36,286 nucleotides of DNA from a virus. Taxonomy: Duplodnaviria > Heunggongvirae > Uroviricota > Caudoviricetes. Numbering within the stretch: position 1 is the first letter of the stretch; each line of letters opens with the position of its first letter. The position numbers and the translations under genes were made by a program. Shown here piece after piece: positions 1 through 36,286 of this stretch. A model generated the notes under the pieces. That model saw nothing but the letters and a program-made list of their open reading frames with translations, was not told the origin of the DNA and did no database searches. The stretch is taken from the IMG/VR virus record IMGVR_UViG_2778261315_000002, one strand, 5' to 3'.

Positions 1-258
1 ATGCAAACCGTTATTTTTGGTCGTCCGGGTTGCCCTTACTGTGTGCGTGCCAAAGATCTGGCCGAGAAATTGAGCAATGAGCGCGATGATTTCCAGTATC
101 AGTATGTAGATATTCGTGCGGAAGGGATCACTAAAGAAGATCTACAACAAAAGGCAGGTAAACCCGTAGAAACCGTGCCGCAGATTTTTGTCGATCAGCA
201 ACATATCGGCGGCTATACCGATTTTGCTGCATGGGTGAAAGAGAATCTGGACGCCTGA
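1..258 (+). CDS. grxA: Glutaredoxin 1
   Basis: 85-aa ORF starting at ATG at position 1; N-terminal CPYC active-site motif (GRPGCPYCVRAK); matches my recollection of E. coli GrxA length and sequence. Confidence 0.9.
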   Translation: MQTVIFGRPGCPYCVRAKDLAEKLSNERDDFQYQYVDIRAEGITKEDLQQKAGKPVETVPQIFVDQQHIGGYTDFAAWVKENLDA

Positions 259-269
259 TCGTCTGACAA

Positions 270-300
270 GCCCTCGCGTTGAGGGCTTTATTGATTTTTT
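270..300. terminator. Intrinsic terminator between convergent grxA and ybjM
   Basis: GC hairpin gccctc-gcgtt-gagggc (270-286) followed by T-rich run tttattgatttttt; sits between two convergent gene ends. Confidence 0.5.
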
Positions 301-665
301 CTGTGCTGTGGTTTAAACAAACTACTGATAAATAAGAAACACAATGCCCCCAGCGCACACCAGAACACCGCACTTAATAACCATGCCAGCTCTTGCCAGA
401 ATGAGCGCGTCGGTGAAAAAAACAGCCGCATAATGAGCATCGAACAGGGTGCCGCCAGCATTGCGCCAAACAGAGGTTTCAGGACTTCTCTACGATGTGA
501 AAAGAAGCTGGCAACTGCACCAGGAAGAATGAAAAATAGCAAACCGATTTCAGGATGCCCGGCAGCCCGAAAAGCGCCTTTCATGTGCGTCGCCAGAAAA
601 AGACACACCACAATGAAGAGGACAAAACAGCAGATTGCCCCCGCCCAACGTTGTTTATGTTTCAC
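288..665 (-). CDS. ybjM: Inner membrane protein YbjM
   Basis: 125-aa hydrophobic multi-TM protein; length and position (convergent with grxA, divergent from ybjL) match the E. coli grxA-ybjM-ybjL neighbourhood. Confidence 0.7.
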   Translation of the reverse strand: MKHKQRWAGAICCFVLFIVVCLFLATHMKGAFRAAGHPEIGLLFFILPGAVASFFSHRREVLKPLFGAMLAAPCSMLIMRLFFSPTRSFWQELAWLLSAVFWCALGALCFLFISSLFKPQHRKNQ

Positions 666-934
666 TCGTTCCTCCTGACACTGCGTCTATCGAACACATT
701 TTTCGCCAGTGTGGCGTTCAGTAAGATAAAGCCGCTTCGCATTCCATGCTAATATAGGCCAACGCAATTCATATAGCCGTTGATACCTAATGTGATTACA
801 CTAGTAAAATATATTGTTACTTTACTATCGTTTAGGTGCGCTGAATGAATCTGCGCCCTGAATTCTGGTAAAAAACATTATCGTAAATTACCATTTCTTT
901 CAACAGCTTACTAGTAAACAAGAAGTTAGCCTCC

Positions 935-2620
935 GTGAATATAAACGTCGCCGAATTGTTAAATGGGAATTACATTCTGTTATTATTTGTGGTCCTCGCG
1001 CTTGGGCTATGTCTCGGGAAATTACGACTTGGTTCGATCCAACTGGGTAATTCCATTGGCGTTTTAGTCGTATCGCTGTTATTAGGCCAACAACATTTCA
1101 GCATTAACACCGACGCGCTTAATCTTGGCTTTATGCTGTTTATTTTCTGCGTCGGGGTCGAAGCCGGACCGAACTTTTTTTCCATTTTTTTTCGCGATGG
1201 GAAAAATTACCTAATGTTAGCACTGGTGATGGTTGGCAGTGCGCTGGTGATCGCCTTAGGGTTAGGTAAGCTGTTTGGCTGGGATATTGGCCTGACGGCC
1301 GGTATGTTAGCTGGCTCTATGACGTCGACACCGGTTCTGGTCGGTGCTGGCGATACACTGCGTCATTCCGGCATGGAAAGCAGGCAGCTCTCACTGGCAC
1401 TGGATAATCTGAGCCTCGGGTATGCCTTAACCTATTTAATCGGTCTGGTGAGTTTGATTGTTGGTGCGCGTTACTTGCCGAAATTGCAGCATCAGGACTT
1501 ACAGACCAGCGCCCAGCAAATCGCCCGCGAACGTGGCCTGGACACTGATGCCAACCGTAAGGTTTATTTACCGGTGATCCGCGCCTACCGCGTCGGCCCG
1601 GAGCTGGTGGCCTGGACCGACGGCAAAAATCTGCGTGAACTGGGTATTTATCGACAAACTGGCTGCTACATTGAACGTATTCGACGTAACGGGATTCTGG
1701 CGAATCCAGACGGTGATGCTGTGCTACAAATGGGAGATGAAATAGCGTTGGTAGGCTATCCCGACGCCCACGCACGACTCGATCCCAGCTTCCGTAACGG
1801 CAAAGAAGTTTTCGATCGTGACCTTCTCGACATGCGTATCGTCACTGAAGAAGTGGTCGTTAAAAACCATAACGCCGTGGGCAAACGTCTCGCACAACTG
1901 AAGTTGACCGATCACGGTTGCTTCCTTAACCGCGTCATTCGTAGCCAGATTGAGATGCCGATAGATGACAACGTCGTGCTTAACAAAGGTGACGTTTTAC
2001 AAGTCAGCGGCGATGCCCGTCGCGTAAAAACCATCGCCGATCGCATCGGCTTTATCTCGATTCACAGCCAGGTCACTGACTTGCTGGCATTCTGCGCCTT
2101 CTTTGTTATTGGGCTGATGATCGGGATGATCACCTTCCAGTTCAGCACATTCAGTTTCGGCATGGGGAACGCTGCCGGGTTGTTATTCGCCGGAATTATG
2201 CTGGGATTTATGCGCGCTAACCACCCGACCTTCGGTTACATTCCGCAGGGTGCATTAAGCATGGTGAAAGAGTTCGGCTTAATGGTGTTTATGGCAGGCG
2301 TTGGTCTGAGCGCCGGTAGCGGTATTAATAACGGCCTGGGCGCGATTGGCGGTCAGATGTTGATTGCCGGATTGATTGTCAGTCTTGTGCCAGTGGTTAT
2401 CTGTTTCTTGTTCGGTGCTTATGTATTGCGAATGAACCGCGCACTGTTGTTCGGCGCAATGATGGGCGCACGCACCTGCGCGCCGGCAATGGAGATCATC
2501 AGTGATACAGCTCGCAGTAACATCCCGGCGCTGGGCTATGCGGGCACCTATGCAATCGCCAACGTCCTGCTGACGCTGGCAGGGACAATCATCGTCATGG
2601 TATGGCCAGGATTAGGATAA
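935..2620 (+). CDS. ybjL: Putative transporter YbjL (AAE-type permease with cytoplasmic regulatory domains)
   Basis: 561-aa ORF with GTG start ([24 protein letters not shown]...); two membrane halves flank a soluble central region; matches E. coli YbjL from memory. Confidence 0.85.
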
Positions 2621-2732
2621 AACTGAAGTTGCCCTGAAAATGAAATTTTTTTGCACAACCGCAGAACTTTTCCGCAGGGCATCAGTCTTAATTAGTGCCA
2701 CTGCTTTTCTTTGATGTCCCCATTTTGTGGAG

Positions 2733-2775
2733 CCCATCAACCCCGCCATTTCGGTTCAAGGTTGATGGGTTTTTT
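2733..2775 (+). terminator. Putative intrinsic terminator downstream of ybjL; host/prophage junction region
   Basis: Perfect 10-bp stem cccatcaacc (2733-2742) / ggttgatggg (2760-2769) followed by tttttt (2770-2775); the loop is long (17 nt). Confidence 0.45.
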
Positions 2776-2855
2776 GTTGCCTGAAATTTATGCTATTTAA
2801 AATCATGATGTTAGAAGCACTGTTTTTTAACGATGGCGACAAAATGGCGGCAGCG

Positions 2856-3074
2856 TCAAAGAGAGAGCGCCACCTGTCCTGATTTCATTGGATGCGGCTG
2901 AACCGGATTTGACTCTTTGGGCGTTGCAATCGAACGAACAAAAGTTTCATGGGTAACAAAAGTATGGCTGCAGTTAATATTCTGGCACTGGTTGTAACGC
3001 TCTTTGGTCAATGAAGATACCTGAAAACTGCTGCGAGTATGGGCGGCACTTCCACACAGTGGGCAAATCATCAT
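2856..3074 (-). CDS. ogr: Late-gene transcriptional activator, Ogr/Delta zinc-finger family (P2 Ogr / 186 B homologue)
   Basis: 72 aa from the ATG at 3074 (the track ORF extends upstream to 3107); CPLC...C..C zinc-finger pattern (MMICPLCGSAAHTRSS...ERYNQCQNINCSHTF) closely resembles P2 Ogr; GGGGAG Shine-Dalgarno upstream. Confidence 0.8.
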   Translation of the reverse strand: MMICPLCGSAAHTRSSFQVSSLTKERYNQCQNINCSHTFVTHETFVRSIATPKESNPVQPHPMKSGQVALSL

Positions 3075-3164
3075 TTTTCGAGTTCTCCCCATTTTTGCTA
3101 AATTCACAATAATGATACCGCATTATTCCATTTTGCAAACTTAAAAGTTCTCCATTGCGAAGAA

Positions 3165-4265
3165 TCATTCCATTTCGAAATCATCAATCCTCACTTCAAG
3201 CTCCAGACTGGTCGTAAAACCATTATCCGGGCTGACGGTATGTGTCAGAGTCGTAATGGTCCATTCCGCATCATCTATCGGCTGTTTAAAGCCACTGACT
3301 TTCACTGGCATTTCCGTGTAGAGATCTGCCCGCCCTTCCGCCAGTTGTAGCGAGAATGACGCAACGCCGCGTTGCAGGCGTTCCCACTGCATTTTTGCCG
3401 CTCGTTCGGCGTTGCTCCGGTTGGCATAAGTGCGATTAAGTACCAGCACGTTTTCATCCGTCCCCACCAGGTAATCGCCCTGCTTCGCTTCCGGCTCTTT
3501 CTTCTGCTTCTTGGTCCTGCGCTTACGCTTCACTGTAGTGCTTTCTTTCTTCGCAGGTTCGCGGGTATGCAACCAGCTGGCAATTACGCCCGTGTAGGCT
3601 CCGCGATCCGCCAGGGTAAAGCGGTGACTGTCGCCGTCCTTGCGTGTGATAGTGATCACCGGCAGTGGTTTACCGCTGGCACTTTTACCCTGTCCCTGCC
3701 GGATGAATAACAGATTGCCATTTTTCACCGACGCAATAGCACCGTACTGGCGCGCCAGCCGCATCAGAAAACTGCCGTCACTCTCATTAGTCTGGTCTAT
3801 ATGCTCCACGGGCTTATCCGACAGGTCTTTACCCAGTGCCATCTTCAGTTTGTGACGCGCAGCTATTTCCTTCACCACTTCCCCGACCGTGGTCTTGTGC
3901 CACGATTTTTCACGGCGGGTATTCAGCGTTTCCCGAAAATCAGCACTTCGCGCCCGGATGGTCAGGCGGTCCGGTGCGCCAGTGTGTTCAATCTCGTCCA
4001 CCGTGAATGCCCCTTTCGGGGAAAGCGGCTGCCCCTTCCAGCCCAGCGCCAGCGTAATGACCGCACCACGGCGCGGCAGCACGATTTTTCCGTCGGCGTC
4101 GTCCAGCTCCAGATCAAGCTGGTCAGCTTCAAAGCCCCGGTTATCCGTCAGCGTCAGCCCCATCAGGCGGTTGTCCAGCACAGTGGTGATATCCCTGCCT
4201 TCAATACTGATGCTGAATGCCGGAGTTTTGTTACCTTTGTTAAGCAGTTCAGAGCTGAAATTCAC
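3165..4265 (-). CDS. D: Tail protein D (late control D family)
   Basis: 366 aa; position and size match P2 gpD at the end of the tail operon; sequence resembles P2 gpD from memory. Confidence 0.8.
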   Translation of the reverse strand: MNFSSELLNKGNKTPAFSISIEGRDITTVLDNRLMGLTLTDNRGFEADQLDLELDDADGKIVLPRRGAVITLALGWKGQPLSPKGAFTVDEIEHTGAPDRLTIRARSADFRETLNTRREKSWHKTTVGEVVKEIAARHKLKMALGKDLSDKPVEHIDQTNESDGSFLMRLARQYGAIASVKNGNLLFIRQGQGKSASGKPLPVITITRKDGDSHRFTLADRGAYTGVIASWLHTREPAKKESTTVKRKRRTKKQKKEPEAKQGDYLVGTDENVLVLNRTYANRSNAERAAKMQWERLQRGVASFSLQLAEGRADLYTEMPVKVSGFKQPIDDAEWTITTLTHTVSPDNGFTTSLELEVRIDDFEME

Positions 4266-4747
4266 GACAGCAGCCCTCCCACCGTTTTACTGATATCGCT
4301 TAATGCAGACGTTGCCGTATCCTGCAGATTATTCAGTTGCGTACTGAGATCACCGAACATATCGGACAGGGATTCATCCACCCGTTTGAGCGACAGGGTG
4401 AACTCAATCCGGCGCGGCATACCGTCGCGGAAAAACTCCGTTTTAGTCAGATTCAGTCCCTCAATCACATACATGCCGTAAATCGTCCCACTGCCTTCAA
4501 TCAGGGGCCATGCTTTTCCCTGTTCTGCCATCTGCTCCAGAGCCAGCAACGACAGCCTGCCGCCCGTTATCTCCGGCATAAGAACACCAGAAAGCGTCAG
4601 CATGTCGTTGTCCGGTCCCAGAAACTGCGTGGACGGACGACGGTTTACCCGGCTGTTTGCCGCATGTCGCCAGCTGCGTTGATACTGCAGTTCCTGATAC
4701 GGAACGGTGCGCAGCATAAACACGTACAATCCCAGCACCATCATCAT
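4262..4747 (-). CDS. U: Tail protein U
   Basis: 161 aa, immediately downstream of T with a 4-nt overlap; P2 gpU size class. Confidence 0.75.
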   Translation of the reverse strand: MMMVLGLYVFMLRTVPYQELQYQRSWRHAANSRVNRRPSTQFLGPDNDMLTLSGVLMPEITGGRLSLLALEQMAEQGKAWPLIEGSGTIYGMYVIEGLNLTKTEFFRDGMPRRIEFTLSLKRVDESLSDMFGDLSTQLNNLQDTATSALSDISKTVGGLLS

Positions 4748-7700
4748 GCGTCGTAACCCCCCTGATCGCTGTAGTTACTCCTGGCTTTTGCCTTCAGCCT
4801 GCGTTCACGTTCATCAAGCTGGCGGGCCACCTCCCGCGCAATATCCTGCGCACTTTGTCCAGGCTGCGTCTGGATGATGATCTGCGTCGGTGCCTCAATC
4901 CTGTAAACGGGCGGCACAGTGGCTGCGCGACTCACCATCGCTTCTCCACCTTTCGCGGGAAGTGCCAAAGGGTGCAACGGTGGAAGCTCTGCTGGCGCGG
5001 CAGCAACGCCCATCATTCCGGCAACAACGGCAGCCAGTGCAGCTGTATTTCTCCGGCTGGTCACATTTGCCGGGCCATTAACAATTTCCGGCCCGTTTTC
5101 ACCGACGATGCCAAACTGCCCGCGCGGGATATACCCGCCGCTGTCATACATCCCCGCAAAGCCATATCCCCATGACGGAAAACCACCCGATGGCATCATC
5201 ACTTTACCGTCTGCATTCACCGTCGCAGTTTGCTGACGCGTCACGCTTTCCGGCAGTTTTGCCTTTGCGGCCTCTTTACTGACAATGCCGAGCTTCTCCA
5301 GCAACCAGGAAACGCCGGATTTCAGGGAGTCCAGCGGATGCATGACCATATTCAGCCCTTCCGCCAGTGCCTCCCCGAATCGTCGCCCCATTGCCGCTGC
5401 GCTCTGCAGTTCGGCAGAGGTCGACTTAACGGGCGTCAGCAGATCAGTAAACCAGCCCCACAGCGCCTGTACTTTGTCGCCAATCCACTGAAACACAGGC
5501 TTAAGTGGTTCGAATGCAGCACTGATGGGACCTGCCGCCGCTTTGAATCCTTCCACCACGCCACCGAGAAATGCGGTGATGGGTTGCCAGTATTTCCAGA
5601 CAACCAGCGCCACGCCCGCCAGTGCAGTAACCACAAGACCTATCGGACTGAGCAGAGCACCTAACAGACCAGATATGGCATACAGGGCAACGCGCAGCAT
5701 CACCAGCGGACCAGATGCAAGCACACGAAGCACCGCGCCTGCGGCAGCCAGTCCACCGCGCAGTACCGCCAGAGGATTCATAAACATCACAGCAACAGCA
5801 CGTAAAGCGGATAATCCAGACCGCAATAGTGCAACCGGCGCACCTGCTACAGTTTTCAGGACATTTCCCGTCAGTGATGCCGTACGGCGCAAAGACGACA
5901 ACGGCGCAGTAAGTAAACCCGCTGCATTACCCGCTGAAGCAAGCCCGTGTCGCAGCACTGCCAGTGGTGCGCCTGCCAGCCAGGACAACGCGTTGCTGGT
6001 TCGGGTTACTGCTGCCGTAACGGAAGGTAATGTTTTGATACCCAGCACAGAGAATCCCAGACGGATGACTGCCAGCGGCCCCAGCACTGCAGCCAGCGCC
6101 ACCGCTAAGGTGCCGAGGCCCACGGTAACGGCAGCCACCACAGCGGCTACTTTCATCAGAGTGCCCGTCAGTTCCGGGTTAGCTTCCACCCAGCGACGCA
6201 ACGCCCCCGTGACGCTTTTCACCGTGTACAGAATATCCATCAGCGGCTGGCGCAGCGTTTCGCCCAGGCTACTGAAGGTGTTCTGCGCTCCGGTTTTGAC
6301 CAGCAACCACTGAGCAGAAAGTGAGTCCTTATTGATGTCGGATTCTTTCTGCATGGAGCCGAGCGCATCATTGCCCGCTGTCAGTTTTAACTGACGCTGC
6401 AGTTCCGGCAGGTTGTTTGCCAGTTTCGCCGCGTCATCGCCAAACTCTTTACCAAACAACATGGTCATGGCAGACAGACGCTTATCCTGCGGCAGTGCGT
6501 TCACCTTCTCCAGCACACGCTGGATAGTTCCCATCGCATCCTTCGTCATCTGCTTTTCAATCACTTCAGGATTGAGTTTCAGCAGATTCATCCCTTCAAA
6601 GAAACTCTTGCTTTGCATGGTGGCAATGGACAATTCACGCACCATCGCGTTTGCTGCACTGGCTGCAACCTCTGGCGCAGCACCCAGTGTCAGGAAGGTG
6701 GAACCCAGCGCCGCCGCTTTACGATAATCCAGACGATCAGCCACACTGCCCAGGCGTTGCATGACATCAATGATGTCTGCCCCTTTCGACATGGCGTTAT
6801 CATCCAGATAGTTCAGCGCATCACCGACCTGTTCAATATTGCGGGTAGGGATTTTGTAGAGCTGGGCGATTTTCCCCAGACTTTCTGACAGTTCATCCGC
6901 TGGCAGCTCAAAGGCTGTTGCCGCCTTTGCTGCCGTGCTGGCGAAGGCCAGCAGGTCACGTTTCTGGTCTTCCCAGCTGTCGTCAGGGTTTGCGACGTTC
7001 ATGCGCGCACCACCTTCAACCAGTGCAGCGAAGTCTACCGCACCGTTTTCCATCGGCAACTGTTCACTGGCAGCCTTGATGGCATCCTGCATTTCATAAA
7101 AACGTGCAGTGCGGTTGCCATTATCGTCACGCAGACCATTGACCTGCTTTGCCACACCTTTCATGGCATCTTCCATGCTGGTATAGCTTTTTACTGCCGC
7201 CATCACTGGCGTCCCCATTGCCAGCCCTGCAGCCGTGGTGGTGGCTCCGGCTCCTGCGATGCGATCGCGCACCTCCAGCGAACGGGCATAACTGGCACGC
7301 GCTGCATTCATCCTGCGCTGAGCTTCCCCCAGTCGCTTCAGCCGCGCCTCCTGTTTCGACAGTTCCTGGTTATAACGTGATGTTTCACGGGCTAAACGGG
7401 CAGTTGCTCCCGCATCATCTTTCGCAGAAATTCCCGCCCGGTACAGTTCTGCACGCACAAGCGCCGTTTGCTTCTGCAAATATTTTTGTTGTTCTTCCAG
7501 ACGTTGGACTGCCAGCGTTTGCCGACCTAAAGCTACAAGGTGCCGTTGTGATGGTTGTTCCATCGACTCCAGCTCAGAGCTAAGCAAATTAGCTTTCTGT
7601 CTGGCATAGTTCAGCCTGTCGCCTAACTTCTTGTTATCGGCCTGCAGCTTGCGAAATTTTTCCAGGCTGTTACCCGCCTGATTGAGTTGCTTTAATGCGT

Positions 7701-7821
7701 CACGGGAGGTTCTGATTGCGCCAGCCAGCTCTTTCGAACTGGCCTGTGCAGCACGGAATGGGCGGGTGAGTTTGTCAACCGCATTAAGAATGACCTGCAG
7801 GCGCAGGTTATTATCACTCAT
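4744..7821 (-). CDS. T: Tail tape measure protein
   Basis: 1025-aa Ala/Leu-rich protein with N-terminal coiled-coil and a hydrophobic central region, located between E/E' and U as in P2; the start is overlapped by the E' frame. Confidence 0.85.
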   Translation of the reverse strand: MSDNNLRLQVILNAVDKLTRPFRAAQASSKELAGAIRTSRDALKQLNQAGNSLEKFRKLQADNKKLGDRLNYARQKANLLSSELESMEQPSQRHLVALGRQTLAVQRLEEQQKYLQKQTALVRAELYRAGISAKDDAGATARLARETSRYNQELSKQEARLKRLGEAQRRMNAARASYARSLEVRDRIAGAGATTTAAGLAMGTPVMAAVKSYTSMEDAMKGVAKQVNGLRDDNGNRTARFYEMQDAIKAASEQLPMENGAVDFAALVEGGARMNVANPDDSWEDQKRDLLAFASTAAKAATAFELPADELSESLGKIAQLYKIPTRNIEQVGDALNYLDDNAMSKGADIIDVMQRLGSVADRLDYRKAAALGSTFLTLGAAPEVAASAANAMVRELSIATMQSKSFFEGMNLLKLNPEVIEKQMTKDAMGTIQRVLEKVNALPQDKRLSAMTMLFGKEFGDDAAKLANNLPELQRQLKLTAGNDALGSMQKESDINKDSLSAQWLLVKTGAQNTFSSLGETLRQPLMDILYTVKSVTGALRRWVEANPELTGTLMKVAAVVAAVTVGLGTLAVALAAVLGPLAVIRLGFSVLGIKTLPSVTAAVTRTSNALSWLAGAPLAVLRHGLASAGNAAGLLTAPLSSLRRTASLTGNVLKTVAGAPVALLRSGLSALRAVAVMFMNPLAVLRGGLAAAGAVLRVLASGPLVMLRVALYAISGLLGALLSPIGLVVTALAGVALVVWKYWQPITAFLGGVVEGFKAAAGPISAAFEPLKPVFQWIGDKVQALWGWFTDLLTPVKSTSAELQSAAAMGRRFGEALAEGLNMVMHPLDSLKSGVSWLLEKLGIVSKEAAKAKLPESVTRQQTATVNADGKVMMPSGGFPSWGYGFAGMYDSGGYIPRGQFGIVGENGPEIVNGPANVTSRRNTAALAAVVAGMMGVAAAPAELPPLHPLALPAKGGEAMVSRAATVPPVYRIEAPTQIIIQTQPGQSAQDIAREVARQLDERERRLKAKARSNYSDQGGYDA

Positions 7822-8250
7822 CGTTGGCCCCGCTTCTCTGAATCGCTTTATACCGCCATTCCAGCACTTCGGTCAGCGGCATAACGTCAGTAACGGATGG
7901 CGGCCAGTGAAAGATGGTGGCGATATCAGCCACCAGATCGTCAACCGTCAGGCTGTCGGTAAACCGGCAAGCACCGACTTCTTCAACAAAAAAGTGACAA
8001 TCTCAACCGACATGGCAGTGAGATCTGCCGGGTCCATCTCTGCAATTTCCTGTGCAGTCAGTGCCGGACTGGAGATGCGGGGGATCACGGTCATCATCGC
8101 GTTCACATCCATATCCATAATGGCCTGCAGGCGTGTACCGCGCAGCGCACCGGACTGCGGTTTACGCAGCACAATTTCGGTGATTTCTGTTTTACCGCGC
8201 TTGATGGGGGTATCCAGTTGAATGGTCTTTTCAGTCTGCTTATCACTCAT
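7814..8250 (-). other. E+E' fusion made by programmed -1 ribosomal frameshift (slip site at 7987-7993, minus strand TTTTTTG)
   Basis: In-frame codons ACT-TTT-TTG form an X-XXY-YYZ heptamer. The -1 frame is open for 57 further codons (VEEVGACRFTDSLTVDDLVADIATIFHWPPSVTDVMPLTEVLEWRYKAIQRSGANDE) to a TGA at 7816-7814, overlapping the T start at 7821. Predicted product about 145 aa, close to the P2 E+E' arrangement. Confidence 0.7.
7948..8250 (-). CDS. E: Tail assembly chaperone E
   Basis: 100-aa ORF between FII and T; conserved position; contains the slippery heptamer T-TTT-TTG 13 codons before its stop. Confidence 0.8.
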   Translation of the reverse strand: MSDKQTEKTIQLDTPIKRGKTEITEIVLRKPQSGALRGTRLQAIMDMDVNAMMTVIPRISSPALTAQEIAEMDPADLTAMSVEIVTFLLKKSVLAGLPTA

Positions 8251-8304
8251 TTTGCTGTCCTGTAAATTGGGTTCTGGCGCGGTATCCCGCGCCGTTCAGA
8301 TATA

Positions 8305-8820
8305 TCAGAGGCCGAGGGCGTTGCGGTGCGCTTCCATCAGGTCCATACCGTCCACAATTTCCACCATGTTGATAAGGTCCACTTCATAGAGCACCTCACC
8401 ATTGATGGTCAGCTTCGCGTAGCTGTTGGTACTGGTCACTTTGGTGGTGTTGCTTTCGCCCGTCTTCCACTCGCCGGAATCCACTTCTTTGTGACGTCCA
8501 CGCACCACAAGCTCCACGGCCTGCACTTCTCCGGTATCGTCACGCTGGATAGAGCCGGTAAAGCGCAACTGGATGCCATCCACCGTGGCTTTACCCATCT
8601 GCTTAAACAGCAGCAGTTCAGTACCACCAATGGAAAATTCTGTGTCCAGCGCACTGTCATCAAGCCCCAGATCCACATCAACTGCACCAGGCATTCCGCC
8701 GCCGCGATACTTCTCATATTTGCGGGTGAATTTCGGCAGCGTCAGCGACTCTACGATCCCCTGCCAGTTGTTCCCGTCGTTAAACAGGTTCAGATGTTTT
8801 AATTTGCGTGGTAAAGCCAT
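8305..8820 (-). CDS. FII: Tail tube protein FII
   Basis: 171 aa; size and position match P2 gpFII. Confidence 0.85.
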   Translation of the reverse strand: MALPRKLKHLNLFNDGNNWQGIVESLTLPKFTRKYEKYRGGGMPGAVDVDLGLDDSALDTEFSIGGTELLLFKQMGKATVDGIQLRFTGSIQRDDTGEVQAVELVVRGRHKEVDSGEWKTGESNTTKVTSTNSYAKLTINGEVLYEVDLINMVEIVDGMDLMEAHRNALGL

Positions 8821-8829
8821 GTTGTCCCC

Positions 8830-10002
8830 TTACGCGCTGACCTGGCTGGCGAAATTCACCAGGTACTGATCGGTGATGCGCTGGCGCAGCATCAGATTTT
8901 CAAGTGGCGGCACTGGCGTGTAGTCATAGTCGATGGTGAGTTTTCCGGCTTTCAGCGTGTCTTTATCGTTCACCGACTCATCCAGCCAGCAATCACCACC
9001 AATGAGATAGCCCTGACTGACCAGGCTGCGCATTTTGGCGCGGATACCTTCGATAATGTCGCGCGCCAGCGACGGGTTCAGCGGTTTGTCCACCGCCCAC
9101 ATGTGCGCTTCTGCCATTGTGTCCATCAGTACCTGCGCTGTGCGGGTGTAGTTTTCGAAGGCAAAGAGCGGGTCATCACTCAGACAGCGGGAACCCCAGA
9201 AGCGGAAACCGTCCTTGCGCACAAGCGTGGTGACGTCGTTCTGGTTCAGCAGTCCCGCATCTGTTGCCGGGTCCTGCAGATCCCAGAACACATCAGCAGA
9301 AATTCCGGTGACACCGTTCACGCCCACGTTGGACAGGCTTTTGTGCCACCCAGTCTGCTCATCAATTTTGGCGCGCAGACCAAGCGCACGGGCGGTGGCA
9401 TATGCCATTGCTTCGGCGTTCAGCACCGTGTCCCAGCCAGTAAAGTCAGGCCAGATCAGCATCCCTTCGCGCTGGCTAAAGTTTTCACGGTAAGTGATCG
9501 CCTCCTGCACTGTCTTGCAGCCATACGCTGACAGGTAAGCAAACCCACGCAGGCTTTGCGCCACGCTCAGCAATTCAGTCGCAACGGCTTTGTTATCGTG
9601 GCCTGGCACGCCAAGAATGCGCGGTTTAACGCCGAGCTGTGACTGGGCAGATAACAGAGCTTTCATGCCTGTTTTTTTACCTTCAGCAGTCACTGCGCCG
9701 ATGATATTGGTCGTGGTTTCTTCTTCCGTTTCACCCTGCGGCACACGCACAACAACGGTCACGGGTTTTGCCTGGTCAGCGATGGCATCCAGCGAACGGG
9801 CCAGCGTGCCGGACTCACCCGCTTTACCGCTGGCAGTCAGCACATCAGTGATCAGAACAGGTTTGTTAAGAGGAAACATTTTTGCATCGGCATCATCGCC
9901 CGTGCAGACCATGCCCACGATGGCGGTGCTCACCGTGGTAATGGATCGGGTGCCTTCGTTGACTTCAACAACGCGCACCCCGTGGTGGTAATCCTGAGCC
10001 AT
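8830..10002 (-). CDS. FI: Contractile tail sheath protein FI
   Basis: 390 aa ([14 protein letters not shown]...); size and position match P2 gpFI. Confidence 0.85.
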
Positions 10003-10078
10003 AGTGGCGAACCTCCTGATTGGATTAGGCTTCGCCCTATGTTGAAGTGATTGTGCCTGACAAACAGCTAAGCGCAGT

Positions 10079-10096
10079 TGTACCGTTATTCACACA
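10079..10096. promoter_or_regulatory. Putative Ogr-binding dyad (TGT-N12-ACA) of the late promoter upstream of FI
   Basis: TGTACCGTTATTCACACA centred about 85 bp upstream of the FI ATG; flanks nearly identical to the dyad at 22821 (TTGTACCG...CACACAAA). P2 late promoters carry a TGT-N12-ACA element centred near -55. Confidence 0.5.
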
Positions 10097-10144
10097 AAAT
10101 GACGGTATTTGTCTACTTGCAGGGATAATCAAAATAATGCTGAT

Positions 10145-10711
10145 TCAGGGGGATTCATTGCTCTTATTTGCCGGAAATTTTCTATAAATTGTGGAAACAC
10201 CCACATCAAAAATCAGTGCAATACGCTGTCTTGATTCTCCGGCCTCGAGTAAACGCCCAATCTGTGCCCACTGTTCGGTGGTCAACTTAGGACGGCGTCC
10301 ACCTACTCTGCCTTTGGCACGAGCTGCAGCCAGCCCTGCCCTGGTACGTTCAACTATCAGTTCGCGTTCCATTTCAGCCAGGGCACCCATGACATGAAAA
10401 AAGAAACGGCCCATTGGGGTGCTGGTATCAATACTGTCAGTCAGGCTTCGGAAATTCACGCCTTGCTGACGCAACTCTTCTATCAGCGTAACAAGATGCC
10501 GCATACTGCGCCCCAACCTGTCCAGCTTCCAGACAACCAGCGTGTCTCCTGCCGATAGTGTCCTGAGCAGTTTTTTCAACCCTGGTCTGTCGGACTTAGT
10601 GCCACTGATTTTATCCTCAAAAATCCGCTCACATCCCGCGCAGTTCAGTGCATTACGTTGCAAATCGGTGTTCTGGTCATTTGTTGACACGCGTACATAG
10701 CCAATAAGCAT
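10145..10711 (-). CDS. Site-specific DNA invertase, serine recombinase (Hin/Gin/Cin/Pin family)
   Basis: 188 aa from the ATG at 10711 (MLIGYVRVSTNDQ...DRLGRS...C-terminal HTH); near colinear with Hin/Gin as I recall them; the track ORF extends 15 codons upstream to 10756. Confidence 0.9.
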   Translation of the reverse strand: MLIGYVRVSTNDQNTDLQRNALNCAGCERIFEDKISGTKSDRPGLKKLLRTLSAGDTLVVWKLDRLGRSMRHLVTLIEELRQQGVNFRSLTDSIDTSTPMGRFFFHVMGALAEMERELIVERTRAGLAAARAKGRVGGRRPKLTTEQWAQIGRLLEAGESRQRIALIFDVGVSTIYRKFPANKSNESP

Positions 10712-10766
10712 GAGCATCCCCCTGAATAAAAACCGGGGATGATGCCAGTTAACCATTATCTCTGCA

Positions 10767-10792
10767 TTTTCATAAACGTTGGTTTGGGAGAA
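10767..10792. repeat. Invertase crossover site, invertase-proximal (gix/hix-like, 26 bp)
   Basis: Reverse complement TTCTCCCAAACC-AA-CGTTTATGAAAA matches the site at 12453-12478 at 22 of 26 positions (first 14 identical) and fits the Hin-family site architecture of two imperfect inverted half-sites around a 2-bp core. Confidence 0.75.
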
Positions 10793-11365
10793 GGCTCTGC
10801 ATTACCTGTTGGTGTCCCTGTTCCGTGGCCTTCAGCCACTCCGCCAACAGGCTGGCTGAAATGCAATGGTGCGGCTTTTTCTGCTGAAGAATACCCGGAA
10901 CTGGCAAAGGCTTACCCGACAAATAAATTGCCAGATTTACGTGGTGAGTTTATTCGTGGCTGGGATGACGGGCGAGGGATTGATGAGGGGCGCATACTTC
11001 TCAGTTGTCAGAGTTTTGCTTTCCAGGACCATGCGCACGCTCTGCCAACCGGAGTGGGTAATCCGTCAGACCAGATGGAAAGCGATATCTATGCGGTTTT
11101 CAACGATGTACCAGAAATACCCAGTGCGGCCCTGAGTCCATCGTCGTCAGGAACATCATGGGACGCAACCAGTAGGGCAGACAAGGTAATCCTTTATCGC
11201 AAGGACCTTTCACCAACAGGTAATAACAACGCAATAGCGACCGGATTACCACCATTCAGGACTTACAGGGCATCGACCTCAGACGGTGTTACTCATCCGT
11301 CCGTGTACGCATCTGAAACCCGTCCGCGCAACATTGCATTTAACTACATCGTGAGGGCTGCATAA
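10781..11365 (+). CDS. Alternate tail-fibre C-terminal cassette (promoterless; fuses to the constant part of H after inversion); P2 gpH C-terminus-like
   Basis: Frame open from the crossover site; encodes GLGE-GSALPVGVPVPWPSATPPTGWLKCNGAAF...LPDLRGEFIRG...NIAFNYIVRAA, resembling the P2 gpH C-terminal region. The GLGE junction matches LGLGE in H at its crossover site. The ATG at 10739 in the track is probably not a real start. Confidence 0.7.
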   Translation, partial: GLGEGSALPVGVPVPWPSATPPTGWLKCNGAAFSAEEYPELAKAYPTNKLPDLRGEFIRGWDDGRGIDEGRILLSCQSFAFQDHAHALPTGVGNPSDQMESDIYAVFNDVPEIPSAALSPSSSGTSWDATSRADKVILYRKDLSPTGNNNAIATGLPPFRTYRASTSDGVTHPSVYASETRPRNIAFNYIVRAA

Positions 11366-11970
11366 TGGCGAAAGCAAAATTAAACAGTGCGTTTATTGCC
11401 ACCGTGGCAGGAGAAATCACTGTGTACAACTACCGGGGCGACACCCGCGAATACATATCCTCATCGGTTGAGTATCTGCCTGTGGGGGTGGGTATTCCTG
11501 CCAATTCCTGTACCGATGCGCCCGGCACACATAAGGCTGGTTATGCAATCTGCCGTTCTGCAGATTTTAACTCATGGGAATATGTGCCAGACCATCGCGG
11601 TGAAATTGTCTATGGCATCGAAACGGGGGAATCAAAAGAAATTACTGTGCCGGGGGATTACCCTGAAAATACGACCACTTTTGCCCCATTAACGCCATAC
11701 GATAAATGGGATGGTGAGAAATGGGTAACAGATACCGAGGCACAGCATAGCGCCGCAGTAGATGCAGCAGAAGTACAGCGCCAGTCTCTGATTGATGCTG
11801 CTATGGCTTCCATCAGTCTGATTCAGCTGAAATTGCAGGCCGGACGTAAACTGACGCAGGCAGAAACAACCCGCCTTAACGCTGTGCTGGATTACATTGA
11901 CGCGGTGACGGCAATAGATACCAGCACCGCGCCTGATATTATTTGGCCTGTATTCCCTGAGACTGATTAA
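11365..11970 (+). CDS. Tail fibre assembly chaperone (Tfa / Mu U' type), cognate to the alternate fibre cassette
   Basis: 201 aa, start overlapping the cassette stop (TAATG); C-terminal ...DTSTAPDIIWPVFPE typical of Tfa chaperones; opposite orientation to the tail operon, as expected inside an invertible segment. Confidence 0.7.
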   Translation: MAKAKLNSAFIATVAGEITVYNYRGDTREYISSSVEYLPVGVGIPANSCTDAPGTHKAGYAICRSADFNSWEYVPDHRGEIVYGIETGESKEITVPGDYPENTTTFAPLTPYDKWDGEKWVTDTEAQHSAAVDAAEVQRQSLIDAAMASISLIQLKLQAGRKLTQAETTRLNAVLDYIDAVTAIDTSTAPDIIWPVFPETD

Positions 11971-12199
11971 CCTCAATCAGTATTGGTTCGCCTTTCTCAT
12001 TAATTGTTAGCTCCATGCCCTGAGGAATTTCTGTCATAGTAAAAAACCAGTTGTCCTCCGGTAATTCAATAGCCCCGGTCACGTCATGAAGACCGGGGAT
12101 TACTTCAGTCAAAGTAACTGGATTAAACAGGCGCACAATAAACCCTCCATGAAAAAGCATTTGATGATGGTCTGCCGTCGTACATCTGGCAGCGGGCAT
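11939..12199 (-). CDS. Hypothetical small protein downstream of the current H variable end (possible chaperone for the expressed fibre variant)
   Basis: 86-aa ORF overlapping the 3' end of H, true start uncertain; no recognisable motif; assigned by position only. Confidence 0.3.
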   Translation of the reverse strand: MPAARCTTADHHQMLFHGGFIVRLFNPVTLTEVIPGLHDVTGAIELPEDNWFFTMTEIPQGMELTINEKGEPILIEVNQSQGIQAK

Positions 12200-13514
12200 A
12201 AAAGCCGGTATTTGTTACCTGATCATCCACGATCATTGAAACGTGAACATTATTAGGTGTGCTCTCGTAATCCGTTCTTATTCTTTCTGCGATACTGATA
12301 AAACGTGAAAGTTTAGGCAGTGCAATTGGGTAAACGACTTTAGCCAGTCCATTATCATTAGATCCACCGGTTCCAAATACTTCTATTGCACCATCTGACC
12401 AGCGTACCCATGCACCATTGGCATTAGCTCCTCGCTGAATGACATATCTGGCTTCTCCCAAACCAAGGTATGTGAGAAGACCAGCTACATCCTTTCCACT
12501 CAAATTAGTCAGCGTATTGTCCAGCGGTTGTTTACCTGCCAGTGCATTAAGCATTGTCGTGGCAAAGTTCGGGTCATTCCCCAGTGCCGCCGCCAGTTCG
12601 TTCAGTGTATCCAGTGCCGCAGGTGCAGAACCCACCATTCCTGCAATCGCCGATTTCACAAAAGCCGTAGTGGCAATCTGTGTATTATTGACCGACTGCG
12701 CCGCCGTGGGGGCTGTTGGCGTTCCGGTGAGTGCCGGACTCGACAGCGGCGCTTTCAGTGCCAGCGCATTGTTAATGGTGGTACTGAATTTCGGATCATT
12801 GTTAATGGCTACGGCTATTTCTTTCAGCGTGTCCAGCGTGGCTGGCGCACCATTAATAAGAGCCGTCAGTGCCGCCTGAACAAATGCGGTGGTCGCAAGC
12901 TGCGTGGTATTATTCCCCGCCGCTGGCGTTGGCGCTTTGGGGGTTCCGGTAAACGTTGGACTTTCTTTGGGTGCATACTGTGAATGCGGGTCCGGCGCGG
13001 CAAGATGTTTTGCCATCAGGTCATCCACGTACACCTTCAGCTCCAGTGCCTTGTCATCCACATACTTGCGGGTTGCCAGCACTACAGCAGGGTCGATTTT
13101 CAGGGTGATATTGTCCGTGCTGCTGGTAATCAGCACCATGCGCACGGTCTGGGTACGCCCGCTGCCTTCAGCCAGTTGCGGCTTATAGCTTTCCGGGCAG
13201 TTGCCCACGGCAATCAATGCCCCGGACTCATCAAACAGGCCCACTTCACGTATCCACCAACCGCCCTCGTTTTCAGGGATCACCTGTTCGGCAATAATCT
13301 GGCTGCTGTTCTGCGGGTCGATATAGAGCATATTCAGCGCAGCCCGGCGTTTCTCATTTACCAATGCTGTCTGCTTTGCGTCCGGCGTTGGCAATGTTCC
13401 GCCGCCATCGCCGACCGCCATATGGGTAATTTTTAAAGGCACACCGAGCGCGGCGGCGCTGGCAAGTTTCGCCGCGCCAATATCCGTCAGCAGGGTATAA
13501 AATTTTGTGCTCAT
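12123..13514 (-). CDS. H: Tail fibre protein H (constant N-terminal part plus the currently expressed variable C-terminus)
   Basis: 463 aa; N-terminus MSTKFYTLLTDIGAAKLA...MAVGDGGG resembles P2 gpH; two tandem ~55-aa ATTAFV...LDTL.E.A.A...DP.F.TT..NALA.K.PL repeats; the C-terminus after LGLGE differs from the P2-like cassette. Confidence 0.85.
   Translation of the reverse strand: MSTKFYTLLTDIGAAKLASAAALGVPLKITHMAVGDGGGTLPTPDAKQTALVNEKRRAALNMLYIDPQNSSQIIAEQVIPENEGGWWIREVGLFDESGALIAVGNCPESYKPQLAEGSGRTQTVRMVLITSSTDNITLKIDPAVVLATRKYVDDKALELKVYVDDLMAKHLAAPDPHSQYAPKESPTFTGTPKAPTPAAGNNTTQLATTAFVQAALTALINGAPATLDTLKEIAVAINNDPKFSTTINNALALKAPLSSPALTGTPTAPTAAQSVNNTQIATTAFVKSAIAGMVGSAPAALDTLNELAAALGNDPNFATTMLNALAGKQPLDNTLTNLSGKDVAGLLTYLGLGEARYVIQRGANANGAWVRWSDGAIEVFGTGGSNDNGLAKVVYPIALPKLSRFISIAERIRTDYESTPNNVHVSMIVDDQVTNTGFYARCQMYDGRPSSNAFSWRVYCAPV
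12453..12478. repeat. Invertase crossover site inside tail-fibre gene H (gix/hix-like, 26 bp)
   Basis: TTCTCCCAAACC-AA-GGTATGTGAGAA; inverted partner of 10767-10792; lies in the H reading frame at ...LTYLGLGE|ARYV..., about 110 codons before the H stop. Confidence 0.75.
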
Positions 13515-14116
13515 GGATTCACTCTCATTGTGTCAATAACATGGACCGCCCCGCCTTCATGCGCGGTGCCACCGGAAATAATTGTTTCGTTGATATACGG
13601 ATAGATCGTGATTTCTTCGCCAAGATAGCTTGCGGCTCCCACCCAATGCGGGCCGCTGGTCTGCAGATTGATGGACATGCCGATCATGTGACGGCTACAT
13701 GGTTTGGCATCGCTTATCAGTCGCTCAAGTTCCAGATAGGTATCTTCAGTGATGCCCTGGTCCTGCACGCCGATATCCAGGCGAAACGTGCCCGGTGCCT
13801 CTCCGGTCTGCCACCACTCAATAATGCGGATCAGAAAGCCGAACGGCTCCACCACCCGCCGCACGGCACTGGTGGTCCCTTTATGCTGATGAATATAAAA
13901 AGCATCCTTCACCACCTGGCGCTTGACACTTTCTGTCCAGCCCTCGTCCCAGCGATCCACAGAGAACGCCCAGGCGAGATAAGGCAGGAAACTGACCGGA
14001 CAGGTTGCCGGATTCCACAAGTCACGCAGCGGCACCTGCAGATCAGAAATCCCGCTGCAGGTTTGCGCCAGTCGTCGCTCCAGTGAAGTTGAACCCGGTG
14101 GCAGCAGACTATTCAT
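13511..14116 (-). CDS. I: Baseplate assembly protein I
   Basis: 201 aa between J and H; P2 gpI position. Confidence 0.75.
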   Translation of the reverse strand: MNSLLPPGSTSLERRLAQTCSGISDLQVPLRDLWNPATCPVSFLPYLAWAFSVDRWDEGWTESVKRQVVKDAFYIHQHKGTTSAVRRVVEPFGFLIRIIEWWQTGEAPGTFRLDIGVQDQGITEDTYLELERLISDAKPCSRHMIGMSINLQTSGPHWVGAASYLGEEITIYPYINETIISGGTAHEGGAVHVIDTMRVNP

Positions 14117-15017
14117 CCGTTCCTCCGTTGGTCACGCTCCACTGCGTACATGATGCCGCCTGCGTTTTGTTCAGAACCACATCCGCCAGCGGAGAAGCCA
14201 GTTCCACACGTTGAACACCCTCAACATGCAGCGCGGCAAAAATAGCACTACGGCGAATATCCCGACCAAGACGCGTCTGACTGGCGATGTACTTCTGCAG
14301 GCTGGCTTTTGCCGCTGCCATTACCGGCTCTGCTTCCGGTCCCGGATAGAGAAAAATGGTGGCTTCCACGCGATACGGGATGATTTCTGCGCTGCGAACC
14401 GTCAGACGGTCAGCCACCGGGCGGACGTTCTCACTGTTCAGAGCTTTTTCCACCACGTCCAGCAGATCTTTTTCTGCAGTTCCATCGCCTTCGCGGCTAA
14501 GGACAGTCAGCAACACTTCTGCAGGTGCCGGGCTGGTTGCACTGGCATCCGCCACCCGACCGTCGGCGCTTCGGGCATGAAATTCATAAGCTGCAGTTGG
14601 CCCCGCAACTGAAAGCCCTTCAAAGGCTGCAGGCACACGCAGGCGTAACGCTTCATCACTTTCCATCACAGCCGCAACGGGCGGTACAGCGTCATTATTA
14701 GCAGGCGTCACCGTCAGGCGTTTCACGTTGTAATTGGCAGCGAGCTGGTCCAGATCGCTCCCTATGGCATAAGCCACCATCACCGCCAGCGCGGCTTCGT
14801 TAATGCGCTGGCGCAGGAGCAACTCACGATAAGCGTTCTCCTGCAGCAATTTGGTAACGGGTTCAGATTCCAGTTCCAGCGTACGCATCACTGCTTCCTG
14901 CTCATCTTTCGGATGAAGCGCCACAAATTCTGCCTTGCGTTCGGCAAGCAGCGTCTCAAAGTCCGGCACATCCACAATCTGCGGCGCAGGTAACTGCGAA
15001 AGGTCAATCACTGCCAT
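14109..15017 (-). CDS. J: Baseplate assembly protein J
   Basis: 302 aa from the ATG at 15017 (MAVIDLSQLPAPQ...); matches the P2 gpJ length; the track ORF extends 13 codons upstream. Confidence 0.8.
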   Translation of the reverse strand: MAVIDLSQLPAPQIVDVPDFETLLAERKAEFVALHPKDEQEAVMRTLELESEPVTKLLQENAYRELLLRQRINEAALAVMVAYAIGSDLDQLAANYNVKRLTVTPANNDAVPPVAAVMESDEALRLRVPAAFEGLSVAGPTAAYEFHARSADGRVADASATSPAPAEVLLTVLSREGDGTAEKDLLDVVEKALNSENVRPVADRLTVRSAEIIPYRVEATIFLYPGPEAEPVMAAAKASLQKYIASQTRLGRDIRRSAIFAALHVEGVQRVELASPLADVVLNKTQAASCTQWSVTNGGTDE

Positions 15018-15363
15018 TCTCTGCTCCTGTTGATACGGAAAGGGAAACAGGCACACCGTTATTACGCCGCCCGGTCAGCTCCACCACCATAGAACCGTCA
15101 AAGTTGTTGTTGATGGTAATGGAATCCAGCGTCAGCCGTGGCTCCCAGCGACTCAGCGCCACATACACTGCCGACATGACCTGCAGTCGTAACGCCGGAT
15201 TTTGTGGCTGATCTATCAGTGCCGACAGCAGGGAACCATATTCCCGACGGGCAATGCGGCTACCCTGCGGCGTCAGCAGAATGTCCCGCACTGACTGGCG
15301 CAGATGGTCAATATCAGTAATGGCTTTACCGCTGGTATTGTTCATCCCGCTATAAAGCGTCAT
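15004..15363 (-). CDS. W: Baseplate protein W
   Basis: 119 aa; size and position match P2 gpW. Confidence 0.8.
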   Translation of the reverse strand: MTLYSGMNNTSGKAITDIDHLRQSVRDILLTPQGSRIARREYGSLLSALIDQPQNPALRLQVMSAVYVALSRWEPRLTLDSITINNNFDGSMVVELTGRRNNGVPVSLSVSTGAENGSD

Positions 15364-15938
15364 ACCGGGCCTCCGGTTGTGTCGCCGCCTTTCAGAACGC
15401 CAGTATGCTGATGCGCATCAACCACGATCCCGTTAGAACTCATCGCACCGCCGCCCTGGGTAACGCCACCATTGATCGCAACTTCGCTGTTAATGCGCGT
15501 GCGGTCAGCCTCCAGTACAAACTCACTGGTTTTCATGGTGATGTTGTCAGCGGCCTCAATGACCATTGATTTGATGCCCCTGACATACCAGCGCCCGGTG
15601 GCGGGTTCGTATTCAAACCAGCCACCGTCAGGATGTTCTGTCACGCAGACGTCCGCCGACGTTGACGGTGGAGCGAACTGATTCGAATAGATGGCGGGCA
15701 GCGCAAACGCGGTTTCCAGATTGCCTCCCAGACTCAGCAGCACTACCTGCTCACCTTCCGATGGTCGCCACCATGTCCGGGCATTCCCGGCACGCAGCGT
15801 CAGCCAGCTGATCCAGTTGGTTTCAAGCTCGCCCGTTTTCACCCGGCAAAGCCAATTCTCCCGGTCCACTTCGGTGACTACACCAGTGCGGATCAGGTTG
15901 GTGATAAGGCGCATGATTTCGGTTAATTGTGCGTTCAT
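15360..15938 (-). CDS. V: Baseplate spike / assembly protein V
   Basis: 192 aa; N-terminus MNAQLTEIMRLITNLIRTGVV resembles P2 gpV. Confidence 0.8.
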   Translation of the reverse strand: MNAQLTEIMRLITNLIRTGVVTEVDRENWLCRVKTGELETNWISWLTLRAGNARTWWRPSEGEQVVLLSLGGNLETAFALPAIYSNQFAPPSTSADVCVTEHPDGGWFEYEPATGRWYVRGIKSMVIEAADNITMKTSEFVLEADRTRINSEVAINGGVTQGGGAMSSNGIVVDAHQHTGVLKGGDTTGGPV

Positions 15939-15941
15939 AGG

Positions 15942-15971
15942 CTAATCCTGCACGAAAATGCACAGGATTAG
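15942..15971. repeat. Perfect 9-bp inverted repeat (ctaatcctg ... caggattag) between the TIR-like cargo gene and V
   Basis: Read directly from the sequence just upstream of the V start; no T-run follows on either strand, so it is not a classical intrinsic terminator. Confidence 0.4.
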
Positions 15972-16005
15972 TTAGCAAGGAAGATTGTGTTAACTACTAA
16001 ACAAT

Positions 16006-16821
16006 TCAGAGAGATGCTGTTTTGTTGAAGTAATCCTTCAATAACTCCATCTTAAAGATGACCTGGAGTTTACAACCGGGAAATGAATCATTTACAGTTA
16101 CAGTCATCCCCAGGAACTCAGACTGAACCTTTATCAAATCATTAGGTATTTTGTGAAGAATATCTCTAACTTCTTTCTCTACCGTTGTGGGAACCAAGTC
16201 AAAACTAACAATAAACTCACTTGACGAATTATGCTGAACTTTAGACTTTATTTCCTTTAAAGCTTTTTTAGACAAGTTGAGAATATCAAAAACTTTCTCA
16301 AGATTATCAAATAAAACATACCTGCGTTCAAAATCAACAACCTTAGCTGCTAATTCATTAAAATCAGTTCTGAGCCGCCCCCTAGCACCCACAGCTGATT
16401 GCAAAGACCTAAATGCAAACTCCAATTTAGATGCCATATTGGCCTCAATTGCATTCAGATTACAAATAGGTTGAGGCAACTCTTTAAAAACCATGCCCGA
16501 ATGGCAGAAAGGAAGTGTAGGAATATCTCCCAAACCAGCATTCTGATTTAGGGTATTTCTTATCCAGACAGCCCCTAATTCAAAGCTAATCCAACTTCTT
16601 TTCACAGAATTAGGACTGATTAAATATATAGCCGCAATACAATTAACAAGGCCATCTTCTATTACTTTTAGGAAATTTTGCCCAGCCTTAATCGTTTCTC
16701 CATCTGAAGATACAAAAACGCTGACAAATCCAGCAAACTCATCTTCGATTGCATCTTTAATGATTTTTGCCAATTCTTTTTCTTCAGTAATATGAGATAA
16801 AAAAATCAACTTCTCAGACAT
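16006..16821 (-). CDS. Cargo protein with N-terminal TIR-like domain and uncharacterised ~160-aa C-terminal domain (candidate anti-phage defence gene)
   Basis: 271 aa from the ATG at 16821 (AGAGAG Shine-Dalgarno; the track ORF starts at a TTG at 16839). N-terminus KLIFLSH...VSVFVSSDGETIKAGQNFL...IAAIYLISPNSVKRSWISFELG fits the TIR pattern. Region is markedly AT-rich and interrupts the S-V junction, which is contiguous in P2. Confidence 0.55.
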   Translation of the reverse strand: MSEKLIFLSHITEEKELAKIIKDAIEDEFAGFVSVFVSSDGETIKAGQNFLKVIEDGLVNCIAAIYLISPNSVKRSWISFELGAVWIRNTLNQNAGLGDIPTLPFCHSGMVFKELPQPICNLNAIEANMASKLEFAFRSLQSAVGARGRLRTDFNELAAKVVDFERRYVLFDNLEKVFDILNLSKKALKEIKSKVQHNSSSEFIVSFDLVPTTVEKEVRDILHKIPNDLIKVQSEFLGMTVTVNDSFPGCKLQVIFKMELLKDYFNKTASL

Positions 16822-16937
16822 CACATACTCTCTAACCAATTGATAGATTTACAATTTAGCAAGAAAGAAAATGTGATACTAAGAAGAAGATCATAAAATC
16901 AGTATCTTCCCCAAAGAATCTTTCTCTAATCAGCACC

Positions 16938-17381
16938 TTAAGAAAACCATCTAATCAATATATCGCGAGTTAAATTTTCAACATCATCATTAACGCCCAA
17001 CAAACGCCGCTCTGCGTAACGCACCTCCGGTCCCTTACGACTGACGCGATCTCGCAGGCCGTAATGGTGAACGCGGGCAATGCGCTGCACCTTGCCTTCA
17101 AACTGCACGCTGGCAGAGTCGGCGCTGGCGGCAGTTTTCAGGTATTTTGTGGTGCGCAGCTTTGTAAACATCTGACGTTTGATACGGCCTTTTTTACTGC
17201 GTGCTGTTACCCGTCGCGGTTCATAGCTGCTGCCGTCAGGGTTGCGCTGCATCCTGATATTCTGCTGCTGTGTCCGGCGCAGTTCCTGCGCCAGCTGGCG
17301 CATCATGCGGCTTCTTGCGGCTGGTTCCAGATTCGCCAGCAAAGCACTCAGCCAGTCGTCCACCTTCTGCAGTTCAGCCAC
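16938..17381 (-). CDS. S: Tail completion protein S
   Basis: 147 aa; size and position match P2 gpS. Confidence 0.8.
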   Translation of the reverse strand: MAELQKVDDWLSALLANLEPAARSRMMRQLAQELRRTQQQNIRMQRNPDGSSYEPRRVTARSKKGRIKRQMFTKLRTTKYLKTAASADSASVQFEGKVQRIARVHHYGLRDRVSRKGPEVRYAERRLLGVNDDVENLTRDILIRWFS

Positions 17382-17805
17382 GTTTCACCGTCCACATTTC
17401 TTCAGGTTCATCGGGTTCCGCTACAGCTTCAACACTCGACACACTGCCGTCAGTGCTGACCAGCACACGCTCCGTCAGTTGCAGGTTAAGGCTGATATCA
17501 CAGACATCGTTGCGCAAAATATCCACCTCAAAGGTGAATAGCTTTTCCCGCAACGCCGGGTTATTGATGACATCGGGCTGGTTATCCCGCAGCCACAGCA
17601 AAACCGGGGCCATCAGCAGATTCTGGTCGCCGCTGAAATCCTCAATCACCGCGTTCAGGGTGTAACGGTACTCCCACGACATGGAGCTGGCCCCCGTGGC
17701 AACCAGCGAACCGTTATCCACAAACAGATGCAGTTTGTCCGGGTTATTGCGGACATAAGGCACCGCTTTATTGAGGGCGTGGCGCAGGGATTGTGGTTTG
17801 TTCAC
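17374..17805 (-). CDS. R: Tail completion protein R
   Basis: Probable GTG start at 17805 with AGGAG Shine-Dalgarno (MNKPQSLRHAL..., like P2 gpR); the track ORF begins at a TTG at 17826. Confidence 0.75.
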   Translation of the reverse strand: MNKPQSLRHALNKAVPYVRNNPDKLHLFVDNGSLVATGASSMSWEYRYTLNAVIEDFSGDQNLLMAPVLLWLRDNQPDVINNPALREKLFTFEVDILRNDVCDISLNLQLTERVLVSTDGSVSSVEAVAEPDEPEEMWTVKRG

Positions 17806-18058
17806 TGTTTCGCTCCTGACACGCAATAATCATGTCCACTTTGTCTGCACAGACCGCCCAGGCGGCCTCCGTTTCATCCAGCAACGCGTTCAGATCACCG
17901 TTAGTGCGCGGCGTTGCCTGATCCAGCCGACACGGCGTCACTCGCGGACAACCACTGACGGTAAGCTGTACCTCCGGTGAGTGCCGGACGTTCCCGCAGC
18001 CGGATAATGTCAGCAGGCAAAGGAGTATCAGCCCAGCGGCGTAAATCCTCGTTCTCAC
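17768..18058 (-). CDS. lysC: Outer-membrane spanin lipoprotein (LysC / Rz1-like), overlapping lysB in another frame
   Basis: 96 aa with signal peptide and lipobox LLTLSGC; overlaps the 3' half of lysB and runs into R, as in P2. Confidence 0.7.
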   Translation of the reverse strand: MRTRIYAAGLILLCLLTLSGCGNVRHSPEVQLTVSGCPRVTPCRLDQATPRTNGDLNALLDETEAAWAVCADKVDMIIACQERNSEQTTIPAPRPQ

Positions 18059-18329
18059 GTTTCAGTTCCTCGATCCGGTGTTGTCGTTGTCTCAGCAGTG
18101 CACTGGTCTGTTCTGCTTCGGCATAGAGCCGCGCCTGCTCCCGGTTATTGGTTTCAGTCAGAATGGACAGGCTGATAAGCTGGCTGTTGCTCTTTGCCAG
18201 CGCCTGGCTTTTGCTCTGCAGCTCGTCTGCCTGCGTGCTGATGGTCTGGCTGGCATCAGCCAGCCGCCACGTCTGCCAGCCCAGCGCTACCAGTAATAAC
18301 GCCAGCACAACCAGCAGCAACCGGTTCAT
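17901..18329 (-). CDS. lysB: Inner-membrane spanin (LysB / Rz-like)
   Basis: 142 aa; N-terminal TM helix followed by a charged coiled-coil region. Confidence 0.7.
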   Translation of the reverse strand: MNRLLLVVLALLLVALGWQTWRLADASQTISTQADELQSKSQALAKSNSQLISLSILTETNNREQARLYAEAEQTSALLRQRQHRIEELKRENEDLRRWADTPLPADIIRLRERPALTGGTAYRQWLSASDAVSAGSGNAAH

Positions 18330-18703
18330 GCGGCTACCTGTTGCGCCATCTGGTTACGGGTGATCCAGAAGGCAATAACGGTCAGCAGATAAAAGACCAG
18401 GGTAATGGCCCACCCCGTCCAGGCGAGACTGACGACAATCAGCAATCGCATAACCCAGCTGATAAATACGTTTTCTTTTCGGGTAATGCTCTTCAGCAAA
18501 GATGCCCTCAACTCCTGCCAGAGCGGGCCGTTCTTAATTAACGCAGCCAGTGCTACCGGAATTGCCACCCATGTCAGCAGACAGGTTACCCAGACACCGG
18601 ACGCTGCCAGTACCGGAAAAACCCCCTGCGGATACACCATTGCTGCGATTAACAGCGCCATCCATAACATTAGAAACAGCCCGCTGATTAATTTCTTTTT
18701 CAT
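18326..18703 (-). CDS. lysA: Lysis-timing membrane protein (LysA-like)
   Basis: About 125 aa from the ATG at 18703 (GGGAG Shine-Dalgarno), four predicted TM helices; P2 lysA position. Confidence 0.6.
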   Translation of the reverse strand: MKKKLISGLFLMLWMALLIAAMVYPQGVFPVLAASGVWVTCLLTWVAIPVALAALIKNGPLWQELRASLLKSITRKENVFISWVMRLLIVVSLAWTGWAITLVFYLLTVIAFWITRNQMAQQVAA

Positions 18704-18704
18704 T

Positions 18705-19217
18705 TCAGTTTGCTCCCTGTAAACACCAGGCCATCTCCCGCGCACGGCGGTTATCCAGCCCCTGATTAAACACACCTTTTACATAAACCCAGCGCGGCAA
18801 CTGTCGGCATGCATCCGCCCAGCGCCGCTGATTGAGTAATTTCACCAGCGTGGAACTGCAGGCATTGCCCGTTCCCACGTTGAAGGCAAACGACACCGCA
18901 GCGTCATACACCTTCTGCGGCGGCTGTTGCTTCACACACCTTTCCAGCGCCCGCTCCACACGCAGCACGTTGGAGATCAGCCCTTCTGCTGCCTGTCGCT
19001 CCGTAATGGTTTTGCCGGGAATGACGCCCGACGTATTACCAATGCCGTCGGTCCAGACACCCGCGCTGCACTGATACGGCTGCAGACGACAGCCTTCGTA
19101 ATCGGCAATCAGTTTCAGCCCCTCCACGGAGGTGTGAAGCTGCTGAAAACCCGGCAGCGTGGCAGCAATAGCCAGCACGGTCCCGACAAGGCAGCGTTTA
19201 ACGATTGATGGATTCAT
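18705..19217 (-). CDS. K: Endolysin, lysozyme family with N-terminal signal-anchor-release (SAR) domain
   Basis: 170 aa; weakly hydrophobic Gly/Ala-rich N-terminal segment (VKRCLVGTVLAIAATLPGF) followed by a lysozyme-like domain; P2 gene K position. Confidence 0.8.
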   Translation of the reverse strand: MNPSIVKRCLVGTVLAIAATLPGFQQLHTSVEGLKLIADYEGCRLQPYQCSAGVWTDGIGNTSGVIPGKTITERQAAEGLISNVLRVERALERCVKQQPPQKVYDAAVSFAFNVGTGNACSSTLVKLLNQRRWADACRQLPRWVYVKGVFNQGLDNRRAREMAWCLQGAN

Positions 19218-19413
19218 AGTCCTCCCGCGTGATCTGCCCGTCGCGCAGAAGCTGGTAGGCTTTGTGTTTGTAGTACCAGTTGATAGCCAGCATCAGCACA
19301 CCGATCATCAGGCCTCCCAGCGTTGAGGCATCCTTGATGGACAAATCGCCCAGCCAGGCCAGCACGACGGCGATGCAATACGTGATAAAGGCGCTGATTC
19401 GCTCAAGCGTCAT
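19198..19413 (-). CDS. Holin (probable pinholin partner of the SAR endolysin)
   Basis: 71 aa, two predicted TM helices and a charged C-terminus, immediately upstream of the endolysin. Confidence 0.6.
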   Translation of the reverse strand: MTLERISAFITYCIAVVLAWLGDLSIKDASTLGGLMIGVLMLAINWYYKHKAYQLLRDGQITREDYESINR

Positions 19414-19416
19414 AAT

Positions 19417-19620
19417 TCAGTCCCATAGCTGGACGGTCTGCACGGTGGTGGTCGTCGGAATGTCCGGCAGCTCCACCTGCAGCCCGTGAGGTAAAAAGGG
19501 GCCGTATTCGGCAAGCCCCTGATTTGCCTTCAGTACCTGCTCCGTGACACCCTGCGTGCGCCCGTAATGACGCCAGCAAAGTGCATCCACCGTGTCATAC
19601 TGATGCGTTCGCACTTTCAT
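19417..19620 (-). CDS. X: Tail protein X
   Basis: 67 aa; same length and position as P2 gpX. Confidence 0.8.
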   Translation of the reverse strand: MKVRTHQYDTVDALCWRHYGRTQGVTEQVLKANQGLAEYGPFLPHGLQVELPDIPTTTTVQTVQLWD

Positions 19621-20084
19621 CAGATAAGCTCCACTGTGCAGTGCGGCGCGTCCTGCACCCGGCTGATAGCCCAGCGGGCGTCACGCCACAAATCACCGCT
19701 GGCTTCCGCCAGTTCCTCGCCCCGCTTCACACCGGATGCCGTGGCGTCATAGTCCTGGTAACGTTCGTTGAGCATGGCGCGTGCCCAGCAGTAAACCGCA
19801 TTGAAATAGTGCTGAATGCGCTCACTTTTCCCGTCCAGCTGTTCTGCAGGAACCTCTGCCAGCGAGACATACCCCAGCATCTGCTGGCGTCTGCGAAACT
19901 CATACAGCTCTGCGTTGACCTCCGAAATTGCCGACAGGGCAACCTGCTTTAAACGCGGCTGCGTCACCGTGCCGTCAGTGCGCATCACGCTGCGAAACTC
20001 CGACAGGTCCACATCAGGCCAGAACGGCGTATTTCTGATGATTTCCGCCTGTTCCGGTGCCTGTTCTGGTGCAACAAACTTCAT
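19620..20084 (-). CDS. L: Head completion / stabilisation protein L
   Basis: 154 aa from the ATG at 20084 (AGGAGA Shine-Dalgarno); P2 gpL position; the track ORF extends to a GTG at 20147. Confidence 0.7.
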   Translation of the reverse strand: MKFVAPEQAPEQAEIIRNTPFWPDVDLSEFRSVMRTDGTVTQPRLKQVALSAISEVNAELYEFRRRQQMLGYVSLAEVPAEQLDGKSERIQHYFNAVYCWARAMLNERYQDYDATASGVKRGEELAEASGDLWRDARWAISRVQDAPHCTVELI

Positions 20085-20179
20085 GCTGCTTTCTCCTGAA
20101 ATAGAGGGCGGTGGACGGGATTTTGATGTGGCTATGCCTTTCGCCACCCCGTGCCGCCCGTGCGCGGGGGCACGTTCTG

Positions 20180-20830
20180 TCAGCGGCTGTCATTGCGCAG
20201 TCTGCGCTCCAGCTGCTGTTTGTCTTTTTTCACGCCACAGCGGGGATCGAGCTGTAACGCATGGTTGAGATGGTTAAGGGCAGAAGCCGGATTGCTTTCA
20301 CTCAGGACAGCGCCAATCGCTTTATGCAGACGCGCCCGTGACTGGTCCGGCATATCCAGACCGTCTGTTAGTTCCAGTGTCTGCAGTAACAGATCGGCAT
20401 CAAAGCCGGTGGCGGCAAGCATTGCGCTCTGCGCTGCGTCTGCCATTTCCTCTGCCAGCACGGTCTGCACGTTGCGGTTACCCAGCGGCATCACCCAGCC
20501 ATGACGCAGGGCATGACGCCCGATCTCCAGCGCCCCGGCATAATCTCCGGCATCAATGCGCCACAGCATCACGTACATCAGCACGTCATCCTGTTGAGCG
20601 CCTCCGGCAGCCAGGACACCCTCTGCCCAGGCGGCGTACTTCGGCAGCAGCTCCACCTTGATTTCCGCTTTTTTGACCGTGGACTGAACGCCCTTGAGAC
20701 GGCGGCGGTCTTCCGCCAGTTGCAGCAGCATCAGGTCATAGCCCGACGCGTGGCGAACACTGCCGCCCTCGCGGGCGGCCTGTTCAGCCTGAACGCGCAG
20801 GCGATGCTGCCGTGCGGGACTCAGGCTCAT
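20180..20830 (-). CDS. M: Terminase endonuclease (small) subunit M
   Basis: 216 aa; P2 gpM position and similarity. Confidence 0.8.
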   Translation of the reverse strand: MSLSPARQHRLRVQAEQAAREGGSVRHASGYDLMLLQLAEDRRRLKGVQSTVKKAEIKVELLPKYAAWAEGVLAAGGAQQDDVLMYVMLWRIDAGDYAGALEIGRHALRHGWVMPLGNRNVQTVLAEEMADAAQSAMLAATGFDADLLLQTLELTDGLDMPDQSRARLHKAIGAVLSESNPASALNHLNHALQLDPRCGVKKDKQQLERRLRNDSR

Positions 20831-20833
20831 GGG

Positions 20834-21892
20834 TTACGCTCCGGCTTCTGCTGCAGTGGCGCTGAAATCGCCAATCTGGATGTTTTCCACCAGTGCGGCG
20901 CAGCGGTAGTCCTCAACCACATAGGCTTCATTAACGGATTCAAAGTTTTCAATCCGGTCACGTTTCGGGTTGTCGATAACTGAACGGCGGCGGGTGTCTT
21001 CCTGCCAGTAGATGGACAGGTTATCCAGACGGGTAATCAGCAGTGCATTCGGCGGGAAGAACGGCGCACGCACGGCCTGCAGGCCCCCCATGCGTTTCTG
21101 GCTGATGATCATATCGGCAGCCAGTTTTTCACTGTTTTCCTGCTCTTTGTTGACCAGCGGGAAATACTTGTCAGACAGCAGTTCACGACCGCAAATCACC
21201 ACCAGATCGTCATCGTCCTGGTAGACCACATCGATAAGCTCATTGACGGCATCCATCACCACGGCGTCCAGGTTGGCATATTCGCCCCCTTTCCCGACTT
21301 TCACCGCGCCCGGTGTGGTTTCACCGCCCGTGGTGGTGCTGCCCATGACGTGATCCGGTGCATCCTCACGGATTTTCTGCAGCCAGCCTTTGTTCACATC
21401 CTGCAGCAGCGGGTTTTCACTACGGTTGGAGGTTTTCACACGCTTCACGCCGTTAAAGCCGATCATGATGCGGTCCAGTGCCTGACGTTTCACGATGGCG
21501 TCACGGATACGCACCTGGAAATCCTGAAACTTCGCCCACAGGTCCAGCTTCGCGTAGGTCAGCACCGTGTCAAAGTTGGTCTGCTCGCATTTATATTCCA
21601 CATCGACCATCAGCGTCGGATCGACAGGTTCACGCTCTTTCGCGGTGGTGTCAGTGGTTCCGGCAATGGTGCTGCCAACACCCAGCCCCAGCAGCTGACC
21701 GGACTGCTCAGTCACTGGCGTGACGTTAATCAGCGTCAGGAAAGCAGCGGACTGCTGGATCTGGTCTTCCAGCGTCTGCTGCACAGACGGCTCCACAGTG
21801 AATTTGCTGGACAGTTCTTCAACTGCCACACCGTTCAGACGCGCCAGCTGCTGCAGGTAAGCGTTAAAAGCAAAGCGGGTATTCTTCTTCAT
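20834..21892 (-). CDS. N: Major capsid protein N
   Basis: 352 aa; P2 gpN size and position. Confidence 0.85.
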   Translation of the reverse strand: MKKNTRFAFNAYLQQLARLNGVAVEELSSKFTVEPSVQQTLEDQIQQSAAFLTLINVTPVTEQSGQLLGLGVGSTIAGTTDTTAKEREPVDPTLMVDVEYKCEQTNFDTVLTYAKLDLWAKFQDFQVRIRDAIVKRQALDRIMIGFNGVKRVKTSNRSENPLLQDVNKGWLQKIREDAPDHVMGSTTTGGETTPGAVKVGKGGEYANLDAVVMDAVNELIDVVYQDDDDLVVICGRELLSDKYFPLVNKEQENSEKLAADMIISQKRMGGLQAVRAPFFPPNALLITRLDNLSIYWQEDTRRRSVIDNPKRDRIENFESVNEAYVVEDYRCAALVENIQIGDFSATAAEAGA

Positions 21893-21908
21893 CGGGTTTT
21901 GTGCTCCA

Positions 21909-22742
21909 TCAGCAATTGGTCAGAGTGTCAGCGGGGGCGTTACCGCCTGTTGCACGCTGGCGGTAGTCCTGGCGGCTGTCTTCATGACTCAGCTTGTCCA
22001 CCAGTTCGTTAAAGGCGGTCAGCTGTGCCTGCAGGGCAGTCTCCAGCTCAGACAGGCGTTCTTCCTGCTCAGACAGGGATTTTTCGGTGCGTGCGCTCAG
22101 GTTCTGCTGCTCAGTGGCGACCAGCTCCACGGCCTTATGCACATCAGAGAACCGGGCGTCATCGGACTGCTCTTTTTTGGTAAACAGCGCCGTGACGCGG
22201 GCAAACAGGGACGGTTTGTCGTCCTGGATTTCTTCCAGTTCGATCACCGTTTCCTCTGCAGCGGTAAAGAGATTGGCAGGATTCTGCTTGCGGTTTGCCA
22301 GCGGGTTATGGGCTGCACTGGCGCTGAATGTCAGCATTTCCGTACCCAGACTGGCAGGGTCATCAGTGGCAGCCAGGCCGACCAGGTAGGCTTTGCCCGT
22401 ATCAGCGAACTTCGGGCTGACTTCCATAGAGGTGAATAATTTCTGGCCTTTTTTCACCAGTTCCACCAGGGACTCCGTTGGCTCAACGTCGGCATACAGC
22501 GCCATCTTGCCTGCCAGCGGACCTTCCGTGATTTCTTCAGCAAACAGCGCCGTCACCTTGCCGTAGCGGTTAAAGGTGCTGTCCGGCAGATAAGACTTGA
22601 TGTGCTCAAGGTTAATCAGCGCGGTATACACCGCCGGGTTGTAGCTGGCTGCCATCTGTTCCAGCCATTCACGCTGGATTTCGCGTCCGTCGGTGGTGGC
22701 ACCTTCCACCCCGATGCGAAAACGCTTTGCTTTCACTGTCAT
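21909..22742 (-). CDS. O: Capsid scaffolding protein O
   Basis: 277 aa; acidic coiled-coil C-terminal half; P2 gpO position. Confidence 0.8.
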   Translation of the reverse strand: MTVKAKRFRIGVEGATTDGREIQREWLEQMAASYNPAVYTALINLEHIKSYLPDSTFNRYGKVTALFAEEITEGPLAGKMALYADVEPTESLVELVKKGQKLFTSMEVSPKFADTGKAYLVGLAATDDPASLGTEMLTFSASAAHNPLANRKQNPANLFTAAEETVIELEEIQDDKPSLFARVTALFTKKEQSDDARFSDVHKAVELVATEQQNLSARTEKSLSEQEERLSELETALQAQLTAFNELVDKLSHEDSRQDYRQRATGGNAPADTLTNC

Positions 22743-22820
22743 GAGCCGTGCTCCGTTAGAAAAAACTTACTGGAGCCTTATGGTTGCGGTGATGGGGGCA
22801 GTGAAACAATGCGCGGTATT

Positions 22821-22838
22821 TGTACCGACAACCACACA
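22821..22838. promoter_or_regulatory. Putative Ogr-binding dyad (TGT-N12-ACA) in the divergent O/P late promoter region
   Basis: TGTACCGACAACCACACA; flanks nearly identical to the FI-upstream dyad; about 87 bp upstream of the O start and 55 bp upstream of the P ATG. Confidence 0.5.
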
Positions 22839-22884
22839 AACCGCAGGCGGGGAAAGCCTTCATTCAAGGCTGTAGGTTTGTGCC

Positions 22885-24651
22885 ATGAACACCACACTGA
22901 CACCCGCAGATCTCGATCCCCGTCGGCAGGCGATGCTGCTGTACTTTCAGGGATACCGCGTAGCCCGCATTGCTGAAATGCTGGGCGAGAAAGTTGCAAC
23001 CGTTCACAGCTGGAAAAAACGCGACAAGTGGGGTGACTATGGGCCGCTGGATCAGATGCAGCTCACCACCGCCGCACGCTACTGCCAGCTCATCATGAAG
23101 GAGCACAAAGAAGGGAAAGATTTCAAAGAGATTGACCTGCTGGCGCGCCAGTCTGAGCGCCACGCGCGGATCGGCAAGTTTAACAATGGCGGCAACGAAT
23201 CCGACTTAAACCCTAACGTCGCCAACCGCAACAAAGGCCCACGCCGTCAGCCGGAAAAGAATGTTTTCACCGATGAGCAGATTGAGAAGCTGGAAGAAAT
23301 CTTCCATTCCTCCATGTTCAACTACCAGCGCCACTGGTGGGAAGCCGGAAAAACCAACCGCATCCGCAACCTGCTGAAGTCACGCCAGATCGGCGCGACC
23401 TTTTACTTTGCCCGTGAAGCCCTGATTGACGCCCTGCTTACCGGACGTAACCAGATTTTCCTTTCCGCCAGTAAGGCACAGGCTCACGTCTTTAAGCAGT
23501 ACATCATAGACTTCGCCAAAGAAGTCGAGGTGGAGCTGAAAGGCGATCCGATGGTGCTTCCCAACGGGGCCACGCTTTACTTCCTCGGCACCAATGCCCG
23601 CACGGCCCAGAGTTACCACGGCAACCTTTATCTGGATGAATATTTCTGGATACCGAAATTCCAGGAGCTGCGCAAAGTGGCTTCCGGTATGGCTATTCAC
23701 AAAAAATGGCGACAAACCTATTTTTCCACGCCATCCAGCCTGACACACAGTGCTTATCCGTTCTGGTCCGGTGCGCTGTTCAACCGTGGGCGCAACAAAG
23801 CCGATAAGGTGGACATCGACCTGTCCCACAGCAATTTGGCCCCCGGCCTGCTGTGCGCAGACGGGCAATACCGCCAGATAGTCACCGTGGAAGATGCGGT
23901 GCGCGGCGGCTGTAACCTGTTCGACCTTGACCAGTTGCGCATGGAGTACAGCCCGGACGAATACCAGAACCTGCTGATGTGCGAATTTGTGGACGATCTC
24001 GCGTCCGTGTTTCCGCTCAGCGAGCTGCAGGCGTGCATGGTGGACAGTTGGGAAGTCTGGAGCGACTTTCATGCACTGGCTCTGCGCCCGTTTGGCTGGC
24101 GCGAAGTGTGGATCGGTTATGACCCGGCAAAAGGTACGCAGAACGGCGACAGCGCCGGATGCGTGGTGGTGGCACCGCCAGCCGTGCCGGGCGGTAAGTT
24201 CCGCATTCTTGAGCGTCACCAGTGGCGCGGGATGGACTTCCGCGCCCAGGCGGACGCCATCAAAAAACTGACCGAACAGTACAACGTGACATATATCGGC
24301 ATCGACTCGACGGGTGTCGGTCACGGGGTTTATGAGAACGTGAAAGCGTTTTTTCCAGCCGTCCGGGAGTTTGTCTACAACCCCAACGTTAAAAACGCCC
24401 TGGTACTCAAGGCCTACGACATTATCAGTCACCGTCGTCTGGAGTTTGACGCCGGACACACCGACATAGCGCAGTCATTTATGGCAATCCGTCGTGCCAC
24501 CACAGCCAGCGGCAACCGCCCGACCTATGAAGCCAGCCGCAGCGAAGAAGCCAGCCATGCCGATCTGGCCTGGGCAACAATGCACGCACTGTTTAACGAA
24601 CCGCTGCAGGGCGAGTCCGCCAATACCAGCAATATTGTGGAGATTTTTTGA
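22885..24651 (+). CDS. P: Terminase large (ATPase) subunit P
   Basis: 588 aa; divergent from O as in P2; an internal Met 16 codons in is an alternative start. Confidence 0.85.
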   Translation: MNTTLTPADLDPRRQAMLLYFQGYRVARIAEMLGEKVATVHSWKKRDKWGDYGPLDQMQLTTAARYCQLIMKEHKEGKDFKEIDLLARQSERHARIGKFNNGGNESDLNPNVANRNKGPRRQPEKNVFTDEQIEKLEEIFHSSMFNYQRHWWEAGKTNRIRNLLKSRQIGATFYFAREALIDALLTGRNQIFLSASKAQAHVFKQYIIDFAKEVEVELKGDPMVLPNGATLYFLGTNARTAQSYHGNLYLDEYFWIPKFQELRKVASGMAIHKKWRQTYFSTPSSLTHSAYPFWSGALFNRGRNKADKVDIDLSHSNLAPGLLCADGQYRQIVTVEDAVRGGCNLFDLDQLRMEYSPDEYQNLLMCEFVDDLASVFPLSELQACMVDSWEVWSDFHALALRPFGWREVWIGYDPAKGTQNGDSAGCVVVAPPAVPGGKFRILERHQWRGMDFRAQADAIKKLTEQYNVTYIGIDSTGVGHGVYENVKAFFPAVREFVYNPNVKNALVLKAYDIISHRRLEFDAGHTDIAQSFMAIRRATTASGNRPTYEASRSEEASHADLAWATMHALFNEPLQGESANTSNIVEIF

Positions 24652-25676
24652 TGGGAAAGAGTAAAAAGAACCGCGCTGCGTCGACGAACCAGATCCAGCA
24701 TAAAAGCCAGACTTCAGCCGAAGCATTCAGCTTTGGTGATCCCATTCCTGTACTGGACCGCCGCGAACTGCTGGACTATGTGGAATGCGTACAGACGGAT
24801 CGCTGGTATGAGCCACCCGTAAGTTTTGACGGACTGGCGCGCACCTTCCGCGCTGCCGTGCATCACAGTTCCCCGATTGCAGTAAAGTGCAACATTCTGA
24901 CCAGTACCTATATCCCTCATCCGCTGCTCAGCCAACAGGCTTTTTCGCGTTTTGTGCAGGACTATCTGGTATTTGGTAACGCCTACCTGGAGAAACGCAC
25001 GAACCGATTCGGTGAAGTTATCGCCCTTGAGCCTGCGCTGGCAAAATACACCCGACGTGGGTTAGACCTGGATACCTACTGGTTTGTGCAATACGGTATG
25101 ACAACCCAGCCGTATCAGTTCACGAAAGGCAGCATTTTTCATCTGATGGAACCGGACATCAACCAGGAGATCTACGGCCTGCCAGGCTATCTTTCTGCCA
25201 TTCCATCCGCCCTGCTCAACGAGTCTGCCACGCTGTTCCGCCGTAAGTATTACATCAACGGCAGCCATGCAGGCTTCATCATGTACATGACCGACGCCGC
25301 GCAGAATCAGGAGGATGTGAACAATCTCCGCAACGCGATGAAAAGCGCCAAAGGTCCAGGCAACTTCCGCAACCTGTTTATGTACTCGCCTAATGGCAAA
25401 AAGGACGGCCTTCAGATCATCCCTTTGTCAGAAGTTGCGGCGAAGGATGAGTTTCTGAATATCAAAAATGTCAGCCGCGATGACATGATGGCAGCACATC
25501 GCGTTCCGCCACAGATGATGGGGATAATGCCTAATAATGTTGGGGGTTTTGGGGATGTGGAGAAGGCAGCAAATGTGTTTGTGCGAAATGAGTTATTACC
25601 CCTGCAAAAGCGTTGTTTAGAATTAAATGAATGGAGTAAAAAAGAACTCATACGGTTTGAGAGATACAGTTTATAA
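24651..25676 (+). CDS. Q: Portal protein Q
   Basis: 341 aa from the ATG at 24651, overlapping the P stop (TGATG); P2 gpQ size and position. The last ~25 codons lie in AT-rich sequence. Confidence 0.85.
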   Translation: MGKSKKNRAASTNQIQHKSQTSAEAFSFGDPIPVLDRRELLDYVECVQTDRWYEPPVSFDGLARTFRAAVHHSSPIAVKCNILTSTYIPHPLLSQQAFSRFVQDYLVFGNAYLEKRTNRFGEVIALEPALAKYTRRGLDLDTYWFVQYGMTTQPYQFTKGSIFHLMEPDINQEIYGLPGYLSAIPSALLNESATLFRRKYYINGSHAGFIMYMTDAAQNQEDVNNLRNAMKSAKGPGNFRNLFMYSPNGKKDGLQIIPLSEVAAKDEFLNIKNVSRDDMMAAHRVPPQMMGIMPNNVGGFGDVEKAANVFVRNELLPLQKRCLELNEWSKKELIRFERYSL

Positions 25677-25695
25677 AATCCAAAAAAACATAAAA

Positions 25696-25715
25696 ATGGC
25701 CGCTTAAACGGCCAT
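25696..25715 (-). terminator. Intrinsic terminator of the cargo operon
   Basis: Hairpin atggccg-cttaaa-cggccat; on the minus strand it is followed by TTTTTATGTTTTTTT, directly after the stop of the membrane-protein gene. Confidence 0.55.
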
Positions 25716-25720
25716 CCTTA

Positions 25721-26404
25721 TTAATTTGAAGAATCTTTTTTGAAGGTATCCAAATACCCTCTCAAATCAAAATCTTTATTACCCCTAAATTTTTCAACAT
25801 CTTTCTTGTCTGCATCTCTTTGTTCTCTAATCTTCTTGTTTAGTTTTTCAATCAAAGATTGTCTTTCGGCCTCTATTTCTTTTATTTTTTCAAAATGGAG
25901 TTTCGCCTTTCGTGCTTCTTCAGTCTTTACAATTATTTCATAACAAACACACAAAAGAAAACAAACCGTGGAAACGGTCATCCCTGCATCCACAACTATG
26001 AAGTAACCAATATCAACATTTTCTTTTATCTTATCTAAAGGCACAATCAAACATCCAAGAACCATAAAAAGCCCCACCACAAGATAAATAAAATTAATAG
26101 AGTTACGATAACTCAATTTAAAATATTCATCTTTTTGAGCTTCAAATAATTCCACCACATTACTTGGAGCCTTACTGTTTAACTCAATATCTTTAATCTT
26201 ATCCTGATAATCCACAAATCTTTTTACCAGCAAACCAATTAAAATAGCACCAATTAAAGATAATGCTTTAGATATAAGAGAACCAATTTCTAACAATATA
26301 CCAGTCTGATTGTAAATCCCATAAAAAACAGAAGCGAAAAGTCCCCCTATCAAGATAGATAAGCTCAACTGTATAATAAAACGCTCTATTCTTTTATTAA
26401 TCAT
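25721..26404 (-). CDS. Cargo operon gene 2: small integral membrane protein (4 predicted TM helices, Lys/Glu-rich coiled-coil tail); candidate defence or abortive-infection effector
   Basis: 227 aa from the ATG at 26404, which overlaps the upstream stop (ATGA); hydrophobic stretches FIIQLSLSILIGGLFASVFYGIY, ILLEIGSLISKALSLIGAILIGLLV, FIYLVVGLFMVLGCLIVPL, GYFIVVDAGMTVSTVCFLLCVCYEIIV; AT-rich. Confidence 0.5.
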   Translation of the reverse strand: MINKRIERFIIQLSLSILIGGLFASVFYGIYNQTGILLEIGSLISKALSLIGAILIGLLVKRFVDYQDKIKDIELNSKAPSNVVELFEAQKDEYFKLSYRNSINFIYLVVGLFMVLGCLIVPLDKIKENVDIGYFIVVDAGMTVSTVCFLLCVCYEIIVKTEEARKAKLHFEKIKEIEAERQSLIEKLNKKIREQRDADKKDVEKFRGNKDFDLRGYLDTFKKDSSN

Positions 26405-27396
26405 GGATTTATCACCCCAGCATCCAACAACCTTAACAACCATTCAACCATTTCATCACAAACACTATCAACAACTGGTAAACCCTTACTATATTCAATG
26501 CTAACATTGTCTTTTATTTGAATCTCATCATTTTTCAAAATCCCTGCACCTTTTAACTCAATAGTCAACATTTCATCCCTGTTATCAATTAGCCCCTCGG
26601 TTATCTTCCGAAGTAAATCTTGCTCATTATCACTGGCTCGATATTTATAACCAATAGAAATATCAATTGTAAGGTGTTCCTTTATTTCTGTATCAGGGGT
26701 ACTGTTTTTACGCAATTCTTCAACACGATGCTCACCAATTAAAGAACGCAATAACTCACTAGCAGCATCGTCAACGCCATTACCATTATATGTCAACGGC
26801 AGTTTTAAACTAACATTTTTAATGTTATTTCTTCTCAAGAATTCATTACTAATGCTTAAATTATTTGCCTGCAAAACAATAAAGTTTTCAACATCTACTC
26901 GTAGATTTTCCTTTAAAATAAAATTAATGTAATTTTCAATGTCTTTTATTCTTATTGCTCTACTTTGTAAAATCACGACATGATTCTTAACAACACCAAT
27001 ATAGGCAAAACTATCCAAATATTCTTTAACATCGCCACCCGCAATTCTGAAAGCCTCATATTCCAATTTCGGATTTTTATATTCCGTAACATCAAATACT
27101 GGAATACTTCCGCCAGGCTCTATGTACACAATTTCTGCAAAGAACATTCCGTTACGTTCAAATGAATTTGACATAACCATATGAGCATGCGTTGCCACAT
27201 CAGGATCAGAGTCCTTCGTTTCTAGAAAATGAACTCTATCTTGAACAGTACGAAACTTATGAGTCACAATCTCAGATAATCTGCTTTGTAAGTCTGATGT
27301 TAAAAGTGCATCTTTTTTAGGAAGCATAACTGCATGTCTGTAATGCAGTGCCTTGATTTTGGTATTGTTAGCAGCCATATAATTTCCAGTTTCCAT
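26401..27396 (-). CDS. Cargo operon gene 1: soluble protein of unknown function (candidate defence sensor or enzyme)
   Basis: 331-aa ORF (alternative ATG 6 codons in); no motif I can assign; AT-rich; translationally coupled to the downstream membrane protein. Confidence 0.5.
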   Translation of the reverse strand: METGNYMAANNTKIKALHYRHAVMLPKKDALLTSDLQSRLSEIVTHKFRTVQDRVHFLETKDSDPDVATHAHMVMSNSFERNGMFFAEIVYIEPGGSIPVFDVTEYKNPKLEYEAFRIAGGDVKEYLDSFAYIGVVKNHVVILQSRAIRIKDIENYINFILKENLRVDVENFIVLQANNLSISNEFLRRNNIKNVSLKLPLTYNGNGVDDAASELLRSLIGEHRVEELRKNSTPDTEIKEHLTIDISIGYKYRASDNEQDLLRKITEGLIDNRDEMLTIELKGAGILKNDEIQIKDNVSIEYSKGLPVVDSVCDEMVEWLLRLLDAGVINP

Positions 27397-27483
27397 TCTA
27401 TATTATGCTTTTTTACATAATACCTGCATAACTCAAAAGCATCTACGATCTTAATCGCACATACTAAAGCCTACCTACGCGCG

Positions 27484-27502
27484 CTCGTATCCCCGCCACG
27501 CC
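27484..27502 (-). other. Candidate cos (cohesive-end) sequence
   Basis: Minus strand reads GGCGTGGCGGGGATACGAG; first 13 nt match the P2/186 cohesive-end sequence as I recall it (GGCG[A/T]GGCGGGGAAAGCA[C/T]), 15 of 19 against the 186 form; lies in a 310-bp non-coding stretch. Confidence 0.35.
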
Positions 27503-27705
27503 TGCCCGCTTTATGTAGTGGTTTTCATGCACCTGCATGATCTACGCAAAAGCCCGCCAGTTCTGGCAGGCCTTAGCAAAAACGATCCTCAAACGATCAT
27601 GCGATCTCATGCGGCATAGACATGCTCCACAGAGCTAACGCCTCGCACAGCTCGTTGTTCAACCTTGCTGACGCCAGAAGCAAGTTCAGACGCCAGCAAC
27701 GTTTC

Positions 27706-27939
27706 TTAATGCAGCCAGCTGTCGTCTTCCCACACCTTCTGCATAATTTTCATCACTTGTTTTCTTTCTTCGTCCAGTTGCAGTCCGGTCAGTTCCACAC
27801 CGTTAGAGCTACCTTTGCGGATACGAATTACCGTTTTGGGATACAGGGGGCGCAGATTGCGGTAAAGCTCGGATTCAAGGGCGTCCAGTGTAGACTGGCT
27901 AACCTTCTGCTCTTTATCGATCATTATTTCAATGCGCAT
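27706..27939 (-). CDS. DinI-family protein
   Basis: 77 aa from the ATG at 27939 (GAGGTGA Shine-Dalgarno): MRIEIMIDKEQKVSQSTLDALESELYRNLRPLYP...WEDDSWLH, colinear with E. coli DinI from memory. Confidence 0.75.
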   Translation of the reverse strand: MRIEIMIDKEQKVSQSTLDALESELYRNLRPLYPKTVIRIRKGSSNGVELTGLQLDEERKQVMKIMQKVWEDDSWLH

Positions 27940-27949
27940 AAAAGTCACC

Positions 27950-28138
27950 TCAGCTGATGACATCCATTGAGCGGTTGTATTCGTGGGTTCTGATTTTTGC
28001 CATGAGTTCATCTGTCAGTTCAGAAACCCACTGCAGGGCCAGCCCCTTCTCTTCATCACTACACTCACTAGCCGCTACAAGCTTAAGAAAAAAATCAATG
28101 CGCTGGAGCTTCAAAGACTCCAAAAAATAGTCCTGCAT
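27950..28138 (-). CDS. Small SOS-regulated protein, first gene of the LexA-controlled operon (possible Tum-type antirepressor)
   Basis: 62 aa, ATG at 28138 with AGGAGG Shine-Dalgarno, 43 bp downstream of a consensus LexA box; function inferred from context only. Confidence 0.4.
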   Translation of the reverse strand: MQDYFLESLKLQRIDFFLKLVAASECSDEEKGLALQWVSELTDELMAKIRTHEYNRSMDVIS

Positions 28139-28180
28139 CTTTCCTCCTATGACACCAAAGCAATACTGTATACATGACCA

Positions 28181-28196
28181 CTGTTTATATTTACAG
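28181..28196. promoter_or_regulatory. LexA (SOS) box
   Basis: CTGTTTATATTTACAG fits the CTGT-N8-ACAG consensus exactly and overlaps the probable -10 region of the minus-strand promoter for the small gene plus dinI-like gene. Confidence 0.7.
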
Positions 28197-28290
28197 TATA
28201 TAATAATCTTACTGATGTAAAACGTTTTTTTATGCTCATCAGCCTGATATGCCTGGTATTATTAAGAGCACGAATTGTTAACCCGCTTAA

Positions 28291-30663
28291 TTAATACAGG
28301 TTTCGCCACTTATCATCTTCCTGCAAACGCTGGTTCCGATAGAAGATACGCAGGCCTGCTCCTGATGGAATACTGCCGCCGCGAAGCAGTAAATCGACCT
28401 CTTTCTCGCTGCCATCAATTCCCCTGGACTTCAGTTCATACACGAGCTGCTGTCGCTGATGATCTGTAATTCGCTGTTTGTAGTCTTTAAGCCGTTTCGG
28501 TTTCACAAGGCGTAACCTTGCTGCCAGTTCCCGGCGCTCTTTTTTGCTCATACTGTGCAGGTAATCGTGCAACTCCTTGTCATCCATGCGAGTGATATCC
28601 GTTCTGGTATCTCCATCAGCTGATTTGTCTTTCCCTTGTTGGTACAAATTTTCAGCAAGGGGACAGTTATTGCCACGAGTCCAAGGGGCGCAAGCGCCCT
28701 GGTCGGCTGCCGCCTCCTGAACGTCAACGGCTTTACGAACCATTTTCCACTTCACTGCATGAGTGCAGATCTTGCCCTCTGCAATGGGTGACCAGATGCC
28801 ATAAATACGAATACCGTGATCGCCATAGGCGGTCGGCTCTTCGTTGATTTCATAAGCGGTTCTGATGAGGTGATATTTACGGGGAACCAGTACGCCGCCC
28901 TGCTTCATGATGTAGGTGGCAAAGCAACCAGCATCAGCTGCAGCCAGAATGGCATCAAGGCGCGGGTTATCCAGTACCGGCGCACCTGCTTTTTTGTCAC
29001 CCTGTTGCCTTGCCGCCTGACCAGCCAGCAATCGCAGTTCACGGTAAGCCTGACGCCCCGGAATGCCAAAGAAGCGGAATTGCTGAACACGATGCAGAGA
29101 CGCCCAGGCATTAACGTATTCAGCGTTATCACGCAGAGATTTACCCGTTTCCTTGCTGATCTCGCCAGCCAGACCACGCCCGTCAATGTTCTTACTGATG
29201 TATTTCGCGATGTAGCTTGTTGGCGTACCTTTGCGCGGGTTAATCAACTCAGACTTAAAGCGCGGCCCAGTGTTATTGCCCAGTTCCTCGCGGTCTTCAC
29301 GGATGGCAAACTTACGCAGTAATGCAGTGATGGCGCGGCGGTCTTTTTTGCGCATAAAACACAACAGGTGCCAGTGAACTGTACCGTCATGATGCGGCTC
29401 AGCCACCCGCACGCCATACCACCGCAATCCGGCTTTGTGCATCGCCTTACGAAATGCAGCAAACATGCCGACCAGATAATCACTGCTTTGTCTTACCGTC
29501 GCATTTGTCCAAGTTGGGTTGGGCCTGCCATTATTTAGCGTGGAATGGAAACGTGACGGACAGGTGATGGTGTAGAAAACGGCGCAGTCACCGCGCATTT
29601 CCGCGATAAGCTCCAGGCCTTTAACACAGGCCATCATCTCATTGCGGCGATGCGCAGGGTTGCTGCTGCTGGCGTTTACCACATCCTCCATGTCCAGCGT
29701 GTCGCCGTCTTCGTTCACCAGTTCATGAGAACGAAAAAACTCCAGCGACTTACGGCGCTGCTCACGTTTATGCATCACGGCTTCATAGCTGACATAGGGA
29801 GATGCTTTTTTGCTGACCAGGCAGACAGCACGCAACTGCTCTTCCCGCCATTCGCAACGCATCTTCCATAATTTCCGGTACCACCAGTCAGCGCACAACA
29901 TACGCGCCAGCGAACCCGGAATGAGTTCATAGGGCACGGGTTTACGGCGGTTTCTTTTCCGGCGGAGTTGCTCAAACGCAGGCGGGATGACATCCAGACG
30001 CAGGGTTTCCGCTGCCACCTTTTCCCATGTCTTGCGGATTTCTTCTGGCTTAACGTCATCGGTGACATACAAATCGCCACAAGCTGCATCAAGGCACATG
30101 CTCATATGCGCAGCTACCAGGGTGGACAGGCGTTTCACCTGATCCTGACTCATTTCAGGCAGGATCAGCAGGCCGTCCAGCCCTTCATGGCTTGCCATAA
30201 AGCGAAAAGAAGTGGATAGCTGACAGTCGCGTACATGCTCCAGCCGTTCCAGACATGGCTTAATCGTCTCACGCAAATAGCGGGAATAAGCCTTTGGCCT
30301 GCCCAGGCTGCTGATGTATTCAATACGTTGCATCAGCGGCTTGCTGATATGGGAAGGCTGGGCATTGACGTCCGCCAGAATGACCATATCTGGATTAAAA
30401 CGCTGCTGCTCATGCGCCAGCTTTGCCCGACTAATGAGCTTATCCTGCTCCATTTCGCGCTGGACAGGATCACGGGATTCATTAAAGAAATAACGCTCCC
30501 AGACCTGATCACTCAGTGCCTCGCGGCGCAGCTGTTCCTGCTCGTTATCGGCAGCGTACAGAGCGATCAGGTTTGAAAGCGCAGAAACTGAAGATTGCTC
30601 TTCTGTCTCTACGTAAGGATTGATTGCTTTTTTCTCAGCATTCCAGGAATAGCTGTAGTTCAT
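28291..30663 (-). CDS. A: Replication initiation endonuclease A (rolling-circle initiator, HUH motif)
   Basis: About 790 aa from the ATG at 30663 (the track ORF extends to a TTG at 30714); HUH-like VHWHLLCF motif and downstream Tyr-containing region (YIAKYISK); P2 gpA position and similarity. Confidence 0.85.
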
Positions 30664-31493
30664 TACGCAATCTCCAGTTCGAGCTGTGAAGGCTGCAAAC
30701 CATTCGACAGCCAATCAGAAACTGAAGGTGGGCGAACAGCTTCAATTGCACCTTTTAAAATTGCGCAACGGTTTTTCAGAATGACAGCTTTCAGCTCCTT
30801 TTCCGTCAGATTGCGCGAATACTCAGCCTCCTGAATAGCCCGCGTCAGCTCAGGATATTTGCTATTAAATTTGGGGACATTGCAGGCAAGATTTGTACTG
30901 TCGGCAGTCGCCAGTGGGTAATTTCCCAACACACGACCGTCAAGCATGCGCAAACCATGAACAGCTGTTTTGAAATTGTGTCGGCAATAAATTGCTTCAA
31001 AAGCGTCCTGCATACGACGATGCCAGTGCGCAGTTCTGATAGCCGCATATTCACCAGACGATCCAAAGCAGACACGAGGCCATTCACGACATAGCTCGAT
31101 AAGCCGATCGATTGACTCGTGCAGATGCCAGACCGGAGTTGCCTTCCCGTAGAACATTTTCGGAACTTCGTTTATCAGGGCATCATTGTCACGTTCACCT
31201 CCGTCCACAACATCAGGAATGACAAAAAAAGCGACCTTAGGATGGTGGTAATAGTTCAGGAGCCATTTATAAAAATCACTCCAGTTAATTTTTAGCCCAC
31301 GCACCCATGCAGAAAATGCGCCGTTATCAATGCCGACGACCTGAGCGTGCTGAATGGACGCCGCAATCTGATCTGGTCGTACATAGGATACGAAAGCGCC
31401 AGCTCCGCTCACCGCAATACGATGAACGTCGCCAGCACTTCCCCAGACAGGCGTCCCATGGAAATGATGAATTCCGTGGTGCATTTCTTTCAC
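30663..31493 (-). CDS. Hypothetical protein between dam and A; possible TIM-barrel transglycosylase-like (TGT/DpdA-like) DNA-modification enzyme, speculative
   Basis: 276-aa ORF overlapping both neighbours (GTGA with the dam stop, TAATG with the A start). Motifs [17 protein letters not shown] and LATADST loosely parallel the three Asp-containing motifs of tRNA-guanine transglycosylases; this is a weak, by-eye resemblance only. Confidence 0.3.
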
Positions 31494-32344
31494 ACTTGCA
31501 CCCCGAAAATAACAGTAGAGTCACGTCCCCTACTAAAATCGGCACTAAACCAATTAGCAGATTTAGTGGCAATCATCTCTGTTGCAAATTTTCCCTCCCC
31601 CGCTGCAACGCCGATGCTGCGTTTCGCCCTGATGTAGTGGTGAGTGAAATTACGATAAAGGGACCGGGTCAAAGACGTGTTACTGTTAGAAACAATGACC
31701 GGATGTCCTTCTGATGACCGATGTTCAAGAATGGATGCCAGGTGATACTGATCATCTTCAGTGAAACCATCAGTGCGATAGCCGGAAAACGTACCGTCAT
31801 AAGGCGGATCGCAATACACCACATCCCCCACCTTCAACATCGCCAGCGTTTCATCAAAGCTGGCGCAGATAAACGTTGCCCGCTGGGCTTTCTCTGCAAA
31901 TGCGCGAATTTCTTTTTCAGGGAAATACGGATTTTTATAATTACCGTAGGGAATGTTGAAATGCCTGCTCTTGTTATAGCGACATAAACCACGGTAACCG
32001 TGACGATTGAGATACAGGAAATATACCGCTTTCATGAAATCAGTAATTTCAGTGGAGTAATTAAACTCCTGCCTTATGTTGTAATAAGCCACCTCCCTGT
32101 TTGCTTCCTCAAATAAAGCTCTGGCACGAGATATAAACGCCTCACAATCAGCAGCAACCTTTTTATAGAGGTTGATTAAATCAGGATTAATATCCGCAAC
32201 AAGATAGCTGGGATAATCCGTCTCCATCATCACTGCACAGGAACCCGCGAAAGGTTCAACCAGTCGCGGGCCAGCAGGAAGATGCTTTTTCAGTTCGGAC
32301 ATTATGGCGGTTTTATTTCCTGCCCATTTCAGGATGGTGCTCAT
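31490..32344 (-). CDS. dam: DNA N6-adenine methyltransferase (Dam family)
   Basis: 284 aa from the ATG at 32344 (GGAGGTG Shine-Dalgarno; ATGA overlap with the upstream stop): KWAGNK, FAGS and DPPY motifs. Confidence 0.85.
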
Positions 32345-32568
32345 ACAGCACCTCCGTTGTAATGTTTGCCTTTCAGCTCTGCGATTTCCTGACAGGTAAT
32401 GCAAAGCTGCACACCCGGAATGGCACGGCGGCGTGCTGGCGGAATTGGCGCTTCACACTCAACGCAAAGCACGCGGGACACGCCCGGCGTTTTGGCACGG
32501 GCAGCACGGATATGGCGTTGGCGTTCTTCTTCAACGCGCTGCTGTACGAGATCCATTGCATCAGCCAT
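32341..32568 (-). CDS. TraR/DksA-family C4 zinc-finger protein
   Basis: 75 aa with CVEC...CITC pattern. Confidence 0.65.
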   Translation of the reverse strand: MADAMDLVQQRVEEERQRHIRAARAKTPGVSRVLCVECEAPIPPARRRAIPGVQLCITCQEIAELKGKHYNGGAV

Positions 32569-32801
32569 CAGTGGATCTCCTGCGCTTCGTTCTGGATTGC
32601 TTCAGCAGTCACACGCAGCAGTTCTGCCGCTTCGACGTGGTTTAGCTGGCGGGAGGTGATATGACACGCCAGGCTATCGAGGCGAGCAGCCATTGCTTCA
32701 GCCCTTGCCCGGCGTTCTTCCAGACGAGCCTCTGTCAGTAAAAGATTAAGACCTGCATCATCCGGTCCGGTTTTGGTCGTGAGGGTTTCAATATTACGCA
32801 T
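32568..32801 (-). CDS. Hypothetical early-region protein
   Basis: 77 aa from the ATG at 32801 (AGGAGA Shine-Dalgarno); position of the small orfs upstream of P2 gene A. Confidence 0.4.
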   Translation of the reverse strand: MRNIETLTTKTGPDDAGLNLLLTEARLEERRARAEAMAARLDSLACHITSRQLNHVEAAELLRVTAEAIQNEAQEIH

Positions 32802-32868
32802 AAGCAATTCTCCTGAATTTAGATAAAGGGATGCCCGGCGGGTTTACGCCATTAATTTCATTAGTTGG

Positions 32869-33210
32869 TTAATTCGGCATGGTTAGCCGTCTGGGAAATA
32901 AGCTCACCACTGCACGAAAATGATTCATTGCTTTAATCAACTCCCGCTTTTCGTCAGTGGTCAGCTCATTAATGCTGATGCTATGACGTTCAGCTGGAAT
33001 TTTTGCCATAAAGAATATGGCAGCCAGTGCCCGTTTATTTTGTTCATTATTGATATCCCGAGGATCACGCATATCTTTAATAAACCGCTCAAGCTCTGAC
33101 TCAATATTCAAACCAAAAACTTTCGCCCTTAACTCCGCAATATGATTAAGTCCATTCAGGCGTTCACCGGGTCTTAATGGAACAGTCGCCGCAGCGCCTT
33201 CAATAGCCAT
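32869..33210 (-). CDS. Hypothetical early-region protein
   Basis: 113 aa, ATG with GGGGGA Shine-Dalgarno; position corresponds to 186 fil/dhr-type early genes; no motif assigned. Confidence 0.4.
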   Translation of the reverse strand: MAIEGAAATVPLRPGERLNGLNHIAELRAKVFGLNIESELERFIKDMRDPRDINNEQNKRALAAIFFMAKIPAERHSISINELTTDEKRELIKAMNHFRAVVSLFPRRLTMPN

Positions 33211-33374
33211 TTGTTCCCCCGTTTTTTCGTAGATAGTTCTGCCAGCAATTCATCTTGTGAACGGCACGGATGCCAGCGTTTACCATCCTCACCCATGATC
33301 CAGCCGTGACCGTAGTGCATTGCCGGACTTTGTTTTACCAGCAGCGATGCAAATGATGGTTCTTTCGTCAGCAT
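33174..33374 (-). CDS. Hypothetical small early protein
   Basis: 66 aa from the ATG at 33374 (GAGGTG Shine-Dalgarno), 8 nt after the cII stop; the track ORF starts at a GTG at 33404. Confidence 0.4.
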   Translation of the reverse strand: MLTKEPSFASLLVKQSPAMHYGHGWIMGEDGKRWHPCRSQDELLAELSTKKRGNKWLLKALRRLFH

Positions 33375-33381
33375 AAGCACC

Positions 33382-33891
33382 TCACAGCAAACCGAATGAA
33401 GCACCGAGGCCAGTCACGGTATCAACTGCACTCGCCATCGCAGGATTAGCCTGTAAACGGGCCTGCAATGAAACAGCAGCCAGCGCCATCAGTCGTGTAA
33501 CAGAGTTAATGCTGCTGATCGCATCACGACGGCCTGCACTGGTTTTTACATCGCCAGAAACCGCACCTGCCGCGACACGCCCTATCTCTGCAGTTGCACT
33601 CATGACGTAATGCGGCAGTTTCTCTTTTGCCACCTCATTAATCGGTACACATGGCAGGCAGTGAATCTGTGCCAGAAAGCCATCTACCAGCGTTGAATCT
33701 TCAGTCAGATCGGTAAGCAACCAGATTTCTGGTGCGGTTAATAAATGAGGTTGAGCTGGGTTCAGCTTGTTCCGCAGAATCTGCACATTCATGCCTGCAC
33801 GTTCTGCCAGTTGCACTAGGTTGTGGCGCAATGCGAATGCACGACAGGCTTCATCAAAATGTGGATGTTTGGAAACTTGGTAATCAAACAT
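33382..33891 (-). CDS. cII: CII-type transcriptional activator (phage 186 CII-like)
   Basis: 169 aa from the ATG at 33891 ([20 protein letters not shown]...); matches my recollection of the 186 CII N-terminus and length; the track ORF begins two codons upstream at a TTG. Confidence 0.7.
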
Positions 33892-33923
33892 GGTCAATGC
33901 CTCTGATGTATTTCAGAATCGAA

Positions 33924-34145
33924 CTAATTAAGGTTTAGATTGCATTCTGAAAGCGCATCAACGGTCATGGCTGCTATGTTGATCATCACTTTTTCACGTT
34001 TTTTATCTTTGCGCAGACGGTGACGGATAAGGCGTCCGTCAGCCAACATGTCATTGATGGTATCGATGGACAGCCCTGTCAGCTCGCTATAGCGTTCAAT
34101 AGTCACATGAGGCGTGGTAAGAGTGATTGAAATGTTAGGTCTCAT
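33924..34145 (-). CDS. Apl/Cox-type excisionase and early regulator
   Basis: 73-aa basic protein; first gene of the early operon, divergent from cI, in the position of 186 apl and P2 cox. Confidence 0.55.
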
Positions 34146-34264
34146 GATGCAACATTCCTCGTTTAATGATGATTAATCAGGACGAATACGGATCGTTTGT
34201 ATTTTGTGAACACCATAAACATACGATCGCACATTGAAATCGTCAAGATAAAAGTTCACTTGGA
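34146..34264. promoter_or_regulatory. Lysis-lysogeny switch region (early and repressor promoters, operators)
   Basis: 119-bp intergenic region between divergently oriented apl-like and cI-like genes. In 186 and P2 the two promoters here are face-to-face; operators not mapped. Confidence 0.5.
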
Positions 34265-34270
34265 GTGACC

Positions 34271-34840
34271 ATGAATTTGGAGAAAGGCGGACGAGGCGCT
34301 ATAGAGCGCATGGTAGAAGCTTATGGATTCAAAACTCGACAGGCGTTGTGCGATCATTTAGGAATCTCTAAAAGTACACTCGCCACACGCTACATGCGTG
34401 ACTCATTCCCAGCAGAATGGGTAATCCAGTGCGCCCTTGAAACGGGCACCTCGCTTAATTGGCTCACAACCGGACATGGTTCAAAGCAAACTTCAGGTAA
34501 TACAAATACTATGGAAGTTGCTAAATATGTATTATCTGATGGTGCCTTGCGTGAAGACGGTTTTTATATTTTTGATAAGGGATTTCTACCCTCTACGTTT
34601 AAAAAACCTTTTGTCATCACAGATAACAATTCTGAATTTATTTGTGATAAAGAATTTGATGATATACGTGACGGTAAATGGGTAATAAGTATTGATGGCG
34701 AAATAACAATCCGCGACATTACTCGTTTACCCGGTGGAAGAATCTTCGTTGAAGGTGGAAACAGAGCCTTCGAGTGCAAGATAGAAGATGTTGAAATAAT
34801 TGGGAAAATTATAAGTTTAACAATTAAGTACGTTAGGTAA
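34271..34840 (+). CDS. cI: Immunity repressor CI (186 CI-like; N-terminal HTH)
   Basis: 189 aa from the ATG at 34271 (GGAG Shine-Dalgarno; the track starts at a GTG at 34265); HTH QALCDHLGISKSTLATRYMR; AT-rich C-terminal domain; position between the switch and int. Confidence 0.7.
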   Translation: MNLEKGGRGAIERMVEAYGFKTRQALCDHLGISKSTLATRYMRDSFPAEWVIQCALETGTSLNWLTTGHGSKQTSGNTNTMEVAKYVLSDGALREDGFYIFDKGFLPSTFKKPFVITDNNSEFICDKEFDDIRDGKWVISIDGEITIRDITRLPGGRIFVEGGNRAFECKIEDVEIIGKIISLTIKYVR

Positions 34841-34855
34841 TACCGGGAGGAAACT

Positions 34856-35047
34856 ATGCTTGGTAAGGTATTTTTTGTGGTTTTATCATGCTCTTTGTTA
34901 TTAAACCCACTAACTACCTATGCTAAAAATTATCCTTGTTCTGGGAAAAAGGGAGGTGTCTCTCACTGTACCTCCGATGGAAAGTTCGTTTGCAATGATG
35001 GAACTATTAGTAAATCAAAAAAAATCTGTACTAAAAACTCGCGATAA
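34856..35047 (+). CDS. Small secreted Cys-rich peptide (signal peptide plus ~40-aa mature part with four Cys)
   Basis: 63-aa ORF with strong GGGAGG Shine-Dalgarno 6 nt upstream; hydrophobic leader [23 protein letters not shown]; AT-rich; inserted between cI and int. Confidence 0.5.
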
Positions 35048-35233
35048 ATTTTGCTTTTATATCTGCGCCTAATATAACAATGAGCCGCAGGCTAACCGCA
35101 AAAGTCACATACTCACATAGCAAAAAATAGCCAACTTCATTATGGCTTCAGTGAGATGTATGGTCGCAGGATTTCATACATTGACACTGGTTATACATAC
35201 AGTAAAAATGCTCTCTATTGGAGGGCATTTTTT

Positions 35234-36286
35234 ATGGCAGTACGAAAACTCACCACAGGAAAATGGCTTTGCGAATGTTACCCCGCCGGACGTAGTGGGC
35301 GTCGTGTGCGTAAACAATTCGCCACCAAAGGCGAAGCTCTGGCTTTTGAGCGCCATACGATGGAAGAAACCGAAGCAAAGCCCTGGCTGGGAGAATCAGT
35401 GGATCGTCGAACACTGAAAGACGTGGTTGAGCTATGGTTCAAACTACATGGTAAATCTCTAACCGCTGGGCAGCATGTCTATGATAAATTGCTGTTGATT
35501 GTTGACGCTCTGGGCAATCCCCTAGCAACCGATCTCACCTCTAAAATGTTTGCCCACTATCGAGATAAACGCCTGACAGGTGAGATCTACTTCAGCGAGA
35601 AATGGAAGAAAGGAGCAAGCCCGGTCACCATTAACCTGGAGCAAAGCTATCTAAGTAGTGTTTTTAGCGAACTATCCCGCCTGGGCGAATGGTCGTATCC
35701 GAACCCACTGGAGAACATGCGAAAATTCACCATCGCAGAAAAAGAGATGGCATGGCTTACCCATGAGCAGATTGTTGAATTGCTGGCTGATTGTAAACGT
35801 CAGGACCCGATTCTGGCACTGGTAGTTAAGATATGCTTAAGCACAGGCGCACGCTGGCGTGAAGCCGTAAATCTTACCCGCTCACAGGTGACCAAATACC
35901 GAATTACCTTTGTCAGAACGAAGGGGAAGAAAAACAGAAGCATCCCTATCAGTAAAGAGCTTTACGAAGAGATCATGGCGCTTGATGGGTTCAATTTCTT
36001 TACAGACTGCTATTTTCAATTTTTATCCGTGATGGAAAAAACGTCTATCGTGCTCCCTCGCGGTCAACTCACACACGTTCTGCGCCATACATTTGCGGCG
36101 CACTTCATGATGTCGGGTGGAAACATTCTCGCCTTACAAAAAATTCTCGGACACCACGATATAAAAATGACTATGCGTTACGCACATCTGGCACCAGATC
36201 ATCTGGAAACGGCGCTCCGTTTCAATCCTCTGGCAACGCTGCCAAGTGGCGACAAAGTGGCGGCAGCGGTTGGCATTACCCCGTAA
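35234..36286 (+). CDS. int: Tyrosine integrase (P2/186 family)
   Basis: 350 aa from the ATG at 35234 (GGAGGG Shine-Dalgarno); C-terminal catalytic region ...VLRHTFAAHFMMSGGNILALQKILGHHDIKMTMRYAHL; the stop is the last codon of the window. Confidence 0.85.
   Translation: MAVRKLTTGKWLCECYPAGRSGRRVRKQFATKGEALAFERHTMEETEAKPWLGESVDRRTLKDVVELWFKLHGKSLTAGQHVYDKLLLIVDALGNPLATDLTSKMFAHYRDKRLTGEIYFSEKWKKGASPVTINLEQSYLSSVFSELSRLGEWSYPNPLENMRKFTIAEKEMAWLTHEQIVELLADCKRQDPILALVVKICLSTGARWREAVNLTRSQVTKYRITFVRTKGKKNRSIPISKELYEEIMALDGFNFFTDCYFQFLSVMEKTSIVLPRGQLTHVLRHTFAAHFMMSGGNILALQKILGHHDIKMTMRYAHLAPDHLETALRFNPLATLPSGDKVAAAVGITP

Follow-up and report, generated by a model that had tools for sequence, protein, structure and literature searches.

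Genes and control elements of the switch region

The stretch of DNA analysed here, hereafter the window, comprises 36,286 nucleotides of a virus of the Caudoviricetes (IMG/VR record IMGVR_UViG_2778261315_000002). At one end it carries a lysogeny region in which fil, cII and an apl/cox-like gene, the last divergently transcribed relative to cI, stand opposite cI, a small cargo gene (moron) and int (Table 1). The cII product matches PF06892 in Pfam (3e-42) and PDB 6VLI (1e-65), with 69% identity to CII of phage 186. CI combines an N-terminal helix-turn-helix domain (PF07022, 2.7e-33) with a C-terminal oligomerisation domain (PF16452, 2e-28) and matches the 186 CI structure over its full length (2FJR, E 3e-31); in sequence it shares 32% identity with 186 CI, and no CI in the phage collection exceeds 54%. 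The Apl-like protein is recognised by PHROG 575, 'Cox-like excisionase and repressor' (6e-31), while a Pfam search gave no match and BLASTP alignments with 186 Apl and P2 Cox were marginal (for 186 Apl, E 1e-4 over 20 residues). The moron product belongs to PHROG 6000 (5e-34), of unknown function, and its position between cI and int is taken by other cargo in relatives. Int contains PF24624 and PF00589 (Pfam); its identity is 54-56% with 186 Int, 35% with P2 Int and 100% with the Int of phages 4LV2017 and 813R9.

Table 1. Position and nature of the features discussed; coordinates are those of the window
Feature	Coordinates	Strand	Description
ogr/B-type late-gene activator	2856-3074	-	at the other prophage end; PF04606 at 7e-22; shares 54-56% identity with 186 B and P2 Ogr
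SOS operon, split tum	27706-28198	-	LexA box, 62-aa ORF and DinI-like gene
DinI-like gene	27706-27939	-	77 aa; PF06183 at 7e-23
62-aa ORF	27950-28138	-	candidate antirepressor
Perfect LexA box	28180-28198	- (operon)	TACTGTAAATATAAACAGT; 0 mismatches; precedes 62-aa ORF and DinI-like gene
fil	33174-33374	-	186-type cell-division inhibitor, adjoins cII downstream; PF10893 at 2e-24; 81-82% identical to 186 Fil
cII	33382-33891	-	169 aa from ATG; lysogeny-establishment activator, 186 CII family
CII binding site (predicted), pE-type promoter	33865-33891	.	ATGTTTG-N13-CAAACAT, overlaps cII start codon
Tentative pE -10	33902-33907	+	TCTGAT, 10 nt downstream of CII site as in 186; from geometry only
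apl/cox-like	33924-34145	-	73 aa; excisionase and lytic-side repressor (by homology)
Switch region	34128-34270	.	contains 125-nt apl-cI spacer (34146-34270)
Putative pL	34128-34133, 34151-34156	+	TTGAAA, 17, CAACAT; placed by position against annotated 186 pL
Putative pR	34246-34241, 34223-34218	-	TTGACG, 17, TATGTT; from promoter scan
Candidate operator	34191-34228	.	palindrome; from sequence only
Candidate operator	34254-34270	.	GTTCAC-N5-GTGACC; from sequence only
cI	34271-34840	+	189 aa (191 aa from upstream GTG); immunity repressor, 186 CI family, GC 0.40
Moron	34856-35047	+	63-aa exported small protein (RefSeq 'YdcA family'); AT-rich, between cI and int
int promoter module (predicted)	35156-35232	+	repeat, -35, LexA box, -10, hairpin
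Perfect inverted repeat	35156-35181	+	ATGTATG-N12-CATACAT; CII-type, score 12/14
int -35 (predicted)	35181-35186	+	TTGACA; sigma-70-like promoter
LexA box	35185-35204	+	CACTGGTTATACATACAGTA; in promoter spacer; 4 mismatches to 20-nt consensus
int -10 (predicted)	35204-35209	+	AAAAAT
Hairpin	35204-35215 / 35221-35232	+	3' arm holds int Shine-Dalgarno; then T6; dG -17.5, z -5.1
int	35234-36286	+	350-aa tyrosine integrase; last codon of window is int stop

The phage 186 gene content that had been predicted for this immunity region is present, with a CI of 189 aa, an Apl-like gene and a CII of 169 aa. The agreement in gene size that had also been claimed holds for CI and CII, but only approximately for Apl, which has 73 aa here and 87 aa in 186. 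The CII site is a 14/14 match whose half-sites, spacing and position are those of the annotated 186 CII site; it is the sole exact one in the window and is kept in all aligned relatives. The hexamers of the putative pR and pL promoters lie where 186 predicts, so that the two promoters would face each other, and putative pL is invariant in six phages. A 186-like operator motif, GTTCAC-N5-GTGAAC, modelled on the FR and pB sites of 186, is not enriched in the window (17 matches against 14.3 expected), and the search gave a single good site. The only word common to the switch and the region upstream of ogr is TAAAAGTTC, a weak link from pR to the ogr upstream region.

The LexA-controlled DinI module that had been proposed as part of the control circuit was also found, with a LexA box free of mismatches and a PF06183 gene, and is located downstream of the replication gene, at 27.7-28.2 kb. 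The DinI-like protein shares 40% identity with the C-terminal half of 186 Tum; the 62-aa ORF gave no BLASTP alignment with 186 Tum and no Pfam match. Such a split tum, in which a small ORF precedes a DinI homologue, is known from Fels-2 and PSP3 (PMC3121763).

The working of the switch can be proposed by homology to phage 186, with promoters, operators and starts taken from consensus matches and position. In the lysogen, CI expressed from pL would repress the facing lytic promoter pR. After infection, pR would drive Apl, CII, Fil and the replication genes, and unstable CII, binding ATGTTTG-N13-CAAACAT at the cII start, would fire pE back through apl into cI, by which repression would be established. 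On DNA damage, LexA cleavage would de-repress the distant operon of the 62-aa ORF and the DinI-like gene; the 62-aa protein is expected to act as a CI antirepressor, as the split tum in PSP3 is reported to do, and Apl would then close pL and direct excision together with Int. Judged by its sequence, the phage departs from 186 in two respects, namely an immunity specificity of its own, as suggested by its distant CI (32%) and other operators, and an int gene that is not fused behind cI. A lysogenic operon in which int follows cI directly, a feature of 186 and not of the wider group, is absent here.

A predicted promoter module of the integrase gene

The cI stop (34840) and the int ATG (35234) are separated by 393 nt, which hold the 63-aa ORF and a separate promoter-like module. 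In this module, a predicted sigma-70-like promoter with a LexA box in its spacer is preceded by a CII-type repeat and followed by a hairpin that covers the int Shine-Dalgarno sequence. Relative to the CII site at pE, the repeat is set further upstream by one helical turn. Since the predicted promoter would start inside or after the 5' arm of the hairpin, the hairpin would form only in transcripts that read through from cI.

Comparison of int-homologue loci, which are mutually related so that locus counts are not independent events, showed a LexA box at -47 to -54 in 39 of 75, against 7 of 1973 control windows. The CII-type repeat accompanies the box at 36 of these 39 loci and occurs at 1 of the 36 without a box. 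Leader hairpins, for which each sequence was folded singly and compared with shuffles, have a mean MFE of -12.4 (z -4.3) at loci with the box and of -3.1 (z +0.3) at loci without it, and their stems are lineage-specific; since the stems cannot be aligned by sequence, RNAalifold predicted no structure when given the int leaders as a MAFFT alignment. The three-part module is conserved from Escherichia to Rahnella, Pantoea, Pectobacterium, Brenneria, Serratia and Yersinia, and box, repeat and hairpin are jointly missing from the compact int loci of the 186 type.

Other roles for the upstream repeat were considered. A CI or an Int site was rejected, as heteroimmune phages keep the repeat in step with CII and attP lies beyond the opposite end of the int gene.

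We tentatively propose, at somewhat less than an even chance, that in the lineage of this prophage int has become independent of the cI operon and been placed under three-part control by a CII repeat, a promoter with a LexA operator and a hairpin that sequesters the ribosome-binding site, so that Int would be made on infection or SOS induction and not through constitutive cI transcription in the lysogen. The three elements may instead be inherited sequence with no regulatory role. The LexA box departs from the 20-nt consensus at 4 positions, the repeat reaches a score of 12/14, with about 0.35 chance matches estimated in the window, the loci compared have common ancestry, and no publication on LexA control of a P2-family int was found. 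We nevertheless regard this explanation as unlikely, given that the positions of the elements are kept while the intervening sequence turns over, among Int alleles down to 54% identity and in roughly 20 genera. Moreover, the CTG/CAG arms and the half-sites are retained while the spacers vary, the stems differ by lineage yet always cover the Shine-Dalgarno sequence, and all three elements disappear together in the compact 186-type loci. Our literature search likewise found no description of CII, LexA and a leader hairpin acting at one phage int promoter.

The two predicted inputs to the int promoter, repression by LexA and activation by CII, also pose a question of timing in infection.

If functional, the int module would show how correct integrase timing is kept despite the cargo inserted between cI and int, and a phage integrase would join the LexA-controlled recombinases. 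The module is found in laboratory and clinical strains (the BL21(DE3) remnant, HS and APEC O78), in which SOS-inducing antibiotics could affect excision.

Lineage of the prophage and the extent of mosaicism

We consider, with a probability of about 0.88, that the whole window is a complete prophage of the P2 family (Peduoviridae), of the Fels-2/PhiECO1 lineage and with a 186-type switch and int, and that it is not a hybrid of P2 and 186. All expected genes from ogr to int are intact in the window. The integration site is the 3' end of the sRNA gene rybB, between rcdA and ybjL on the E. coli chromosome; our literature search on rybB as an integration site returned nothing relevant. The prophage at rcdA-ybjL of E. 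coli Combat2C1 is 99.7-99.9% identical to the window, and its tail-fibre segment is inverted relative to the window, which implies an active invertase. The immunity region was found in at least 530 of 5426 complete E. coli genomes (591 or 530, varying with the query chosen) at a cut-off of at least 80% query coverage; this type of prophage thus occurs in about one complete E. coli genome in ten. Known hosts of the element include E. coli HS, an APEC O78 strain and BL21(DE3), in which a deleted remnant has a truncated cII fused to a truncated replication gene. That remnant would fit a decaying, non-inducible cryptic prophage with a dead switch, yet for the element in the window we hold this to be quite improbable, as its gene set is intact, a nearly identical copy elsewhere has its tail-fibre segment flipped by what would be an active invertase, and near relatives have been deposited as phage genomes.

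According to the original prediction, a 186-type lysogeny module had been placed on a P2-type structural and lysis backbone. The first half of this stands: given CI, CII, Fil and a DinI operon under LexA control, the control logic is of the 186 type rather than that of P2, and no ORF of the window matches the P2 C repressor (P2 25591-25890, tblastn). These genes, whose homologues occur in 186 but not in P2, might suggest a recent recombinant in which a phage 186 lysogeny module was joined to structural and lysis genes of the P2 lineage, as might the somewhat greater closeness to 186 of CII (69%) and Fil (81%) than of most virion proteins (45-69%), and two ancient regulatory/late-region exchanges have been inferred in the family by Nilsson et al. 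(PMC3448106). The second half is not supported by a gene-by-gene tblastn comparison, in which the virion genes are not closer to P2 than to 186. Identity to P2 and 186, respectively, is 59/59% for the capsid, 63/63% for the large terminase, 69/67% for the sheath and 64/61% for the portal, with the virion proteins lying in the range of 45-69% to either phage, whereas P2 and 186 share 53-94% identity with each other and thus form a tighter pair than either does with the window phage. The structural genes are colinear with P2, as had been stated, but equally with 186, and for holin and endolysin tblastn gave no match to either P2 or 186. CI (32%) and Int (54%) are, moreover, distant from their 186 counterparts, and the whole combination is common to many phages of Klebsiella, Salmonella and E. 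coli at about 96% nucleotide identity. A recent recombination of this kind is therefore highly improbable.

It is important to note that a CI/CII switch with tum on a P2-like virion module is known in 186, PSP3, Fels-2 and SopEPhi (PMC2771037), and that the same architecture is present in the PhiECO1-3 prophages of the Fels-2 group (PMC3448106). Two switch types among P2-like phages, with a P2-type or a 186-type regulatory region, have been described (PMC2771037), so that observing a 186-type switch here changes nothing. This kind of prophage, together with its immunity class and the locus at which it integrates, was already catalogued in 2011 (PMC3448106), and the region is ordinary. The value of the analysis for annotation is that gene starts are fixed and that the CII site, the SOS operon with its split tum and the true mosaic breakpoints are located.

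The AT-richness of cI had been read as a sign of module exchange. As to composition the reading is correct, with a GC content of 0.398 in cI, 0.35 in the moron and 0.38 in the apl-cI spacer, against 0.541 in the structural block. As an exchange signal it is weak, since repressors of low GC occur in every relative checked (186 0.45, P2 C 0.46, 4LV2017 0.39, 813R9 0.40 and ST11-VIM1phi8.4 0.38, with capsid genes at 0.55-0.56). Genuine exchange is seen at a finer scale. Against Klebsiella phages about 96% identical to the window, nucleotide similarity is abruptly lost exactly over 34160-35175; CI is 47-54% and Apl 85% identical, as Apl is in heteroimmune relatives, while CII, Int and the 62-aa ORF are 99-100% identical. 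In this comparison only the cI-operator cassette and cargo islands have been replaced. Both the low GC and the sharp loss of similarity could point to a recent import of cI from a foreign, AT-rich donor, but we think this improbable, as low repressor GC runs throughout the family, 186 and P2 included. Furthermore, the incoming allele also encodes a CI of the 186 family, and its N-terminal domain shares 74-77% identity with those of the replaced alleles, which argues for exchange between related phages and not from outside. Sequence comparison thus indicates a mosaic only in the ordinary sense of the P2 family, in which immunity cassettes and cargo islands are swapped on a conserved backbone.

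Comparison with known systems

The closest known system is PhiECO1 of E. coli HS, which together with PhiECO2 and PhiSEN1 is placed in the Fels-2 group (PMC3448106). It occupies the same rcdA-ybjL site, is colinear over the genome and is 95.7% identical to the window over 31569-36245; its Apl, DinI-like and Ogr proteins have the same RefSeq accessions as those of the Combat2C1 prophage. It differs in cargo islands, namely, in window coordinates, the tail-fibre/invertase segment (10129-13050), a TIR gene (15942-16977), 25596-27707 and an extra gene of 276 aa (30589-31568). For the cargo genes, PADLOC gave no convincing defence-system assignment and weak TIR-like matches only. The immunity class of PhiECO1 has been characterised by an identity of more than 96% between CI proteins and of 98-100% over a cI-apl spacer of 125 nt (PMC3448106). 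The window has 124 of the 125 spacer positions in common with PhiECO1 (99.2%) and a CI that is 95% identical, just under 96%, with residues 1-93, the DNA-binding domain included, being 100% identical; immunity shared with PhiECO1 is therefore likely.

Klebsiella phage 4LV2017 (Elveevirus), E. coli phage vB_EcoM-813R9 and Kapieceevirus are about 96% identical in nucleotides over the backbone and have in common the layout apl-cII-fil-DUF5347-DUF2732-Zn finger-dam-A-orf-dinI. Where these phages have them, Int, CII and the 62-aa ORF show 99-100% identity (no int match was found in the ST11-VIM1phi8.4 record), and the int promoter including its LexA box is conserved in 4LV2017 and 813R9. They differ from the window phage in CI (47-54% identity), in their operators and in the cargo between cI and int, and the CI of 4LV2017 has 313 aa with a duplicated helix-turn-helix domain. 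In Salmonella phage RE-2010 (Felsduovirus), the early region (window 27708-33894) is 95-96% identical in nucleotides, while a different int (54%) abuts the repressor gene and the virion module is only 75-87% identical. Fels-2 and PSP3 have a tum split in the same way as in the window phage (PMC3121763).

Coliphage 186 (Eganvirus) has the same int-cI and apl-cII-fil gene set and order, an identical CII site, CI and CII of matching fold (2FJR, 6VLI), promoters that by position face each other, a DinI-related operon under LexA control that follows the replication gene, and an activator of the ogr/B type. With a CI only 32% identical and unlike operators, the window phage is predicted to be heteroimmune to 186. 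In addition, it is without dhr, its tum is split into two ORFs and its Apl is barely alignable. The 186 cI stop overlaps the int start, whereas in the window phage the moron and a separate int promoter lie between the two genes. The C/Cox switch of P2 resembles that of the window in its placement beside int and att, its Cox-like excisionase-repressor and the virion gene order that accompanies it. However, P2 lacks CII, Fil and tum and is not induced by SOS, and the window phage is without a homologue of C (about 99 aa in P2).

For the predicted int module, the nearest parallels are functional analogies only, with unrelated proteins and sequences: the CII-activated int promoter pI of lambda, in which the recombinase is tied to the establishment activator, and the LexA-repressed promoters of integron integrases, in which it is tied to the SOS response (PMC3108266).

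Prophage layout, attachment site and cargo

A single P2-family prophage makes up nearly all of the 36.3-kb window; ~2.8 kb of host DNA with ybjM, ybjL and the sRNA gene rybB precedes it at the left. The ORFs of the window, compared by tblastn with the phage 186 and P2 reference genomes, give a gene map colinear with both on the reverse strand. From the left, the map reads ogr, D, U, T, E, FII, FI, tail-fibre genes, I, J, W, V, S, R, lysis genes, X, L, M, N and O, followed by P and Q (both +), a cargo island, the DinI-like operon, replication gene A, dam, a zinc-finger gene, DUF2732, DUF5347, fil, cII and apl; beyond apl, the plus strand carries cI, a 63-aa ORF and int. Because rybB ends at the prophage boundary and the att core annotated in phage 4LV2017 overlaps its 3′ end, the prophage integrates into this sRNA gene, much as 186-type integrases target tRNA genes.

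Features of the prophage and its flank (window coordinates)
Feature	Coordinates	Strand	Details
rybB	2700-2778		Rfam RF00110, 105 bits
att core of 4LV2017, as mapped	~2765-2783
Block lost vs 4LV2017	10004-12452		tail-fibre tip, assembly genes, invertase
Invertase gene	10145-10756	-	Resolvase/HTH_7
Tail-fibre tip segment	10767-12466
Block lost vs 4LV2017	15942-16977		TIR-domain gene, P2 orf30 position
TIR-domain gene	16006-16839	-	277 aa, GC 0.36
Block lost vs 4LV2017	25647-27477		two AT-rich genes, P2 old/tin position
Two overlapping genes	25721-27396	-	331 and 240 aa, GC 0.33
DinI-family gene	27706-27939	-	77 aa
Candidate antirepressor ORF	27950-28138	-	62 aa
LexA box of SOS operon	28180-28198		TACTGTAAATATAAACAGT
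Block lost vs 4LV2017	30589-31568		additional 276-aa gene
Additional gene	30663-31493	-	276 aa
cII	33382-33891	-	169 aa
Predicted CII operator	33865-33891		ATGTTTG-N13-CAAACAT
Apl-like gene	33924-34145	-	73 aa
pL-like promoter	34128-34156	+	TTGAAA-17-CAACAT
cI-apl spacer	34146-34270		125 nt
Block lost vs 4LV2017	34160-35175		cI, its operators, 63-aa ORF
Candidate operator	34191-34228		38-bp palindrome over pR -10
pR-like promoter	34246-34218	-	TTGACG-17-TATGTT
Candidate operator	34254-34270		GTTCAC-N5-GTGACC
cI	34271-34840	+	189 aa
int control region	35156-35232		five elements
int	35234-36286	+	tyrosine integrase

E. coli Combat2C1 carries, between rcdA and ybjL, a prophage 99.7-99.9% identical to the window, except that the tail-fibre tip segment is inverted; an invertase gene adjoins this segment, and together they look like an active host-range switch of the Cin/Gin type. 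The AT-rich TIR-domain gene, flanked by the S and V homologues at the cargo position of P2 orf30, is a possible anti-phage defence gene (PF13676 at 5e-8; weak PADLOC ThsB-like and PDC-S66 matches). Two AT-rich genes at the old/tin hot spot of P2, with portal on one side and the SOS operon on the other, have no Pfam match and no convincing PADLOC assignment; relatives carry at this position a retron St85 effector with a polymerase gene, AIPR abortive-infection genes, or other cargo. The additional gene between A and dam, which has no Pfam match and is missing from all six phage genomes compared, matches PHROG 887 ‘queuine tRNA-ribosyltransferase’ at 2e-96 and may encode a DpdA-like enzyme for 7-deazaguanine DNA modification.

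The lysogeny switch and its kinship to 186 and P2

The original prediction saw in 33382-36286 a 186-type lysogeny control set on a P2-type structural backbone, and every one of its sequence-level statements is borne out. The CII homologue matches PF06892 at 3e-42 and the 186 CII structure 6VLI at 1e-65, with 69% identity to 186 CII. The CI-like repressor contains the two domains of 186 CI and matches 2FJR over its whole length, at an identity to 186 CI of only 32%. The Apl-like ORF has no Pfam match; it hits PHROG 575, ‘Cox-like excisionase and repressor’, at 6e-31, and its alignments to 186 Apl and P2 Cox are only marginal. The proposed LexA-controlled DinI module was also found, with a perfect LexA box ahead of the 62-aa ORF and the DinI-family gene, and cI is indeed AT-rich (GC 0.398 vs 0.541 in the virion block). 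The control logic was correctly named 186-type: except for dhr, which has no homologue in the window, homologues of all 186-specific control genes tested are present, and none occurs in P2. Outside the switch, 186 orf97 has no match in the window.

How the switch would work is inferred from phage 186 (PMC7708051 and the 186 genome annotation). The CII operator sequence is exact, and the predicted site overlaps the cII start as in 186, with a possible -10 ten nt downstream, again at the 186 distance. The pL-like promoter faces the pR-like one, spans the apl start codon like 186 pL, and is invariant in six aligned phages; from there to the start of cI, the sequence is exchanged from one immunity type to another. 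Of two candidate CI operators, the one abutting cI resembles the 186 sites ATTCAC-N5-GTGAAT; searches for CI operators confirmed neither.

A split tum has been reported for Fels-2 and PSP3, and in PSP3 the antirepressor activity is said to lie in the upstream gene (PMC3121763). The SOS operon here has this split form of tum, with the 62-aa ORF as its upstream gene and candidate antirepressor; no similarity was seen between this ORF and the 186 Tum N-terminal half. The ORF is 98-100% identical in phages whose CI proteins are just 41-54% identical, and, given that the N-terminal domain of CI is kept, one antirepressor may serve several immunity types by acting through the conserved DNA-binding domain.

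What does not hold is the ‘mosaic on P2 backbone’, a label that poses a false dichotomy. The virion proteins are equally far from P2 and 186 (P2/186 identity: capsid 59/59%, large terminase 63/63%, sheath 69/67%, portal 64/61%, D 56/55%). As those of P2 and 186 share 53-94% identity with each other, the phage falls outside the P2+186 pair, as an outgroup, and is no P2 derivative. The P2 order of the structural genes is non-discriminating because 186 has the same order. Uniform similarity to one reference, the outcome set against the mosaic, was found only in a loose sense: all modules have a 186 counterpart (32-82% identity) but the holin and the endolysin (a Phage_lysozyme family member), neither of which has a tblastn match in the 186 or P2 reference. 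The combination of 186-type control with a P2-like virion module is not unusual. For example, 186, PSP3, Fels-2 and SopEPhi have P2 gene order, tum, and CI/CII in place of C (Lavigne et al., PMC2771037). The comparison that the original prediction proposed was run by Nilsson et al., who described two regulatory-region types and found only two ancient regulatory/late-region exchanges (PMC3448106).

Immunity types among close relatives

Among phage records, Klebsiella and E. coli Peduoviridae come nearest: Elveevirus 4LV2017, vB_EcoM-813R9, Kapieceevirus phages and, in the early region, Felsduovirus RE-2010. Their identity to the window is ~96% over the backbone, and all have the layout apl-cII-fil-DUF5347-DUF2732-Zn finger-dam-A-orf-dinI. 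The Fels-2 group includes the prophages PhiECO1 (E. coli HS), PhiECO2, PhiECO3 and PhiSEN1, and Nilsson et al. defined an immunity class by CI >96% identical and a 125-nt cI-apl spacer (PMC3448106). The spacer in the window matches that of E. coli HS at 124 of 125 positions, CI is 95% identical (residues 1-93 identical), and 31569-36245 is colinear with the HS prophage at 95.7%, at the identical chromosomal site. With at least 80% of the query covered, two different queries found the immunity region in 591 and 530 of the 5426 complete E. coli genomes. The element is a very common, previously described E. coli prophage type, so the finding as first stated is of low interest. E. coli BL21(DE3) has a deleted remnant of the same element (875585-879625), in which apl, cI, the ydcA-like ORF and int are intact at 96.8% identity, and a truncated cII is joined to a truncated replication gene.

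Similarity to 4LV2017 is lost only in discrete blocks. Against close relatives, CI is 47-54% and Apl 85% identical, amid CII, Int and the 62-aa ORF at 99-100% where present: an immunity-cassette swap among near kin. The suggested module exchange stands in this form; the AT-richness of cI is no sign of it, because repressor genes are low in GC relative to capsid genes family-wide (186, 0.45 vs 0.55; P2 C, 0.46 vs 0.55; three near relatives, 0.38-0.40 vs 0.55-0.56). In CI itself, the DNA-binding N-terminal domain shares 74-77% identity with those of 813R9 and 4LV2017, and the C-terminal domain only 36-41%. A prophage of E. coli C51 has a CI 88% identical to that of the window, yet a wholly different cI-apl spacer and a different apl, which suggests recombination inside cI or rapid operator turnover.

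A predicted control region of int

Five elements of a putative promoter module lie directly upstream of int. A perfect inverted repeat, ATGTATG-N12-CATACAT, matches the CII half-sites at 12 of 14 positions and is directly abutted by a -35, TTGACA. The 17-nt promoter spacer contains a LexA box, CACTGGTTATACATACAGTA (16/20 to consensus, CTG/CAG arms both intact), and the -10 is AAAAAT. A leader hairpin (dG -17.5 kcal/mol, z -5.1) holds the int Shine-Dalgarno in its 3′ arm, followed by T6 and the ATG. The LexA box is retained in 813R9 despite diverged flanks.

By Int homology, 77 loci were collected from species-representative genomes, and 75 were scored. Of these phylogenetically related loci, drawn from many enterobacterial genera, 39 have a LexA box, scored as CTG-N10-CAG with 13/20 or better and located -47 to -54 relative to the int ATG, vs 7 of 1973 control windows from the same loci. 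Loci with the box include Int alleles of 54-57% identity from Rahnella, Pantoea, Pectobacterium, Brenneria and Mixta. In 36/39 cases the box is accompanied by a CII-type repeat that begins between -92 and -70, vs 1/36 for box-less loci (background 0.006 per interval). Leaders of 34 distinct box-type loci fold with a mean MFE of -12.4 kcal/mol (z -4.3), whereas 27 box-less ones give -3.1 (z +0.3); the stems differ in sequence by lineage and in general take in the Shine-Dalgarno.

Transcription from the int promoter would start ~7 nt past the -10, inside or beyond the 5′ arm of the hairpin, and we therefore infer that only cI read-through transcripts carry it. In these the ribosome-binding site would be occluded, with termination where a T-run follows; transcripts from int's own promoter would be translatable. 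No description of this promoter-like module was found in the searchable literature, and it may be the one new feature at 33382-36286. In 186, by contrast, the cI stop and the int start overlap; here, 393 nt lie between the two genes. Most box-less loci are of the compact 186 type, with a pE site ~1055 nt upstream of int, no gap, and none of the repeat, LexA box and hairpin.

Follow-up and report, generated by a model that had tools for sequence, protein, structure and literature searches.

The cI–int interval of a 186-like prophage

The window, meaning the whole stretch of 36,286 nucleotides that was analyzed, ends at the stop codon of a tyrosine integrase gene (int). Upstream of int lie a cI repressor gene and, directly downstream of cI on the same strand, a small open reading frame (ORF) of the ydcA family. 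The features at this end of the window are the following.

34271..34840, + strand: cI repressor gene, 186 type (Pfam Phage_CI_repr, 2.7e-33; Phage_CI_C, 2e-28)
34845..34850, + strand: Shine-Dalgarno sequence GGGAGG, read directly, 5 nt upstream of the ATG of the ORF
34856..35047, + strand: ydcA-family gene, 63 codons plus stop (NF007463, PHROG 6000, RefSeq name)
34856..34924, + strand: part coding for the predicted Sec signal peptide (residues 1-23; predicted cleavage site behind T-Y-A)
34925..35044, + strand: part coding for the mature peptide, residues 24-63, 40 aa with four Cys (C28, C38, C46, C58)
35181..35209, + strand: promoter-like element, TTGACA, 17 nt, AAAAAT, 10 of 12 consensus positions
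35185..35204, + strand: LexA-box-like palindrome CACTGGTTATACATACAGTA, between the two promoter-like hexamers
35204..35233, + strand: hairpin ending in T6, directly before the int ATG (-17.5 kcal/mol, z -6.3)
35234..36286, + strand: tyrosine integrase gene (Pfam Int_N, 5.4e-32; Phage_integrase, 7.1e-22)

The ORF starts with ATG and encodes a product of 63 aa. The gap to cI is 15 nt and the gap to int is 186 nt, and the cI stop codon (TAA, 34838-34840) is in frame with the ORF. A first-pass annotation of this DNA had described a 63-aa ORF with a GGGAGG ribosome-binding site, inserted in AT-rich sequence between the repressor and integrase genes, and this description held up. The ribosome-binding site stands 5 nt before the ATG and is kept in 78 of 80 IMG/VR copies (the remaining two read GGGAGT). 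G+C content is 0.31-0.39 over positions 34500-35250, compared with about 0.45-0.55 in the flanks, and the low-GC tract extends over the 3' half of cI too. The ORF stands directly behind cI, and the 15 nt leave no room for a terminator. Speaking of an insertion is fair relative to phage 186, in which cI and int abut.

An identical cI segment is labelled 'phage repressor protein CI' in RefSeq, and the host genes rcdA and ybjJ lie downstream of int in RefSeq genomes. The host element is a 186-like (Peduoviridae) prophage at the E. coli rcdA/ybjJ site. A partner of the ORF was sought in 35048-35233 and none was found. The best result of an Rfam scan of 33800-36286 was a sub-threshold CRISPR-DR9 match (E 0.6), which we take as chance.

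The record of phage 186 annotates a lysogenic operon that runs from pL through cI and int to orf69, so expression together with the repressor is the natural expectation for a gene placed between cI and int. By analogy, the ydcA gene is probably the second cistron after cI and would be made together with the repressor in lysogens. The terminator scan listed no terminator-like site on the + strand from cI to the ORF, and the first strong hairpin with T6 comes only after the ORF. A consensus promoter scan did not locate pL in the window. In HP2 and 15 HP2-like contigs from Haemophilus, the cI stop codon and the ydcA start codon overlap (TAATG). The order cI-ydcA-int is also found in three Yersinia species, where cI is only ~34% and int ~48% identical.

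The hairpin in front of int contains the int Shine-Dalgarno sequence GGAGGG (35220-35225), and its arms co-vary in YJ1 and Yersinia. It was seen by folding only, the simple terminator scan having listed no + strand site. This hairpin may be terminator-like, may sequester the ribosome-binding site, or both, and is likely the 3' boundary or an attenuator of the cI-ydcA transcript. The promoter-like element lies inside a segment (from about 35174) that is common to prophages with other cargo, and it is conserved in Yersinia. Judged by this distribution, it is part of the int module and not of the ydcA ORF. The ACTG/CAGT arms of the LexA-box-like palindrome are invariant in alignment A6, and in YJ1 and the Yersinia relatives its core is perfect (CTGT-N8-ACAG). 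The int promoter would on this reading be a putative SOS-controlled one.

Family membership, selection and export

The ORF is a real, well-conserved gene, and it is not new but a member of the catalogued YdcA family. Exactly this protein is named 'YdcA family protein' in RefSeq (WP_001321204.1). Residues 5-63 align with positions 1-58 of the 58-position NCBIfam model NF007463, with a score of 116.1 bits against a cut-off of 93 (E 4.2e-34), and PHROG 6000 is matched with E 4.6e-34. Homologues of the product carry a precomputed assignment to PF27300. The Pfam copy that we searched predates PF27300, and the best match of the product itself was to the unrelated PF22906 (E 0.068). A match to the lpg1681 family was not significant (E 0.11). 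As in other YdcA proteins, a cleavable-type leader is followed by a single four-Cys domain of the pattern PCSGxKGG..HC..F.C.DG..S.SK..C.

The YdcA family comprises 458 clusters at 50% identity and is widespread in Proteobacteria, in many of which close paralogues are single-copy chromosomal core genes. For instance, the K-12 paralogue (b1419) is a chromosomal core gene in E. coli, and chromosomal ydcA adjoins cybB and is core in Escherichia and Shigella. NF007462 is the K-12-type model and, with NF007463, goes under the NCBIfam name PRK10040; the window protein reaches 68 bits with it, below the cut-off of 118, and thus represents a separate YdcA subfamily. The name 'ydcA' is also borne by genes of plasmid pS88, a gonococcal island and Bacillus; these are unrelated. 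The literature on ydcA gives no function beyond a 3-hydroxypropionate phenotype, to which we return below.

The first-pass annotation had raised the prospect of an ORF that is absent or disrupted in close relatives. None of the 80 IMG/VR copies is disrupted; their polymorphisms comprise 14 synonymous and 2 non-synonymous changes, the latter both conservative. Between the window and E. coli relatives, the mature core differs at eight synonymous and 0-1 non-synonymous positions, and dN is about 0-0.01 at dS 0.54 for core residues 27-58. In comparisons with Yersinia, Haemophilus and K-12, pN in the core is 0.07-0.16 and synonymous sites are saturated. On these substitution patterns, the 32-residue core is near-frozen and under strong purifying selection. 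K32, G33, G34, C38, F44, C46, D48, G49, S52, S54 and K55 are invariant in alignment A1, and C28 and C58 are kept in at least 90% of it.

The proposed signal peptide is borne out by the sequence. The leader consists of Lys4, a hydrophobic stretch (Kyte-Doolittle means over nine residues of 1.9-2.7) and T-Y-A, and it contains a fifth Cys (C12). Among 27 relatives, position -1 is Ala in all 27 and position -3 is A, S, T or V in all 27; the leader segment otherwise diverges freely and retains its hydrophobicity. The leader fits signal peptidase I of the Sec type, with cleavage predicted after Ala23. The mature region, which had been described as about 40 aa and rich in Lys and Cys, would indeed have 40 aa (4265 Da, pI 9.6), with eight Lys and one Arg against two Asp (net +7) and four Cys. 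The AlphaFold model of the product (pLDDT 80) contains a beta-hairpin.

Distribution, linkage to cI and structural relatives

The segment is carried by at least 588 of 5,426 complete E. coli genomes, about one in nine, and the carriers include BL21(DE3)-derived and avian pathogenic strains. There are 1,108 E. coli matches and roughly 500 IMG/VR contigs. The first-pass annotation had suggested comparing the cI-int interval in related prophages. Where relatives share this int, the interval can hold different cargo, including the PADLOC candidates PDC-S20 and PDC-M11 (PDC-M11A/B). PADLOC assigned the ORF product to none of its families. All sampled E. coli matches with this 3' end of cI also have the ORF behind it. 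In strain 09-02E the ORF lies beside cI with a defence candidate downstream, so the two can coexist. Because the ORF follows the cI 3' end in every sampled match and the linkage is kept in 09-02E, the ydcA gene travels with the cI allele and not as free cargo.

Phages of Moraxella, Acinetobacter and Pseudomonas that are not related to this prophage also have it as an accessory gene, and the phage-database matches outside E. coli are all in Haemophilus, Moraxella, Acinetobacter and Pseudomonas. The phage contexts of the family comprise cI/int, cybB, tail genes, recombination genes and repressors. A downstream set of PHROGs without known function recurs in 20 of 62 viral loci. Among GTDB loci, only about 5 of 78 have cI or int as neighbours, five others lie beside cybB as in K-12, and the remainder show mixed contexts. 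No conserved gene partner emerged when the nearest neighbours at 78 GTDB and 65 viral loci were scanned with Pfam and PHROG. The family is mainly chromosomal rather than phage-linked, and its ancestral role was therefore probably envelope housekeeping and not antiviral.

To judge from profile and model comparisons, the core of the ORF product and one lobe of Dis2 (Lpg0823), an outer-membrane-cap subunit of type IV secretion in Legionella, are homologues. An hmmsearch against the PDB connected the family with Dis2 at E 5.8e-5, and hhalign gave 91% probability (E about 1e-6, 52 columns). Dis2 (PDB 7muc_AN) was also the top Foldseek match of the predicted structure, with TMq 0.62, probability 0.85 and 38% identity over 39 columns at E 0.33. 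When the full-length and mature models were compared with the PDB, Foldseek returned nothing besides Dis2; all other matches had probabilities of at most 0.15. PF27300 is likewise assigned to a Dis2 homologue. The solved structure of the Dot/Icm machine shows Dis2 pinned by disulfides and placed beneath the outer membrane (PMC8486379). Dis2 is a peripheral structural subunit whose contacts are with the lipoproteins DotC, DotD and DotK, not with DNA (PMC12716638). The Dis2 papers call the protein Legionella-specific and without structural relatives (PMC8486379, PMC12716638).

A general link to conjugation or type IV secretion, prompted by the UniRef name 'Conjugal transfer protein' and by Dis2, was rejected. 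The plasmid matches examined sit in phage-like contexts and have no tra genes nearby; one is on an Acinetobacter plasmid of phage-like character, and the other proved to be a segment of E. coli chromosome that had been mis-binned.

Some family members are longer proteins in which the YdcA domain is the N-terminal module of a larger enzyme. Among 52 long representatives, we found four fusions to Endonuclease_NS, one to SNase, one to PLDc_2 and two to PBCV_basic_adap. As far as enzymes are concerned, the domain is recurrently fused only to exported nucleases (Endonuclease_NS, SNase, PLD).

A putative envelope role in lysogens

The explanation that we favor, with a probability of roughly 0.6, is that the ORF product is a lysogen-expressed periplasmic mini-protein that acts in the envelope, with exclusion of DNA or phage as its likeliest benefit. 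The general part of this explanation, an exported product expressed in lysogens, we consider likely. Transcription from the lysogenic promoter would run through cI into the gene, which would hence be continuously expressed in lysogens. Sec would export the precursor, and cleavage after Ala23 would free a 4.3-kDa peptide (net +7) in which the Dsb system would form two disulfides. The peptide would then stay in the periplasm and bind an anionic or outer-membrane-proximal partner. Because exported nucleases are the only recurrent enzymatic fusions, the likeliest class of ligand would be DNA, or the envelope site of DNA crossing. The likeliest benefit to the prophage would be that foreign DNA or phage is hindered on its way in (superinfection exclusion).

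Considered on its own, the exclusion or DNA-related role is tentative, and we place it well below an even chance. Against exclusion, PADLOC has no model for the product, the gene stands alongside a defence candidate in 09-02E and does not replace it, and no YdcA-family member is known to have an exclusion phenotype. Against the DNA reading, the nuclease fusions make up six of the 52 long forms, and they could equally be compatible with an envelope-anchoring module instead of a DNA-binding one; the contacts of Dis2, too, are with lipoproteins and not with DNA. A more specific proposal, which we consider unlikely, is that the YdcA/Dis2-lobe is a basic, disulfide-locked periplasmic module that binds DNA or its envelope entry site, that bacteria join it to exported nucleases, and that phages of several families captured its free-standing form and tied it to the repressor gene as a constant blocker of incoming DNA. 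The blocker could exclude superinfecting phages, or it could inhibit natural transformation, through which the prophage might otherwise be deleted. Haemophilus, Moraxella, Acinetobacter and Pseudomonas are naturally transformable genera, and the restriction of the phage-database matches outside E. coli to these genera is consistent with such a blocker.

The reported deletion phenotype of K-12 ydcA, sensitivity to 3-hydroxypropionate (PMC7642389), points to envelope or acid stress and not to phage. Alternatively, the prophage copy could be an envelope fitness factor, that is, a second, constitutive dose of the host YdcA function that helps the envelope withstand acids, organic acids or other stresses and plays no part against phages or DNA. 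Several observations agree with this: the chromosomal ydcA beside cybB is a core gene in Escherichia and Shigella, its deletion makes E. coli W sensitive to 300 mM 3-hydroxypropionate (PMC7642389), it shows YdcI-dependent induction at pH 5 (as cited in PMC7642389), most family loci are non-phage, and Dis2, as a peripheral structural subunit, touches lipoproteins beneath the outer membrane (PMC8486379, PMC12716638). However, the phenotype comes from a single report and has no mechanism attached, and a fitness factor would leave unexplained the repeated recruitment by unrelated phages, the linkage to cI in three Peduoviridae lineages and the nuclease fusions. We therefore regard it as possible but doubtful.

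The first-pass annotation had also offered a secreted toxin, bacteriocin or inhibitor, and such a product might be released against competitors or a eukaryotic host. The peptide is small, cationic and disulfide-rich, like defensin-like and some bacteriocin peptides, and its gene is prophage-carried in a low-GC tract. In a Gram-negative cell, however, a Sec/signal-peptidase-I leader would deliver it only to the periplasm. The neighbours of its gene are cI and int, with no linked gene for immunity, export, lysis or modification. In many Proteobacteria, close paralogues belong to the chromosomal core as single-copy genes, and the domain also serves as the N-terminal module of larger enzymes and as the structural subunit Dis2. 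The search for toxin or bacteriocin folds gave no significant family match in Pfam, NCBIfam and PHROG scans, and Dis2 was the sole structural match. The toxin proposal is thus unsupported, and we consider it very improbable. Hardly credible is an outer-membrane lipoprotein of the Cor/Llp/Bor type, anchored at Cys12 and masking a receptor. The leader holds a loosely lipobox-like V-L-S-C (residues 9-12), and one UniRef entry of a Yersinia homologue is named 'Lipoprotein', but Cys12 would leave a leader of 11 residues, which is too short. Most relatives also lack this Cys, in contrast to the invariant A-x-A type site at residue 23, and the leaders of K-12 YdcA and of the homologues from HP2, Yersinia and Moraxella contain no Cys at all. 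A Cys12-anchored lipoprotein was rejected on the short leader and the lack of conservation across the family.

Should the periplasmic mini-protein that we favor be produced along with the repressor, an extra protein of this kind would be expressed from this prophage type in about one in nine complete E. coli genomes. The YdcA family is widespread and counts a single solved relative, Dis2, a protein that published work regards as specific to Legionella. As a small, non-essential gene in a genetically tractable lysogen, the prophage copy offers a convenient handle on how the domain acts. The practical value of the finding lies in annotation and hypothesis-building; it does not reveal a new kind of system.

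Among known systems, temperate phages carry envelope morons such as lambda bor and lom, Cor of phi80, N15 and HK022, T5 Llp, HK97 gp15 and P1 Sim. These are small, prophage-expressed genes in accessory slots by lysogeny or tail genes, and several block superinfection. Unlike the ORF product, they are lipoproteins or membrane proteins, except for Sim, which is a periplasmic protein of larger size, and Pfam, NCBIfam, PHROG and PADLOC searches found no sequence relationship between them and the product.

E. coli K-12 YdcA is alike in having a leader of ~20 residues and one domain of 35-40 aa. It shares with the window protein the motif PCSGxKGG[VI]SHC...KF[VI]CNDG[ST]xSxSKK.C, and the two are 57% identical over their full length and 79% within the core. 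In K-12 the gene is flanked by rydC/cybB and hokB, whereas the window gene is prophage-borne and stands behind cI. Dis2 also has a signal peptide followed by the same Cys-rich motif (in Dis2, CCSKMGGINYC-SSAGRLVCNNGFYS), and its structure shows the fold to be periplasmic, disulfide-stabilised and located under the outer membrane (PMC8486379). It differs in having two tandem lobes and five disulfides as part of a secretion machine, whereas the window protein has one lobe and four mature Cys, and its gene has cI and int and no linked type IV secretion genes as neighbours.

The locus can also be compared with the accessory and defence hotspots of P2-like prophages. The main hotspots of these prophages lie elsewhere, at gpA-gpQ and in the tail region (Rousset et al. 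2022, PMC9122126; PMC13586616), and a 2026 NAR survey placed 8% of P2 defence systems between integrase and primase (PMC13586616). The cI-int interval resembles such hotspots in that its content varies among prophages with the same integrase. It differs from them in that ydcA is no recognised defence gene and is linked to cI rather than swapping.

The ydcA-family gene at the prophage edge

The right end of the window is the border of a 186-like (Peduoviridae) prophage, because E. coli chromosomes carry 1.3 kb that is 100% identical to the window, with the host genes rcdA and ybjJ next after the integrase.

Genes in the last 3 kb of the window
33382-33891, minus strand: cII
33924-34145, minus strand: apl/cox-like gene
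34271-34840, plus strand: cI
34856-35047, plus strand: ydcA-family ORF
35234-36286, plus strand: tyrosine integrase (int)

The first-pass annotation had described a 63-aa ORF with a GGGAGG ribosome-binding site, a signal peptide and a Lys/Cys-rich mature region, set in AT-rich sequence between the repressor and integrase genes. Direct reading bore out these features: there are 63 codons, GGGAGG is 5 nt before the ATG, and the hydrophobic N-terminus ends in T-Y-A. The 40 C-terminal residues comprise 8 Lys, 1 Arg, 2 Asp and 4 Cys (mature part 4265 Da, pI 9.6), and G+C is 0.31-0.39 over 34500-35250, a low-GC tract that takes in the 3' half of cI too. The cI stop codon (TAA, 34838-34840) is in frame with the ORF start, with 15 nt between them (34838-34858). 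Read-through of this stop would give a CI-YdcA fusion, probably without significance.

The product matches NCBIfam NF007463 (model PRK10040.1-2) with 116 bits against a curated cut-off of 93, and PHROG 6000 with E 4.6e-34. An identical protein, RefSeq WP_001321204.1, is annotated 'YdcA family protein', and homologues are assigned to Pfam PF27300, an entry newer than the Pfam copy used for our profile search. K-12 YdcA (b1419, 57 aa) is 57% identical overall and 79% identical in the core (residues 27-58). By these matches, the ORF is a real, already catalogued gene.

The ORF is intact in 80 of 80 near-identical IMG/VR copies; of the 16 polymorphic changes among them, 14 are synonymous and two conservative (V5I, K24R). 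Compared with two relatives from the E. coli group, the core differs by 8 synonymous and 0-1 non-synonymous changes (dS 0.54, dN 0.01 or less). Against the Yersinia, Haemophilus and K-12 homologues, pN is 0.07-0.16 in the core, where synonymous sites are saturated, and 0.43-0.66 in the freely diverging leader (residues 1-23). Judged from these rates, selection on the gene is unambiguous. Among the E. coli-group alleles (window 34925-35020 against the relatives L013 and L008), the synonymous divergence falls mainly in the core of the mature peptide, with 8 differences in 32 codons (dS 0.54) compared with 0.5-2 in the leader (dS 0.03-0.13), which hints at intragenic recombination between alleles.

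An Ala precedes the conserved domain in 27 of 27 relatives, and only A, S, T or V occupies position -3 (27 of 27), which gives the predicted leader a classical signal-peptidase-I pattern. We also considered a lipoprotein, a reading that the alignment contradicts and that we regard as excluded because the single leader Cys (C12) is not conserved across relatives. These comparisons show the ORF to be a conserved, selected gene directly after cI, encoding a YdcA-family precursor with a leader of signal-peptidase-I type. The family, of unknown function, is catalogued, and the exact protein is named in RefSeq.

The interval between cI and int

In the phage 186 record, cI and int abut within a single annotated lysogenic operon (pL, cI, int, orf69, terminator). 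The window has 393 bp between them, which agrees with the earlier description of the ORF as inserted there. A 1.1-kb query matched 1,108 of 5,426 complete E. coli genomes, and in 588 genomes 80% or more of the query is present. Matches sampled at even spacing fell into three classes: full length (cI, ORF and int); cI and most of the ORF with divergence thereafter; and int only, from ~60 bp before its ATG (window 35174). Other cargo occupies the interval in three E. coli prophages that share this int.

Other cargo between cI and int in E. coli prophages
3053-4384 of L008
278-2482 of L009
1527-2471 of L010

Three strains exemplify the second and third classes. In strain 09-02E, cI is followed by a 60-aa ydcA-like gene and then by a P-loop NTPase that matches the PADLOC candidate PDC-S20 (E 2.6e-171) and is PifA- and QatA-like as well. 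Strain ET846 has three interval genes, with PDC-M11A and PDC-M11B among them and an ASCH domain, and strain YJ1 a 314-aa protein of unknown kind. Given the varied cargo of sister prophages, the cI-int interval of 186-like prophages is thus a small defence or accessory slot, in agreement with a 2026 survey of P2-like prophages that found 8% of defence systems between integrase and primase (PMC13586616).

Unlike this cargo, ydcA appears to be tied to cI. It keeps its place beside cI even where other cargo is present, and no cI 3' end without ydcA occurred among the sampled E. coli matches. The order cI-ydcA-int also occurs in prophages of three Yersinia species (identity to the window's proteins ~34% for cI, ~48% for int and ~75% for the YdcA core), and in Haemophilus phage HP2/S2 and 15 HP2-like viral contigs of IMG/VR. 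In the HP2-like phages the gene is unannotated, its ATG overlaps the cI stop as TAATG, and variable cargo precedes int; in HP2, orf1(S) starts 12 nt past the ydcA-family stop.

ydcA-family gene of Haemophilus phage HP2 (L001, NC_003315.1)
2486-2668, minus strand: 60 aa, unannotated, directly after cI

The shared order is good comparative evidence that ydcA would be expressed from the repressor operon as its second cistron. In a consensus promoter scan of the window, pL was not identified, and the minus strand showed a pR-like promoter.

The 186-nt stretch from the ORF to int is structured (folding z -3.8).

LexA-box-like sites and int upstream elements
35174-35233: conserved int upstream region, containing the next three elements
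35181-35209: promoter-like element TTGACA-17-AAAAAT (consensus promoter scan)
35185-35204: LexA-box-like palindrome CACTGGTTATACATACAGTA, between the two hexamers of the promoter-like element
35204-35233: hairpin, -17.5 kcal/mol, z -6.3 (folding)
28179-28198: second LexA-box-like site CACTGTTTATATTTACAGTA, 3 mismatches to consensus

YJ1 and the Yersinia relatives have a perfect CTGT-N8-ACAG core at the palindrome. In relatives from E. coli and Yersinia, the arms of the palindrome do not vary and those of the hairpin show covariation. The int Shine-Dalgarno GGAGGG is buried in this hairpin, whose T6 end is right at the int ATG. This suggests that int may be under SOS control, with attenuation or translational masking of cI-ydcA read-through. 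On one reading, the cI-ydcA transcript would be attenuated before int, and int would have its own SOS-responsive promoter. Transcription from there would begin within the loop of the hairpin, with the ribosome-binding site left free. This reading has the difficulty that lysogeny is also established without SOS and requires Int, so termination would have to be partial. The second LexA-box-like site is of a quality not expected by chance even once. It sits just past the replication gene (28291-30714, minus strand), with small minus-strand ORFs downstream of it. It has the position of the LexA-controlled p95/tum promoter in phage 186 and is probably its counterpart.

Family distribution and candidate roles

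The family profile retrieved 458 clusters at E 0.001 or better from 1.84 billion representative proteins, and pattern scans found relatives in at least 186 GTDB species (Gamma-, Beta- and Alphaproteobacteria) and about 500 IMG/VR contigs. Nearest neighbours are heterogeneous, with a CI repressor upstream in 5 of 78 GTDB loci, an integrase downstream in 5 of 76 and cytochrome b561 (cybB) upstream in 5 of 78, the K-12 arrangement; the 78 loci share no conserved partner among nearest neighbours. Elsewhere in phages (Moraxella Mcat phages, Acinetobacter Vieuvirus phages and various IMG/VR contigs) ydcA is found within tail-gene clusters or close to recombination or repressor genes. Plasmid matches are mostly from Acinetobacter and Rhizobium, and the single plasmid examined, which is phage-like, has no transfer genes near ydcA. 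With such heterogeneous neighbours across chromosomes, phages and plasmids, ydcA thus behaves as a stand-alone unit; in some lineages it belongs to the chromosomal core, in others it is a mobile phage accessory gene.

In the 52 family representatives of more than 110 aa, the YdcA domain immediately follows the signal peptide. It precedes Endonuclease_NS (4), SNase (1), PLD-like (1), PBCV_basic_adap (2), VasL (1) or DUF4124 (1) domains, and the remainder have two to three tandem YdcA copies or Ser/Lys/Pro-rich tails. Among the 52, no enzymatic partner recurs except exported nucleases. In Betaproteobacteria, the domain is followed by a C-terminal CxC...CTGPRGGKYC, which matches Pfam PBCV_basic_adap and resembles YdcA's own CSGKKGG..C element (tandem-repeat and/or motif-bearing representatives: P0080-P0082, P0057 and P0100). 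The mature peptide has a net charge of +7 and invariant positions that include K-G-G and S-x-S-K, which would suit a phosphate-rich ligand.

We propose that ydcA would be co-transcribed with cI in lysogens and that its product would be exported by Sec, cut after Ala23, form two disulfides and, in the periplasm, act on a partner that is anionic or close to the outer membrane. The specific role we favour, at a probability of about 0.3, is interference with incoming DNA or phage, because of the nuclease fusions, the cargo-slot context and the repeated capture by unrelated temperate phages. The main rival, about as probable, is a plain envelope-fitness function copied from the host gene: the majority of family loci are non-phage, a ydcA deletion strain is sensitive to 3-hydroxypropionate (PMC7642389), and the Legionella type IV secretion subunit Dis2, a homologue, touches proteins and not DNA. 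A released toxin, as suggested by the first-pass annotation, or a bacteriocin is unlikely because the leader is Sec-only, an immunity or export partner is absent and the paralogues are core genes.

Homology to Legionella Dis2

AlphaFold modelled the protein with a pLDDT of 76 (80 for the mature part) and a beta-hairpin in the conserved core. The sole PDB structural match to the mature-domain model was chain AN of 7MUC/7MUD, which is Dis2 (Lpg0823; TMq 0.62, 38% identity over 39 columns, probability 0.85), and the next ones had a probability of 0.15 or less. The family profile searched against all PDB chains with hmmsearch reached Dis2 at E 5.8e-5, hhalign of the family with Dis2 residues 21-123 gave 91% probability, and a Dis2 homologue (E 2.8e-43 to 7muc_AN) bears the same PF27300 assignment.

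The literature searched seems to contain no YdcA-Dis2 link, since the Dis2 papers treat the protein as Legionella-specific (PMC8486379, PMC12716638) and the structure's authors found no structural relative (PMC8486379), although the Pfam grouping implies such a link. Also absent from that literature are the fixed cI-ydcA pairing in E. coli, Yersinia and Haemophilus Peduoviridae, the translational coupling of the two genes in HP2, and the YdcA-nuclease fusions. We regard the pairing, the Dis2 homology and the fusions as leads, not demonstrations.

[quoted passage not shown] Its contacts include the lipoproteins DotK, DotC and DotD, and the machine assembles without it (PMC12716638). Dis2 shows that the YdcA/Dis2 fold is periplasmic, oxidised and capable of docking under the outer membrane. 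The two proteins share the Cys-rich domain, and lobe 1 of Dis2 has counterparts for all four Cys of the mature ORF product.
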